A stretch of 64,000 bases of DNA from Candidatus Eiseniibacteriota bacterium (GTDB lineage: Bacteria > Eisenbacteria > RBG-16-71-46 > CAZAMP01): NCBI GenBank assembly GCA_965224245.1, contig OZ245046.1:3168001-3232000 (forward strand), read 5' to 3'. The stretch's first letter is position 1; the number at the start of each line of letters is the position of its first letter. Both the position numbers and the translations under genes were made by a program. This document shows, one piece after another, positions 1 through 64,000 of the stretch. The notes under the pieces are model-generated. The model did not search any database. It was not told the origin of the DNA and saw only the letters and a list, made by a program, of their open reading frames with translations.

Positions 1-2107
1 CCACCGCTCGCGCCGCGCTCTCGTCACGACGCGCGCGCCGGTACTTCGCGAGGAAGTGCACCGTGTCGTCCACGATGATCCCGATCGAGAGACCCGCGAC
101 GATCGACACCGCGAACCCGACCTCTCCGATCGTCAGTGCCCAGATACCGAACGCCATCGCCGCCGGCAGCACGTTGGGCACGAGACTGATCAGGCCCAGA
201 CGCACGCTCCGGAGCGCGATCATGAGGATGATCGCGATCGCGCCGAACCCGATCGCGGTTCCCTTCAGCATGGACTGGACGTTTCGATCGGTGATCCTGG
301 CGAACATGAGCGCGGGACCGACGCCTCTCGCCGAGGCCATGCTCGGAGCTCCGTTCTCACGCAGCCACGCCTCGGCGAGCTCGACCTCGTGCTCGATCTC
401 GTCGGTGTCGATCTCGTCGTACGTGACGTCGACGCGCAACGCGCGCTTGTCGACGTTGATCTCGTCGTTCACGTCGAGCCCGTAGGGCAGCGAGAGCTCG
501 TAGAGAAGCAGGTACTGCGCCCCGAGGTCGCGGGTCTCGGGCAACCGGTGGTAGGCCGGGTCGTCACCGTGCATGTTCATGTTCAGGCGCTTCATCGTGT
601 CGGTGAAGCTACGCACGTGGATCACGGCCCCGCGACCGCGCAGCCAGTCGGTGAACGCCTCCACTCGATCCAGAAACGCCGGATCGCTGACCCCCTGCGT
701 CTCGCCCGAATCCAGCGAGAAGCTGGCGACGTACTGGCCGGTCAGATGATCGAACGTGAACTCGGTGGCCTGCCGGAACGGAAGCGAGCGCGCGAAGTAC
801 TCGAAGAACTGATCGTTGATGTTCAACAGCGAGATCGAGCTTCCGAGAACCACCGTCACGAGGCTCGAAACGACGAGGACGTTCCGCCGGTGGCGGACGG
901 TCAGCCTGGCGACCCACTCCGAGAGCCGCGCCGTTAGCGGGAGCCGTCCCCCGGTCACGCGGGGAGCCGGGAGGCTCGCGACCACGGCGGGAAGCAGGGT
1001 CATCGCGTACACCCAGGCCACCACGACGCCCAGGGCGGTGAGGTTGCCGAGCAACCGGAACGGCGGTGCATCCGAGAAGTTCAGGCTCAGGAACCCGATG
1101 ACCGTGGTCAGGCTCGTCAGGAACACGGGCTGAACGTTCACCTGCATGGCCTCGACGAGCGCGTCTTCTCGAGGTCGCCCCCGCCGCAGCGCGTTCAGAT
1201 AGGACACCAGAACGTGAACGGAATCCGCGATCGCCAGGGTCAGGATGATCACCGGCGCCGCCGCCGACGCCGGGTCGAGCAGGAGCCCCATCCGGCCCGC
1301 GATGCCGAGCGCGACCGTCGTCGAGAGCACGATCACGAGCAGCGTCGCCACCGTGCCGGTGCCGGTGCGGAGGAACAGGAACGTGGCCAGAACCAGCATC
1401 CCGAACATCAGCGGCATCGCCAGGGACATGTCGCGCCGCGGCGAGTCGGCGAACGCGTCGTTCATCATCGAGATCCCCGAGACGTGGAGCTCGATCTCCG
1501 GATACGCATCCCGGTAGCGCCGCTCGAGCTCTCGCACGCGCGCCACCGTGTCCCTGAGCTCCTGCTGCGACTTGCCGGGCAGCACGATCCGGACGTTCAC
1601 CCCGGTGGCCGAGCCGTCGGGCGCCACGATGCGTCGAACCAGGAGGGGCTCGGCCAGCGAGACCTCCCGCGCGCGCGCGACGATCGCGGGTGTGATGCCC
1701 CCCCCGGGGACGAGATCCTCGACGACGAGCTCGTCGTCGTTCGCCCACGTGTGCTGGAAGTTCGTGATGGCGTCCACGCGCGTCGCGTACGGAATCCGCC
1801 ATGCGTCGTCGGTCAGCGACCGGACCGCGTCGAGGACGCGGGGCGTGAACACGTCCTCGCCCTCCGGATGCAGGACGAAGAGAACGTTGTCGTTCTTGGT
1901 GTACGTCTTCTCCATCGCCTCGAAGGCCAGGAGATCGGGATTGTCCTCGCTGAAGAAGACGCGGTAGTCGCTGGACAGGCCGAGCCGCGTGATGCCACTC
2001 CCCACGAGCACCGCGAGGAGCACGCTCGCCAGGATCACCCACCTCCGGTGCCGCACGATCCAGCGGGTGTAGCGCTCGATCGGGGCGCGTTCTCTCTCGT
2101 CTGCCAT
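1..2107 (-). CDS. MMPL/RND-superfamily membrane transporter (3' end runs off window)
   Basis: Read manually on the minus strand from ATG at 2107 (MADERERAPIERYTRWIVRHRRWVIL...). Contains TLAIADSVHVL and GIIVDDTVHF, the duplicated RND/MMPL TM4/TM10 motifs. GGAG RBS upstream. Confidence 0.85.
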   Translation of the reverse strand, partial: MADERERAPIERYTRWIVRHRRWVILASVLLAVLVGSGITRLGLSSDYRVFFSEDNPDLLAFEAMEKTYTKNDNVLFVLHPEGEDVFTPRVLDAVRSLTDDAWRIPYATRVDAITNFQHTWANDDELVVEDLVPGGGITPAIVARAREVSLAEPLLVRRIVAPDGSATGVNVRIVLPGKSQQELRDTVARVRELERRYRDAYPEIELHVSGISMMNDAFADSPRRDMSLAMPLMFGMLVLATFLFLRTGTGTVATLLVIVLSTTVALGIAGRMGLLLDPASAAAPVIILTLAIADSVHVLVSYLNALRRGRPREDALVEAMQVNVQPVFLTSLTTVIGFLSLNFSDAPPFRLLGNLTALGVVVAWVYAMTLLPAVVASLPAPRVTGGRLPLTARLSEWVARLTVRHRRNVLVVSSLVTVVLGSSISLLNINDQFFEYFARSLPFRQATEFTFDHLTGQYVASFSLDSGETQGVSDPAFLDRVEAFTDWLRGRGAVIHVRSFTDTMKRLNMNMHGDDPAYHRLPETRDLGAQYLLLYELSLPYGLDVNDEINVDKRALRVDVTYDEIDTDEIEHEVELAEAWLRENGAPSMASARGVGPALMFARITDRNVQSMLKGTAIGFGAIAIILMIALRSVRLGLISLVPNVLPAAMAFGIWALTIGEVGFAVSIVAGLSIGIIVDDTVHFLAKYRRARRDESAARAV

Positions 2108-2130
2108 GACCCTCTCCTCCGTTCCAGGTT

Positions 2131-2212
2131 AGAAACCATTCGGTCAACAACTATTGGCTCGACGCCCCGAGACGGCCTTCGTGGCTAATTCGGAACCAAT
2201 CAGTCAACAATA
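2131..2212. promoter_or_regulatory. Two putative TetR operator sites upstream of the MMPL gene
   Basis: GAAACCATTCGGTCAACAA (2132-2150) and AATTCGGAACCAATCAGTCAACAATA (2187-2212) resemble the site at 2855-2880 upstream of the adjacent TetR gene. Confidence 0.6.
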
Positions 2213-2228
2213 CTGCTGCATGAAACCG

Positions 2229-2810
2229 TCACGCCCGAAGCGCGGACAGCATCAGATCGACGATGGACGAGCTCGTGAACGCCGGAGACGACTTCGAGAC
2301 CGCCACCAGACCCGCGGACGTCGTCATCAGGTAGGTCGCCAGCTCCCCCGCCGTCGCATCCTGCCGGAAGTCGCCCGCCACCTGTCCCTCCTCGAGGGTC
2401 GCCGTCAGCGCCCGCGCGACGCGCATCTGGTGGTGTCGCAGCGTCTCGCGAACCTCCTCGTCGTGCGGTGCGAGCTCGACCAGGGTGTTCACAGCGAGAC
2501 ACCCCTGCTGGACGGCGCCATCGCTTCCCAGTCGCTGCACGAGCTCCAGGTACCGCCGGATCGCCTCCACCGGTGAGGACGCTCCCTCGATCGCCGCCCG
2601 CATCTCCCCGTGCAGCTGATCCAGATAGCGGGTCAGCACGCGGACGAAGAGCGCGTGCTTGCTTCCGAAGGCCTTGTAGATGCTCCCTTTCTGGAGCCCC
2701 GTGGCCTTCATCAGGTCGGCAAGCGACGTGGCTTCGTATCCATGCTCCCAGAACGGCTGCATCGCGGCGTCCAGCGCCTCGTCGATGTCGAACTCTCGCG
2801 GGCGAGCCAT
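2229..2810 (-). CDS. TetR/AcrR family transcriptional regulator
   Basis: MARPREFDIDEAL...FWEHGYEATSLADLMKATGLQKGSIYKAFGSK HTH; GCL motif in the C-terminal domain; AGGAG RBS before ATG 2810. Confidence 0.93.
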   Translation of the reverse strand: MARPREFDIDEALDAAMQPFWEHGYEATSLADLMKATGLQKGSIYKAFGSKHALFVRVLTRYLDQLHGEMRAAIEGASSPVEAIRRYLELVQRLGSDGAVQQGCLAVNTLVELAPHDEEVRETLRHHQMRVARALTATLEEGQVAGDFRQDATAGELATYLMTTSAGLVAVSKSSPAFTSSSIVDLMLSALRA

Positions 2811-2854
2811 CTCGTCTCCTCGCATCCGGCTGACGGGTTGCCGGACGATACGCG

Positions 2855-2880
2855 AATTCGGAACCAAATGGTTCACAATA
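2855..2880. promoter_or_regulatory. Putative autoregulatory TetR operator
   Basis: AATTCGGAACCAAATGGTTCACAATA with palindromic core GAACCA-AA-TGGTTC, near-identical to 2187-2212. Confidence 0.6.
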
Positions 2881-2894
2881 TTGTCGCTCCGGCG

Positions 2895-4049
2895 TCACCG
2901 TGGGCGCTCCGGCGCGACCGGATCGACGCCCAGGGCCAGGCGTCCGCTGAGGACCATCTGGCGCCGCTTCGGCAACGGGTGAAAGTGCATGGCACGAACG
3001 TCACGCGCGATCCGCTCCACGACGTGCCCGCGCATGAAACCCGGACCGCCGACGAGCTCGACCGCCAGGTCGACGGTCGCATTGACGGCGTCGGTCACGA
3101 TCGACTTCCGGGTCAACATCTCGCTGCTGAGCGCCATCGACGGCGTGAATCCGTGATTCCCGTTCGCGCGGATCATGTCGGCCAGGCCCATCCTCGCGAT
3201 GGTGAGTGCATTCGTCATCTCACCCACGACCGTCGCCAGCTCGTGTCCCCGGAACCGTGCGGCCTCGATCGCGCGCTCGGCGGCGACCTCGGCCAGACCG
3301 ACGTAGGTCGAGGCAATCAACGGCAGGGCGGTGGGAATGATCACATCCCAGACCGGGTGCCACACGCCGGCCGGACGGCGCAACAGGATCGCGGCCTCGG
3401 GGACGAAGATCCCGTCGAGGATGACGTCGTGCGAGCCGGTTCCCCGCATGCCGAGCGCGTCCCAGGTGTCGACCCGCTCGACGCCCTCGTGGGTGAAGGG
3501 CAGGGCGACGTGCAGCACCTCCCCGCCGTCCTCGGTCTCGTGATGGACGCTCGTCACGAACAGCTGCGCCCCGGGCGAGCCGCTGACGAACCGCTTGTGC
3601 GCCGTGATGCGGAAGCCGCCGGGCACCCGTTCGGCCGTCCCCGACGACGAGAGCCAGTCGTTGGCTCCGGTGGTCGCGATGACCAGCTGTTCGTCCGCGA
3701 TCCGGCGGAGCGTCCTGGCGGCACCTTCGTCGCCCTGTGCGTGCTTGAAGACGTTGGCGCCCACCGGGTGCGCGTGCATGGCGAACGCGAGGGACGTGGA
3801 TCCGCACCCCCGCGCGAGGGTGCGGATCACGTCGCACGTCTCCTCGAACGTGGCCCCACCGCCTCCCAGCTCCGCGGGAATGCCGGCCCAGAACAGACCC
3901 GCCTCCCGGAGATCCCGGTAGTTCTCGTGGACGAACTCGCCGCTCGCGTCGTGCTCCGGTGCGCGCTCCCCGAATCGTTCGCTCAGATCCCGGGCCACGC
4001 TCACCCAGCGGGTACGATCTTCCGTCTGCTTCAGGCTCGCCGTGCTCAT
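2895..4049 (-). CDS. Acyl-CoA dehydrogenase-fold protein, likely the oxygenase of a two-component flavin-dependent monooxygenase
   Basis: HKRFVSGS and WDALGMRGTGSHDV motifs, ERIARDVR C-terminus; overlaps the stop of the upstream flavin reductase. Confidence 0.85.
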   Translation of the reverse strand: MSTASLKQTEDRTRWVSVARDLSERFGERAPEHDASGEFVHENYRDLREAGLFWAGIPAELGGGGATFEETCDVIRTLARGCGSTSLAFAMHAHPVGANVFKHAQGDEGAARTLRRIADEQLVIATTGANDWLSSSGTAERVPGGFRITAHKRFVSGSPGAQLFVTSVHHETEDGGEVLHVALPFTHEGVERVDTWDALGMRGTGSHDVILDGIFVPEAAILLRRPAGVWHPVWDVIIPTALPLIASTYVGLAEVAAERAIEAARFRGHELATVVGEMTNALTIARMGLADMIRANGNHGFTPSMALSSEMLTRKSIVTDAVNATVDLAVELVGGPGFMRGHVVERIARDVRAMHFHPLPKRRQMVLSGRLALGVDPVAPERPR

Positions 4050-4687
4050 CTCGATTCTCCTTCCGGCCTCGCGGCCGATCTCGTCATGGACTGGACACCC
4101 GAGGTCGCCGGCGCGGCCGCCTTCGGGGTCGGTTTCATGGGGTGGGGTACCCCGTAGGAACGGGCGGTGTAGAGGAGCGGGTCTCCCCCACGGCCGCTCA
4201 CCGCCACCACGCGACCGATGAACACCGTGTGCGACCCGGCCGCGTGGGATTGCTCGAGCACGCAGTCGAAGGCGGCGACGGCATCGCGCAGTCGAGGCGA
4301 GCCGGTCGCGCCGCGCGACCAGTCGCCGGGTGTGAACCCGTACGCGTCGCCGCTGGACGGGTGACCCGCGAACGTGTCCGCCAGCTCACGATGGCGCGCG
4401 GCGAGGAGGTTCACCGAGTAGACGCCGTTCTCGACGATCGCGTCGTGTGCGGGGCTTCGCCGGTTGACGCAGACCAGGATCATCGGAGGATCGGCAGACA
4501 CCGATGCGACCGAGCTCACGGTGATCCCGAACCGTCCGCCGGACCCGTCCGTGGTCAGAATGCCCACCCCGCTCACGGCGCTCGCCATCGCGTCGACGAA
4601 GTCCGCCCTGGCCACGGCCTGCGGGCGACGCTTGGCCCGACGGACGCCGGGCGCGGTAGGAGTGGTCCGAGTGCTCTGGATGAACAA
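4046..4687 (-). CDS. Flavin reductase family protein (HpaC/RutF-like)
   Basis: GITVSSVASVSADPPMILVC, GSHTVFIGRV and PLLY motifs. Confidence 0.9.
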   Translation of the reverse strand: MFIQSTRTTPTAPGVRRAKRRPQAVARADFVDAMASAVSGVGILTTDGSGGRFGITVSSVASVSADPPMILVCVNRRSPAHDAIVENGVYSVNLLAARHRELADTFAGHPSSGDAYGFTPGDWSRGATGSPRLRDAVAAFDCVLEQSHAAGSHTVFIGRVVAVSGRGGDPLLYTARSYGVPHPMKPTPKAAAPATSGVQSMTRSAARPEGESR

Positions 4688-4706
4688 CGTGCTCCTCCTC
4701 GGTTCG

Positions 4707-4734
4707 GAATTGGACCGACTAGTTGGTCCAATTC
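4707..4734. promoter_or_regulatory. Palindromic TetR operator upstream of the flavin reductase
   Basis: GAATTGGACCGACTAGTTGGTCCAATTC, a 28-bp inverted repeat with one mismatch. Confidence 0.75.
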
Positions 4735-4753
4735 ACAGACAAATAGAACGCGA

Positions 4754-5347
4754 TCACGCGGACTGCCCGACCGGCCCGCGAACGTCGCGGCGGAAACGAT
4801 CCAGCGCCCGAACGACGTAGCTCCAATCGTCGTGCGCCTTTGCCAGGATCAATGCGCCCTCCACGACGATGATGAAGTGCTCGGCCAGGTCCTGGCTCGT
4901 GCTGGCGGCGGCGATCCCTTCGCCCGATGCCAGCGGCTCCATGCCCCCGGCCAGGTTTGCGGCGACCCTCTTGAACAGGTGCGACACCGCCCGGTGGATC
5001 CTGGGGTTCGTGTCCCCGAGATCCAGTGCGAAGTTCCCGAGCAGGCAGCCCCTGCCCCACAGCTCCCCGGCGATCCCGGCGATGTGATCCACGAGCACGA
5101 GCGCCCGCTCCACGGGGTCGGCGATCGCGCCCTGCGGCCCCCCGGCGATCAGGCGGTCGTTGCGCATCGCGAAGGCCTCCAGAACGGCCAGGCCGAGATC
5201 CTCCTTCGTCGAGAAGAAGTGATAGAAGCTCCCCTTGCTCACGCCGGCGGCCTCGCAGATCTCGTCCACCCGGGTGGCCGGGTAGCCGCGGGTCAGCATC
5301 AGCTCCTCGGCGGCCTGGATGATCTTGTCTCTCGTCGTGTTGCTCAT
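4754..5347 (-). CDS. TetR/AcrR family regulator (NemR-like)
   Basis: MSNTTRDKIIQAAEELMLTRGYPATRVDEICEAAGVSKGSFYHFFSTKE HTH; RGCLLGN motif. Confidence 0.93.
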   Translation of the reverse strand: MSNTTRDKIIQAAEELMLTRGYPATRVDEICEAAGVSKGSFYHFFSTKEDLGLAVLEAFAMRNDRLIAGGPQGAIADPVERALVLVDHIAGIAGELWGRGCLLGNFALDLGDTNPRIHRAVSHLFKRVAANLAGGMEPLASGEGIAAASTSQDLAEHFIIVVEGALILAKAHDDWSYVVRALDRFRRDVRGPVGQSA

Positions 5348-5358
5348 GGGTCGAACTC

Positions 5359-5380
5359 TAGACCAACTAGTCGGTCCAAT
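5359..5380. promoter_or_regulatory. Autoregulatory TetR operator
   Basis: Core GACCAACTAGTCGGTC (5361-5376) is the exact reverse complement of the core at 4713-4728. Confidence 0.75.
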
Positions 5381-5486
5381 CAAGCCTTTTCTGAAGGAAA
5401 ACCTCGACCCTGATCAACTCATTATTCGATTGGAAGTTAGGTCGACTTGACGGAACGCCGGCCACCGGTCCACACTCCCGAAAGCC

Positions 5487-5873
5487 ATGACACGATACCG
5501 TCCGGACACGAGATCGAGCACCTCTCGACGCGTGGCCCTCATCCTGGGCTTGCTCGCGATCCTCCTCGCCTCCACGCCGATCGAGGGGCTGAGCTCTCTC
5601 GTCCCCGCCACCGACGGGGACACATGTTGCGGTGAGCAGCCGGCGGACGACGCGACCGATCCGTCGAGCGCGGCGGAGCCGCCGTCCGGCGACGACTGCT
5701 GCCCGTCAGGCTGTCACGGTTGTTTTCTGAAGTGCTGCATGGGCCTTCTCAGCCTGCGTCCGGCACCGGTGTTGGCACTCCCCGACGTCACCTCCAGCGC
5801 GGCCGTCCTCGAGGCCTGCCGCGTCCCGGCCTCCGCGCCTCGCGGGGTCATCGAGCGCCCCCCCAAGCGCTAG
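5487..5873 (+). CDS. Small Cys-rich membrane/exported protein (DUF2946-like putative leader peptide)
   Basis: N-terminal hydrophobic segment, CC and CCPSGCHGCFLKCC clusters, C-terminal IERPPKR; lies directly upstream of the metal efflux genes. Confidence 0.65.
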   Translation: MTRYRPDTRSSTSRRVALILGLLAILLASTPIEGLSSLVPATDGDTCCGEQPADDATDPSSAAEPPSGDDCCPSGCHGCFLKCCMGLLSLRPAPVLALPDVTSSAAVLEACRVPASAPRGVIERPPKR

Positions 5874-6032
5874 CTCCGCCCCGCGGAACCGAGAACGAAC
5901 CCCAGATTCCGTTCGTCTCGATCCACGTTCACACTCCGTCCGATGTTGGGGAGGAACCTTCATGCCTGCTCGCTTCCGGTGCCCCGAGCCTGACGGGTCG
6001 AGCGCCCGTGTGAAGACAGGAGATTACCCACG

Positions 6033-7598
6033 ATGAAGACAGACACGTCCCTGATGATCGCTCTGTTGCTGCCGTTCGCCGTCCTCCTGGGCTGCGGCGG
6101 CGGAGAGAGCGGAAGCGACGACGAGAGCGCCGCGACCACCGAGAGCTCGGAGGTCACGGTGACGATGTGCGAGCACGACATGTCCGAGGCTCGCTGCCCG
6201 TTCTGCAATCCCGAGCTGGTCGAGTCGATGGGTGCGTGCGCCGGACACGGCGGCATCCCCGAGGCCTACTGCTACCAGTGCACCCCCGCGCTCATCCCCG
6301 CCTTCAAGGCGGTCGGCGACTGGTGCGCCGGGCACGATCGCCCCGAGTCGCAGTGCTACATCTGCAATCCCGAGCTCGATCCCGCCCGGAAATCCGGTGA
6401 CGCACCCCCTGACCCGGGCGCGACCCTGCTGGAGGGCGTGACCGATCCTCCGGCCTCCAGCGGCGCCTTCGCGTCCCGGACCGAGCGACCGCCGGTCGTG
6501 CACTGCTCGACGCAGGGGCTCCTCGTGCGCCTCGAGAGCACGGACGTCGTCCGGCAGGCGGGCCTCGAGCTCGCGACCGCCGACGTGCGACCGATCAGCA
6601 AGACGATCGAGTGCAACGCGGAGATCGCGTACGACGGCCTGCGCCACGCCCAGCTCGCCTCGCTGGTGCCCGGAATCGTCTCCGAGGTCCTGCACGACCT
6701 CGGCGACCCGGTCGCGGCCGGTGAAGCGCTCCTGACGATCACCTCCCCACACCTGGGCGCCGCCAAGGCGGCGTACCTCCAGGCTGGAGCCAAGGTGCAG
6801 CTCTGGGAGCGCAACCACGCCCGGGAGGCGGATCTCTTCGAACGGGGCGTGTCGACCGAGAAGGACCTCCTGGAGGCGGAGAGTCATCTCGCGGAGAGTC
6901 GGATCGCGCTCTCCGAGACGGAGCAGACACTGCTCGTCCTCGGCCTCACGAGCACGGAGATCGAAGCCGTTCGGCGAAACGAGGACACGACCGGCCGCTA
7001 CGTCGTCACCGCACCCTTCGATGCGATCGTCGTGGATCGGCTCGCGACGATCGGCGAGGTCGTCGACGGATCGAAGACCCTCATGTCGATCGCCGACGTC
7101 TCGAGCATGTGGGCGCTGATCGACGTCTACGAATCCGACCTCCGCGACGTGCGCGTCGGGCAGCCCGTGGTCCTGAGTGTCGAGGGGCTTCCGGGCGAGC
7201 CGGTCGCGGGACGCATCACCTGGGTCAGCTCGCGTGTCGATCCGCGCACGCGAACCCTGCGGGCCCGAGCGGAGCTCGCCAACTCCGCGGGTATCCTCCG
7301 CGCGAACATGTTTGCGCGCGCGAGCATCGCGGTACGGAAGAGCACACCCAGCCTGGTGGTTCCGGCGGCGGCGGTGCAGTGGGAGGGCTGCTGCAACGTC
7401 GTCTTCGTGCGGAGGTCGGAGGCGGTGTTCGAGCCGCGGAAGGTCCACCTCGGCATCTCGACCGGCAGGCTGTACGAGGTGCTGGCCGGCCTCCAAACAG
7501 GCGAGGAGATCGTGACGGAAGGGAGCTTTCTCTTGAAGACCGAGATCCTGAAGGGAAGCATCGGAGCCGGTTGCTGCGAGGTGGACCCCGGAGCCTGA
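6033..7598 (+). CDS. Heavy-metal RND efflux periplasmic adaptor (CzcB/CusB-like lipoprotein) with Cys/His-rich N-terminus
   Basis: Lipobox LLGC; three CxxH...CxxC repeats; MFP core (APFDAIVV, VDPRTRT, LRANMF); AGGAG RBS. Confidence 0.9.
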   Translation: MKTDTSLMIALLLPFAVLLGCGGGESGSDDESAATTESSEVTVTMCEHDMSEARCPFCNPELVESMGACAGHGGIPEAYCYQCTPALIPAFKAVGDWCAGHDRPESQCYICNPELDPARKSGDAPPDPGATLLEGVTDPPASSGAFASRTERPPVVHCSTQGLLVRLESTDVVRQAGLELATADVRPISKTIECNAEIAYDGLRHAQLASLVPGIVSEVLHDLGDPVAAGEALLTITSPHLGAAKAAYLQAGAKVQLWERNHAREADLFERGVSTEKDLLEAESHLAESRIALSETEQTLLVLGLTSTEIEAVRRNEDTTGRYVVTAPFDAIVVDRLATIGEVVDGSKTLMSIADVSSMWALIDVYESDLRDVRVGQPVVLSVEGLPGEPVAGRITWVSSRVDPRTRTLRARAELANSAGILRANMFARASIAVRKSTPSLVVPAAAVQWEGCCNVVFVRRSEAVFEPRKVHLGISTGRLYEVLAGLQTGEEIVTEGSFLLKTEILKGSIGAGCCEVDPGA

Positions 7599-7611
7599 TC
7601 GGAGGAAGCGC

Positions 7612-10600
7612 TTGCTCAACGCCGTCATCACGTGGTCCTTGAGCCACCGGCTCCTCGTCGTCGCGTTCACGCTCATCCTGATCGCGACCGGGCTCGGTAC
7701 CCTGCTGCGCCTTCCGATCGATGCCTTTCCGGACACCACGCCCGTCCAGGTGCAGATCAACACCACGGCGCCCGCGCTCTCCCCCGTCGAGATCGAGCAG
7801 CAGATCACGTTTCCCGTCGAGCAATCCATCGCGGGTCTTCCCGACCTGGACGAGGTTCGCTCGATCTCCAAGTTCGGCCTCTCACAGGTCACCGTCACCT
7901 TCGAGGACGGAACGGACATCTACTTCGCCCGGCAGCTGGTCATGGAGCGGCTCCAGACCGTGGAGCTACCCGAGGGGATCGACCCGCCGAGCATGGGCCC
8001 CGTGGCCACCGGTCTCGGGGAGATCTACCACTACCTCGTGACGAGTCCGAGCCACTCACTGGCGGAGCTGACCACCCTCCACGACTGGGTGATCAAACCG
8101 CGCCTGCGCTCGGTGCCCGGCGTCGCGGAGGTGAATACCTGGGGTGGCGAACGCAAGCAGTACCACGTACTGGCCGACCCCGCGCGGCTGGTGAAGTACG
8201 ACCTCACGATGGACGACGTCTTCCGGGCGCTCGAGACGAACAACCTCAACGTGGGCGGTGGGTACATCGTGCAGGCAGGTGAGCTACACCTGGTCCAGGG
8301 GATCAGCCTCACCACCAACCTCGAGGAGATCCGGAACGTGGTCATCGCCGCCCACGACGGCGTTCCGATCCGGGTCCAGGACGTCGGTCAGGTTCGGGAG
8401 GGGCATGAGATCCGGCGCGGCGCCGCCACCGCCAACGGGACCGGAGAGGTGGTGCTGGGACTCGGCTTCATGCTGATGGGCGAGAACAGTCACGAGGTCA
8501 CCGAGCTCCTCGACGAACGGATGGCCGAGATCCGCGAGGCCCTGCCCGACGGCGTCGAGGTGACGCCGGTCTACGAGCGGACCGAGCTCGTGGACCACGT
8601 GCTCGACACCGTGCGCGAGAATCTCTTCGAGGGGGCTCTGCTCGTCGTCGGCGTGCTGTTCGCGTTCCTGGGCAACCTGCGCGCGGGATTGATCGTCGCG
8701 TCCGCGATTCCGCTCTCGATGCTCTTCGCGGCTCAGGGGATGATGTGGTTCGGGATCGCGGGAAGTCTCATGAGCCTCGGCGCCATCGACTTCGGTTTGA
8801 TCGTGGACAGCTCGGTGATCATGGTCGAGAACAGCGTCCGTCGGCTCGCCACCTCCGACCGCGCGACGCCGGTGCTCGACACCGTCCGTGACGCCGCGAT
8901 CGAGGTGCGAAAGCCGACGATGTACGGCGAGCTCATCATCGCGATCGTGTTCCTTCCCGTCCTCACGCTCGAGGGGATCGAGGGTAAGCTGTTCCGTCCG
9001 ATGGCCCTCACGCTGCTCTTTGCGCTGGGCGGGTCCCTCGTTCTCTCGCTGACGCTCATGCCCGTCCTCGCGAGCCTGTTCCTGAAGCGGCGAGAGCAGG
9101 AGAGAGAGAACCGCGTCGTCCGTGTCGCGAAGCGTGCCTACGCCCCGGTCGTCGCACTGGCGCTCCGACGGCCGCGCTCGGTCCTGGCCGGCGCCGCGGT
9201 GCTGCTCGTCGCCGGCGCATGCATGATCCCGTTCATCGGATCGGAGTTCATTCCGCGCCTCTCCGAGGGTGGGATCGTCATCAACACGGTGCGGCTCTCC
9301 GGCGTGTCCCTGGAGGAATCGGTTCGTTACGGAACCCAGATCGAGAAGGCGATTCTCGAGCGCTATCCACACGAGGTCGAGGACGTCTGGGTGCGAACGG
9401 GGACGGCCGAGGTCGCGACGGACCCGATGGGGATCGAGCTCTCAGACGTCTTCGTCACACTCCACCCCCGCGGCGACTGGACGCGCGCCAGCACCCAGGA
9501 TGAGCTGGTGGCACTGATGAGTGACGAGCTCTCCGGGCTCCCCGGCATGCGGCTCATCTTCACCCAGCCGATCGAGATGCGGGTCAACGAGATGATCGCC
9601 GGGATCCGGACAGATCTCGGGATCAAGATCTTCGGCGACGACCTGAACGCACTGCGCGGTATCGCCGCGCAGGTCGGCGAGATCATCGGCACCGTCCCCG
9701 GAAACGCGGACGCCTACGTCGAGCAGATCACCGGGCAGCCCGTTCTTCAGGTGCGCGTGAACCAGGCAGCCATTGCGCGACACGGCGTCTCCGCACAGCA
9801 CGTCCTCGAGCTCGTCGAGGCGATCGGGGGTGTGACGGTGGGCGAGATCCGCGAGGGGCAGCGCCGCTTCGACCTCGTGGTGCGGCTCCCCGAGCAGTAC
9901 CGGAGCGACCCCGCCGCGGTCGCGCGGATCCTCGTTCCCACGGCGACCGGCGGACGCGTACCGCTGCACCGTCTGGCGGACATCGTCCACGCCGAGGGAC
10001 CGTCGACGATCACGCGTGAGTGGCAACGGCGACGCATCGTGGTCCAGTGCAACGTGAGAGGTCGCGACGTCGGGAGCTTCGTCGAGGAGGCCCGCCAGCG
10101 GATCGCCGAGGAGGTCGAGCTTCCGCGGGGCTACTTCGTGAGCTTCGCCGGCCAGTTCGAGCACATGGAGCGAGCCCGGCAGCGTCTCATGATCGTGGTG
10201 CCGGTCGCGCTCCTTCTCGTCTTCTTCCTGCTCTACTCCAGCACGGGGACCCTCCGGGACGCGCTGATCATCTTCACCGGAGCCCCGTTTGCCGCTCTTG
10301 GGGGCATGGTGACGCTGTGGGCGCGCGGCATGCCGTTCACGGTCTCGGCGGGCGTCGGCTTCGTGGCCGTGTCGGGCGTGGCCATGCTGGCCGGACTGGT
10401 TCTCGTCTCCACGATCACGCGTCACCTACGACGTGGAGTCGCGCTGACCGAGGCGATCGAGGAGAGCGCGCTGACCCGCCTCCGCCCGATCCTGATGACG
10501 ACCCTGGTCGCCGCGCTGGGCTTCGTGCCGATGGCCGTCAACACGGGCGTCGGCGCCGAGGTTCAGCGACCGCTCGCAACGGTGGTGATCGGTGGAGTCA

Positions 10601-10683
10601 TCACGGCCAACGCGTTGACGCTGGTGTTGCTGCCGGCCATCTACCGCTTGTTCGGCCGGGTGCCGCGCCCGATCGCTGCGTAG
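7612..10683 (+). CDS. czcA: CusA/CzcA family heavy-metal efflux RND permease
   Basis: LPIDAFPDTTPVQVQINT, SLGAIDFGLIVD, RLRPILMT, GAEVQRPLATVVIGG; 1023 aa; TTG start with GGAGG RBS. Confidence 0.93.
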   Translation: MLNAVITWSLSHRLLVVAFTLILIATGLGTLLRLPIDAFPDTTPVQVQINTTAPALSPVEIEQQITFPVEQSIAGLPDLDEVRSISKFGLSQVTVTFEDGTDIYFARQLVMERLQTVELPEGIDPPSMGPVATGLGEIYHYLVTSPSHSLAELTTLHDWVIKPRLRSVPGVAEVNTWGGERKQYHVLADPARLVKYDLTMDDVFRALETNNLNVGGGYIVQAGELHLVQGISLTTNLEEIRNVVIAAHDGVPIRVQDVGQVREGHEIRRGAATANGTGEVVLGLGFMLMGENSHEVTELLDERMAEIREALPDGVEVTPVYERTELVDHVLDTVRENLFEGALLVVGVLFAFLGNLRAGLIVASAIPLSMLFAAQGMMWFGIAGSLMSLGAIDFGLIVDSSVIMVENSVRRLATSDRATPVLDTVRDAAIEVRKPTMYGELIIAIVFLPVLTLEGIEGKLFRPMALTLLFALGGSLVLSLTLMPVLASLFLKRREQERENRVVRVAKRAYAPVVALALRRPRSVLAGAAVLLVAGACMIPFIGSEFIPRLSEGGIVINTVRLSGVSLEESVRYGTQIEKAILERYPHEVEDVWVRTGTAEVATDPMGIELSDVFVTLHPRGDWTRASTQDELVALMSDELSGLPGMRLIFTQPIEMRVNEMIAGIRTDLGIKIFGDDLNALRGIAAQVGEIIGTVPGNADAYVEQITGQPVLQVRVNQAAIARHGVSAQHVLELVEAIGGVTVGEIREGQRRFDLVVRLPEQYRSDPAAVARILVPTATGGRVPLHRLADIVHAEGPSTITREWQRRRIVVQCNVRGRDVGSFVEEARQRIAEEVELPRGYFVSFAGQFEHMERARQRLMIVVPVALLLVFFLLYSSTGTLRDALIIFTGAPFAALGGMVTLWARGMPFTVSAGVGFVAVSGVAMLAGLVLVSTITRHLRRGVALTEAIEESALTRLRPILMTTLVAALGFVPMAVNTGVGAEVQRPLATVVIGGVITANALTLVLLPAIYRLFGRVPRPIAA

Positions 10684-10732
10684 CGGGATCCCTCGCGTAC
10701 ACGCATCACTCGGCTGGCTGCGTTCGTCGACG

Positions 10733-13318
10733 TCAGTCGAGCACGATCTCCCGTGCCGGCTCGCGCAGGTTGTAGCGTGAGCTCATCACCGCGCCGTACG
10801 CGCCGGCGTTCTCGACGAGGAGCACGTCGCCGGGGCGAGTCTCCGGCAGCAGCCGATCGCGTCCGAGCACGTCACCGGTCTCGCAGATCGGGCCGACCAC
10901 GTGCGCATGGCCCCCCGGCGGCTCGTCGAGCCGGGTGAGGTTGTGTATCCCGTGCCAGGCTCCGTAGAGCGCCGGGCGGAGGAGCGAGTTCATGCCGGTC
11001 GCGACCCCGATGAACGTGGCGTTGCGCTTGCGTCGAACCTGCGTGACCGGTGCCAGAAGAACGCCCGCCTCGCTGACCAGGTAGCGCCCCGGCTCCAGAC
11101 GGAGCGACACCGATCCGATCTCGCGCCGCAACTCGCGCCGCACCTCCGCGAGGAGATGCTCCAGCTCCGGAAGCGCGAGCGACGGCTGCCCTGCGCGTTC
11201 GGGGACGCCGAGCCCACCGCCCGCGTTGATCCACCGGACGTCCGGGAACCGATCCAGGAACGCGGCGAGGCGGCGGCACGTCGTCGCCCACGCCGACGGG
11301 TCGAGGACGCCGCTCCCGACGTGTGCGTGGAGCCCCACGATGCGCGCCCCGGCGCGCGCGGCCGCCTCGGCGAGCGCGTCGACCTCCTCGATCGGATGTC
11401 CGAACTTGGAGCGGGCCCCCGCGGTACGGACCTTCTCGTGGTGACCGAGCCCCTTCCCGGGATCCAGGCGGACGCCGATCTCACGCCCGGCGAAGAGATC
11501 GCCCTGCCCCGAGAGGATCTCCGGGCCGTCGATCACCACCTCGACGCCGGCGTCGAACGCGGCGCGGACCTCGTCGACCGGACAGAAGTTGGGCGTGAAC
11601 GTGATCGGCGTGTCCGAGCCCACCACGTCGATCGCGCGCCGGACCTCGGCCGCCGAGACGCACTCGATCCCGAGCCCCGCCTCGGCGACCGCGGCGATCA
11701 CCGCGGGGTGCGCGTTCGCCTTCATCGAGTAGTAGGCCCGCTCGACCGACTCGAGTGTCCGGACGAGACTCTCCGCACGCGCGCGGACGGTCGGGAGGTC
11801 GTAGACGTAACGCGCCGCGCCGTCGGTCGCGAGTTCGAGGAGCGCGTCGCGCCGGCTCGCCCACCAGGGGCGTGACGGCGGTGGGGGCACGGTCCTCGCG
11901 CGGAGCTGCTCCCAGCTCGGGCCATGCCGGAGCCCGGTTCCGGTGGACGTGAAGAGGCAGTCGTGAAGCCGCGCGACCAGCGGTCGGGCATCCTCCTCGT
12001 CCACGACGAAGGAGAGATTCAGATCCGCCGACGAGTCGCTCAGCATGTGGACGCGCCGCTCCTGAAACACCTCGAGCGCCGGACCGATCTCGTGGAGCGC
12101 GGTCCGGATGCGGCGTCCGACGATCGAGACGACCGCGCACGGGTGGATCACCTTCACCTCGCCGATCTCCTGGAGCTCGGCCACGAGGGCGGCGAACGCG
12201 CTTCCGTGAACGCCACCAGGGATGCGGTCCAGCGTCACGCTGACGGCGGCCTGCGAGGTCGCGACCAGATCGATCGAGATGCCGAGCGCCTCGAACGGCG
12301 CGAACGCGCGGGCGAGAAACCCCGAGGCGCCCCACATCCGGATCGTCGATAGCGTGAGCATCGTGACGCCGAGCCGGCACGTCACGGCCATGACGGCGGG
12401 CTGATCGTCTGCGCCCCGATCGATCAGCGTCCCGTCCCCGTCGGGATCCTCGGCGCTGTGGATGCTGAGCGGGATCCCCGCACGCGCGACTGGCTCGATC
12501 GAGCGGGGATGGATGACCTTGGCGCCCATCGCGGCGATCTCCCGCGCCTCGCGGTATCCGATGCGCCGGACGAGTCGGGCGGACGGAACGAGCCGCGGGT
12601 CGGCGGTGAAGAGTCCGGGAACGTCCGTGTGGATCTCGAGCGACGACGCGTCCACGAGCGCGGCGAAGAGCGCAGCCGAGGTGTCGCTTCCGCCGCGGCC
12701 CAGGAGGCACGTGTCGCCCTGGGGCGTGCGCGCGATGAACCCCTGGGTGAGGACGACCTCGGCGTCGCCGGCCGCACGGTCCGCCGCCTCGACGTCCTGG
12801 CGAATCGGCACGGTCGCGCTCAGGAAGGAATCGTGCTCCTGGCGACGAGGCTCGGACTCGGCCTCGAGCAGCGTTCTCGCATCCAGCCAGCGGGTCGGGA
12901 TGCCCATCGCGTCGAGGGCCGCGGCGCCGAGGGTCGAGGAGGCCAGCTCTCCGATGGCCAGGATGCGCGCCCGGAGGCGGGGTGACGCCTCGCGCGTCGT
13001 GCGGATCCCGCCGAGGAGCGTGTCGAGCTCGTCGAACGACGCCTCCACGGAGGATCGCGGCGGGCTCTCGAGCGCGAGCGCGTCGGCCAGCGCCCGATGC
13101 GTCGCGCGGATCGACTCGGGGAGACTCGACGCCTCGCCGTCGGTCGCCTCGGCGATCGTATCCTCGAGCCGATCCGAGACGCCGGCGAGGGCGGAGACGA
13201 CGATCCAGACCCGATGGGTGGGCAGGTGGAGGCGAACCCGCGCGGCGATGTCGTGCCACCGGGAGGCGGTGGAGACCGAGGTGCCCCCGAACTTGAGCAC
13301 GATCCAGCGTCGATGCAT
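10733..13318 (-). CDS. lysAC: Bifunctional aspartate kinase / diaminopimelate decarboxylase
   Basis: N-terminal VLKFGGTSV, LGRGGSDTSA and ACT domains; C-terminal YSMKAN (PLP Lys), HAHVGSG, EPGRYLV, VGPICETGD, GAYG. Confidence 0.93.
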   Translation of the reverse strand: MHRRWIVLKFGGTSVSTASRWHDIAARVRLHLPTHRVWIVVSALAGVSDRLEDTIAEATDGEASSLPESIRATHRALADALALESPPRSSVEASFDELDTLLGGIRTTREASPRLRARILAIGELASSTLGAAALDAMGIPTRWLDARTLLEAESEPRRQEHDSFLSATVPIRQDVEAADRAAGDAEVVLTQGFIARTPQGDTCLLGRGGSDTSAALFAALVDASSLEIHTDVPGLFTADPRLVPSARLVRRIGYREAREIAAMGAKVIHPRSIEPVARAGIPLSIHSAEDPDGDGTLIDRGADDQPAVMAVTCRLGVTMLTLSTIRMWGASGFLARAFAPFEALGISIDLVATSQAAVSVTLDRIPGGVHGSAFAALVAELQEIGEVKVIHPCAVVSIVGRRIRTALHEIGPALEVFQERRVHMLSDSSADLNLSFVVDEEDARPLVARLHDCLFTSTGTGLRHGPSWEQLRARTVPPPPSRPWWASRRDALLELATDGAARYVYDLPTVRARAESLVRTLESVERAYYSMKANAHPAVIAAVAEAGLGIECVSAAEVRRAIDVVGSDTPITFTPNFCPVDEVRAAFDAGVEVVIDGPEILSGQGDLFAGREIGVRLDPGKGLGHHEKVRTAGARSKFGHPIEEVDALAEAAARAGARIVGLHAHVGSGVLDPSAWATTCRRLAAFLDRFPDVRWINAGGGLGVPERAGQPSLALPELEHLLAEVRRELRREIGSVSLRLEPGRYLVSEAGVLLAPVTQVRRKRNATFIGVATGMNSLLRPALYGAWHGIHNLTRLDEPPGGHAHVVGPICETGDVLGRDRLLPETRPGDVLLVENAGAYGAVMSSRYNLREPAREIVLD

Positions 13319-14031
13319 CGTCGTTCTCTCACGTGCTGTGATGAGCGACCGGGATCGGCATGCCGAGCCTGGTCCGGGCCGGCAACATCCGCCGCTTCAT
13401 TCGATGCTGGCAGGATACCCGGCATCTCCGGTGCGGCAAGAGAGGAGTGGCATTGCCCGTCGGGGGACGAGCACGGTCCACTCTGCGCCCGTAGCAGAGA
13501 GCTCTCGAAGCAGCGGTACCCCGAGCGCCGGCGCTCGACCTCACGCCGAACAGCGATGCGCCGTCGTGGGCGACCTCGCTCCGACGGCCCGCGACCTCGA
13601 TCGGATCGTCACTCACGCGCCACGACAGGCGGACCCGTGCCTGACGAGCCTCTTCCGCTCGCACGCCGGTCGTAACTGGACGGGGTGACGCCGAGCATTC
13701 TGGAAGGTCTTGGCTCTGGAAAGACGACGGACGGCTCAGGCACACGGCGAAGTCGAGTCAGCGCCAGAGAGCCTCTCTGCCACTGCGACTGACCCGACGT
13801 TGGGTCCGCTTTCCACGCAGCCCGCCTTCGTCTCCCCATCACGCTCGCATCGCCGTCAGCGCGCCCGCGTCTCTGCGGCTTGCCCCGCTCGAGTCCGGCC
13901 CCGTCCAGGACGCATCTCCTCCCCGTTCTCGACGACGCTGACGGAAGTCTCGGACATGGCGTCCGATCAGCCGCCCGCGTTGGACCCGCTCCGGTCGCGC
14001 TCCGGGGATTCACCTTCTCGCGGCGTGCTCC

Positions 14032-14090
14032 TTGCCTTCCCAGTCCACAGAGCAAATAATGGAACTAAGCAACAGTTGCGATCGTCAACT
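14032..14090 (+). promoter_or_regulatory. Putative sigma70 promoter and MarR operator
   Basis: TTGCCT-17bp-AATAAT (14032-14060), followed by inverted repeat AGTTG-cgatcgt-CAACT (14074-14090) just before the marR RBS. Confidence 0.5.
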
Positions 14091-14111
14091 ATCTGAAAAG
14101 AGGGACTCGAC

Positions 14112-14582
14112 ATGAGGACTTCGGACATCCGGCTCTTCCGTCGGCTGCTCAGGACACTGTATCGGGCGACGGGCACGGTCGTGGGGGATTACACGTGCTG
14201 CGGGGTGACCCTCGCCCAGTGTCACGTCCTGCTGGACCTGGAGGAGGCCGGCACGACGGCGCCCGGCACCCTTGCGGCCCGCCTCGGACTGGACAAGAGC
14301 ACGGTGAGTCGGACCGTTGACGGCCTGGTGGGTATGGGGCTGGTCTCGCGCGATACCGATCCACACGACCGCCGGTATGCCCAGATCGCACTCACTCGGG
14401 CGGGCCGTCGCAAAGCCACTCGAATCCACCGGTCGAACGATGACGCGGTGAGAGCCATCTTCGATCTCATCGATCCGGATCGGCATCCGGACATCCTGGA
14501 GTCGGTTCGCACACTCGTGGATGCCATGGTCGAAGCTCGACGGCAGCAGGCAGAGCGGAAAGCGACCCCGGGCAGGAGGTAG
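14112..14582 (+). CDS. MarR family transcriptional regulator with CCG...QCH motif
   Basis: TCCGVTLAQCHVLL, LAARLGLDKSTVSRTVDGLV, DPHDRRY..IALT..G winged-helix pattern. Confidence 0.92.
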   Translation: MRTSDIRLFRRLLRTLYRATGTVVGDYTCCGVTLAQCHVLLDLEEAGTTAPGTLAARLGLDKSTVSRTVDGLVGMGLVSRDTDPHDRRYAQIALTRAGRRKATRIHRSNDDAVRAIFDLIDPDRHPDILESVRTLVDAMVEARRQQAERKATPGRR

Positions 14583-14608
14583 GAGAAACCGAAGAGAGAG
14601 GTTCGCTC

Positions 14609-17119
14609 ATGAGGACGTACATCTCGCCTCGCCGTCTCGGGGTCGTGCTCGTACAGGTGGCCATCTCGGTCAACAGCGTAGGAGCGGCCCCCGTAGGTAC
14701 AAGCGGCTGCACGCCACAACCCGATGGCTGCGGCAGTCCGTCCGCGCAGCTCGCCCAGGGTGACCACCGTATCGTGGATCCCTCGGGCAGAGCCGAGATT
14801 CCCTTCCAGATGTCAGGTCATCATGTTCTCGTCCCGGTCAGCGTGAACGATGGTGAGCCCTTCCTCGTCGTGCTCGACACGGGCATGCCCATCCGGGGCT
14901 TGATCCTCACTCCCGGCCCGCGAACCGACGCGCTTGAGCTCGAGAATCCGCACGGACTCCGCGTGGCCGGTGAAGGCAGCGATAGTCGCGACTCCCGGGT
15001 AGGGACCGGTGTCACCCTCACCTTGCCGGGCGTCCAGATCTCCGACCAGCTCGTGGCCGTCACGTCTCTTCCGGCCTGCGGCGGGAATGACGGACAGGAT
15101 CACCCGAACGACCCCCGCGTCGAGGGTGTGATCGGGCTGTCCATCTTCGAGCGATTCGTGGTGAGGATCGATCATGATCGGTCGCTCGTGACGCTCGTCG
15201 AGCCCGATCAGTTCCGTCACGACGGACGGGGACACGAGATCCCGATCACACTCGGGCCGACGAACATCCCCGAGATCAACTGTGAGGTGGAGATCGATCC
15301 GGGCGAAAGGGTACCGGTGACGATCGCCGTCGATACGGGTGCTGCCCTTGCTCTGTCGCTGACCCTGGGTACTCACGAGGATCTCCGGCTGCCCGCCGGT
15401 AGTCACGACTCCGTCACAGCCTACAGCGCGTGGGGCGAGGTGGAAGGTCGACTCGGAACGATTGCGGCCTTGCGGCTGGGGAAGCTCACCCTTCCCGACA
15501 TCCCGGTTGCGTTCTACCGAAAGGGCGACCCGGGAATCCCGCCCTGCGGCGAGCATGGCATCCTGGGGAACGCGACGCTCAGGCGATTCAACACGACCTT
15601 CGACTACGTCCGAAAACGACTCATCCTCGAGCCGAAGCAGCGGTCACACGAGCCCGTCACTGTCCCGGTGGGCAACCTTCGATCCTCGACGACCGACACG
15701 GCGGTCCCGGATTCGACGGACGAGCTTTCCGACTCCCAAGAGCTGGTCGAAGAAGTCGCTGCATTCGTTCAGCGCCAAGCCGACGAGGGGAAGTTCTCGG
15801 GCGCCGTCCTCGTCGCGAAGCAGGGAGTCCCGGTGTTCGAGGCCGCGCATGGCTTTGCAAGCCTGGATTACGAGGTCCCGAACCGGATCGACACCAAGTT
15901 CAACCTCGGCTCGATGAACAAGATGTTCACGAGTGTTGCCATCGCGCAGCTGGCCGAGCTCGGAAGGCTCTCCTTTGATGACCGGATCGTCGACCATCTC
16001 CCCGACTACCCGAACGTCGAGGTCGCCAGACAGGTCACGATCCACCACCTGCTCTCCCACACCTCGGGCCTGGGGAACTACTGGAGCGAGGAGTACGAGA
16101 GGACGTCGAAGGACCGCTTTCGCTCCGTCGAGGACTACCTTCCGCTCTTCGTCGATCAGCCTCTCCTCTTCGAGCCGGGTGCACGCTGGTCCTACAGCAA
16201 CGCGGGCTTCATCGTCCTCGGTCTCATCATCGAGCGCGTGTCCGGACAGAGCTACTTCGACTACGTCCGGGAGAACATCTACGAGCCTGCCGGCATGACG
16301 AACACCGACGCCTACGAGGTCGACCATGTCATCCGCAACGTGGCGGTCGGATACACCCGATCGGGTGAAAGGGAGGGGGAACTGAAGAACAACCTCTTCA
16401 TGCACGTCGTGAAGGGAGGGCCCGCCGGCGGCGGGTACTCCACGGTCGAGGATCTCCTGAGCTTCAGCAACGCCCTTCTGGACCATCGACTCGTGAGTCA
16501 GGAGATGACCGATCGGATCTTCGCGGGGCGTAGCGACACGACCCGGGTCGGTCCCGGCTACGGATACGGCTTCAGCCGTCTCCTCGAGAACGGTCATCTG
16601 ATCGTCGGGCATTCCGGTGGCTTCCCTGGCATCAACGCCCATCTCGACATGTACGTCGACCTGGATTACACCGTGGTCGTCATGTCGAACCTCGACAGGG
16701 GGGCAACCGAGGTCGAGGAGTTCATCCTGGTCCAGTTGATTGGGAAAACGCAGTGGATCAAAGATCGCGAGCTGACCGAAACGATCCTGGAACGGATCGC
16801 CGAGCGCGGGTACCACGCCGGTATCCAGCTCTACGAGGAAAGAAAGGGTGTCGGTACGGTCTCGGAGAGGAGAGTCAACCAGTTCGGATACAGTCTCCTT
16901 ACAGCCAACCGAATCCCGGATGCGATCGGAGTGTTCCGCTTCAACGTCCATCTGCACCCGGAGTCGTCGAATGCCTACGACAGCCTGGGTGAAGCCTACA
17001 TGATGGCGAACGAGATCGAGCTCGCAGTCCGTAACTACGAGAGGTCTGTCGCGCTCGACCCCGGAAACACGAACGGGTGGAACATGCTCGAGAAGCTGCG
17101 CGGTGAGTCGAGCCCATGA
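14609..17119 (+). CDS. Exported fusion: tandem retropepsin-like aspartic peptidase domains + beta-lactamase-fold serine hydrolase + TPR
   Basis: VLDTG and AVDTG with GVIG/GILG motifs; FNLGSMNK (SxxK), LLSHTSGL, YSN, GHSGG; C-terminal NAYDSLGEAY TPR. Confidence 0.85.
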   Translation: MRTYISPRRLGVVLVQVAISVNSVGAAPVGTSGCTPQPDGCGSPSAQLAQGDHRIVDPSGRAEIPFQMSGHHVLVPVSVNDGEPFLVVLDTGMPIRGLILTPGPRTDALELENPHGLRVAGEGSDSRDSRVGTGVTLTLPGVQISDQLVAVTSLPACGGNDGQDHPNDPRVEGVIGLSIFERFVVRIDHDRSLVTLVEPDQFRHDGRGHEIPITLGPTNIPEINCEVEIDPGERVPVTIAVDTGAALALSLTLGTHEDLRLPAGSHDSVTAYSAWGEVEGRLGTIAALRLGKLTLPDIPVAFYRKGDPGIPPCGEHGILGNATLRRFNTTFDYVRKRLILEPKQRSHEPVTVPVGNLRSSTTDTAVPDSTDELSDSQELVEEVAAFVQRQADEGKFSGAVLVAKQGVPVFEAAHGFASLDYEVPNRIDTKFNLGSMNKMFTSVAIAQLAELGRLSFDDRIVDHLPDYPNVEVARQVTIHHLLSHTSGLGNYWSEEYERTSKDRFRSVEDYLPLFVDQPLLFEPGARWSYSNAGFIVLGLIIERVSGQSYFDYVRENIYEPAGMTNTDAYEVDHVIRNVAVGYTRSGEREGELKNNLFMHVVKGGPAGGGYSTVEDLLSFSNALLDHRLVSQEMTDRIFAGRSDTTRVGPGYGYGFSRLLENGHLIVGHSGGFPGINAHLDMYVDLDYTVVVMSNLDRGATEVEEFILVQLIGKTQWIKDRELTETILERIAERGYHAGIQLYEERKGVGTVSERRVNQFGYSLLTANRIPDAIGVFRFNVHLHPESSNAYDSLGEAYMMANEIELAVRNYERSVALDPGNTNGWNMLEKLRGESSP

Positions 17120-17467
17120 CCGGTACCTGCGTCTACATTCGCGCCCGCATCTGGCGGGTGGCGAGCGTGTCGAAGCCGCTCAGCTCCGATGACGCAGCGG
17201 CTTCTCGATGCGCTGCAGGCGCATCGACACCTCCGGAGCGAGACGGTGCTCTACCGCGAGGACCGAGCGTCGCTCTCGATGAAGATCATCCAGGTCTACG
17301 TCGAGAGCGCCGCTCGACGCGTAAACCTGCGTCACAGGGGCGTGCACTGTCAAGCGACACCCAGTGTTACGCACTTAGGCGACACCGAGTCTTACGCACC
17401 TGAGTTCGGGATAAGTGGTTCTCCTTTCATCGTCTTACAGGCCCTCGGGAGTCAGCAAGCGACACCG

Positions 17468-18286
17468 TCAGGTGTCGCGCGCAGTTGAGGTCGTGTGAGC
17501 GGCCGTCGCGGCTCGTTCCAGGTCCCGGAGCCGGTAGCTCCGCCCGGCGATGTTCAGCACGTGACTGCGATGAAGCAGGCGATCGAGGATGGCCGTGGCC
17601 AGGATCTCGTCTCCGGCGAGGATCTCCGGCCAGTCTCGGATGCCCTTGTTCGTGGTGATGAGGATCGCGCCGCGCTGATAGCGATAGCTGACGAGCCGGA
17701 AGAACAGACTCGCCTCGTGCCGGTTCATCGGCTCGAACCCGACTTCGTCGATCACGAGCAGCGACACGTTCGCATACTTGCGTCGCCGGATCCTCGCCGG
17801 TGGCAGATCGGCATCGCGCCGTAGTGCGGCCAGCAGTTCTTCGAGTCGCATGAACGTGACGCCGAACCCGGCTTCGACCGCTCGGATGCCGAGCGCCACC
17901 GCCAGATGCGTCTTCCCGACTCCTGGCGGTCCCTGGATCAAGAGTGTCCGGTTCTCTCGGATCCACTGACACGTGGCCAGCGTCTCGATCCGCGAGCGCT
18001 CGATCGACGGCTGGAACGCGAAGTCGAAGTTCCCCAGCGTCTGTCCAGTGGGCAGACCGGAGAGCTTCAGCGAGGTCCGTACGCGACGCTCATCGCGGAA
18101 CGAGAGCTCTTCACCGAGCAGCTGATCGAGGAACCGTTGCGGCGGCATCTCCTCCTTGACCGCCTCGGCGATCAGGTGATCGAGCGACTCGGCCGCACGC
18201 GCCAGTCCGAGCTGCTCGAGCCGTTCCCGCGTCGTGTCCAGATCGAGTCGGGGCGTGATCTTCTTGGTCTTGGGGGTGCTGCTCAT
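17468..18286 (-). CDS. istB: IS21 helper ATPase
   Basis: FDFAFQP, GPPGVGKTHLA, LLVIDEVG, AILDRLLH, GRSYR; ATG overlaps the istA stop. Confidence 0.95.
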   Translation of the reverse strand: MSSTPKTKKITPRLDLDTTRERLEQLGLARAAESLDHLIAEAVKEEMPPQRFLDQLLGEELSFRDERRVRTSLKLSGLPTGQTLGNFDFAFQPSIERSRIETLATCQWIRENRTLLIQGPPGVGKTHLAVALGIRAVEAGFGVTFMRLEELLAALRRDADLPPARIRRRKYANVSLLVIDEVGFEPMNRHEASLFFRLVSYRYQRGAILITTNKGIRDWPEILAGDEILATAILDRLLHRSHVLNIAGRSYRLRDLERAATAAHTTSTARDT

Positions 18287-19542
18287 CGGGCCACCTCGGC
18301 GATCGCCGCGTACAGATCGACCGGACGCGCCTCGGGCACCATCTGGGCGATCTCCTCCAGACGTCGGCCCATCTTCCCCAGCGGGCGTGGAGCACGCACC
18401 GTGGCGGTGTCCTCGCCCTCGTAATGGGCCGGATCGATCACGATCCGCTCCTCCCCGTAGCGCGGATGCATCGCCACGATCGCACCCTCGCCCAGCATCT
18501 GCACCCGCTCGGCGCAGCCACGCACCTCGACCCGGCGACCCACGAACCGGAACGGCACCGAGTACTGTCGCCCCTCGAACGACACCAGACAGTCGTGGCT
18601 CACCGCCCGCATCACCACCACGTCGAACGGTTCGGGCTGGATCGGCAGTGCGCCCAGCAGCGGCTGCTCGCTCGCGTACGCGCTCATCACGCTCGTTCCC
18701 GTGCGCGGACACCGGCGGCGGTGTGCCGAGCGAACGCTCCTCTCGTCGGTCCAGCTCTGAAGCTCCACCAGCGAGTCCCAGTGACGGTCGCGAGGGTCGC
18801 TCCAGAAACGACCGTCACGGATGCGGCGTTCGATCTTCCCCTTCGTCCACGGCTCACGCGGCGGGCAGGCGTCGATGTGGAAGCGCACCACGCGGGCGTA
18901 CTGCCGGTACGACGGGTTGAGCTCGCCCCAGCACCCCGCACCGCGCGAGACCGCCGTCCGCTCGTTGTCCACGCGGATCGTGGCCGGCACGCCCTCCAGA
19001 CGCCGCAGCGCCTCGTTGTGCACGTGATGCCACGAGAGCTGGTCCTTGCGCCGCGACCACACCCGAACCGCGTACCGGCTGTAGCTCAGCTGAAGCTCGA
19101 ACGCGTACAGACGCTCGCGCCGGCCGCCGATCCACACGTCCCGCCACTCGCTCCAGTCCGCCTGCGCTTGCGCGCCCGGCGGGGTCTCCACGCGTCGGCG
19201 GGCGCGGCGCGCGGGCGTGGGGTAGTGCGTGCGAACGAAGCGCTGTACCGAGCGCAGGCTCCCCGTGTAGCGATGCTCCTCCTGGAGATGATCGTGAAGG
19301 GCGGCCACGTTGAGCGGACCGGTGCCACGGGACTCGATCCACCGCGTGATGGCCTCGGCGTGCGCGCTCGCCAGATGCGGCTGATCGGCCCGGCCGTCGT
19401 GGTCGCCCTGGCGGTGGCGTCGGAGATGGTAGCGAACCGTGCCCTCGGTCACGCCCAGCATGCGGGCGATCCGGCGAGACGAGTGACCCCGGTCCGACAA
19501 CGAGATGATGCTCATGCGATCCCCTCGATCGAGCTTGGCCAT
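18283..19542 (-). CDS. istA: IS21 transposase
   Basis: N-terminal HTH, ETPPGAQAQADW, RVDNERTAV, KGKIER, YSVP. Start chosen at ATG 19542 (GGAGG RBS); 19575 is possible. Confidence 0.93.
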   Translation of the reverse strand: MAKLDRGDRMSIISLSDRGHSSRRIARMLGVTEGTVRYHLRRHRQGDHDGRADQPHLASAHAEAITRWIESRGTGPLNVAALHDHLQEEHRYTGSLRSVQRFVRTHYPTPARRARRRVETPPGAQAQADWSEWRDVWIGGRRERLYAFELQLSYSRYAVRVWSRRKDQLSWHHVHNEALRRLEGVPATIRVDNERTAVSRGAGCWGELNPSYRQYARVVRFHIDACPPREPWTKGKIERRIRDGRFWSDPRDRHWDSLVELQSWTDERSVRSAHRRRCPRTGTSVMSAYASEQPLLGALPIQPEPFDVVVMRAVSHDCLVSFEGRQYSVPFRFVGRRVEVRGCAERVQMLGEGAIVAMHPRYGEERIVIDPAHYEGEDTATVRAPRPLGKMGRRLEEIAQMVPEARPVDLYAAIAEVAR

Positions 19543-19783
19543 GACGCCCTCCTCGATCGAGAGCGTCACAGACATAGGACTTACGCGATAGTGCGTAAAT
19601 CTGGGTGTCGCCTTAGCTCAACTCTGGGGTGTCTCTCTACAGTGCACGTCCTCAGGCACACGTTCTGTTCCCACCTGGCCATGCGGGGGGCCCCGGCCCG
19701 GGCGATCCAGGGTATCCGTTCGGTGAACCCATGTTGAGCCCATCGGCCGGTCCTGAGAACGTGCGCACCCGAGGAGGTGCCGC

Positions 19784-20140
19784 ATGCTCTCGAAGTCGAT
19801 CACGACCGCGCTCGCCCCGATCTCCGACAACCGCTACTGGCGGGAGTCGGACGCGGAACGCGCACTTGCCATCTGGAGCCAGAGTGGGCTCACACTGAAC
19901 GCCTTTGCGCGACAGTGTGGCCTCAGTGTGTCGCGACTGCGCCGCTGGAAGTCCAAGCTCGAGGCCGACGGCAGCCCCCGCTTCCACCCGGTCGAGATCG
20001 TGGAGACGGCTGACGCCGACGTGGCCGACTCCGACGCCGGTATCGAGCTCATCGTCGGACAGCGCCACCGGATCGTCGTCCGCCGCGGCTTCGATCGCAC
20101 GCTGCTACACGAGCTCATCGAGGCGCTCGATCCGTGCTGA
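19784..20140 (+). CDS. tnpA: IS66 accessory HTH protein
   Basis: WSQSGLTLNAFARQCGLSVSRLRRWK HTH; first ORF inside the IS66 ends. Confidence 0.85.
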   Translation: MLSKSITTALAPISDNRYWRESDAERALAIWSQSGLTLNAFARQCGLSVSRLRRWKSKLEADGSPRFHPVEIVETADADVADSDAGIELIVGQRHRIVVRRGFDRTLLHELIEALDPC

Positions 20141-20514
20141 CCCTGCCGCACACCGTGCGCATCTACATCGCCGCTGAGCCCGTCGATCTCCGCAAGGGCT
20201 TCGACGGGCTCTCGGCGGCCACGCGCGAGATCATCTCCGCCGATCCCCTCTCGGGACACCTGTTCGTGTTCATCAACCGGCGCGCGAACCGGATGAAGAT
20301 CCTCGTCTGGCAGCCCTCGGGCTATCTCCTCGTCTACAAGCGCCTCGAACGCGGCCGCTTCACGCTCCCGCGCCACCCCGAGGTCGGGTCCTCGCACGTC
20401 GAGATCGAGTCGTCGGAGCTGACGTTGCTCCTGGATGGGATCGATCTTCGCGGCTCCCAGCGCCGGAGTCGCTGGTCGCCGAAGAAGGGACTTGCCTGGC
20501 GCGCGACGATGTGA
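20134..20514 (+). CDS. tnpB: IS66 accessory protein
   Basis: PVDLRKGFDGL, LFVFINRR, YKRLERGRF, LLLDGID. Confidence 0.93.
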   Translation: MLTLPHTVRIYIAAEPVDLRKGFDGLSAATREIISADPLSGHLFVFINRRANRMKILVWQPSGYLLVYKRLERGRFTLPRHPEVGSSHVEIESSELTLLLDGIDLRGSQRRSRWSPKKGLAWRATM

Positions 20515-20526
20515 TTCAAAGAGTGC

Positions 20527-22140
20527 ATGACCTTCGCGCAACTCACTCGTGAACTCGAGCGCTTCCGCTCCGAGCTCCAGACGCTGGCCGCCAACGGCCG
20601 TACCGATGACGCGATCGAGAAGGCGTTCGAGCGCATGCGCCTGCTCCTGCACCGGAACCTCCATCTCGAGCTGGCGCTGTTCGCCGAGCGTCGCAAGCGC
20701 GCGGGGATCCGGAGCGAGAAGGTGGACCCGGCTCAGCTGTTGTTGATGTTGGCCAAGATGCCCGAGAACAACGTCGATCCCGAGAACGATCTCGACGACA
20801 CCGAGACCGACGATGCGCAGCTGACGGAGGAGATCGCGGCGGCCGAAGCGGCGTTGCCGAGTCCGCCGACGCGGCGGCCCCGCCGGCAACGGCTCCCCGA
20901 GACACTCCCACGCGAGATCGTGACCCACACGCTGCCGGAGCAGGATCTGCCTTGCGGCACGTGTGGCGTTCCGATGAAGGCGATCGGCGAGGACGTGAGC
21001 GAGATCCTGCGCCTGGTCCCCGCCCGGTTCGAGGTCGAGGAGCACCGTCGCACGAAGTACGCGTGTTCGACGTGCAAGGACGCGGTGGTCACCGCGCCGG
21101 GGCCCGCCAAGTTCATCGACAAGGGTCGTGCGGCGCCGAGCCTCTTGGCGCACGTCGTTCAAGCGAAGTACCAGGACCACATCCCGCTGGCGCGGCTGAG
21201 CGAGATCTACGCCCGCGGCGGGGTCGCGATCGCGCGCTCCACGCTCTGCGACTGGACGGCGCGCGTGGCCGAGGAGCTACGGCCCATCGCCGAGCGGATC
21301 TGGGAGAAGGCGTTCCACGCGCACACGCTGCAGAGCGACGCGACCGGGCTGCGGGTGCTCGATCGTGACGACCCGAACGGGGTGCGGATGGGCACGATGT
21401 GGTGCGCCATCGGGGATGGGACGTACGCGGCGTTCCACTACGCGAAGACCGGCACGGGCGAGGACGGCCCGTGGCGCTTCCTGGCGGGCCGCGAGGGCTA
21501 TCACCAGGCGGACGCGGCGACGGTCTACGATCGGGTGTACAACGGCGAGGTGGCCAGCGCGATCGAGGTCGGCTGCTGGGCGCATGCCAGGCGGGGCTTC
21601 GAGGCGTTGCGCGACACGGACTCTCGCGTGGCGTATCCGCTGAAGCTGATCGCGCAGCTGTATCGAGTGGAGACGCTGGCCGATCGGCGTGGGCTCGATC
21701 CCCCCGAACGCCAGGAGCTCCGCACCGAGCGCAGCCGAGCGATCCTGGATCGGCTCGATCGATGGATCGTGCGAACCGAAGAGTCCGAGCCGCCCGAGAG
21801 CGCGCTGTCGAAGGCGTGCGGGTACGTCGTGAATCAACACGACGCGCTCTGGTGCTTCCTCGACGACGGACATCTGCCGTTGGACAACAACCTGTGCGAG
21901 CGGCAGTTGAGAGCGGTCGCCGTCGGTCGGAAGAACTACCTGTTCGCGGGATCCGACCGGGCCGCCCAGCGCGCGGCGATCCTCTACTCCGTCGTGCGCA
22001 CCGCCGCGCTGGCGAAGATCGACGTCTACGCGTATCTCATCCGCGTTCTCGAGCGCATCGCCGATGGGTGGCCCGACGCCAAGATCGACGAGCTGCTGCC
22101 CGAGAACCACGTTCCCTGCTACGAAGCAGACCCCAGGTAG
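20527..22140 (+). CDS. tnpC: IS66 transposase
   Basis: LPETLPRE, CxxC zinc finger, KYQDHIPLAR, DAT, CWAHARR, DNNLCERQLR, GRKNYLF. Confidence 0.95.
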   Translation: MTFAQLTRELERFRSELQTLAANGRTDDAIEKAFERMRLLLHRNLHLELALFAERRKRAGIRSEKVDPAQLLLMLAKMPENNVDPENDLDDTETDDAQLTEEIAAAEAALPSPPTRRPRRQRLPETLPREIVTHTLPEQDLPCGTCGVPMKAIGEDVSEILRLVPARFEVEEHRRTKYACSTCKDAVVTAPGPAKFIDKGRAAPSLLAHVVQAKYQDHIPLARLSEIYARGGVAIARSTLCDWTARVAEELRPIAERIWEKAFHAHTLQSDATGLRVLDRDDPNGVRMGTMWCAIGDGTYAAFHYAKTGTGEDGPWRFLAGREGYHQADAATVYDRVYNGEVASAIEVGCWAHARRGFEALRDTDSRVAYPLKLIAQLYRVETLADRRGLDPPERQELRTERSRAILDRLDRWIVRTEESEPPESALSKACGYVVNQHDALWCFLDDGHLPLDNNLCERQLRAVAVGRKNYLFAGSDRAAQRAAILYSVVRTAALAKIDVYAYLIRVLERIADGWPDAKIDELLPENHVPCYEADPR

Positions 22141-22363
22141 GCCTCACCCGACAGCGCGCCGGGACACGGGCTGATCACCCGGATGGGATGCCCGAACGGT
22201 TACGATCCAGGAGCTCGCCGGACACCGGGATCTCACGACGACCCAGCGGTACATGCACCTCAGCCCGGCCGCGCTCGACAGCGCGATCCGGCTGCTCGAG
22301 AGTGGAGACATACTGGAGACGGAGGAAACGGATTCTTCGGTCAGCCACTCGCAACAAGAGAAG

Positions 22364-22392
22364 TGGTGGAGGCGGCGGGAATCGAACCCGCG
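22364..22392. repeat. Duplicate of the tmRNA 3' end (att core)
   Basis: TGGTGGAGGCGGCGGGAATCGAACCCGCG is identical to 28446-28474, the reverse complement of the tmRNA T-arm/acceptor end. Confidence 0.92.
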
Positions 22393-22473
22393 CATCCATG
22401 AAACACTAACTGGTTGATGGCGCACGACTTCCAACGCAGCCGCCCAGCAACCAACAACTTAGGATAGCGAATC

Positions 22474-22537
22474 GAGTCCGCAGGAGTCCACACGAGTCCC
22501 CAACAGTCGACCCCAGTCATGGAGAAATAGTGGAGAC
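22474..22537. repeat. Phased AGTC repeats and integrase arm-type site
   Basis: AGTC at 22475, 22485, 22495, 22505 and 22515, then TGGAGAAATAGTGGAGAC (22520-22537), which matches TGGAGACATACTGGAGAC at 22303 and 28385. Confidence 0.7.
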
Positions 22538-22569
22538 GAAGAACGACCGGTCCCCGTGCTGGCCCAGTC

Positions 22570-25030
22570 TCAGAAGCCGTACTTGTCCTTTCTCAAGATG
22601 AATGCCTTCTCTCCTCCCTCCATGACCTGAGTGATCCTCCCCCGGATTTCGTTCACGTCGATCGCGCCCGTTCCTGCGATTCTTCCCATCGAATGATCGC
22701 CCGATTGTCGGTAGCCAAAGCATGCGACGAGCTCGGCGTCGCCGTTTACGACCAGGTTGGCGTTGTGGCTAGCAAATATGAGCTGCCTCCGTCTTTTCGC
22801 CTTCCAGACCTGCTCGACTACATCAAGGACTACTTGGTTGTCGAGGTCGTCCTCCGGTTGGTCAATGATGAGTGGCGGGCCCTCCTGATTCAACAGGGTC
22901 TTAAGGAGCGCCGTCGCCTGTTGGCCCGCCGACGCATCGACGAAGGGAATATGTTCGTCCTCGCGGACCTTGTACTCGAATGCGGGTCGGTCCTCGAAGG
23001 GCGTTACTGCGAGTTCGCGCCATGCACTTATCGTTAGCTTGGCGGCGATGCGCTTCCGCTCCGGCTCAGTCCACTCGAGCAGCTTCAGCTTCGGTGTCTC
23101 GGGTAGTTCTGTTGCTTCCTCGGCATCGTGCAATGCCAGCAGTTCCAGCTCTGCTAGCACTGCTTCCCATTCCTCAAGTGGGTCTTTGACCTTCTGTATT
23201 CGCTCGGTAAGGGCGTCGACTTTTGCCCGACCGAGCCTTGCTCCAGCCACTGCAGTGCGGAGTTTCTCTGCGATCGAACTGAATCCTGCGCCCTCTTCAA
23301 GTCCGGCTCGAATGGTCCTTTGCGATGCCTCGGTCAGTGCCTTGCACTGATCCTTGAGGAGCTTTGTTCGCCTCTTGTGTATGTCTTTCCAACTCTTTCT
23401 CAGCTCGCCGTAGGCCCCCACCGGATCGCCCAGCTCCTGAAGCTCTTGTTTGTGCTCTTGCAGGGTTCTGCGCGTTTCCGCTAGTCGCTTCTCGAGTTTC
23501 GAAAGTTCGTTCAACTGTGTCTCGTGCGCCGAGGCCCGCTTCTTCGCTTCCTCGTACCGCTTTTCGAACGCTTCTTTCGTCTCCGACCAGTGCTGCTTCG
23601 CGGCGCTGATGGAGCCATCCCGAGCTTCTTCAAACCGCGTCGTCATTTCTTGCAGGTCAGTTCGCAACTGCTCGTACAGGGCTGTCATGGCTCTTTCGAT
23701 GGTTGCGAGATCTTCGCTCCCTGGGAGGTCGCCAATCGCCTCTTCTGGCTTCGTTGGGAGACTCTCTAGTGCATCATTGAGCGCCCCAAGGGCCTCTTGT
23801 GTGCCACTGAGATCCGCGTCCCAGACATCGACAATAGCGGCCGCATCGTCGTGCGGTTGCTTGCTCTCGATAGTAGCTTGGTCGTCCGGAGTCAGATTCT
23901 TGAATGACTCGCGTATCGTCCGTACTTGCTTCGTCAACGATTGAACTGCCAACTCGTCTCGAGCAATGTAGCGACCGAGACTGCGTGCCTTCTCTACGTG
24001 CACGAGGATCTCCCGGATCGCCTCTGCGATCTTCTCGAGCTCCGCGTCGCTCTTGGCAAGCTTCTCTCGAATCGGTGCCTCTACGAAACGTGCAAGCTCC
24101 TCGATGCGGATCGCGACATTGCTCAGTTGCTTCTGACTGAAGGCCTGAACAGGCAAGAGCGCTCGAATATCAGCTTCTGAGCAGTCGCGGAACTCCTCGT
24201 CTCCAATGCGAAGGAGCGTCTCGCCCGTACTTGATTGACGTCGGACGTGATGCGGGAGTCCATTTGCCACAAACCGTACGTCGACCGTAGCATTGAGCGG
24301 AACTAGCGTCTTCTGGATCAGAGTCTGCCGCCGTGCTACGTAGTTGGGCACCTCTGCACCAAGTTCAGTGGGTATCTCCGGCGGCTGATCGCATAGGGCC
24401 CATCGCAGATATTCAAGCAGTGTCGACTTTCCGGTTCCGCGGCCACCGATGAGCGCCGAGTACTGCGGGTTCATCACTAGATTGACGGGACCGAGGAACT
24501 GGCTGTTCTTCACTGTGACTTCGGTGATGGTCGCGCTGGGCAACTCAGGCGCTTGATGACTGATTCGTGACTCCTGGGCTAGGCACGCCTGCCGCAGTGC
24601 CTCGGCTGTGGGCTCTGCCCACTTCACCCAGGTCGACCACTTACCGAGTTCGTCGTGCGTACTGCTTCGTGTGTCTGATGTTTGGAAGACGGCGATGCGC
24701 TTGCTGCCCCAGTTTGCGTCGCGCCCTGCATGGATGTTTCGCGTGCCCTCTTTCAGCTTACTGATCCCGCCATCGACGAAGCCGCCCACGCACGGCATGT
24801 TCTTGTACTTTGCATACATCTTCCGTCGGAGCAGTGAATGCTCCCTATTCTCGTCTCCGACGTTCGGCAGCAGAATGTACCGGCCCCGAAGGTAATCATG
24901 CCCATCAAGTGCGTCACAGACATCGGACAGCGACTCGAATGCAATCGCTTTGACCTCTGGGCCCCTCTCATCCTGCGGATCGTGTGCAGTTAGCTTGAGG
25001 GCATGCAGTGCCAAGTCGAAGAGGTCCTGC
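22570..25030 (-). pseudogene. 5'-truncated PHP-domain + SMC/ABC-type ATPase (TrlF/Ppl-like, probable anti-phage gene)
   Basis: Walker A GGRGTGKS, long coiled coil, SAGQ signature, PLIIDQPEDDLDN, SHNAN; partial PHP C-terminus (FQTSDTRS...TWVKW). Native start replaced by the IS3 end at 25031. Confidence 0.75.
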
Positions 25031-25080
25031 TGAACCACGCCGGGTTTGCCGGAGGGTGTATTCCTTGAGAGGATACCTCC

Positions 25081-26414
<1,334 letters not shown>

Positions 26415-26444
26415 CCAGCTCTCCGGAGAACCCGGTACGGTTCA

Positions 26445-26804
26445 ACGCGTGCGGCGACTAGTTTGTTGGTTGAGAAGTTTGAGGCGTTGAGCTGGGTCGT
26501 GGTGCGTGAGGGCGTGCTGCGCGCGGCTGATGGTGCTGCGAAGCAGGTCGATCTGCTCTTGCGTGATCTTGATGGCGTTGCTGTTTCGTGCGAGGTGGCG
26601 GGTACTGCTGCGCACGAGTGTCATAACGCTCTGTTTGTGTTGCGGGCGGTCGAGCGTGTGCGGCTTCACGTGGTGGTTTGCTTGTCTGGTGATGTGTTGC
26701 GTGTTGTGAAGCAGCGCTTCGTGGCGGAGCCGTTGTTGGCTTCGGACGTTCGTGTTCGTGTCGTGAGCTTGCCTGAGGCGTTGCGTCCTGAGTGGGTCCC
26801 ATAG
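26445..26804 (+). pseudogene. 3' remnant of an unknown gene, possibly PD-(D/E)xK-like
   Basis: Frame stays open from the IS3 right end to TAG at 26804; KQVDLL...AVSCEV pattern; strong G/T skew. Confidence 0.4.
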
Positions 26805-27132
26805 GCATGGAGCTGCTTGGGGACTTTCCGGTGAGTGTGGCGTGGCCGTGTGGGTGTGGGGGTGCGGTGGTGTGGTGGTTGGTGCGGTGGCTTGCTGGTT
26901 GGTTGCTGTGTTCGTTCGTGTTCGTGTTCTTTCTCTTTCTTTTTTTGGGGGCCGGCCCCGATTGATATCGGGTCCTTTTGTGGGCCGGCCCATGGCCGAT
27001 GTTCTTTGGTGATGGCCCTTCGGGCTGGCGGCGTGCCGCCGTTGGCGTTGGGGCCTACCGGCCTGATGTCTTTGTTTCTTGGATGTTGGGGATAGAAGTC
27101 CGACCGGGAAACAGAACGTATTCGAGGGGCTT

Positions 27133-27339
27133 GTGAGACCGGCTACCCTCCCATACCTCCTGACCGCGGATGAAGTAGCGGAATTGCTACGTACGTCGCG
27201 ACGAGCCGTTTACGCCCTCGTCGAGCGGGGCTCGGTCCCTGGGGTCGTTCGGGTCGGCCGGAGGCTTTTGATCCGTCGGGACGAGCTGCTAGCCTGGCTC
27301 GATGGAGGTCGTGCGCCATCGCCGAAGGAGCGGCGATGA
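27133..27339 (+). CDS. xis: Excisionase-like HTH (HTH_17/Xis) protein
   Basis: LLTADEVAELLRTSRRAVYALV..G..P.VRVGRRLLIRRDELLAWL; ATGA overlap with int; GTG start after GAGGGG. Confidence 0.85.
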   Translation: MRPATLPYLLTADEVAELLRTSRRAVYALVERGSVPGVVRVGRRLLIRRDELLAWLDGGRAPSPKERR

Positions 27340-28511
27340 GCGTCAGAATCCGACGATACCGATCGGGGGGCTGGGAGGCCGACATCCGCGTGACCCGTCC
27401 CGACGGGACGGTGATGCGCGAGCGTCGAAAGGCACCGGTCCCCTCGAAATCAGGAGCCAAGCGCTGGGCGGAAGCCCGTGCACAAGAGCTCTTGCGCAAC
27501 GGTACGCAGCCACGAAAGGAGGTTCCCACACTCGCCGAGTTCGCTCCGCGGTTCCTGGATGGCTATGCGCGAGCGAACCGTCAGAAGCCGAGCGGCGTTG
27601 CAGCAAAAGAGTCCGTGCTCCGGGTCCATCTGATCCCAGCACTCGGCGGACGAGAGCTCGATCGGATCCGGACGGAGGACGTCCAGCGCCTCAAGGTCAA
27701 GCTCGGCAAGCGTGCACCGAAGACCGTGAACAACGTGCTCTCGGTGCTCAGCACCTTGCTCAAGGTGGCCAAGGAGTGGGACGTGATCACTCACGTACCG
27801 TGCACGATCAGGCTCGTGAAGGTCCCGCAGAAAGAGGCGGCGTTCCACGACTTTCACGAGTACGAGCAACTCGTCACGGCGGCACGGAGCATCGATCCCC
27901 AGGCGTACATCGTCGTGCTGCTTGGCGGTGATGCGGGCCTGCGGCTCGGGGAGATGCTCGCGCTCGAGTGGACGGACATCGACTTCGGACGCAACCGGAT
28001 CCGCGTGGAGCGGGCGACCTGGAAGCACGCAGAGGAGTCCACGAAGAGTGGGCGGAGCCGCTCAGTCCCGATGACCCAGCGGCTTCTCGATGCGCTGCAG
28101 GCGCATCGGCACCTCCGGAGCGAGAAGGTGCTCTGCCGCGAGGACGGAGCGCCGCTCTCGATGAAGATCATCCAGGTCTACGTCAAGAGCGCGGCTCGAC
28201 GCGCAAACCTGCGTCACAGGGGCGTACACGTCCTCAGGCACACGTTCTGTTCCCACCTGGCCATGCGGGGGGCCCCGGCCCGGGCGATCCAGGAGCTCGC
28301 CGGACACCGGGATCTCACGACGACCCAGCGGTACATGCACCTCAGCCCGGCCGCGCTCGACAGCGCGATCCGGCTGCTCGAGAGTGGAGACATACTGGAG
28401 ACGGAGGAAACGGATTCTTCGGTCAGCCACTCGCAACAAGAGAAGTGGTGGAGGCGGCGGGAATCGAACCCGCGTCCGAGAGTGCGTCCCCGTGAACCCC
28501 TACGTGCGTAG
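27336..28511 (+). CDS. int: Tyrosine recombinase / phage-type integrase
   Basis: GLRLGE (R), TK, HVLRH, AGH and TTQRY catalytic residues; the ORF runs through the att core into the antisense of ssrA. Confidence 0.95.
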   Translation: MSVRIRRYRSGGWEADIRVTRPDGTVMRERRKAPVPSKSGAKRWAEARAQELLRNGTQPRKEVPTLAEFAPRFLDGYARANRQKPSGVAAKESVLRVHLIPALGGRELDRIRTEDVQRLKVKLGKRAPKTVNNVLSVLSTLLKVAKEWDVITHVPCTIRLVKVPQKEAAFHDFHEYEQLVTAARSIDPQAYIVVLLGGDAGLRLGEMLALEWTDIDFGRNRIRVERATWKHAEESTKSGRSRSVPMTQRLLDALQAHRHLRSEKVLCREDGAPLSMKIIQVYVKSAARRANLRHRGVHVLRHTFCSHLAMRGAPARAIQELAGHRDLTTTQRYMHLSPAALDSAIRLLESGDILETEETDSSVSHSQQEKWWRRRESNPRPRVRPREPLRA

Positions 28512-28800
28512 TCTACCGTTTGATCTCGCCTAGGCGGCTCTGGTAGACAGGATCCGCTTCGGCCAGCTCGTCTGAAATCTCGCGCCGGTGCACCGAGCGG
28601 ACACCGACGCCAGCCTATCTATATGGCGTTCATCCCCCGACCGACAGGCCGAGCCGAAGGTGAACGTCGCGGACTAGTTAAGCCGCGAGGGCCATCTCGT
28701 GAGAGTTGGCAGTTGAGTTTTCCCGCCTGTTTAACGAGGCCTGCGGGGACCTCGGCACGCGATTCACGCTTCGTCACCCCCGTCGAAACCAAGCGCCCCC
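28446..28800 (-). ncRNA. ssrA: tmRNA; tag peptide (A)ANSHEMALAA* (28678-28710)
   Basis: 5' GGGGGCGCTTGGTTTCGACGGG; 3' GGGTTCGATTCCCGCCGCCTCCACCA; G3-U acceptor pair; tag reading frame ends ALAA-TAA. Confidence 0.96.
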
Positions 28801-28986
28801 AACGTGTTGTCGGCGGGAGCCGTCATCGACGGCGTCCGCCCGGGGCGAGCCCGGGCGCAGCCATGGTAACGCCAAACGGGTGGAAAGTGTTCCGAAACTC
28901 GCCCGACGGAGTCCCGACCGGATCCCCGGCGCCGACGCGAGGCGCCCGATGATCCGTCTTCCTGCATCCCCCTCGTTCGGAGCCGA

Positions 28987-29586
28987 TCAGGACTCGTCCG
29001 GGGCCACCCAGTGCGCGTCGGCCTTTGCACGGATGCTCTCCGGATCGGCGTCGAACGCCTGCTTCGCGTCTTCCGACGAGAAGAAGAACGTCTTGCCGTC
29101 GGTGACGGTGAAGATACCCGGGTCTCCCTGAACCTCTTGCCCCATGGACAGGGCGGTCGCACACAGCCCCCCGTAGACCACGTCGTAGGCGTGGGCAGCG
29201 GGATCAGCCTCGAACATCTTCCTGGCCTCGGCCGAGGAGAAGAGGTACGTGACGCCGTCCCGGACGACGAAGAGCGTCGGGTCGCTCTCGACTCGCTGGT
29301 TCACGGCCGCGGCGGTCGCGCACCAGCCATCGTACGCCACGTCATACGCGGCAGGATCGGCCTCGAACATCCGGCGGGCGTCCGCATTGGCGAACAGGTA
29401 GTGGTGACCGCGATACTCCAGCAAAAGCTCGGGGTCGCCCTTCACCGCCTGTCCCATGGCCACGTATGCGACCGGGCAGTACCCGTGGAGGGCGGGCTCA
29501 CCCATCTCGACCTCTTCCGCCATCGCGGCGCCGGCGACCGAAGCAACCGCGCCGGCGGTCAACAGAGCACGTACGGTCCGAAGCAT
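28987..29586 (-). CDS. Exported YHS-domain protein (three repeats)
   Basis: Signal peptide MLRTVRALLTAGAVASVAGAAMA; GYCPVAY, YDGWCAT and YGGLCAT repeats, each followed by YLF/FFF...FEADP/FDADP; GGAGGAG RBS. Confidence 0.8.
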   Translation of the reverse strand: MLRTVRALLTAGAVASVAGAAMAEEVEMGEPALHGYCPVAYVAMGQAVKGDPELLLEYRGHHYLFANADARRMFEADPAAYDVAYDGWCATAAAVNQRVESDPTLFVVRDGVTYLFSSAEARKMFEADPAAHAYDVVYGGLCATALSMGQEVQGDPGIFTVTDGKTFFFSSEDAKQAFDADPESIRAKADAHWVAPDES

Positions 29587-30116
29587 GTCTCCTCCTCGGT
29601 GGGATCCTCGCCCGGCCGTCAACGCCCCTGCCGCACCGTGCGGACAGGTCGCTCGAAGGGTTGGTGAGCCGATGAGCGTCTTCCTTACACGCGCCTCGCA
29701 TGGTCCTGGTGTACACGGCGGCGGACCGAGCTCGATCGGCCATTCGGGAACCGCGCCGGCGCGCCCACGGGGAACCAGCGGATGCGGTGCTTCACCCACC
29801 ATCGTTCACCTGGGTACGGAAGGGTCACGTGACCGATCGCCGCGACGCGGGTCATCCCCCGGCAGCCCGCCGCGATCTCCGATAGGCTCGGTCGGCACGT
29901 CGAACCGGCCGGTCAAGACGGTCACCGGCACGAGCCCGAGGCCTTCGAGGACCTCGGCGAGAGCACGCTCGTGAAGGGCAAGACGACGGATTCATGATCC
30001 TGATTCACGAGTTCGGGCACCTCGTGCGGTACCTCGAGGACGAGCCCGGTTACGAGTCGAAGCGCATGACCAGCTACGTCGAGCAGATGATCGCGCGCGG
30101 GAGCCTCGGAGACGAG

Positions 30117-30192
30117 TGGTGCGCCATCAGGGACTCGAACCCCGAACCCACTGATTAAGAGTCAGTTGCTCTACCAGTTGAGCTAATGGCGC
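30117..30192 (-). tRNA. tRNA-Lys(CTT)
   Basis: GCGCCATTAGCTCAACTGGTAGAGCAACTGACTCTTAATCAGTGGGTTCGGGGTTCGAGTCCCTGATGGCGCACCA cloverleaf. Confidence 0.97.
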
Positions 30193-30283
30193 ACGTGCAG
30201 GACGGCAGGCGGAGGACCATACCGATCCGCCGAGGTCGCGTCAAGCCTCGGCGGCGGTGTACGACTCCCGGCGGGAAGAGACC

Positions 30284-30335
30284 GCTCGTGATCGTTCGCG
30301 ACGATCGATCACGAGCGATCGATCACGAGCGATCG
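30284..30335. repeat. GATC-rich hairpin / 14-bp tandem repeat downstream of ssb
   Basis: GCTCGTGATCG pairs with CGATCACGAGC; CGATCGATCACGAG occurs twice in tandem. Confidence 0.45.
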
Positions 30336-30336
30336 G

Positions 30337-30762
30337 TCAGAACGGAAGGTCGTCGTCGCCGCCCAGATCGTTGGCCTCGGGGACGGAGCCCGCGGGGACC
30401 GAGTCGCGATCTCCGCCGCCCCCACCGCCTCCGCGTCCGCCGAGCATCAGCATGTTCCGGCCCACGACCTCGGTGGTGTACTTGTCGTTGCCCTGCTGAT
30501 CCTGCCACTTGCGCGTCTGGAGGCGTCCCTCGATGTAGACCTGGCTGCCCTTGCGCAGGTACTGCCCCGCGGTGTCGGCCGTGCGGCCGAAGAGGACGAC
30601 GCGGTGCCACTCGGTGCGCTCTTCCCACGAGTCGCCGACCTTGACCGACTCGGTCGTGGCCAGGCGCAGGTTGGCGACCGACACGCCGGACTGCGTGTGC
30701 CGCACTTCGGGATCGAACCCGAGATTGCCGACCAGGATGACTTTGTTCACTCCGCGTGCCAT
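30337..30762 (-). CDS. ssb: Single-stranded DNA-binding protein
   Basis: [37 protein letters not shown] tail. Confidence 0.98.
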
Positions 30763-30878
30763 GAGATTGCTCCTCGAGGATCGTCGAACGTCGGGTTCGG
30801 GCCGGCTGAGAGCGGTTGCCGGGTGCGGCGCGTCTCCGCGCCCAGGAGTCTACCGCCCGGGCGGGCCCGGGCAAAGGG

Positions 30879-30907
30879 TTGACACCCCATCGGCGGCTAT
30901 CTACCGT
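30879..30907 (+). promoter_or_regulatory. Sigma70 promoter for tRNA-Pro/tRNA-Arg
   Basis: TTGACA-17bp-TACCGT. Confidence 0.6.
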
Positions 30908-30952
30908 CTTCCGCCAGCCGTGTGGGCCCGTTCCAGGGGGTTCGCACCTCGT

Positions 30953-31029
<77 letters not shown>

Positions 31030-31046
31030 CTCGCCTTCCGACGTGC

Positions 31047-31123
31047 GCGCCCGTAGCTCAGCTGGATAGAGCAGCGGACTTCTAATCCGCAGGTCCCGCG
31101 TTCGAATCGCGGCGGGCGCGCCA
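31047..31123 (+). tRNA. tRNA-Arg(TCT)
   Basis: GCGCCCGTAGCTCAGCTGGATAGAGC...CTTCTAA...GTTCGAATC...GGGCGCGCCA. Confidence 0.97.
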
Positions 31124-31149
31124 GACACCCCCGAGCCGGCCGCCCCGGC

Positions 31150-31779
31150 TCAGGCCCGGGCCGACAGCCACGCCTCCAGGAGCGGAACCACCGCCCGGAG
31201 CGCCCGCGCCCGGTGGCTCTGGCGGTTCTTCTCGTCGAGCGACATCTCGGCGAACGTGCGCTCCGCGTCGAGGGGACGGAACACCGGGTCGTAGCCGAAG
31301 CCGCCTTCGCCGCGCGCCTCGGACAGGATGACGCCCTCGCTGACGCCGTCCACCGTGCGCGTCGTCCCCGAACGGGGATCCACGAACGCCATCACCGCCC
31401 GGAAGCGTGCCGTGCGCTCGGGCGCGGGCACGTCTGCCATCACGTCGAGGAGCCTGGCCACGTTCTGGGCGTAGGTCGCGTCCGCGCCGGCGAAGCGCGA
31501 CGAGTACACGCCGGGCGCCCCATCCAGCGCGTCCACCTCGAGGCCCGTGTCGTCGGCCAGCGCCGGCTCTCCGGTGAGGCGGGCGATCGTGGCCGCCTTC
31601 AGGATGGCGTTCGCCTCCAGCGTGGAGCCGGTCTCCTCGACCTCGGGAAGCTCTCCCCACTCGTCGACCAACACGAGCGTGATCGGCAGCACCGAGAGTA
31701 CGGCCCGGATCTCGGTGACCTTGTCCCGATTGCGCGTCGCGAGGACGACGCGCCGCACGGCGTCTCCCTCGCTCGTCAC
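31150..31779 (-). CDS. rdgB: Non-canonical purine NTP pyrophosphatase
   Basis: [34 protein letters not shown]. Confidence 0.96.
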
Positions 31780-32504
31780 GACGCCGCCCTGGCCAGCGTG
31801 GTCCGCTGCTTCTTCACGATCCGGCGGATGCCGCGCGAGCCGAGCGTCAGCAGCTGCCCGAGCTCGCGGCGCGAGAATGCGACCCCCTCGGCCGTGCCCT
31901 GGATCTCGACGAAACGCCCGCTCTCGGTCATGACGAGGTTCATGTCGGTCTCCGCCTTGGAGTCCTCGGCGTAGTCGAGATCCAGCACCGGCACGGTCTC
32001 GACGATGCCGACGCTGACCGCCGCCACGAGCTCGACGATCGGGTCGCGACGCAGGACGCGGCGCTCGCGAAGCGTCCGCATGGCCTCGGCCAGCGCCACC
32101 ATCGCGCCGGAGATCGCCGCGGTCCGCGTACCGCCGTCCGCCTCGATGACGTCACAGTCCACGATGATCGTGTTCTCGCCCAGCGCATCGAGGTCGACGG
32201 CCCCGCGCAGGCAGCGGCTGACCAGCCGCTGGATCTCCGTCGATCGTCCCCCCTGCTGGGCCGAGCGCGGGGTGCGCTCCAGACCCGATCGAGGCAGCAT
32301 GTTGTACTCGGCGGTGACCCATCCGGCGCCGGTGCCACGGCGCCAGCCGGGGACCCCTTCGGAGAAGCTGGCCGCGCAGAGCACCCGGGTCTCACCGAAG
32401 GACACCAGACACGAGCCCTCCGCGTGTCGAAGGTAGCTCGTCGTCATGGTGATCGGTCGGAGCTGACCGGGCGTGCGGCCGTCGTGCCGCGCTCTCACGG
32501 ACAT
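31776..32504 (-). CDS. rph: Ribonuclease PH
   Basis: [42 protein letters not shown]. Confidence 0.96.
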
Positions 32505-32568
32505 GGCTTCCTCCGGGGACGTCGACCGGTGACGTCGGGGCTCGGGGCTCTCGGCGCGTCGCGAGCCG

Positions 32569-33393
32569 CTAGCGTTCGTACCACGGAACGTCGCTCTGCT
32601 CCACCGTTCGGACCGAGTGGAGGGGATGTCCCAGGAATCGTTCGCCGAGCCGCGCGAAGTCGGTGGCGGCGTCACTGGCGAAGCACTCGAGCTCGCCGCC
32701 CCCGACCCGGTCCGGCGCCGCGAGATCGTGCTCACGCACCAGTCGCTCGAGCGCGTTGGCGGTCTCGCCGGCCGAGTCGACGAGCTCGACGTTCGCGTCC
32801 AGGACCGACGCGATCGTGCCCGTCAGGAGCGGATAGTGCGTGCACCCGAGGATGACCGTGTCGACCCGTCCCTCGCCGAACGGGGTCAGATAGTGCTCCA
32901 CGACGCGCCGGGGAACGTCACCGTCCACCCAGCCCTCCTCGACGAGATGCACCAGGAGCGGCGTCGCCACCTGGACGACCGCGACGTCGGCACGTCGGGC
33001 CGTCAGCGCCTCACGATACGCGTTCGATCGCACCGTGGCCGACGTTCCGATGACGCCCACGCGACCCGTTCGCGTCCGGGCCAGCGCGGCGGTGGCGCCG
33101 GGCTCGATGACGCCGAGGACCGGGATCGTCAGCTCGCGCGCGAGCGTCCCCAGCGCCATCGCCGACGCCGAGTTGCACGCGACCACGAGCGCCTTGACGT
33201 CGCGCCGGACCAGGAACCGCGTGATCTCGCGCGAGAAACGGGTGACCGTGTCCACCGACTTGTTGCCGTACGGCAGACGCGCGGTGTCGCCGAAGTAGAG
33301 AACGCGCTCGTTCGGCAGCGTACGACGGATGGCCGCCACCACCGTCAGGCCGCCGATGCCGGAGTCGAACACGCCGATCGGACGCTCGTTCAT
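32569..33393 (-). CDS. murI: Glutamate racemase
   Basis: [27 protein letters not shown]. Confidence 0.97.
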
Positions 33394-33405
33394 CGCATCG
33401 CCTCG

Positions 33406-33969
33406 CTACCCGATCTCGTCCGGCGCCAGATCTCGCAGCACGATCACGTCGCTGAGCGCGAGGCGTGGCTCGCGACTCGACAGCGGCTCCCCGTCGACGA
33501 GCAACGTCAGCGTGGAGACCTCGGCCACGTTGATCGTGATCGACTCGACGAGTGCGCGGATGGCCAGCCACCGCGTGGTGTCGCCGGCCTCGCGGGCGAA
33601 CGGCATCCCCTGCAGATCGATGACCAGGGCGTCGTCCGACAGGAACACGGACCGGACCCGACACCGGCGATCGAACAGGGACACGTTGCCCGCCGACGAG
33701 CCCCGAAGGAGCTCGGTCACCAGACGCTCGATGCGATCGGCGAGCGCGGGATCGTCGAGGATCTCGCGGGACTCCCGGACGAGCTCCGGTGCCGCCGGGT
33801 CGCCGAAGAACAGCGCGACCGGTCGCGTGCGGGGCGCGGCGTGCCCGGCCTCCACGATCCAGGGACTCGTCACGGTGGGCGCCGAGCGGAAGTACCGGAC
33901 CAGAAGCGCGACGGACCCCGCGACGACGACCAGACCCACGAGAAAGGCGATCCCCACGCGCCACCTCAC
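33406..33969 (-). CDS. GerMN-domain protein
   Basis: N-terminal TM, VALFF...LVRE, LLVDGE; typical position between amidase and murI; GTG start overlaps the amidase stop. Confidence 0.7.
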   Translation of the reverse strand: MRWRVGIAFLVGLVVVAGSVALLVRYFRSAPTVTSPWIVEAGHAAPRTRPVALFFGDPAAPELVRESREILDDPALADRIERLVTELLRGSSAGNVSLFDRRCRVRSVFLSDDALVIDLQGMPFAREAGDTTRWLAIRALVESITINVAEVSTLTLLVDGEPLSSREPRLALSDVIVLRDLAPDEIG

Positions 33970-35363
33970 CGGCCCACCTCCGTACCCGCGAACGCCTCGA
34001 CCGCGTCGCCGATCTCGTCGGCCAGGCGGTCGCGCGTTCGCTCCCAGCGGGTCTCGGTGAGCCGCGCGGCCACGAGCACCGCGACCGCCGGCATGTCGAC
34101 GCCCTCGAGCAGCTTCAGCGGGACCTGACGCACGTCCTCGCCCGCTCGATCGCCGCGCGTGGTCTCGCGCAGGATCCACTGGCCGAACGCCCGGCTCTGG
34201 TCGAGGTACTCGGCCTGCACGGCCGTCCACGGGACGAGGCGGTAGCCGGCCACGACCTCGGCCCGCGGCGTGTTCAGCGGGCGATGCACCGCGCACCGCA
34301 CCGGGACGAAGGTCGACGACGGGTACGCGTCCAGCTCCAGACTGATGAAGAGGTCGCCGCCGACCGCATTCGCCACCGCGGCCCGGTCCGCCAGCGCGAG
34401 ATCACGATCCTCGTTGCGCGTGAGGGTGACCTCGAATCCGGCGTCCAGCAGCCGATCGGCCAGGGCGCGGGCGAGGTCGAGCGTGAACCACTTCTCGCCG
34501 CGGCCGCCGCGGCCGGGCGTGGGCACCCCGACGTCACGGCCTCCGTGACCGGCGTCCACCACGATGCGCATGACCGGTCGGCGCGCGGTCGGCGGCTCGC
34601 CGCGGAGCGGCGCCAGTCCGTCGCGACGATCGCCGACGAGGAGCCTCAGGCGCGATTCGGCCCGTTCGCGCCACGCGTAGCCGTCGACGTCGTCGGTGAG
34701 GTGCAAGATGACGAGCGTCCCGTCCTCGCGGCGGTGCGTGTCGACGCTCTCGATCACGTTCTCGGCCCCCGCGGGGACCCGGACGTCGGTGGCGAAGCAG
34801 CCGGTCAGGAGCACGTCGAGCGCGCCCCCGGCCGCGGTGGCCGTGGGCCTGTCGGGAAAGAAACCGTGAAAGATGATCTCGGCGCCGTCCCCGTGCCGGC
34901 GAACGGTGAGCGAGTCGACGCGCGCCGCGCTCTCGCCGACGAAGAGGTATCCCCCCTGGTACGTCAGCCCGATCGTGGCCACCCGGGCGAGCACGTCGCG
35001 GACGAACTCCTCGGGAACCCACACGCCCCCCTCGCGCACGCGAACGGGCCGGGCCAGCTGCCAGGTGGTCGTGGCCCCGTGCACCAGACGCGAGTCGGCG
35101 AGCAGCCGGACCTCCTGCCCCTGCACCCAGACCGAGGTGACACCGGTTCCCCTGTCGGTGCGACGGCTCGCGCCGAGCGGCCGGAGCAGGTCGTTGAGGG
35201 CGAGATAGACACCCTCGTCGACGCGAAGCGAGGTGATCGACACCGGCTCGGCCGACGCGCTTCCCCCGCGACCCCACGTCGACGATGCGACCAGGACGAG
35301 CGCCGCCAGAAGCGCCGGCACCGAGCGGCCCGGCATCCGCGCGATGGACCGCCTCGCGCTCAC
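33966..35363 (-). CDS. N-acetylmuramoyl-L-alanine amidase family protein (Amidase_3, degenerate active site)
   Basis: Signal peptide; IVVDAGHGG, EK, LTR..D, RAAVAN, FISLE, MPAV. Confidence 0.8.
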   Translation of the reverse strand: MSARRSIARMPGRSVPALLAALVLVASSTWGRGGSASAEPVSITSLRVDEGVYLALNDLLRPLGASRRTDRGTGVTSVWVQGQEVRLLADSRLVHGATTTWQLARPVRVREGGVWVPEEFVRDVLARVATIGLTYQGGYLFVGESAARVDSLTVRRHGDGAEIIFHGFFPDRPTATAAGGALDVLLTGCFATDVRVPAGAENVIESVDTHRREDGTLVILHLTDDVDGYAWRERAESRLRLLVGDRRDGLAPLRGEPPTARRPVMRIVVDAGHGGRDVGVPTPGRGGRGEKWFTLDLARALADRLLDAGFEVTLTRNEDRDLALADRAAVANAVGGDLFISLELDAYPSSTFVPVRCAVHRPLNTPRAEVVAGYRLVPWTAVQAEYLDQSRAFGQWILRETTRGDRAGEDVRQVPLKLLEGVDMPAVAVLVAARLTETRWERTRDRLADEIGDAVEAFAGTEVGR

Positions 35364-35833
35364 TCGACGTCCCTCCGCAGACTGCGACGGATCTCGCGAT
35401 CGGCATCCCGCTTCGCGATCTCCTGCCGCCGATCGTACTGGCGCTTGCCTCGCACGAGCGCCAGGAGGACCTTCACGTGCGACCCCTTGAAGTAGAGCTC
35501 GGTGGGTACCAGGGTCAGTCCCTTCTCCTGGATCTTTCCACGCAGCCGGTCGATCTCGCGCCGGTGCAAGAGGAGCTTGCGCTTGCGGCGGGGCTCGTGG
35601 TTGACCCGGTTTCCCATCTCGTACGGGTTGATGTGCACGCCGATCAGGAAGACCTCGCCCCGATCGACGTCGGCGTAGGCGTCCACGAGCGACGCCTTGC
35701 CGCCCCGGAGCGACTTGACCTCGGTGCCGGTCAGGACGAGCCCGGCCTCGATCGTCTCCAGGATCTCGTAATCGTGGCGTACCTTGCGATTGCTCGCGAT
35801 GACCCGCTTTTCTCTGGTCCCGGTCTCGGCCAC
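35360..35833 (-). CDS. smpB: SsrA-binding protein
   Basis: NRKVRHDY, EAGLVLTGTEVKSLR, RKLLLHRREI, GKRQYDRR. Confidence 0.97.
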   Translation of the reverse strand: MAETGTREKRVIASNRKVRHDYEILETIEAGLVLTGTEVKSLRGGKASLVDAYADVDRGEVFLIGVHINPYEMGNRVNHEPRRKRKLLLHRREIDRLRGKIQEKGLTLVPTELYFKGSHVKVLLALVRGKRQYDRRQEIAKRDADREIRRSLRRDVE

Positions 35834-35907
35834 CCGATCTCCCAGCCGCACCGTCGCGACATTCGTTGACACCTCCGGACACCGGTACGTACACTCCCCG
35901 CCCGGTT

Positions 35908-35994
35908 GCGGAAGTGGCGGAATTGGTAGACGCGCTAGGTTCAGGGTCTAGTGAGCGCAAGCTCATGGGGGTTCGAGTCCCCCCTTCCGCACCA
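35908..35994 (+). tRNA. tRNA-Leu(CAG)
   Basis: GCGGAAGTGGCGGAATTGGTAGACGC...TTCAGGG...long variable arm...GGTTCGAGTCC...CCGCACCA; TTGACA/TACACT promoter at 35866-35895. Confidence 0.96.
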
Positions 35995-36224
35995 TCGACG
36001 TCCCCGTCGTTCCCTCGCCCCACCGATCGGTCCCGGCTCGGCCCGATCAGCGGCGCGTCGAACGACGGTCGGCGCCGCCACGACATCGACGCGCCGGCGC
36101 ACCCTTCCGCGTCGGCGGATGGTAGCGCACCGGCGCGCCGCTCACAGCATCGAGTTGCCTCGATCGAGTCGCCTCGATGTTGCGCCCCTCTCGAGCACCT
36201 GTACCTACTTCCCTACACCTACTT

Positions 36225-36893
36225 CTACCTCCCTACTTCGCGTCCATCGGAGGGTCCGCCTCCTCGACCGGGGGTCAGGTAGAGCGACTTGATCGTCGAC
36301 CAGGGCTCGTCTCGAACCGGGGCCAGGCACTCGTTCGTGGCCCCCGGCGTGGGCGGACAGCCGGTCGCGATCGGCGGAGCCTCTCCGTCGTACGGATTGA
36401 GGCCGTCGAAGACCACCCAGACGTCGGGATCGGATGCCAGCCGACCGCCGGACCGATCGTCTTCGGCCTCCTCGTCGAGGTAGGTGATCTGATCGACCAT
36501 GACGGTGTCGGTCGCCGTCAGCTGCCACAGCCCGAGGACGCCGCCTCCGTTGGCCAGCCGCAGCCCGAACGCCGGATTGCCCGTCTCGCGCTCCCAGTCG
36601 TACGACTGGCTGCCGTACACGACGCGGACCTCCCCTGCCGGCAGCGTGCCCGAGAACTCGTAGCGCCACGTCGTGTCGGCCGATGCGAGGCGCCACCCGG
36701 TCAGGTCGACGGCGGCACCCGACAGGTTGATGATCTCGGCCCACTCGTCGTCGCGGCTGTGCACCACGGCGTCCCCGTTCCAGTCGCGGGCCGGGTCGGC
36801 CAGCACCTCGTTGATCGCCATCTCCGGCGCGGCGACCGCGACGGCGAGTGAGCCCACTGCGAGCACGATGTCCATTGTGTTGCTGCCTTTCAT
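36225..36893 (-). CDS. Lamin-tail-domain exported protein
   Basis: INEVLADP..D.NGD...DEWAEIIN.SG..VDLTGWRL, PTPGATN, WSTIKSLY near the C-terminus. Confidence 0.8.
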   Translation of the reverse strand: MKGSNTMDIVLAVGSLAVAVAAPEMAINEVLADPARDWNGDAVVHSRDDEWAEIINLSGAAVDLTGWRLASADTTWRYEFSGTLPAGEVRVVYGSQSYDWERETGNPAFGLRLANGGGVLGLWQLTATDTVMVDQITYLDEEAEDDRSGGRLASDPDVWVVFDGLNPYDGEAPPIATGCPPTPGATNECLAPVRDEPWSTIKSLYLTPGRGGGPSDGREVGR

Positions 36894-36949
36894 GCGCGCT
36901 TCTCGCGCATCGGGTGTTGGTGCCCCGGGGAAGGCGTGGCGTGACGGGC

Positions 36950-38212
36950 TCATCGCCACGTCACGCGGGTTCCGAGAACGGCGTCCGTGCGGCCGTCGCG
37001 CGCCCGGACGGCGAGCGTCAGATCGAGGTCGCGATGCCGGACGCCGATGCGCCACGCACGCGCGCGCTCGCCGAGCGACAGCGAGCGGGTCGCCCCGGGC
37101 GCGAGACGGATCGAAAGCGACGACGCCCCGACATCGGCGAGCACCGTCGAGACGTCGAGTCGCGTGGCACCGCGCGTGCACCACGCGCGCGCACGCAGAC
37201 CGACCCGCACGTGCCCGTCCTGCTCCGCGGCATCCACACGGCACTCCCAGCGCCAGGCCGCCGGGGTCGTCGCCGGTGGTGGCGGAGGCCGGAGCGTGGC
37301 CCGGACCCAGACCGGACGCGCGTGCGGCACGCGGTGACCGGCCTCGAGAGCCACCGACCAGCCGGCTCGCCGTGCGCGCCATCGCAAACTCGAGTGGTGG
37401 CTCGTCCCGTCGCCCTGGACCCGGACGACGTGGCGGACCGAGGCGTGCCTCCCGCGGGCCGACCACGCGGCGACCCGCCCCGCCCCGCGTGACGCCCACC
37501 AGACGAGGTCGGTCGTGATGCCCGCCGTACCGGCACGGGCTCCCGCCCGGACGCGCGGGTCGCCGCCGATCCGCGACGCGCCGAGCACCACTCCGCGGTG
37601 GAGGCTCGATCGACCCAGCGCGATCCCCCAGTCAGGGGCGCCCGCAGCCGTGCCGTCGGTCCCCGAGCGAGCCTGCACCTCCCACGTGGATCCGGATCGG
37701 CGCGACCCGACCAGAACGTGCTGGACGCCCGCCGCACCGGCGCCGCGCAGGATCGCGATCCGCACACCGCCGAGCGAGGCCTCGACGCCCAGGTTGTCGC
37801 GTCGGCTGCGCGCGTCGGAGCTCTCGAGAGCGCGCCCGCCGCGCCACGGCCGGGTCGACGTCGGGGCGGCGGCCTCGTCCAGCGGGAGTCGTCCCAGGAG
37901 CCGGACACCCCCGACCAGGAGGCGCGTGCCCCGGAAGCTCGCCACGAGGGTTCCGAGCGGCGCCCGTCCCGGCTCGACGGCGACCCAGCCGGTGATCGGG
38001 CCGCGGACCTCGGCAGCGGTGCGGCCCGGGCGGTCGCGCTGCCACACCGAGGCGAGCCTGACCTCCGCACCCGCGCCCGCCGCCGCGACGAGCGCCGCCA
38101 GGCAGGCCGCCGCCGGTCTCGCGGCGCGGACGATCCTGGCGCGACCTCCCCCCTGGCCACGGCGCCCGGACGCGCACCGTGCCCGGGGGTCCGCCCGATC
38201 GCCGGCGATCAC
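36950..38212 (-). CDS. Hypothetical protein, possibly an outer-membrane beta-strand-rich protein (start uncertain)
   Basis: Fills the operon gap between the flanking minus-strand genes; signal-like AAACLAALVAAAGAGA; alternating beta pattern ending TRVTWR. Confidence 0.45.
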   Translation of the reverse strand: MIAGDRADPRARCASGRRGQGGGRARIVRAARPAAACLAALVAAAGAGAEVRLASVWQRDRPGRTAAEVRGPITGWVAVEPGRAPLGTLVASFRGTRLLVGGVRLLGRLPLDEAAAPTSTRPWRGGRALESSDARSRRDNLGVEASLGGVRIAILRGAGAAGVQHVLVGSRRSGSTWEVQARSGTDGTAAGAPDWGIALGRSSLHRGVVLGASRIGGDPRVRAGARAGTAGITTDLVWWASRGAGRVAAWSARGRHASVRHVVRVQGDGTSHHSSLRWRARRAGWSVALEAGHRVPHARPVWVRATLRPPPPPATTPAAWRWECRVDAAEQDGHVRVGLRARAWCTRGATRLDVSTVLADVGASSLSIRLAPGATRSLSLGERARAWRIGVRHRDLDLTLAVRARDGRTDAVLGTRVTWR

Positions 38213-38994
38213 GGTCCGCCCCCGATCACCTGGAGCCCCGACGTCACGCCGAGCTCGAGATGTACCGCCGAACCGACGCTCACGACGACCGGCTCGGCCA
38301 GGTCGACCCGGAGCGTGACGACCGCGCTGGACAGATCCACCCGAACCGACCAGGCGAGCCGCTCTCCACCGGCGCCGATGCGCGTGATCAGCGCGGTCGC
38401 CGCATCCCGCTCGCTGGCCAGACCGATCTCGGTGAACCAGCCTCGCTCGGAGACCCGCGCTTCGGCGCGCCAGCGGTCGGGGTACAGGGCGTGAGCGCCC
38501 GTGACCGGCACGGCTGGCTGCGTCAGGAGCACCGACACGCGCCCGATCCTCGCGCGCCAGTGGGCGCCGACACCGGCGCCGTGCCGCGCGTCCTCCCCGG
38601 CGCGCTGACGTCGCCCGTCGACGACCAGCCCGAAGCCGCGTCCGCGAGGCCGCCAGCCGAGCGAAGTCCGGGTCTCGTCGTAGAACGTCGTCCCGACTCG
38701 GCCGACACCGAGCTGCACGCCGGCGATGACGACGGCGGCGGCCTGCGACGTGATCCCGGTCCCGCGGGGTCCCGACCAGGACGCCACGCCCCAGCGGGCA
38801 CCGCGATCGAGAAGTACCGTCGCCGGCGACGTCGGCCCCCGCTCGACGCTCGCGCCGACGGGCGATGGCGTGTCGGGACCCGCGAGCTCCGGAACCGCGT
38901 GAAACGAATCGGCCCGGACACCACCCGACATCAGCGCACCCCACGCGAGCGCGCTCGCCATCGCTGGTCCGATCGACCGAAGCGGTCGCGTCAT
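38209..38994 (-). CDS. Hypothetical exported protein (beta-barrel-like)
   Basis: Signal peptide; ATGA overlap with the upstream gene; ends HLELGVTSGLQV. Confidence 0.55.
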   Translation of the reverse strand: MTRPLRSIGPAMASALAWGALMSGGVRADSFHAVPELAGPDTPSPVGASVERGPTSPATVLLDRGARWGVASWSGPRGTGITSQAAAVVIAGVQLGVGRVGTTFYDETRTSLGWRPRGRGFGLVVDGRRQRAGEDARHGAGVGAHWRARIGRVSVLLTQPAVPVTGAHALYPDRWRAEARVSERGWFTEIGLASERDAATALITRIGAGGERLAWSVRVDLSSAVVTLRVDLAEPVVVSVGSAVHLELGVTSGLQVIGGGP

Positions 38995-40679
38995 CGCCAG
39001 CTCACCGCGAGCGATGCGCGCTCACGCCCCCGCACGCGGTCGTCGACGAGGTGTGTCGCGACGACGACGTACAGCCCCGGCGACAGCGATCGCCCGTCGA
39101 TCGTGCCGTTCCAGCGGACGACTCCCCGATGTCCGCGACGCTCGGCGATGAGTCCACGCCCGCGCCCGTCGAGTCGGAAGAGCTCGAGACGGACGCGGCC
39201 GGCTGCCTCGCGAAACGCATAGACGATGGCGACGTCGGACGTGCCGGTCACGACGCGAGGCTCGACCCCGAGCCCCGACGCGCGCGGGGGATCGGCCCGC
39301 GCGCCGTTCGTGCGACCGGGCGTGGGGCCGAGCGGTGAGTCGACCCACATCGACGGGTCCGACCCGATCTCGTCGGGGCTCACGCGCTCGAGCGACGCGC
39401 CCTCGGAGGCGCCGCTCCAGGACACCGCGTCGATCACGGCGCCGGCCGCGTCGACCAGGTACAGGACGTCGCCGGTGTCGTTCAGCGACGGGAGCCCGAC
39501 CTCCCGGACGTCGGTGGCGTCGAGTGCCGGGTACGTGCCGAGGAGCCGAGCGGAGTCGGTCGTCAGCACGACGCGCGAGCCCCGGGGTCCCGACACCGGA
39601 ACGGCGACGGCGGCACCGGCGGCATCGCGGATCGTGACGACCGCCGGCGTCTCCACGTCCGAGCGCCACAGGAGCTCGATCCACTCGGGCTCGTCGGGAC
39701 GGGGGCGCGCGCGGACCTCGGTCACGACCACCTCGGGCAGCCCGATCCGGATCGCGACGCTCGCGCCCTCGTGCTCGACGCCGACCGCGGTCACCGGCAC
39801 GGCGTGCGATCCGGGACCGAGCGGGTCGATCGGGAGCTCGAGCGTGCGATCGGCACCGGGAACGAGCTCGGGGAGCGCCGCCGATCCGACGACGTCGGTG
39901 CCGAGGCGAGCCTCGATGCGAACGTCCGCGCCGAGGGCGCCGAGCCCACCGTTTCGCGCGACGAGGCGCACGGCGAGCGCGCGCCCCGGCTCCGCGAGCA
40001 CCGGCGCCGTCGCCGGAAAGCTCGGCATCAACGACACGAACCGGTCGGGGAAGTTGGTCGCGCCGGGCGTCGCGCGATCGGCCGGGACCCAGTCCGCGGC
40101 GTTGTCGTCGGTGTCCGCGCCGTCGGGGCGCCGGGCCAGGAGCCCCGGCGACGGATCGGGCGCGGGTCGACCCTCGGCGTACCCGCCGTGCGTGTGCGCG
40201 CCCCATCCCAGGAGATCCACCACGCGGCCGTCGACCCGTAGCCGGCACGCGTCCGGTCCGTTCTGGAGCCCGAGGGTCCGCGGAATGTCGCTTCGCGGAT
40301 CGTCTCCGATCACGAGACGGCCGCCGGCCGGCAGGCGCTCGCCCGAGCCCTCCCAGACCACGGACCAGTCGTCGGGAGCGGCCCCGTTGCCGCGCTCGAG
40401 CTGCCAGCGGCCGTCCAGGACGGCCGCATCGAACCCGGTGTTCATGAGCTCGACGTACTCGGCACCGGCGTCGGGGCCGTCGGGATCGTAGGCGACCTCG
40501 TTCAGGACGACGGCGCCCATCGCCGACGCCGCGAGAGCGGCCAGGGTGACGGCGGCCACGAACGACCGGCCGCCGGCGCGCGTGAGAGCCACGCGTACGC
40601 GCGAGTGAGTGTCGATCGACACGATCGTCTCCAGCCGGGGAAGGACGGGACCGGGGGGAACGAAACGGGGAGAATGCAC
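38991..40679 (-). CDS. Lamin-tail-domain protein with Ig/CARDB-like and FlgD-like C-terminal domains
   Basis: VVLNEVAYDP..EYVEL, second VVTEV..PEWIEL, TPG..N repeats, C-terminal VVRWNG..DGRSLSPGLYVV; start uncertain. Confidence 0.75.
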   Translation of the reverse strand: MHSPRFVPPGPVLPRLETIVSIDTHSRVRVALTRAGGRSFVAAVTLAALAASAMGAVVLNEVAYDPDGPDAGAEYVELMNTGFDAAVLDGRWQLERGNGAAPDDWSVVWEGSGERLPAGGRLVIGDDPRSDIPRTLGLQNGPDACRLRVDGRVVDLLGWGAHTHGGYAEGRPAPDPSPGLLARRPDGADTDDNAADWVPADRATPGATNFPDRFVSLMPSFPATAPVLAEPGRALAVRLVARNGGLGALGADVRIEARLGTDVVGSAALPELVPGADRTLELPIDPLGPGSHAVPVTAVGVEHEGASVAIRIGLPEVVVTEVRARPRPDEPEWIELLWRSDVETPAVVTIRDAAGAAVAVPVSGPRGSRVVLTTDSARLLGTYPALDATDVREVGLPSLNDTGDVLYLVDAAGAVIDAVSWSGASEGASLERVSPDEIGSDPSMWVDSPLGPTPGRTNGARADPPRASGLGVEPRVVTGTSDVAIVYAFREAAGRVRLELFRLDGRGRGLIAERRGHRGVVRWNGTIDGRSLSPGLYVVVATHLVDDRVRGRERASLAVSWR

Positions 40680-40703
40680 GCGGAGCGGAACGGATCGAAC
40701 GAC

Positions 40704-42917
40704 CTAGGCGAGCCCTCCTCGCCGGCGAAGCCACCACTCCAGTGCGAGCGCGACCAGGAACACCGCCAGCGGAATCGGGTGGTTCCACAGCGCGATCTCG
40801 CGGACCGACGCCGCTCGCAGCGGAGGGGTGATCCGGCGTGCGAGCTCGGACACGTCGGCCGCATCCACCGCGACGCCACCCGACGCACGGGCCGCACTCG
40901 CGAGCAATGACGGGTCCGGCGACAGCTCCCACCACTCCGGACCGTTCGCGTCGACGCGGATCTCGCCTTCCTGCCGGAGAGCCCCGTCGTTCTCGGTCAT
41001 CTCGACCCGGTACGCGTAGCGACCCGGAGGCAGCTCGCCGGCGCTCACGCGTATCGCGCCGCCGTCCAGTCGCTCGACGGCGAGGCGAGTCTCGGTGTCG
41101 CCCGACGTGAGCGTGGCCGTGATGGACCCGTCCGACAGCGGAGACAGATCGGGAGCGAGGGCCCTTCCGGAGAACGTGACGGCATCGCCGGGGCGGAACA
41201 CGTCGCGGTCGGCGCGAACATAGAAGCGTGCCGTCGGCTCGGGATCGGCCAGCCAGCGCATGACACCGACCCAGAAGCGATCGAAGAATGCGTCGTCGGC
41301 CCCGACCCCCTCGCGCACGAACTTCCACTTCCACGGGGTGCGGGCCGCGAACACGACGACGCGACCCGACCCCGCCCGACCGACGGTGAGGATCGGGAAT
41401 CTCGTCGAGGGACCGCGTAGCGCCACGAGCACCTCGCCGCCGGGCTTCTCGGCCCCGGCGCCGATCGCGGGACGCACCGGTGGAAGATCGGCCCACAGAT
41501 CTCGGTTGCCGTAGACGTCGCCGTGGATCGCGACCAGGGGATGCGCGTCGCCGAGCGGCGTCACCTCCGGCGAGAGTGGCGGCGTGCCGGCGCTGCCCTC
41601 GCCGCGAAGCGGAGGCCCCACGGGAGCCACCGGAAGCACCGTGGACAGCGGCGTTCCCGCCAGCCGTGACAGTCCCCCGGCGCGGTTGCCCCCGAGCACC
41701 AGCAGCCCGCCGCCGGCCTCGACGTAGTCGACCAGACGCCGCCAGTCCGCGTCGGACAGGAAGCCCGGCGAGAGATCGCCGAGGATGACGGCCTTGTACT
41801 CGGCCAGATCGGACGCCGTTCGCGGGAACACGTGCGGCCCGTCGGGCGACAGCGGCCTCGGCGCCGCGTCGGTGGGCTTGACGAGGTATCGATAGGCGAG
41901 CGTGGTGTCGCGCTCGAGCGTATGACGCAGGAACATGAAGTCCCAGCTCAGGAACTCGTCGAGGACCAGCACCTGAAGCCGGTCCTTTCGAACGTCCACG
42001 GCGACGTGCATGGAGTCGTTCACCGAGAACGCGTCGCCGCCGGCGCCCTCGGCGACCACCCGGTAGAAGCGAACGCCGGCCCGCTCGGGGGTGACCCGGA
42101 ACGCGGCCTCGCTGGCGCCACCGGATCCGGCGATCCGTACCGTGTCGGAGGCGATCGGCTCGCCGGCCTCGTCCACGAGCTGCACGATGCGCTCGACGGC
42201 GTCCGCGCCGGTGGTGCGCACGCGCGCACGGATGGTCAGGGGCTGCCCGACGAACGCCGCCGGCGGCGCCTCGGCTCCGACGACGCGGACGTCCGCCGCC
42301 GTGACGCTGTCGCCGAGGGCCACGGTAAACACGGGCACTCCACCGTCGCGAGCGACGGTCACGAGGTCACGCCCGCGCGTGGCCACACCGTCCGAGATCA
42401 GGACCGCCGCCGCCAGCGGCCCCTGACGTGCGGCACGCATCAGGCCCTCGAGCGCATCGCCCGGAGCCGAGGCCGTGGACGGACCGACCTCGATGGGCAC
42501 TCCCGCGGTCACCGGCGCGTGCAGGGCATGATCGAACGGCCGGATGGTGACGGCGTAGCGATCGTCGAGTGCGGACGCGAGCTCGGTGGCGACTCGCGTG
42601 GCGGCCTCGGCGCGGGTGACGCCGCCCTCGTCGGCCAGCGACATGCTCGATGAGGCATCGACCAGGATGGCCACCTCGGGCCGCTCGTTCGAGGTCTCGT
42701 CGACCAGGGCCGACGGGCGGGACAGCAGCACGAGCACGACCAGGAGCGCGATGCCGCGGAGACCCCAGAGCGCGACCCGGCGGGGCCGCGTGAGGGGGGC
42801 CGCCGTCGTGCCGTACGCCCAGGCGGCCAGCGCCAGCGCGATCGCCACGAGCGAGAGGAAGACGATCCATCCGCCCCAGGGCTCGAATGCGATTCGTTGC
42901 AGATCCAGGTCAGACAT
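40704..42917 (-). CDS. Membrane protein with vWA and glutamine-amidotransferase-like domains
   Basis: N-terminal TMs with LRG, DASSSM MIDAS, LISDG, YVEAGGGLLVLGG, C-terminal LEWWLRRRGGLA. Confidence 0.85.
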   Translation of the reverse strand: MSDLDLQRIAFEPWGGWIVFLSLVAIALALAAWAYGTTAAPLTRPRRVALWGLRGIALLVVLVLLSRPSALVDETSNERPEVAILVDASSSMSLADEGGVTRAEAATRVATELASALDDRYAVTIRPFDHALHAPVTAGVPIEVGPSTASAPGDALEGLMRAARQGPLAAAVLISDGVATRGRDLVTVARDGGVPVFTVALGDSVTAADVRVVGAEAPPAAFVGQPLTIRARVRTTGADAVERIVQLVDEAGEPIASDTVRIAGSGGASEAAFRVTPERAGVRFYRVVAEGAGGDAFSVNDSMHVAVDVRKDRLQVLVLDEFLSWDFMFLRHTLERDTTLAYRYLVKPTDAAPRPLSPDGPHVFPRTASDLAEYKAVILGDLSPGFLSDADWRRLVDYVEAGGGLLVLGGNRAGGLSRLAGTPLSTVLPVAPVGPPLRGEGSAGTPPLSPEVTPLGDAHPLVAIHGDVYGNRDLWADLPPVRPAIGAGAEKPGGEVLVALRGPSTRFPILTVGRAGSGRVVVFAARTPWKWKFVREGVGADDAFFDRFWVGVMRWLADPEPTARFYVRADRDVFRPGDAVTFSGRALAPDLSPLSDGSITATLTSGDTETRLAVERLDGGAIRVSAGELPPGRYAYRVEMTENDGALRQEGEIRVDANGPEWWELSPDPSLLASAARASGGVAVDAADVSELARRITPPLRAASVREIALWNHPIPLAVFLVALALEWWLRRRGGLA

Positions 42918-43104
42918 GGGCGTCCAGGTTCATGTGCCCCGACGGCGAGTCGGGGGACGGCAACGGCGGGAGAGCGTGCACGGCACCGCGTGCGAGGCGA
43001 TGCGTGGTGTACTGCGCGTCGCGCCGACGGTCAAGCATCAAATCCCCAACGGAATGGTGTACCGTCGTAACACCTTTTCGTTCCGTGAAGTGGAGACTTC
43101 GACG

Positions 43105-44334
43105 ATGACGCTCCCCCTGTATCGAGACGATCAGACGCTGATCCGCTTCCGCGCGCGCGTGATCGGGCGCGACACGCGCGAGGGCCACCCCTGGGTCGCG
43201 CTCGACCGGTCCGCATTCTACGCCACCGCGGGCGGACAGCCACACGATACCGGCGTTCTGGACGGCCGATCGGTTCTCGACGTGCGGCGCGACGCCGACG
43301 GGCTCGTGTGGCACCGCGTCTCGGGGCCGATCGACCGGGAGAGCGTGGCCGGCGAGATCGACTGGCCGCGGCGACGCGATCACATGCAGCAGCACACCGC
43401 TCAGCATCTCCTGAGCCGGCTCATGCTCGATCACCACGCCGCCCCGACGGTCGGCGTCGCGATCGGCCCCGAGGTCAGCACCGTGGACTTCCCCGGCACG
43501 GACTGGCCGCCGTCCACCTGGGCCGATCTGGAGGAGCTCGCGGCGACCGAGATCGCCCGGGCGCGTCCGGTCCGCGTCGAGACGGTGTCTCGCGCGGACG
43601 CCGAGCGCATGGACCTCCGGAAGCTGCCCCCCGACGTGGATCCCGTCCGGATCGTGTCGATCGAGGGGCTCGACCGGACGTCGTGCGGCGGCACGCACGT
43701 CGCGAGCACGGCGGAGCTGTCGCCGATCGTCATCACCGGGACCGAGAACATGGGCAAGCGCACGCGGCTTACGTTCCTGGCCGGCGCGCGGGCTCGCGGC
43801 GACCACCGGACGGTCCGTCGCACGCTCGAACGCATGGCCCTGTCGATCTCGGCTCGCCTGGAGGACGTCGAGCCCGCCTGGACGAAGCTCCAGGAGGACG
43901 TCCGCGCCGGGGCCCGGCGGCTCGAGGCCGCAAACACCGCGCTGGCCAGGGAGCGACTGGCCGCGTGGGCCGACCGCGAGGCCGCGTCCGCCGGCGGTGT
44001 CCGCGTGATCACGAGACGCCTCGACCCCGAGGTCGCCGCGCCGTACGTGTCGTCGCCCGCCGCCGTCGTCGCCGCACTCGCCGACGCGATCGCCGGCGAG
44101 CGCGCGCTGATCCTCCTCGCCGGCTGGGCCGCGGGCGACAAGGCGAACCTGTTCTTCGTGCGGAGCCCCGACGTCGAGCGGGATCTCCGCCCCGCGCTCG
44201 CCGCCGCGCTCCCTCACGTCGACGGACGGGGCGGCGGGGGTCCGGGTCGCGTGCAGGGCGGGGGCACGCGGCCGGACGGGATCGACGTCGCGCTCGCCAC
44301 CGCGAGCCGGACGCTCGTAGAGGCCGCACCCTAG
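43105..44334 (+). CDS. Alanyl-tRNA editing protein (AlaX-L type with DHHA1)
   Basis: FYATAGGQPHDTG, MQQHTAQHLLS, CGGTHV, GRGGG...VQGGG. Confidence 0.92.
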   Translation: MTLPLYRDDQTLIRFRARVIGRDTREGHPWVALDRSAFYATAGGQPHDTGVLDGRSVLDVRRDADGLVWHRVSGPIDRESVAGEIDWPRRRDHMQQHTAQHLLSRLMLDHHAAPTVGVAIGPEVSTVDFPGTDWPPSTWADLEELAATEIARARPVRVETVSRADAERMDLRKLPPDVDPVRIVSIEGLDRTSCGGTHVASTAELSPIVITGTENMGKRTRLTFLAGARARGDHRTVRRTLERMALSISARLEDVEPAWTKLQEDVRAGARRLEAANTALARERLAAWADREAASAGGVRVITRRLDPEVAAPYVSSPAAVVAALADAIAGERALILLAGWAAGDKANLFFVRSPDVERDLRPALAAALPHVDGRGGGGPGRVQGGGTRPDGIDVALATASRTLVEAAP

Positions 44335-44341
44335 AGACGAT

Positions 44342-44420
44342 CCCCGCGAGCGCACGCCGCGCCGCGGGAGCGCGGGCCGCGTCGCGGGAGCGCACGCCAC
44401 GCCGCGGGAGCGCGCCGCCT
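44342..44420. repeat. About 4 copies of a 20-bp GC-rich tandem repeat between convergent genes
   Basis: Units resemble CCGCGGGAGCGCACGCCGCG with period 20. Confidence 0.6.
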
Positions 44421-44440
44421 CGGTCTCGGCGTGCGACGCG

Positions 44441-45181
44441 TCAGGCCGCCCCGGCGGGGCTGGCCGATGGACAGTCGGGGGCGAGGACACAATCCGCGCA
44501 GCGCGGCCGGCGGGCGATGCACGTCTTGCGACCGTGGAGGATGAGCCGATGCGAGAAGTCGATCCACTCGCTCCGGGGCAAGAGGGCCATCAGGTCGCGC
44601 TCGACCTTCACCGGATCGGTCTCGGTGGTCAACCCGAGCAGGCGTGAGATCCGGCCGACGTGCGTGTCCACGACCACGCCGGCAGCGGTGCCGTAGGCAA
44701 CCCCGAGAACCACGTTCGCCGTCTTTCGGGCCACACCGGGAAGCGTCAGGAGCTCGTCCATCGTGCGAGGGACCTCTCCGTCGAACGCCTCGACCAGGCG
44801 CGCCGCCGCGCCCCGGATGTTCCTCGCCTTGTTTCGGAAGAATCCGGTGGATCGAATCAGCTCCTCGACCTCGGTCGGATCGGACGCGGCGAGCGACTCG
44901 GCGTCCGGGAAGCGCGCGAAGAGCGCGGGCGTGACCATGTTCACGCGCTCGTCGGTGCACTGCGCGGACAGGATCGTGGCCACGAGGAGCTGAAGCGGCG
45001 TCCGGTGATCGAGCGCGCAGCGGGGTGCCGGGAACTCGTCGGTGAGCGTCCGGACCACGCGCCGCGCGCGGGTCCCGGGCGACACCTTGCGCCCGCCCGC
45101 CTTGCGCGACGTCTTCCGGCTGCCCGTCCTCGGCGAGGTCTTTCGGCCCTTCGGCCGGCGATCAGCCGGCCGCGAAGACAC
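44441..45181 (-). CDS. nth: Endonuclease III
   Basis: LVATILSAQCTD, LPGVARKTAN, VDTHV, CxARRPRCxxCx5C Fe-S motif; start approximate. Confidence 0.95.
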   Translation of the reverse strand: MSSRPADRRPKGRKTSPRTGSRKTSRKAGGRKVSPGTRARRVVRTLTDEFPAPRCALDHRTPLQLLVATILSAQCTDERVNMVTPALFARFPDAESLAASDPTEVEELIRSTGFFRNKARNIRGAAARLVEAFDGEVPRTMDELLTLPGVARKTANVVLGVAYGTAAGVVVDTHVGRISRLLGLTTETDPVKVERDLMALLPRSEWIDFSHRLILHGRKTCIARRPRCADCVLAPDCPSASPAGAA

Positions 45182-45962
45182 CGTCGAGCCAGGACATGAT
45201 GGCGGCACGCACCCGGAAGCTGGACAGGAGCGACGACCCGTGATCGGCACCGTCCACCTCCAGCACCTCGCACTCGCCGGCCGCCTTCGAGCGAATGACG
45301 GCGACCGACTCGGCGGAGCCGCGATCACCTTTGGCCGTGATGACCAGGGATGACCGATTGCCGAACGCGTGAATGGCGTCGGCCGCCTCGTAGCCGCGAT
45401 CCTCCAGCGTCGGTGACAGCAGTCCCAGCCCGACGAGAAGGTGATCGTCGGTGGCATAGGCGGCCGCGACGTTGGCACCGAGCCCGGCACCGATCACGGC
45501 CACCCGAACGCCGTCGATGTCCTCCCGTTCACGCAGGAAACGGATGGCCGCCCGGACGTCGTTGGGGAAGGCCGAGACGTCCTCGTCCGAGAGCGACTCG
45601 AGGTCGCCGGCGGAGAGGCTCTCGCCGTGCCCGCGCAGGTCGATCGCGATGGCCGCTATTCCCCGCGCGTTCAGCTCGGCCGCGAACTCCGACCACACGG
45701 TGCGGTCGTGTCCCCAGTCGTGAACCAGCACCACGGCCGGCGGCATCTGGGTGTCGGTCGCATGAAAGGTGCCGTGGATCGTCAGACCGTCCTCCGTCGT
45801 GAGGCCGACGCCTGGAACGTCGGCGACGGCGGCCGGCGTCGTGACCGAGGCGACGAGCGAGGCGGCCACGACGGCGCTCGAGAGCATCGCCGCGGGCAGC
45901 ACGCGCCGCGCGCGATGCGCAAGCCGGCACGGAGGTCGCCGTGCGGATCGAAGTCGGATCAT
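45162..45962 (-). CDS. Exported alpha/beta-hydrolase fold protein (nucleophile Ser absent)
   Basis: VVLVH, IDLRGHGES, VIGAGLGA, C-terminal HG; signal-like N-terminus. Confidence 0.8.
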   Translation of the reverse strand: MIRLRSARRPPCRLAHRARRVLPAAMLSSAVVAASLVASVTTPAAVADVPGVGLTTEDGLTIHGTFHATDTQMPPAVVLVHDWGHDRTVWSEFAAELNARGIAAIAIDLRGHGESLSAGDLESLSDEDVSAFPNDVRAAIRFLREREDIDGVRVAVIGAGLGANVAAAYATDDHLLVGLGLLSPTLEDRGYEAADAIHAFGNRSSLVITAKGDRGSAESVAVIRSKAAGECEVLEVDGADHGSSLLSSFRVRAAIMSWLDGVFAAG

Positions 45963-46154
45963 CGTGACGCGCCACTCCTTCAGATCGTGTTCGAGGTCCT
46001 GCCCGGTTTCGGGACGGAAACTATATTCCAGCACCCGTCTGGCGGTCAAACCCCCCGCGCGGCGTCGGTTGCAGGAAGCGGTGGTGAAGCGTAGACTCCC
46101 CAGCGCACGGTCGCCTCACCTCTCCGCGCTCGGCTCACTGGAGCGACACGACCC

Positions 46155-47693
46155 GTGGACGATTTCCTCCGCGCATTCGATCACAATCTCGCGCGCCGCA
46201 ACCTCCGGTTCCGGCTGCTCACGCTCGAACGAGAACGATCTCGCCCCGTCGAAGCGCTGCCCCACACGTTCGAGACCGAGCCGCTGCTCGAGTACGCGCA
46301 CCGGGTGCTCGCGGATCCGGACGTTCGCCGATCCGAGCACCGCGCGACGCTGATCGAGCTGACCGGAATCGCCGATGCCGTGTGCGGCCACGACGAGCGC
46401 GGGCACGAGCTGCTCGACGGGGCCCGCCGGCGGGCCGAGGAGCCGACCGAGCGAGCGCGGTTCGAGTATCTGGTCGGACATCACGTGCACTTTCGCCGCG
46501 GCGACTATGCGCTCGCGCGCCGGCACATGCTGGAGGCCGTCGACCGCACCGAGACGCATCGGGACCTCAAGTCACGGGCGCTCCTCGTCCTCGGTCGCGT
46601 CGCGCGACAGACCGACGACTACGACAGCGCCGAGCGGGCGTACCGGCAGGTCCTGACCGTCGGCGTCCTGGCGTTCCGGCCGCTGGCGATGCACTACCTG
46701 AGCATTCTCCACATGCATCGCGGCGAGCACGAGGAGGCGATCGCGCTGAACCGTCGCGCGCGCGCGGCGATGCTCGAAGACGGTCAGCGGCTGGGCACTC
46801 AACTCGCCGACACCGACCTGGCGGTCTTCTACATGCAGACCGGTCGTCTCGACGACGCGCTCGAGGTACTCGAGGAGGTCATCGCGAAGCACGTGGAGCT
46901 GCTCGACCTGAACTCGGCCGGTCAGGCCTATCACAACCTGGGTGTCGTCGAGGAGCGCCGGAAGGACTGGGATCGCGCGCGCGACGCTTACCGTCAGGCG
47001 GCACGCTATCTCTCGGCGACCGGACGGCACGGGCAGCTCTCGGTCACGTACCGGAACCTCAACAACGTCTTCCTGCAACAGGGCCAGGATGCGCTCGCGC
47101 TGGCCGCCTGCGAACGATCGATCGCATACGCCCGCCGGATCGACGCGTTCGACGCCGAGATCCGGGCGCGGGCGGCCGCGATGCAGATCATGGCCGACCG
47201 CCGGATCGGCGTCGAGAACGTCGCCGCAGAGGTGGCGCGCTGTCAGGAGATCCTGGAGGCCCACGCGTCCGACCTCACGCGCGAAGGGCTCCGGCGTTAC
47301 GCGCGCGTCGTCGGCGAGCTGGCCCTGATGGGCGTTCCCCTGAGGGCCGGCGTCGCCTCGCCGTCCCCCGACGCACCGCTGGCGCCGGACTCCGCGCGGC
47401 GCGCACTGGAGGCCGCGATGGGCACGCCCGACGAGAACGAGTTCCGCGACCTCCTGCTCTCTCGCATCGGCGCGGGAGTGCCCGGCCCGAGCTCACCACC
47501 ACCCGACGAGATCTGCGACTTCCTGATGCTCTTCGCCGGCGACTACTTCCAGTTCAAGCACTACGCCGAGGAGTTCCAGCTGACGCCCGGGCGCGTCAAG
47601 CACCACTTGCGAGGTCTCGTCGAACGCAACATCATCGAGCTGACCGGCACGCGCAAGGCGGCCAAGTACTCGCTCGCGTTCCACCGCCGCTGA
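46155..47693 (+). CDS. TPR-repeat protein with C-terminal winged-HTH-like domain
   Basis: Repeated AYHNLG/YRNL TPR helices; C-terminal [23 protein letters not shown]...Y. Confidence 0.7.
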
Positions 47694-47752
47694 CCGATCC
47701 GGAAACCGTCACGTCCCCGTGGACACTCCTCCAACCGGAGAGCACGCGACGC

Positions 47753-49834
47753 ATGACACACGAACCCCGCACGCCGGACGAGATCCGCGCCGCCGGCAAC
47801 CGACTGGCCGGAGAGTCCTCGCTGTACCTGCGCCAGCACGCGCACAACCCGATCGACTGGCGCCCCTGGAACGACGAGGCCCTGGCCGCCGCGGCCGAGA
47901 CCGACACGCCGATCTTCCTGTCCATCGGATACTCGTCGTGTCACTGGTGCCACGTGATGGAGCGCGAGGTGTTCGAGCACGACGACGTGGCCGAGCTCCT
48001 GAACCGGCACTTCGTTCCGATCAAGGTCGACCGCGAGGAACGTCCCGACGTGGACGCCACCTACATGTCGGCCGTCCAGGCCATGACGGGCAGCGGGGGC
48101 TGGCCGCTGTCGGTGTTCCTGACGCCGGATCTGCGGCCGTTCTTCGGCGGCACGTACTTCCCGCACCAGCAGTTCGTCCGGGTCCTGCAGCAGATCGTGC
48201 ACACGTACGCGACGCAGCGCGGTGAGCTCGAGGACTACGCCGACCAGCTGACGGCGGCGGTCGGTCGCCGGCCGGAGGCGCGCGCGACGGAGCTGCGAGC
48301 CGGCGTCATCGACGGCGCGGTCGATCGCGCGCGATCCCAGTTCGATCCCGAGCACGGGGGCTTTCAGTCCCCGATGAAGTTCCCGACGCCGCCGCGATGG
48401 CGGTTTCTGCTGCACCAGCACCGGAAGACCGGCGACGCCGACGTGCGCCGCATGCTCGAGACGACCCTCGACGCGATGGCCGGCGGCGGGATCTACGACC
48501 ACGTCGGCGGCGGATTCCACCGCTACACCGTCGACCCGACCTGGACGGTCCCGCACTTCGAGAAGATGCTCTACGACAGCGCGCAGCTCGCCTCGCTCTA
48601 CACCGAGGCCGGGAGGGTGTTCGGCGCGTCGCGCTACGAGTGGATCGCGCGCGACACGCTCGGGTTTCTGCTGCGCGACCTGCGGCTCGACGGTGGCGCG
48701 TTCGCGGCCAGCATCGACGCCGACTCCGGCGGCGAGGAGGGGACGTACTACGTGTGGACGCCCGACGAGATCACCGACGTGGTCGGCGCGGCCGACGCGC
48801 CGGCGCTCTCGGCGCTCCTCGGCGTGACCGACGCCGGCAACTTCGAGGGCGGCCGCTCGGTCCTGACCCGCCGCGCGGATCCCGCGTCGATCGCCCGGCG
48901 CACGGGACGGGACGAGGTCTCGCTCGCGGGACTCTTCGACGCGCACCGTGACGCACTCGCCGACCGGCGCCGCACGCGCGTGGCGCCGGCCCGCGACGAC
49001 AAGGTGGTGACGTCATGGAACGCGCTGGCCATCGCGGCGCTGGCCGGGGCCGCGCGCGCGCTCGACGAGCCGCCGTTCGCCGAGGCGGCCACCGGGGCCG
49101 CCCGCTTCCTGTTCGACACACACCGGCGCCCCGACGGCTCGCTGGCCCGCGCGTCGACCGGCGGGCGCACGTCGGGCGATGCGGTGCTGGACGACTACGC
49201 GTTCCTGGCCGGCGCGCTGATCGAGCTGTTTCAGACCACGTCGGATCCGGCGCACCTCGACTGGGCCATCGAGCTGTGCGAGTGGATTCTCGAGCACCAC
49301 CGGACCGACGGCGGGGGTTTCACGCTGACGCAGGCGACCGCCGCGACGCCGCTGGGGGCGCGCGTCGAATTGTTCGACAGCGTCGAGCCCAGCGGCAACG
49401 CGGCCGCGATCTCGGCGCTCGTTCGCGCCGCCGCGCTGACCGGGCGTCCGGATCTCAGGGACGCCGCCGAGAGCGCGCTCGCCGCGTACTGGCGGATCGT
49501 CGAGAAGGCGCCGCTGGAGATGGGGGCGTGGCTGGATGCGGGTCTGATGTTCCAGGGCCCATTCTACGAGGTCGTCATCGCCGGCGACGCCGACGACCCG
49601 GCCACGGCATCGCTCCGGCGGTCGCTCGCCGGGCTCGACGCGCCGTACGTCGTGAGCATCGCGATCCCGGCCGCGGGCGCGCCCGAGGCCCTGATCACGC
49701 GACTTCCCACCACCGCGGTCAAGGACGCGCCCGGCGCACCGCGCGCGTTCGTCTGCGAGCACGGCACGTGTCTCGCCCCCACCGGGGATCCGGACGAGGT
49801 ACGGCGTCAGGTTCGGCGGGGCTGGACGCTCTGA
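47753..49834 (+). CDS. Thioredoxin-domain YyaL/SPATA20-like protein (DUF255)
   Basis: [50 protein letters not shown]. Confidence 0.93.
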
Positions 49835-49921
49835 CCGGGTACGGACTCGAGCCGGCCACTTCTCGCGGGGCACCCGGTCGACGGGTGGCGGTCCGGCGCC
49901 CGCTCGCCGAGGGGTGGCCGG

Positions 49922-50704
49922 TCAGAGCTCCGAGTCGAAGAGCATCAGGTCGAGACCGATCTCCAGCCGCTGCGAGGTGACCGAGCAGCTTCCGATCGAC
50001 GGAAACGGATACGCCAGGCGGAGCAGCTCGTCGCGCTCCACGCGCGTCAGGACAAGCCCGTACTCGGCGCGGATGGAGAGGTCGTCGGTCACGTACGACA
50101 CGACGCCGGCGCCGAACCGTCCGGCGAAGCCGGCGGTGCGGCCCGTGCCGATCGGGCGCCACTCGTCGGGGAAGTCGTCGGCCGGACGCCAGCTCACACC
50201 GCCGACGCCCGCGCGCACGAACGGCCCCAGGCGCTCATCGGCCAGCCAGACCGGAAAGACGAGCAGGCTCGCGTCGTAGGTGACGATCCCGAGGTCGTCG
50301 AAGAACGTCGACTCGTCGCCGGGTGCGTCGGCCGGCCCGCGACGGCGCAGCTCGGCGAACGTGTACGCCCAGCTGAGCTCCCAGCTGACGTGCTGCGACA
50401 CGTTGCGGGTCAGCCGCACACCGAGCGTGGTCCCGTCCGTGACGCGGAGCTCGGTCGTCGGGAGCAGGTACTGGTCACGGCTCGACAGGGGCGTCGTCTC
50501 GTCGGACGGAATCAGCGACTCGGTGAAGAGACCGCCCCCGAAGTGCCCGATCTCGGTCTCGCCGACGACGAGGTAGCGCTGAGCCGTCGCCGGCGACGCC
50601 GTCACCCCGACGAGCGCACCCAGAACCCAGAGAGCCGCGCGCGTCGGTACCGGCCGGCCCGACCGCGCGCGCCGCCGGCCGGCGTCTCGCCCGTCAGGGC
50701 ACAA
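49922..50704 (-). CDS. Outer-membrane beta-barrel domain protein
   Basis: Signal-like segment, GPFVRAGVGG, alternating beta strands; start uncertain. Confidence 0.6.
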   Translation of the reverse strand: MCPDGRDAGRRRARSGRPVPTRAALWVLGALVGVTASPATAQRYLVVGETEIGHFGGGLFTESLIPSDETTPLSSRDQYLLPTTELRVTDGTTLGVRLTRNVSQHVSWELSWAYTFAELRRRGPADAPGDESTFFDDLGIVTYDASLLVFPVWLADERLGPFVRAGVGGVSWRPADDFPDEWRPIGTGRTAGFAGRFGAGVVSYVTDDLSIRAEYGLVLTRVERDELLRLAYPFPSIGSCSVTSQRLEIGLDLMLFDSEL

Positions 50705-52118
50705 GGGGCGCGAACTCGACGAGCCCGAGATCTCGTCCGTCGTAGAAGCACTGCGCCTTGCCCTGACTCCACCAGCACCATGCCTCGTAGGTACTCTGGC
50801 CGTCGGCGTAGACGATGATCTCCTCGGGGTTCTCGTCGTTGGTGATGGACGCCATGATGATGTCGTCGTTCGGTCCGTAGCTCGAGAGCATCGACGCGAA
50901 GTGCGTGTTGATGTCGTCGACCTGCTTGCCCTCGGCCAGGCACTGCCACATCAGGAGGTACTTGAGCGCGCCCTCGGTGTCACCCTTGAGACGAAGCACC
51001 TGGGCCACGTAGCGATAGCCCTCGGCGCTCTTCGGCGCGAGGTCGATGACCTGGCGCGCGTAGGCCAGCGTCGAGTCGTGCTCCTCGACCGAGAAGAAGC
51101 ACGCGATCACGAACATGAGGTGCTCGCGACGTCGCTCGGCGGAGTCCTCGTCACTGAACTCGCCCGACTCGACCAGCCGGCGACGCGCGTTCTCCGCGGA
51201 TCGGCTGAGCTGTATCGCGGTGCGGAAGTCCGCGGCGGCCTGCCCGGAGCCGGCCGCGAGCTCGGCCTCGGCCTTGGCGCGGGTCACCAGCGATACGTTG
51301 CGGCTGTACGTGTAGAGCTCGGCGTCGGGTGCATCGAGCGAGATCGCCTCGTTGAAGAGATGGGCGGACTCGTCCAGCATCGCGATGCCCGACTCGCGCT
51401 CGGCCGCATCCGAGCTCGCCGCGGTGGTGGATCCGTCGTTGTAGAGCTCGGTGGCGCGAATCTCGAGCTGCTGTCGCAGGAGCTTCAGCGTGGTCTCGTT
51501 GTCGGGCTCGAGGTCGTACGCCGCACGATACGCACGGAGCCCCTCGACGGTCTTCTCGAGGCCGCGGTACGCGCTCCCCAGGTTCCGCCAGGCCCGGACG
51601 TCGGTCGAGTCGACGGCGATCGCGTTGCTGAACTCGGCGGCGGCCATCTCGTAGTTCTGCTCGTCGAAGTGCTCGCTGCCGGCCATGAACCGCTCGGTCC
51701 AGTAGAACTGCTGGTTGTTCTCGATGTCGGGGATGAGCTTCTTGTACTTCTGCTCGTCGGCCTTGGCCAGCGGGAGCGCGGCCCGGAACGCATCACCTGC
51801 CGCCTCGTAGCACCCGAGCTGCCCGTAGGCCATGGCCAGCCGCATGAAGTACTCGGGCTCGGTGTTGTCGAGATGAACGGCCAGCTCCGCCTCGCGAGCC
51901 GCCTTCCGGAACAGACCCTGATTGAAGTACAGCTTCGTGCTTCGGAGGTGGAGCTTCGCGTCGCGCAGCTCCTCGCGCGTTGCATCCTCCCAGAGGTGTC
52001 CGACGTCGGTCGCGCAGTCGAACGGCTCTTCCTCTTCGGTCTGGGCGCGGAGCGCCGGGACCGAGACGGCCGACACGAGAACGAGGGCCGCGAGGACCTT
52101 CGAGTATGAGACACGCAT
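50694..52118 (-). CDS. Exported tetratricopeptide repeat protein
   Basis: Signal peptide MRVSYSKVLAALVLVSAVSVPALRA; AWRNLG-type TPRs; AGGAGG RBS. Confidence 0.8.
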   Translation of the reverse strand: MRVSYSKVLAALVLVSAVSVPALRAQTEEEEPFDCATDVGHLWEDATREELRDAKLHLRSTKLYFNQGLFRKAAREAELAVHLDNTEPEYFMRLAMAYGQLGCYEAAGDAFRAALPLAKADEQKYKKLIPDIENNQQFYWTERFMAGSEHFDEQNYEMAAAEFSNAIAVDSTDVRAWRNLGSAYRGLEKTVEGLRAYRAAYDLEPDNETTLKLLRQQLEIRATELYNDGSTTAASSDAAERESGIAMLDESAHLFNEAISLDAPDAELYTYSRNVSLVTRAKAEAELAAGSGQAAADFRTAIQLSRSAENARRRLVESGEFSDEDSAERRREHLMFVIACFFSVEEHDSTLAYARQVIDLAPKSAEGYRYVAQVLRLKGDTEGALKYLLMWQCLAEGKQVDDINTHFASMLSSYGPNDDIIMASITNDENPEEIIVYADGQSTYEAWCWWSQGKAQCFYDGRDLGLVEFAPLVP

Positions 52119-52247
52119 GTGAGTCCTCCTAACCGCCCGCCACGCGCGGGACGAGAGCGCGGGCTCGCGACGGGGTCCGTCGTGCCGACGAATCCGCCGT
52201 GCCGACGGCTCCGTCGTCAGTCGAGGGTGAGCGCGCGGAAGCCTACT

Positions 52248-54053
52248 TTAGGGTCCGGGCGCCTGCAAGCGCTCCAGGGACGCGTGACGGACCTCGGACG
52301 ATTCGACGCGGGTGGGGCCCCGAAACCACTCGAGGCGCGCCGGATACCGCACGCCCTCGAATCGTCGGTACTTCCCGAACCGAAGCTCCTCCAACTCGTT
52401 GGACCCTGCCCGGCCGTCGAGGGTCACACGCGTGGGAAGGCCGGTCTCCACGTCCAGGTCGATCGTGACGACGTCCACCGAATCGGTGACCATCACCCGC
52501 TGAAACCACCGACCGTCCCGAAACGCTCCCCCTTCGTAACGAATTGACGTGACCTCGTCGCCGAATCGCGCGGCCAGCCCCACCGGGTCGGCGGCGCCGC
52601 GGACACGGAGACGCCGCCGGTCGGCGTCGTCGAACGGCTCGGATTCCCCGTCCAGCGTCCGCCCGGCGCCGCTCGCGTCGAGCCACTCCGCCACGTGCAT
52701 CTCGGTCCCGTCGGGGACGAACTCGCGGCGGATCGCGCGGCCGAGCGGGTCGATCCGCTCGGTGAGCGCCCCGGCCAGCACGGCTCCATCTCGCCACCAC
52801 CACCAGTCCGACTCGACGACGACACGGGCAGCGCCCTCGAACGGGGTCGCGTCAACGGCGGGGGAGTCCACGACCACGTTGCGGCGCGCCCGCCGGCCCA
52901 CCGCCGCGACGAGGGCAAGCGACTCGGGCCCGCTGAGCGCGTCCGCGGTGACCGGGTCGCCGCTCCAGAGCTCGGTCGGCCCGAATCCGGCCGCCGGCGC
53001 GGCTCCGGTGGTGACCGCCACCACGCTCTCGCCGAGCCCGGCCAACGCGGCCTCCCGGATGCTCTCGGGCGTGACCGCGTCCCAGGCGCGGCGGACCTCG
53101 ATGGCCAGCCGGGGCCGGCGCGACCACTCGGACAGGAGCACGGCGGTCGGGAACCAGCGATCGGGCTGGCTGTAGGACTGGGTGTCCTCGGCCAGGAGCC
53201 ACTGCCGATGCGCATCCACGAGTCCCCCGGCCAGGAGCTCGGTGCGATAGCGCGCCAGCCGCGCCTCGACCCGCGCGCGCAGCGCCGGAAGCGAGTCGGC
53301 CGACATCGGCCAGCGCGCGACCACCAGCCGCCGGCTCCGCATCGGAACCGTCGTGACGTCCGCCCCCTCGGCGCCCAGCTCGAGCGCCAGATCACGCGCC
53401 AGCACGCGCGCGGCCTCCGGGTCCTCGCCGAGGTCGGTGTCGATCGGGACGCCGACCACGCTCGCCACCGGCTCGTCGTCCGGAAGATGCCGCCACCAGC
53501 CGCCGAGCGGCATCACCTCGTCGGGCTCGGGATCCGCGCCCCCACGGTCGTGGTCGGGCAGCGCGCGTCCGGCGGTCACCAGGGCCTCCATCAGCGCCGC
53601 GGCCGGTGCGTCGGCGGCGAGGATCAGACGCGGGCGGTCGGGCTCCCGATCCCGAAGGAGGCTCGGCCAGCGCGCGCCGGCGAGATAGAGCAGATGACGC
53701 AACGGCGCCGATCCGGGCGGATCGGACCGGCCGTCGCGCGGACCGGGGGCGTGCGCGGAGGAGAGGAGCGACGCCAGCGCCACGTCGGCGTCCGCCGCAT
53801 CCGCCCGGAGCACGCGGTGCCCGGCCAGCTCGCGAGCCCGGACCGGCGCCGCCATCGGCGGTGTCTCGCCGGAGAGCGGCAGGTCGGGAGGATCCACCAG
53901 GCACGCGGTGTACCCGGTCACGCGGGCCGACACCGCGACCAGGTCCCATCCCCCGAGCTCGCGAACGTGAATCTCGGTCGGAACGGCGCGCGCGCTCCCG
54001 GCGCCGGCGACGAGACACAACCCGACGAGGAGGCTACGCCGCCCCGCGATCAC
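52248..54053 (-). CDS. Hypothetical exported protein (degenerate M16-like region plus LolA-like C-terminal region, tentative)
   Basis: GTG overlaps the upstream stop; signal peptide; AVTPESIREAA and YRRFEGVRYP patterns. Confidence 0.5.
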   Translation of the reverse strand: MIAGRRSLLVGLCLVAGAGSARAVPTEIHVRELGGWDLVAVSARVTGYTACLVDPPDLPLSGETPPMAAPVRARELAGHRVLRADAADADVALASLLSSAHAPGPRDGRSDPPGSAPLRHLLYLAGARWPSLLRDREPDRPRLILAADAPAAALMEALVTAGRALPDHDRGGADPEPDEVMPLGGWWRHLPDDEPVASVVGVPIDTDLGEDPEAARVLARDLALELGAEGADVTTVPMRSRRLVVARWPMSADSLPALRARVEARLARYRTELLAGGLVDAHRQWLLAEDTQSYSQPDRWFPTAVLLSEWSRRPRLAIEVRRAWDAVTPESIREAALAGLGESVVAVTTGAAPAAGFGPTELWSGDPVTADALSGPESLALVAAVGRRARRNVVVDSPAVDATPFEGAARVVVESDWWWWRDGAVLAGALTERIDPLGRAIRREFVPDGTEMHVAEWLDASGAGRTLDGESEPFDDADRRRLRVRGAADPVGLAARFGDEVTSIRYEGGAFRDGRWFQRVMVTDSVDVVTIDLDVETGLPTRVTLDGRAGSNELEELRFGKYRRFEGVRYPARLEWFRGPTRVESSEVRHASLERLQAPGP

Positions 54054-54841
54054 GGCGTGACCGTCTCGCCGATGTGGATGACGAGTCGCTCGCTCGGTAC
54101 CTCGGCCTTGACCACACGCCCCTTCGGATCGAGCCACACGTTGGTCAGGAGCGCCGGCAGGTCCAGCTTCACCGTCGGGACCTCGGTGCCGTCCAGGAGC
54201 TGGATCGTCTCCTCGTACTGCACGAGGAAGTCGGTGAGCACGTTCACCTCGAGCTGCGGCACAAAGTAGTTGCGCCGCACCTTCTCCACGGCGGGGTTCA
54301 CCGGCTGGAGCCGGAACGCCAGATCGAACGGACCGATGAACACGAAGTCGAGCAGGCGGCTGTTCTCGTTGTACCGCGGCGAGATCTCCCGTGGCTCGGC
54401 CCCGGGCTGCTCGATCTGCATCTCGGCGTACGGGAAGTTCATCGTCACGTTGATCGTGGTCACGCCCTGGGGCCGCTCGAGCTCGAGGTCGTACGACACG
54501 GGACGCCCCCATGCGTCCAGCTCGGCGATGGCGTGCCCCTTCAGCTTCATCGAGGACCCGTACGGAACACCGTCGACGTCGATCGTGTTCATCATCAGGT
54601 AGCGATCGCGGGTGCGCGGGATGCGTTCGATCGTGAGCCAGCTCTCGCCGGCGTCGTTGCCGTTGGCGTAGTAGAAGTACTGCTGCTTCTGCCCCACCGG
54701 CCACACCTCTTCGATCTTCCGCTCTTCCAGCGCGAGGGCGCCGTTCGTGAAGACGAGCGCGGCGGCGGTGGCAGAGAGGGCGGCCGCGGAAAAAAGCGTG
54801 AGACGGCGAATCGGGGTGTGATACCGTGTCGGGTCCGACAT
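54050..54841 (-). CDS. Hypothetical exported protein (DUF3108-like)
   Basis: Signal peptide; beta-rich; C-terminal VWLDPKGRVVK; GAGGAG RBS. Confidence 0.65.
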   Translation of the reverse strand: MSDPTRYHTPIRRLTLFSAAALSATAAALVFTNGALALEERKIEEVWPVGQKQQYFYYANGNDAGESWLTIERIPRTRDRYLMMNTIDVDGVPYGSSMKLKGHAIAELDAWGRPVSYDLELERPQGVTTINVTMNFPYAEMQIEQPGAEPREISPRYNENSRLLDFVFIGPFDLAFRLQPVNPAVEKVRRNYFVPQLEVNVLTDFLVQYEETIQLLDGTEVPTVKLDLPALLTNVWLDPKGRVVKAEVPSERLVIHIGETVTP

Positions 54842-55205
54842 GAGACGTGCTCCTCGGTCAGGTCGATGACGTGAGCGGTGGCCGACTCGAGGACTGGCGA
54901 GTCCAAAACCCCGGCCCACCTCTTCAATCACGGTAGATGTCGATCACGGTACGGCTGGTGAGCCGACATCGGCCGGCGCATCGCGCGCGGCGTGCCCGCC
55001 CGACGTCGCGTCGGGGCGATCTCGAGCACCGTGGTCGAGCGTCGAGTCGTCGGCGGACGAGGGTATCTGACGGAATCCGCCACCGGCAACCCGTTTCCCG
55101 TGTGCTCCCGGTCGTCCGATCGTCGAGCCGGGTGACGAGCTTGTCCACCCCCCGTCGCGGGTTTGGTTCCGGGCCCGAGCCCGGTACGACGGAGAGTGCT
55201 GCGTC

Positions 55206-57236
55206 ATGAGCCTTCGGTCCGGACAGCTCATCCTGCTCGCACGCCGGGGAACCGTGGACCTGGCGGTCGTGGTGTCCCGGCCCGAGCATGGCGTGTTCCG
55301 TGCGTTCACGCTGGACGGCAAGACGAGCCGCTTTCCCGAGACACTGCCCCGTTTCGGACCGATCGGCACGATGTCGGTGTCCGAGAACCCGGTCGAGATG
55401 AAGCGCACGCTCACCGAACGGGACGCGACGCTTCGAGCCACGGCGGCCGCGCTCGACGTCGAGGTGCTCCGGGCGATCACGCTGGACGAGGTGCGCCCGT
55501 ACTCGCTGGAGGAGCTCTCGGGTCTCTTGTACGAGGAGGCCGCGACGCCCGAACGACTCGGCGCGCTCCTGGTCGCGCTCTTCGATCCCGAGAACGGCTT
55601 CGACGTCACCGAGAAGGGCTTCACGCCGGTGTCCGACGACGTGCTGGCCGAGCGCGAGCGGGAACGCGAGGCCGCGCACCAGCGTGCGATCGAGCGTCAC
55701 GAGCGGCAGCGCCGCGAGAAGCTCCAGAAGCGCCTCCGGGCCGACACGCTCGTCCCGGAGCTGAAGCTCCTGGTCACGGGCCGCGCCGATCCCGCCCGGC
55801 TGAGCCCGGTGACGCTCGACTGGCTTCGTGATCTGCGAGAGCGCGTCACGCGACGGGACGCGTCACGCAACGGGGACGGCGCCTACGGCGAGGGCCTCAT
55901 CCGCATCCAGGACGAGAACCACGCCGTGCAGCTCCTGGCCCGGGCGGGCCTGTGGGATCCCGACGTCGAGGACCTCGTGGCCATCCGCACGGCGCTCGGA
56001 TCGCCCATTCCCGACGACGTCGTGGCCGAGGCCGGAGCGCTCCGGCCTCGCGACGTTCACGCCGAGGACCGGACCGATCTGCCCACGTTCACGATCGACA
56101 GCGCGAGCACGCAGGATCTCGACGACGCGATCTCGATCCGGCGGGTGGACGACGGCTTTCGGGTCGACGTACACATCGCGGACGTCGAGCGCTGGGTGCG
56201 ACCGGGAACCGCGCTCGACCGATGGGGCGCCGAGACCGCCGAGTCGCTGTACCTCCCCGAGCGCATCTGCCATCTCTTCCCGAGGGCGCTGGTGGAACGG
56301 GTCTCGCTGGATCCCGGCGTGGACCGGCACGCGTTCTCGCTCGGCGTGCTCGTCCGGGATTGCGGCGACGTGACCGATCTCCGGTTCGCGCGCACACGCG
56401 TGCGATCCGACGAGCGCGTCGACTACGAGACCGCCGACGAGCGCTTTGGGTCCGATCCCACGTGGCGGTCCTGGCTTCCCCTGATCGAGGTGCTCCAGCG
56501 CCGGCGGGAGTCGCGCGGCGCGCGCGTCACGCTCCTGCCCGACCTCGAGATCAAGCCCGGCCCCGACGGCATCCAGACCCGCGTCGTCATCACCGACACG
56601 CCCGCGCATCGTCTGATCTCCGAGCTCATGGTGTTCTTCAACGAGCAGGTGGGGCTCGCGTTCCGGAACGCCGACGTGCCCGCCATCTTCAAGACGCAGC
56701 CGGAGGGGTCTCCCGACACCGAGTTCCCCGATCGCGAGGACCCGCTGTACTTCTCGAAGATCGTCCGGCTCCTGCGCCCGTCGGTCACGGGCCTCGAGCC
56801 GGGACGGCACACGTTCATGGGCGTCGACGCATACTGTCAGGCCACCAGCCCCATCCGCCGCTACGCCGACCTCGTGCACCAGCGACAGCTGGCCGCGCTC
56901 CTGGCCGGCGAGCCGCCCCCGTACACCCGTGACGCGCTGACGCTCCTGTACCCGCAGCTCGACACGCGCGCGTCCGAGGTCCGTCAGGTCGAGCGGCGGC
57001 GACGGCGATACTGGGTGCTTCGCCGCCTCTCGCAGCTTCGCGGCACGCGAATCGAGGGCATCGTCAGCCAGATCCGTCCCGGCGGCCGGCCGGCGGTCTT
57101 CTTCCCCCAGCTGCTCTCGGAGTTCGGGCTCATCATGCCCGAGGATTTCCCCGTCGAGATCGGCGACGAGATCTACGTGACCCCACGGCGGGTCGACCCG
57201 ATCCGCGGAGGCGTCTGGGCCGCGCCGTCCGGCTGA
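55206..57236 (+). CDS. RNB-domain exoribonuclease (RNase II family)
   Basis: FTIDSASTQDLDDAIS, VHIADV, ATSPIRRYADL. Confidence 0.92.
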   Translation: MSLRSGQLILLARRGTVDLAVVVSRPEHGVFRAFTLDGKTSRFPETLPRFGPIGTMSVSENPVEMKRTLTERDATLRATAAALDVEVLRAITLDEVRPYSLEELSGLLYEEAATPERLGALLVALFDPENGFDVTEKGFTPVSDDVLAEREREREAAHQRAIERHERQRREKLQKRLRADTLVPELKLLVTGRADPARLSPVTLDWLRDLRERVTRRDASRNGDGAYGEGLIRIQDENHAVQLLARAGLWDPDVEDLVAIRTALGSPIPDDVVAEAGALRPRDVHAEDRTDLPTFTIDSASTQDLDDAISIRRVDDGFRVDVHIADVERWVRPGTALDRWGAETAESLYLPERICHLFPRALVERVSLDPGVDRHAFSLGVLVRDCGDVTDLRFARTRVRSDERVDYETADERFGSDPTWRSWLPLIEVLQRRRESRGARVTLLPDLEIKPGPDGIQTRVVITDTPAHRLISELMVFFNEQVGLAFRNADVPAIFKTQPEGSPDTEFPDREDPLYFSKIVRLLRPSVTGLEPGRHTFMGVDAYCQATSPIRRYADLVHQRQLAALLAGEPPPYTRDALTLLYPQLDTRASEVRQVERRRRRYWVLRRLSQLRGTRIEGIVSQIRPGGRPAVFFPQLLSEFGLIMPEDFPVEIGDEIYVTPRRVDPIRGGVWAAPSG

Positions 57237-57297
57237 CCGCAGGCGGGTGCGGGCACCGGCGGCCCCGCCTCTAACCGTTTCTCTCTCCGTGACTTAC

Positions 57298-57326
57298 TTG
57301 ACCGCACGTCGCCCCCGACCTATAGT
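57298..57326 (+). promoter_or_regulatory. Sigma70 promoter for the NSS transporter
   Basis: TTGACC-17bp-TATAGT. Confidence 0.65.
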
Positions 57327-57404
57327 GCGCGCGGTCTCGGAGGACCGCTGCCCGCGGCCGCGACCCGGCCGCCACCAGAAGCCGATCGCCACGGGAGGGA
57401 GCCG

Positions 57405-58787
57405 ATGACGACCGATCGAGGACACTGGAAATCGTCGGTGGGATTCATCTTCGCCGCCGCCGGAAGTGCGATCGGGCTCGGCAACCTCTGGAAGTTCCCC
57501 TACATCACCTGGCACAACAACGGCGGCGCGTTCGTGCTGGTGTACCTGATCTGCATCGCGATCGTGGGGCTCCCGATCATGGTCGCCGAGATCATGATCG
57601 GCCGCCGCACCCAGAAGAGCCCCGTCGGCGCGATGCGCGACGCCGCGGGCAAGCCCTGGGCGTTCGTGGGCGGCCTCGGTGTCGTGACCGGATTCGTGAT
57701 TCTCAGCTACTACGCGGTGGTCGCCGGCTGGGCGATCCAGTACTTCGCGCAGTGCGTCGGCTGGTCGATGAACGGATACACCGCGGGCGCCGCCGGGGAC
57801 GGCTTCGGCGGCTTCGTCACCGACGGCGGTCGCCAGATCCTCCTGGCCGCCGCGTTCCTCGCCGTGACCGCGGTGGTCGTGCTGGCGGGGATCGGCCGCG
57901 GGATCGAGCGCATCACCCGCCAGCTGATGCCGCTCCTGTTCCTGATCCTGCTCCTCCTCCTGATCACCGCGCTCCGGATGCCGGGCGCGTCCGAGGCGGT
58001 CGCGTTCATCTTCCGGCCGAACTTCTCCGAGCTCCCGGCCGCGGGAGTGCTCGAGGCGCTCGGTCACTCGTTCTTCACGCTGTCGCTCGGCATGGGCGCG
58101 ATGATCACCTACGGGTCGTACATGCGCCGCACCGACTCGGTCACGCGCGCGTCCGGAGTCGTGGTCGCGCTCGACACCCTGATCGCGCTGGTCGCGACCG
58201 TGATCATGTTCTCGGTCATCTTCTCGGTGCCCGGCGTGCGCGAGACCATCGGCAAGTCCACCGCCGGCATGCTGTTCGTGACCCTGCCGGAGATCTTCTA
58301 CACCAACGTACCCATGGGACAGATCGTGGCCCCGCTCTTCTACGTGCTGGTCGGGTTCGCCGCCCTCACCTCGACGATCTCGCTCCTCGAGGTGGTCGTG
58401 TCCTACTGCATCGACGAGCAGGGCTGGCCGCGCCGCCAGTCCACGATCCTGTGCACGATCGTGATCTTCGGGATCTCGGTGCTGTGTGCCCTCTCGTTCG
58501 GCGCGGTCTCCGGCCTCTCGGACTTCAGCGTGTTCGCCGGGAAGAACGGCATGTTCGACACGCTCGATCACCTGGCCGCGAACTGGATGCTGCCCGTGGG
58601 CGGCCTCTTCATCACGCTCGCTGCGGGATGGGCGATCTCGTCGGCGGTGTCGCGCGAGGAGCTGACCGAGCCCGCGCCGCCGGGCTTCTTCAACTACTCG
58701 GCGTGGCTGTTCTTCATTCGCTTCGTGGCGCCGGCGGCGGTGGCCGCGATCATCATCGCGGTGATCCTGGGACGCGACTTCTCGTAG
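57405..58787 (+). CDS. Sodium-dependent transporter, NSS/SNF family
   Basis: GSAIGLGNLWKFPY, NGGAF, FFTLSLGMG, AALTSTISLLE. Confidence 0.95.
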   Translation: MTTDRGHWKSSVGFIFAAAGSAIGLGNLWKFPYITWHNNGGAFVLVYLICIAIVGLPIMVAEIMIGRRTQKSPVGAMRDAAGKPWAFVGGLGVVTGFVILSYYAVVAGWAIQYFAQCVGWSMNGYTAGAAGDGFGGFVTDGGRQILLAAAFLAVTAVVVLAGIGRGIERITRQLMPLLFLILLLLLITALRMPGASEAVAFIFRPNFSELPAAGVLEALGHSFFTLSLGMGAMITYGSYMRRTDSVTRASGVVVALDTLIALVATVIMFSVIFSVPGVRETIGKSTAGMLFVTLPEIFYTNVPMGQIVAPLFYVLVGFAALTSTISLLEVVVSYCIDEQGWPRRQSTILCTIVIFGISVLCALSFGAVSGLSDFSVFAGKNGMFDTLDHLAANWMLPVGGLFITLAAGWAISSAVSREELTEPAPPGFFNYSAWLFFIRFVAPAAVAAIIIAVILGRDFS

Positions 58788-58934
58788 CCGGAACGCAAAC
58801 GGCGCGCCGTCTCGGGCGGCGCGCCGCCGCGGCGTACACCCCGCTGGCCCACGTCCTCGCGATGCGGTAGTCTGACGTCCCCGGACCGAGATTCCCACCC
58901 GCCACGGCAAGACGCTCCCCAGAAAGCACCGTCC

Positions 58935-60506
58935 GTGCTCGCACGTGTCCTGAGCGCCGCCGTCTTCGGAGTGGATGGGTATCGCGTCCACGTCGAGGCC
59001 GACGTGGGCACCGGCATGCCCCGCTTCCTGGTCGTGGGGCTGCCCGATGCCGCCATCCGCGAGAGCAAGGAGCGCGTGGTCTCGGCCATCAGGAACGCCG
59101 GCGTCGACGTGCTGCTCGAGCGCGTCGTGGTGAACCTGGCCCCCGCCGACGTCCGCAAGGAGGGCGCGAGCTTCGACCTGCCCATGGCCGTGGCCATCCT
59201 CGCCGCGTTCGAGCGTCTTCCCCCCGATCGTCTGGAGCGCACGGCGTTCGTAGGGGAGCTCTCGCTCGATGCCCAGGTGCGCCCGGTGCGCGGCATGTTG
59301 CCGATGCTGCTGGCGCTCCGGCGCCACGCGGCGCGTGTCGTCCTGCCCGCCGCCAACGTGCGCGAGGCCGACGGGCTCGACGGTCTGGACCTCCATCCGG
59401 TGCGACACCTCCGCGAGGTGCTGAGCGGCGCGGCGTTCGAGCGACGGCACGCGACGACGGGAGCCGGCGTGGCCCGCACGATTGGTCCGTCCCGCGGGTC
59501 CCGGGCGATGCCGGCACCGGACGCCCCTCCGGCCGGCGCGACCGGATCGGCCGGCGCACGCACGCCGGAGGCCGAGCCCGACTTCGCCGACGTGGCCGGA
59601 CAGCCCCTGGCCCGCCGCGCGCTCGAGATCGCCGCCGCGGGCGGACACCACGTGGCCCTCGTCGGTCCCCCCGGCGTGGGCAAGACGATGCTCGCGCGCC
59701 GGCTCGCCGGCATCCTGCCCCCGATGTCGGCCGACGTGCGCCTGGACGTGTCGCGCATCCACTCCGCCGCCGGGCTCCTCTCCCCGTCGCGACCCCGCGT
59801 GACCACCCGCCCGTTCCGCGCACCGCATCACACGACCACGGTGGCCGGTCTCATCGGTGGAGGCTGGCCGCCGGTGGCCGGCGAGGTGTCGCTGGCGCAC
59901 GGTGGCGTCCTGTTCCTGGACGAGCTGACCGAGTTCCGTCGCCTCGCGATCGACGCGCTTCGCGAGCCGCTGGAGGAGGGCGTCATCCGACTCACGCGGG
60001 GCCGCTATCGCCTGGCGTTTCCAGCCCGGTTCCAGCTCGTCGCCGCGATGAACGCGTGCCCGTGCGGGTATCTCGGACACCCCACGCGCGAGTGCGTCTG
60101 CACCCCGAGCGCCGTCATGCGCTACCTGGGCCGCGTGTCGGGGCCCGTGTGGGATCGGATCGATCTGGTGGTCCGACTCACACCGGCGAGGGTGGACCTC
60201 ACCGCCGAGACGCGCGGCGAGCCGTCCGCCGCGATCCGGACGCGCGTCATCGGCGCACGCGCCGCCGGCGGCGACGTCTCCCGGCTGGATCTCCGCGCGC
60301 GGATCCGCCGCGCCCGGCGCCGTCTCACCGCCGGCGCGGCCCGGCTCCTGGTCGACGCGGTGGACGCCGATCGGCTGACGATGCGCGGGCACGATCGCAC
60401 GGTGGTCATCGCGTCCACGATCGCGTCGCTGGCGGGACGTGACGCGATCGAGCCCGGGCACGTGGCCGAGGCGCTCCACTATCGCGAGGGATCGAACGAG
60501 TCCTGA
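58935..60506 (+). CDS. comM: YifB/ComM Mg-chelatase-like AAA+ ATPase
   Basis: VGLPDAAIRESKERV, NLAPADVRKEG, GPPGVGKTM, PFRAPHHT, GEVSLAHGGVLFLDE, CPCG. Confidence 0.93.
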   Translation: MLARVLSAAVFGVDGYRVHVEADVGTGMPRFLVVGLPDAAIRESKERVVSAIRNAGVDVLLERVVVNLAPADVRKEGASFDLPMAVAILAAFERLPPDRLERTAFVGELSLDAQVRPVRGMLPMLLALRRHAARVVLPAANVREADGLDGLDLHPVRHLREVLSGAAFERRHATTGAGVARTIGPSRGSRAMPAPDAPPAGATGSAGARTPEAEPDFADVAGQPLARRALEIAAAGGHHVALVGPPGVGKTMLARRLAGILPPMSADVRLDVSRIHSAAGLLSPSRPRVTTRPFRAPHHTTTVAGLIGGGWPPVAGEVSLAHGGVLFLDELTEFRRLAIDALREPLEEGVIRLTRGRYRLAFPARFQLVAAMNACPCGYLGHPTRECVCTPSAVMRYLGRVSGPVWDRIDLVVRLTPARVDLTAETRGEPSAAIRTRVIGARAAGGDVSRLDLRARIRRARRRLTAGAARLLVDAVDADRLTMRGHDRTVVIASTIASLAGRDAIEPGHVAEALHYREGSNES

Positions 60507-60559
60507 GGATGGACCCGGGAGCGGCGCCCGGCCGCGAAGGGCGCGGCGCCGCCGCAGGG

Positions 60560-61036
60560 CTACATGATCGTGCGCGAGATCAGATACGTGTGGTAGACGA
60601 CCACGCCCCCGTACAGCAGCAGCAGGCCGGCCAGCGCCTTCCGCACCCCCGGAAACCGCGCGTGCATCAGGATCAGCGTGGCGCCGACCAGCGAGATCCC
60701 GAGCTTCGAGAGCAGGAAGTACCCGTTGCCGACCTCGAGCGCGCTCCGCATCAGCGGGTTCAGCTCGGTGCCCCCCTTGCCCAGGATGTGGAGCGTGGCC
60801 AGCGCGTCGGTCACCGTGAGCAACAGGAGCGCGAGCACGGCGGTGACCTCGACGGTGTGATACCGATCCACGTAGTAGCCGCCGCGGGTCTCCTCGAGGC
60901 GGCGAACCGCCCGCCGGCGGCCCCGGAACGTGTAGCGGGAGATCATCGGCGTCGCCTGGCGGCGCCGATCCTCGGTCTTGCGGCGTGGCTCGTCGTCCTC
61001 GGGCTTCGGGAACTCGACGAGGGAAAGGTCGCTCAC
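60560..61036 (-). CDS. Small membrane protein (DUF5658-like)
   Basis: DALATL, GGTELNPLM, LLSK; AGGAG RBS. Confidence 0.7.
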   Translation of the reverse strand: MSDLSLVEFPKPEDDEPRRKTEDRRRQATPMISRYTFRGRRRAVRRLEETRGGYYVDRYHTVEVTAVLALLLLTVTDALATLHILGKGGTELNPLMRSALEVGNGYFLLSKLGISLVGATLILMHARFPGVRKALAGLLLLYGGVVVYHTYLISRTIM

Positions 61037-61358
61037 GTGCGGCTCCTGGGCGATGTAGCACTCAGAGTCGTATCGGTGGAAGCCGCGCGCGGCTCAAGCG
61101 CCGAGCGGCGACGGCCCGATTGGCGCGGTTCGCGCAGCCGGATCGGCCTAGAGGCACCGTACGGGGCCGCTCGACCTCCGAGAGACTAGCGCGAAGTCGC
61201 GGACCGCGGGGAGAGCACCGGCGGCCCTCGATGTGGGATTCCGCGCGTGGTGGCCCACGTCGGCCACTCGTGGTGGCGGTCCGCCGGACGCGGGCGCCGC
61301 CGCGTCACGGTTTCGCAACGCGATGCGCGGCCCGGTGCCCGGCTCGCGACGCGGAGAC

Positions 61359-62114
61359 CTAGCGATCTCCGGTGTAGAGGGTGGCGATCCCGAGCGTCAG
61401 CCGCCGCTCGGCGACGTTTCGGAAGCCGACCCGGCCGAGGAGATCCAGGAAGTCCTCTCCCTCCGGGAACGCCATCACCGACTCCGGCAGATACCGGTAC
61501 GCGCCTCCCACGCCGGACACGATGCGCCCCACGCGCGGCAGGACGTGGCGGAAGTAGAGCCAGTACGCCTGGCGCACCACCGGGGCCCGTGGCCGGGAGA
61601 ACTCCAGCACCGCGACCCGGCCACCCGGCTCCAGCACGCGATGAAACTCGGCCAGCGTACCGGCCGCGTCCGACACGTTGCGAATGCCGAACGCCACCGT
61701 GACCGCTCCCACCGACGCGTCGCGAACGGACAGCCGCATGGCGTCGGCGACGCCGAACCGCACCGGCGGTCCGGCGCCCGTTCGGTCGTCCTCGGCCCGG
61801 GCCTTGCGGTCGCCGAGGCGCACCATCTCCTTCGCGAAGTCCAGTCCGACGATCCGGAGGTCGGGACGCTGGCGCCGGATCGTCAGCGCGACGTCTCCGG
61901 TTCCCGTACACACGTCGAGGACGGTCGTGCGCACGTTCGCCAGCGCCTCCACGAGCGCGCGGCGCCACCGCCGATCGATGCCGAGCGACAGCAGGTGATT
62001 CAGGAGGTCGTACCGGGGGGCGATCCGATCGAACATCGACGCGATCGCCCGCCCGTCCTTGCTCAGGGTGAGCGGTCCCGGATCTGTCGTGCGGAGCGGG
62101 GTCGAGTCGTCCAA
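61359..62114 (-). CDS. menG: Ubiquinone/menaquinone biosynthesis methyltransferase
   Basis: MFDRIAPRYDLLNHLLSLGIDRRWR, LDVCTGTGD, AFGIRNV, YRYLPESV; TTG start after GGAGG (approximate). Confidence 0.94.
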   Translation of the reverse strand: MDDSTPLRTTDPGPLTLSKDGRAIASMFDRIAPRYDLLNHLLSLGIDRRWRRALVEALANVRTTVLDVCTGTGDVALTIRRQRPDLRIVGLDFAKEMVRLGDRKARAEDDRTGAGPPVRFGVADAMRLSVRDASVGAVTVAFGIRNVSDAAGTLAEFHRVLEPGGRVAVLEFSRPRAPVVRQAYWLYFRHVLPRVGRIVSGVGGAYRYLPESVMAFPEGEDFLDLLGRVGFRNVAERRLTLGIATLYTGDR

Positions 62115-62388
62115 GACACCTCCCTCGGCGTGGCGGCGGGTCATCTTATCGGAGTCGTCCCCGATGGGCCAGGACGGGGCTCCCCGGTCCGGGAGGCGCA
62201 CCGAGATCTGGACAATCCCCTCGGCGCCGGGACCGGCTTGCGCCTCGGTCGAGCGAGTCGATATAGTCCGGCGCTCGTCTGACGGATCTCGCATCATCCG
62301 CGAAGGCCGCCCCCCGGGGCCGGCCGGTCCGAGGGTCCTTTCTGGGGGACGACGCTTGCTCGACGTCTGCGACATCTCGTCGGCACGC

Positions 62389-63774
62389 ATGGAGGTCGAG
62401 ACCGACCCGACCGCGCTGCCGGTGACCGAGGCCTACGCACGTCTCGCGACCCGCGCGCACGCACTCCTCGAGCGCCGCTCGGCGTTCCCGTCGCCGACCA
62501 TCGTGCGGCTGGTCCACTCGGTTCGTCCGGTCGATCCGATCGGGCTGGTTCGCGCGTTGCCCGCCGATCGCGCCGCCCTCTGGCAGAGCCGGGGTGATCG
62601 CGACGCGGTCGCCGGAAGCGGCGTCGCGCTCGAGGTCAACGCCCGCTCGGCCGCTGCGCTGGCCGACGCCGCGAGGATCCTCCGCGGCTCCGGCGCACGC
62701 GCGCTCCTGACCGGCCGCTTCGACGGCACGACCGACCCCGACGCCGACTGGGCGCCGTTCGGAACGGTGCGCGCATGGCTCCCGCTCATCGAGGTCGTCC
62801 GATCGGGCGATCGCTTCTCGCTCGCCATCAACGTGCCCGTCGGTCCGGGAACGCCCTCGGGGCGCGTCGCGGCCGACGTTCCGAGGACGATCTCGCCCCG
62901 GACCGAACGCGCCGCGCTTCCCACGCTGGAGCCGGTCACGTCCGCGTCCCACCAGACCGATCGCTGGGGCGCGGCCATCGACGCGATCCTCGAGCGCGTG
63001 GCCGACCGGCGCCTCCGCAAGGCCGTCCTCGCCGACGTGCGGGACTTCGACGCGGCCGACGCGCTCGATCCGCTCGCGGTGACCGATCGGCTGCTCGCGA
63101 CGCACACCGGCACGTACCTCTTCTGCATCCGACACGATCGGACCCGGGCGTTCCTCGGGGCATCGCCCGAGGTGCTGTTCACGCGCGAGGGCCGCCTGCT
63201 CGAGAGCGAGGCACTGGCGGGGACGCGTCCGCGAGGCGAGACGCCCGGCGCCGACGAGGCGCTCGCCGACGAGCTCCGGGCCAGCGCCAAGGACCATCGC
63301 GAGCATCAGCACGTGCGGGACTACATCCGCGAGCGGCTGGCCGGCCTGTCGCGAACCGTCGAGTTCGACGCCGATCCGTACATCCGCGCGTTGCCCTACG
63401 TGCAGCATCTCCGGAGCGGCATCCGGGCCGAGCTGTCACCCGGCACCACCGACGCCGACCTCCTGGCGGCGCTCCATCCCACGCCCGCGGTGTGCGGACT
63501 TCCGGTCGCCGACGCACGCCGCCTCATCGCCCGGCTCGAGGGCTTCGACCGCGGTCTGTACGGCGGCGTCGTGGGCTGGTTCGGCGACGATCGGTCCGAG
63601 TGCGCGGTCGCGATCCGCTCGGGGCTGGTGACCGGCCGGCGCCTGCGCCTGTTCGCCGGCGCGGGCATCGTGGACGGCTCGACCGCGGCCGCCGAGTGGG
63701 ACGAGGTCGCCAACAAGCTGGACGTGTTCGCGTGCGTCTTCGGCGTGCCGGCACGCGCACTGGATCATGGCTGA
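62389..63774 (+). CDS. menF: Isochorismate synthase
   Basis: KAVLA, GASPE, LAGT, KDHREH, LHPTPAVCG, AIRSG, AGAGIV; adjacent to menD; start approximate. Confidence 0.9.
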   Translation: MEVETDPTALPVTEAYARLATRAHALLERRSAFPSPTIVRLVHSVRPVDPIGLVRALPADRAALWQSRGDRDAVAGSGVALEVNARSAAALADAARILRGSGARALLTGRFDGTTDPDADWAPFGTVRAWLPLIEVVRSGDRFSLAINVPVGPGTPSGRVAADVPRTISPRTERAALPTLEPVTSASHQTDRWGAAIDAILERVADRRLRKAVLADVRDFDAADALDPLAVTDRLLATHTGTYLFCIRHDRTRAFLGASPEVLFTREGRLLESEALAGTRPRGETPGADEALADELRASAKDHREHQHVRDYIRERLAGLSRTVEFDADPYIRALPYVQHLRSGIRAELSPGTTDADLLAALHPTPAVCGLPVADARRLIARLEGFDRGLYGGVVGWFGDDRSECAVAIRSGLVTGRRLRLFAGAGIVDGSTAAAEWDEVANKLDVFACVFGVPARALDHG

Positions 63775-64000
63775 GCGACGGACGCCGCCCGAGGCTCCGA
63801 ACGTCAACGCGCTCTGGTCCCGCCTTCTCCTCGACGAGCTCCATCGCACCGGCGGACGCCACGTCGTCATCGCGCCCGGCTCGCGTTCGGCACCCCTCGT
63901 CGAGGCGGCGGTGACACACCCCGGGCTCGCGTGCCACCTGGCGACCGACGAGCGGGCCGGCGGCTTTCTCGCGCTCGGCATCGCACGGGGCTCTGGCGTA
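63767..64000 (+). CDS. menD: SEPHCHC synthase, N-terminus (runs off window)
   Basis: NVNALWSRLLLDEL, VIAPGSRSAPL, DERAGGFLALG. Confidence 0.9.
   Translation, partial: MAERRTPPEAPNVNALWSRLLLDELHRTGGRHVVIAPGSRSAPLVEAAVTHPGLACHLATDERAGGFLALGIARGSGV

Follow-up and report, generated by a model that had tools for sequence, protein, structure and literature searches.

An attachment site overlapping the 3' end of its own integrase gene at a tmRNA gene, with a probably accidental read-through of the att core

The tyrosine integrase gene intB has no stop codon ahead of its attachment core in the window analysed here (the whole stretch of DNA, 64,000 nucleotides), and its reading frame ends inside the convergent tmRNA gene. 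We consider it likely that this is an ordinary lambda-type attP which overlaps int and through which the frame runs by accident, rather than a selected switch.

We propose the following arrangement. Int would be a lambda-type heterobivalent (two-site) tyrosine recombinase whose gene and attP overlap at the 3' end of int. Two TGGAGAC repeats in the coding sequence, approximately 45 nt before the core, would provide arm-type sites for the N-terminal domain; the core would correspond to the final 26–29 nt of the targeted tRNA or tmRNA, with a further arm pair approximately 130 nt past it. Nearly all relatives stop within the short spacer between arm pair and core, while the spacer in the window, having no stop, lets the open reading frame cross the core. 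Whatever sequence lies beyond the core then sets the last residues of the protein, 11 in the integrated state and 7 in the excised state, and the extension would amount to a tolerated, accidental read-through of a disordered tail.

Results and discussion

The reading frame of intB and its two endings

The gene belongs to a small island, the younger of two at this locus (island B, 22393–28474, 6.1 kb), which carries a Ppl-like ATPase gene, an IS3 element, xis and int. The product of intB (27336..28511, + strand; 391 aa) is matched in Pfam by PF00589 (E 5.1e-32, residues 173–337) and by PF14659. Across 27 aligned sequences (the window Int and 26 homologues) there is no variation at the catalytic residues R203, H298, R301, H324 and Y333. 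The two-lobed fold, core-binding and catalytic, is present in an AF2 model (mean pLDDT 80.5) for which Foldseek returned Tn1549 Int (6.4e-14), XerA and lambda Int (6.6e-13).

Convergent with intB is the tmRNA gene ssrA (28446..28800, - strand; tag ANSHEMALAA), identified by ARAGORN and matched by Rfam RF00023 over its full length including the CCA (199.7 bits, model positions 1–374). Its last 29 nt, comprising the T arm, the 3' strand of the acceptor and the CCA, form in antisense the right copy of the att core (28446..28474, +) and make up codons 371–380 of int. The core sequence TGGTGGAGGCGGCGGGAATCGAACCCGCG is present in exactly two copies in the window, the other being an exact match at the attP-like left junction (22364..22392, +), and 0 matches were found in 100 shuffles. 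Each copy is the final part of a longer direct repeat, exact over 190 nt (22203–22392 = 28285–28474), in which identity breaks off precisely at the 5' boundary of the T arm (28474).

The original prediction held that int lacks a stop before the att core and that two alternative C-termini can be read in this stretch, and on both points the translations agree with it. With no in-frame stop ahead of the 29-nt core, the frame continues for 66 nt into the 3' end of the tmRNA gene, in antisense, as far as a TAG at 28509–28511, and the antisense tmRNA supplies the final 22 codons. At the tmRNA the protein ends in ...KWWRRRESNPR-PRVRPREPLRA (391 aa); at the left junction it would end in ...KWWRRRESNPR-IHETLTG (stop 22415–22417; 387 aa in the full-length frame). 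The state-dependent part is therefore 11 residues in the first case and 7 in the second, terminating in LRA and LTG respectively, neither of which we take to resemble the -LAA of ssrA tags. The antisense core reads open in all three frames, so that an int without a stop in the 43-nt spacer before it will read through.

All of this concerns the tail of the protein, which in the window Int extends for 59 aa after the catalytic tyrosine. Model confidence is low from residue 343 (10-residue block means of 35–52 from residue 341), with pLDDT below 50 in residues 343–348, 351–365 and 378–391, and the C-terminal tail is predicted to be disordered.

Probable arm-type repeats overprinted on the 3' end of int

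Upstream of the core the int coding sequence contains the tandem repeat TGGAGAC-ATAC-TGGAGAC (28385..28402, +), which is translated as G-D-I-L-E-T and is separated from the core by 43 nt; the claim that the arm site is itself coding sequence thus stands. A motif scan located this repeat once more in the older int fragment on the left (22303..22320, +). A second tandem repeat, TGGAGAA-ATAG-TGGAGAC (22520..22537, +), lies in intergenic sequence 127 nt past the left core, where it would represent the opposite arm of attP. The pattern GGAGAN6GGAGAC occurs three times in the 64-kb window, at the two int ends and at 22521–22537, compared with an expectation of 0.11.

The repeat recurs across the integrase family. 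Most homologues have a peptide G-D-I-L/V-E-T-G near the C-terminus, encoded by TGGAGAC-N4-TGGAGAC with an 11-bp period, and an exact pair of 7-mers with an 11-nt period is found in 50 of 79 rows compared with 1 of 79 shuffled rows and 0 of 79 mid-gene controls. The distance from the pair to the target is 43–49 nt in most rows. The two units of a pair vary in step (both are TGGAGAC in 32 rows, both TGGCAAC in 7 and both of the GGGGCAA type in 3), and the encoded peptides differ with them, being GDILET for TGGAGAC, GNMLAT for TGGCAAC and GNIGAM or GNTGAT for the GGGGCAA type. The repeat is kept where a stop codon lies inside it (L015, L024, L045, L057), where it falls 3' of the stop (L022, L023) and where it is read in another frame (L050, L063, L065, L095). 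Survival out of frame and past the stop, together with the concerted change of the units, indicates selection on the DNA and not on the peptide. On the same grounds we rejected a reading of GDILET as a protein-level motif, for instance one involved in tail exchange between protomers. The sequence comparisons make it most likely that the tandem repeats are arm-type Int sites and that the GDILET peptide results from DNA sites overlying the coding sequence. A general caution follows for integrases, as protein motifs at their C-termini can stem from overprinted DNA sites.

Three homologous loci without an adjacent tRNA or tmRNA gene (L003, L027, L068) are attP forms, and reveal the order of the complete site: pair 1, approximately 45 nt, a 26-nt fragment of a tRNA or tmRNA 3' end, approximately 130 nt, and pair 2, the whole covering 217–222 nt. 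An integrated counterpart, with attL and pair 2, is seen in L030. The pairs in the window are spaced 217 nt apart, equal to L027 and close to L068 and L003, and the far-arm motif CTAAC..TGATGGCG..GACTTC is common to the window and all three attP forms. Repeated arm-type sequences are thus present on both arms of attP, as tandem pairs at fixed distances, and are distinct from the core. The outcome is an attP map (arm pair, ~45-nt spacer, 26–29-nt core, ~130-nt spacer, second arm pair) for a large, undescribed family of integrases that target tRNA and tmRNA genes, mostly in MAGs of Acidobacteriota and Eisenbacteria. Such a map helps to delimit islands of this kind in MAGs.

The window departs from this scheme in the first spacer, which measures 43 nt from pair to core compared to the more usual 44–49 (most often 45) and has no in-frame stop. 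In many relatives, as we read the alignment, the stop is the TAG of a TAGAACANGTTA-like box, where the window has CGCAACAAGAGAAG. With no stop in the spacer, the frame of intB stays open through the core.

Stop or read-through in the integrase family

Homologues of the window Int number 4398 at E <= 1e-20, the best 120 of which are 58–67% identical to it. We took 80 genome loci, mostly from Acidobacteriota/Vicinamibacterales and Eisenbacteria MAGs, and annotated their tRNA and tmRNA genes. The census includes the 66 loci that have a convergent tRNA or tmRNA gene no more than 400 nt from the catalytic tyrosine; the remaining 14 have no tRNA or tmRNA gene nearby. The targets are tmRNA in 27 loci and tRNA in 39 (Asp, Ser, Gly, Gln, His, Met, Lys and SeC). 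Convergence of int on its target, which is also the basis of inclusion, holds in 66 of 66 loci, and this orientation is not particular to the window.

In 64 of the 66 loci (39 tRNA, 25 tmRNA) int stops before the target, after a gap of 0–210 nt that is most commonly 11 nt (17 of 66). The two exceptions, L050 and L063, read through by 77 and 185 nt, and they do so in another frame, with tails of the form '...LVEAAGVEP...' as against '...WWRRRESNP...' in the window. The tail after the tyrosine is 26–105 aa long across loci (median 38). A further locus, L025, reads 'KWWRRRES' across a 20-nt tmRNA fragment, and of the 120 closest database proteins a tail like that of the window is clear in one (P0120), with two more doubtful. 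All of these read-through cases (the window, L050, L063, L025 and P0120) are found at tmRNA targets only. An att core inside int is therefore not a conserved property of the family, being seen in 2 of 66 loci, in another frame, and in one clear case among 120 proteins.

The closest relative found in the databases, among the genome loci and in 60 related genomes is 67% identical. Within its own genome int is present only as intB and its fragments, and among the 60 related genomes a homologue occurs in five, the best at 67% identity. Relatives on viral contigs are at most 50% identical, except for a broken fragment (L101, 61% over 136 residues), and matches to annotated phages reach at most 31% identity (best 15 of 238). 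Among 9 of the 80 viral loci, those examined, three phage-borne ones (L097, L102, L105; 38–50% identity) have kept the repeat pair, with a stop before the core.

Is the extension a defect or a switch?

It is unlikely that the extension marks a decaying island, in which a long basic tail impairs Int and intB is degenerating into a pseudogene as the older copy did. Such decay would fit an IS3 element abutting the cargo gene of the island, the neighbouring int copy broken by two IS elements, and a tail that is atypical for the family. Against it, the open reading frame is intact with every catalytic residue invariant, the overlap between xis and int is undisturbed, and the 100% identity of the two repeats along their 190 nt points to a recent event. 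Such identity speaks for recent activity and with it for a working extended Int, which fits neutrality and function equally well.

The original prediction went further, proposing a recombination-state switch in which integration swaps the C-terminus of Int and so alters its stability, through a possible degron ending in LRA, or its activity, in the manner of Mx8. We regard such a switch as very unlikely. The two endings are real in the sequence, and read-through does recur at tmRNA targets (L050, L063, L025 and P0120). The check suggested at the time was whether homologous integrases targeting ssrA also lack a stop before att, and 25 of the 27 tmRNA loci do stop. It had also been said that chance read-through would be indicated if homologues usually stop before att, and this is what 64 of 66 loci do, so that the switch fails on the terms set for it. 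Moreover, the tails that do read through lie in different frames (that of L050 and L063 giving another peptide altogether) and have no peptide in common, and the tail as a whole is hypervariable. Only the last 11 or 7 residues differ between the states, beyond the usual end of the family and in a region of low pLDDT, and neither ending seems to resemble the -LAA of ssrA tags.

The precedents for a switch need to be considered separately. A large C-terminal segment of Int is reportedly replaced in Mx8. A review describes the attP of Mx8 as situated inside int, so that integration gives rise to a recombinant gene whose 3' end is new and whose integrase is modified (intP to intX; PMC6070905). The window resembles this system in having its att core inside the int reading frame and a C-terminus that changes on integration. 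It differs in that the change affects no more than the terminal 11 or 7 residues, in a tail predicted to be disordered, and in that the arrangement is absent from 64 of 66 relatives. The best 15 of 238 phage matches, all at most 31% identical, do not include Mx8, and no close sequence relation to it or to any other annotated phage integrase was seen there. A mycobacteriophage degron had been invoked as a second precedent. BPs Int does have a C-terminal proteolysis signal, but the attP of its integration-dependent immunity system (clusters G, I, N and P) lies in the repressor gene and not in int (PMC4557955). Integration thus splits the repressor in BPs, the virally encoded form of which bears an ssrA-like degron at its C-terminus, whereas in the window attP overlaps int and the endings are LRA and LTG.

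The shared KWWRRRESNPR segment with its state-specific ends could also be viewed as a minimal switch of the Mx8 kind that evolved independently, with antisense tmRNA supplying the tail in the prophage, and this we find highly doubtful as well. The same doubt applies to an extension of the idea to the whole family, in which Int would influence its own expression by binding the arm sites that lie within its gene. If true, the switch would give a second example, independent of Mx8, in which integration alters the integrase itself, but the evidence speaks against this. We therefore return to accidental read-through on an ordinary attP as the preferred explanation, and infer that the extension is neutral.

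The left junction and the older island

The best explanation of the locus is that two small islands stand in tandem at the tmRNA 3' end, in the order remnant island A, of which only the int pseudogene survives, core, island B (22393–28445 up to its right core), core and tmRNA. Since the junction between tandem islands carries attP sequence, the description of 22364–22417 as an attP-like junction was a fair one. Its geometry agrees, with an arm pair, the core and the second arm pair laid out over 217 nt as in the attP-form loci L003, L027 and L068 (217–222 nt).

Directly before the left core, 161 nt of the int 3' end are present as a copy. The left int is a pseudogene in three pieces, split by IS21 and IS66 elements. 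Piece 1 (17171..17347, +) is 93% identical to 28053–28229 in a repeat comparison and is followed by an IS21-family element (17348..19641, -) with IstA and IstB (PF01695 8.4e-69; rve, Mu-transpos_C_2), delimited by inverted repeats and contig breaks. Piece 2 (19642..19711, +; 99% identical to 28224–28293) precedes an IS66-family element (19712..22202, +; PF03050 3.3e-71; contig breaks at 19712 and 22203). The 3' fragment (22203..22417, +) is 100% identical to 28285–28474 through the core and then runs into IHETLTG and its stop. Identity between the int copies therefore climbs from 93% to 99% to 100% toward the core.

Contigs from public short reads (four runs of one study, covering 16500–29500) break at the repeats, matching the IS boundaries. 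One contig of depth 2 joins 17194 to 28077. One X1 contig joins 22390 to 28452, the shorter side of the join being 27 letters that lie inside the 190-nt exact repeat. Depth is about 10–13 in the unique part of the island (X1, X2) and about 12–17 in the flank, which are similar.

The idea that the left junction is a by-product of IS-mediated or homologous rearrangement, which would make the 'excised-state' ending meaningless, draws on the three IS elements within 10 kb, on the depth-2 contig and on the rise in int-copy identity from 93% to 100%, which could reflect gene conversion, but is extremely improbable given a second arm pair past the left core at the same 217 nt as in independent attP-form loci (217–222 nt), the presence of the CTAAC..GACTTC motif there too, and an identity block that ends exactly at the T-arm 5' edge.

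The N-terminal domain and residue 14

If the repeats are arm sites, the N-terminal domain would be expected to contact them, and we infer that Int binds them. Residues 1–54 are modelled by AF2 as strands 2–7, 13–20 and 26–32 followed by a helix 38–54 (block-mean pLDDT 82–89 in 10-residue blocks), and the alignment to full-length lambda Int (1z1b) in Foldseek spans 355–359 columns. No Pfam arm-domain match was found in residues 1–65.

Residue 14 lies in the second strand (GGW-E-VD). All 56 rows outside the GGCAAC/GGGCAA group have E or D at this position, and all 4 rows whose arms are GGCAAC or GGGCAA have Q, T or M. The counts cover 60 of 85 rows, and the rows left out include L032 and L060 (GGCAAC arms, Q14). 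In a tree for which the N-domain and tail were excluded, the four rows with variant arms occupy scattered positions. The best tree has four changes at residue 14, the starred branches forcing at least two. Covariation between residue 14 and the repeat unit is suggestive on this sequence comparison but, with so few events, not statistically significant (sign test p 0.5).

Comparison with known systems

Lambda has a two-domain Int, arm-type repeats on both arms of attP, and an int 3' end located by attP and subject to sib retroregulation (in part PMC2951348). The window shares the two-domain Int, the tandem arm repeats on both arms, the int 3' end at attP and a downstream sequence that depends on the state of integration. 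It differs from lambda in that one arm pair lies inside the int reading frame, where it dictates a peptide motif, and nothing in the window points to a sib-like RNA element. The lambda arm sites together with sib are the nearest working analogy.

Islands in the 3' ends of tRNA and tmRNA genes, including tandem arrays at ssrA, are said to have been described by K. Williams. The present locus is like such islands in the part of the target used (T arm to 3' end), in the position of int beside the target and in the tandem islands at ssrA. For IntS of KplE1, an att region is described that overlaps the int promoter, leading to autoregulation, and the orientation of int and tRNA has been sorted across genomes into 'InTr shape' classes (PMC2951348). 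KplE1 and the window have in common that att and a part of the int gene unit coincide; in the window int converges on its target and the overlap is at the 3' coding end. We found no description of the arm-in-ORF layout of this integrase family in the literature searched, the older papers on tRNA and tmRNA islands being outside that search.

Cargo and candidate excisionase of the younger island

Immediately upstream of intB is a gene for an HTH_17 protein (27079..27339, +; PF12728 6.4e-15), the stop of which overlaps the int start (ATGA) and which is probably the excisionase, xis. A 183-aa ORF precedes it (26442–26993) and has no Pfam match, and scans of the island ORFs (Pfam, and PADLOC on the cargo ORF) turned up no repressor. 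The IS3-family element (25031..26444, +) comprises orfA and orfB with an ALIL frameshift pseudoknot (Pfam HTH_Tnp_1 and rve; RF01497, 114.3 bits; contig breaks at 25031 and 26444). The cargo is a Ppl-like, ABC/SMC-like ATPase of 865 aa (22570..25167, -; PADLOC Ppl 1.8e-37; Pfam AAA_23, AAA_21 and SMC_N), and it is the 5' end of its gene that abuts the IS3 element.

Minimal gene content of the younger island

The younger, 6.1-kb island (22393-28474) carries a single cargo gene, located at 22570-25167 on the minus strand and encoding an 865-aa ABC/SMC-like ATPase that matches the PADLOC 'Ppl' defence protein (1.8e-37). With the integrase gene, xis and this one Ppl-like gene, the island is a minimal defence island. 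The 5' end of the ATPase gene overlaps the left end of an IS3 element (25031-26444) and the gene may therefore be truncated. Between IS3 and xis lies a GT-rich, low-complexity stretch containing short tandem repeats (26442-26993), and the 183-aa minus-strand ORF inside it has no Pfam match.

In the homologous integrase locus L030 (positions 1-3700), a tRNA-Ser 3' fragment and a second arm pair occur at about 30-195, while the integrase gene and its own arm pair are placed against tRNA-Ser at 3626. The arrangement has the appearance of an entire mini-island in its integrated form, no more than about 3.4 kb long.

Conserved motifs and a candidate specificity residue of the integrase

A motif, CTAAC..TGATGGCG..GACTTC, is conserved in the window (22405-22435), in the three homologous attP forms (L003, L027 and L068) and in L030, loci which differ in their tRNA or tmRNA target. 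It lies in the far arm of attP, just past the core, and is a possible site for Xis or for a bending protein of the host. On the target side, a TAGAACANGTTA-like box is conserved in many homologous loci (e.g. L008, L032, L033) immediately before the 3' end of the target, forming the last 14 nt ahead of the t(m)RNA 3' end. Where the gap is 11 nt, as it is in 17 loci, the integrase stop codon is the TAG of this box. The window reads CGCAACAAGAGAAG at the position where other loci have the box.

Within the N-terminal domain of Int, residue 14 (codon 27375-27377, context GGW-E-VD) is replaced by Q, T or M in all homologous loci whose arm repeat reads GGCAAC or GGGCAA in place of GGAGAC. Residue 14 is a candidate specificity contact.

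Decay of the older island and lineage of the window

Three different IS elements lie within 10 kb: IS21 (17348-19641), IS66 (19712-22202) and the IS3 element. Two of the three are insertions in the older int copy. At the points of insertion, the homologous int pieces on either side have 6 and 9 nt in common, which are probably target-site duplications. A contig of depth 2 from public short-read run X3 joins window 16698-17194 to 28077-28314, a junction that links homologous positions of the older int piece and of intB; this represents either a variant without all of the intervening DNA or an assembly chimera. An 836-aa ORF (14609-17119, plus strand) directly borders the older int fragment on its left, where GC content is lower (0.61-0.64). 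This ORF combines aspartyl-protease, beta-lactamase-fold (5.7e-63) and TPR-repeat matches in Pfam and is possibly a cargo gene that belongs to the decayed island.

The window (28446-31123) has the gene order tmRNA, tRNA-Lys(ctt), tRNA-Pro(tgg), (tRNA-His), tRNA-Arg(tct), in common with L007 and L012, the two Eisenbacteria loci, and with L031, from an 'uncultured bacterium' MAG. This shared order hints at the lineage of the window.
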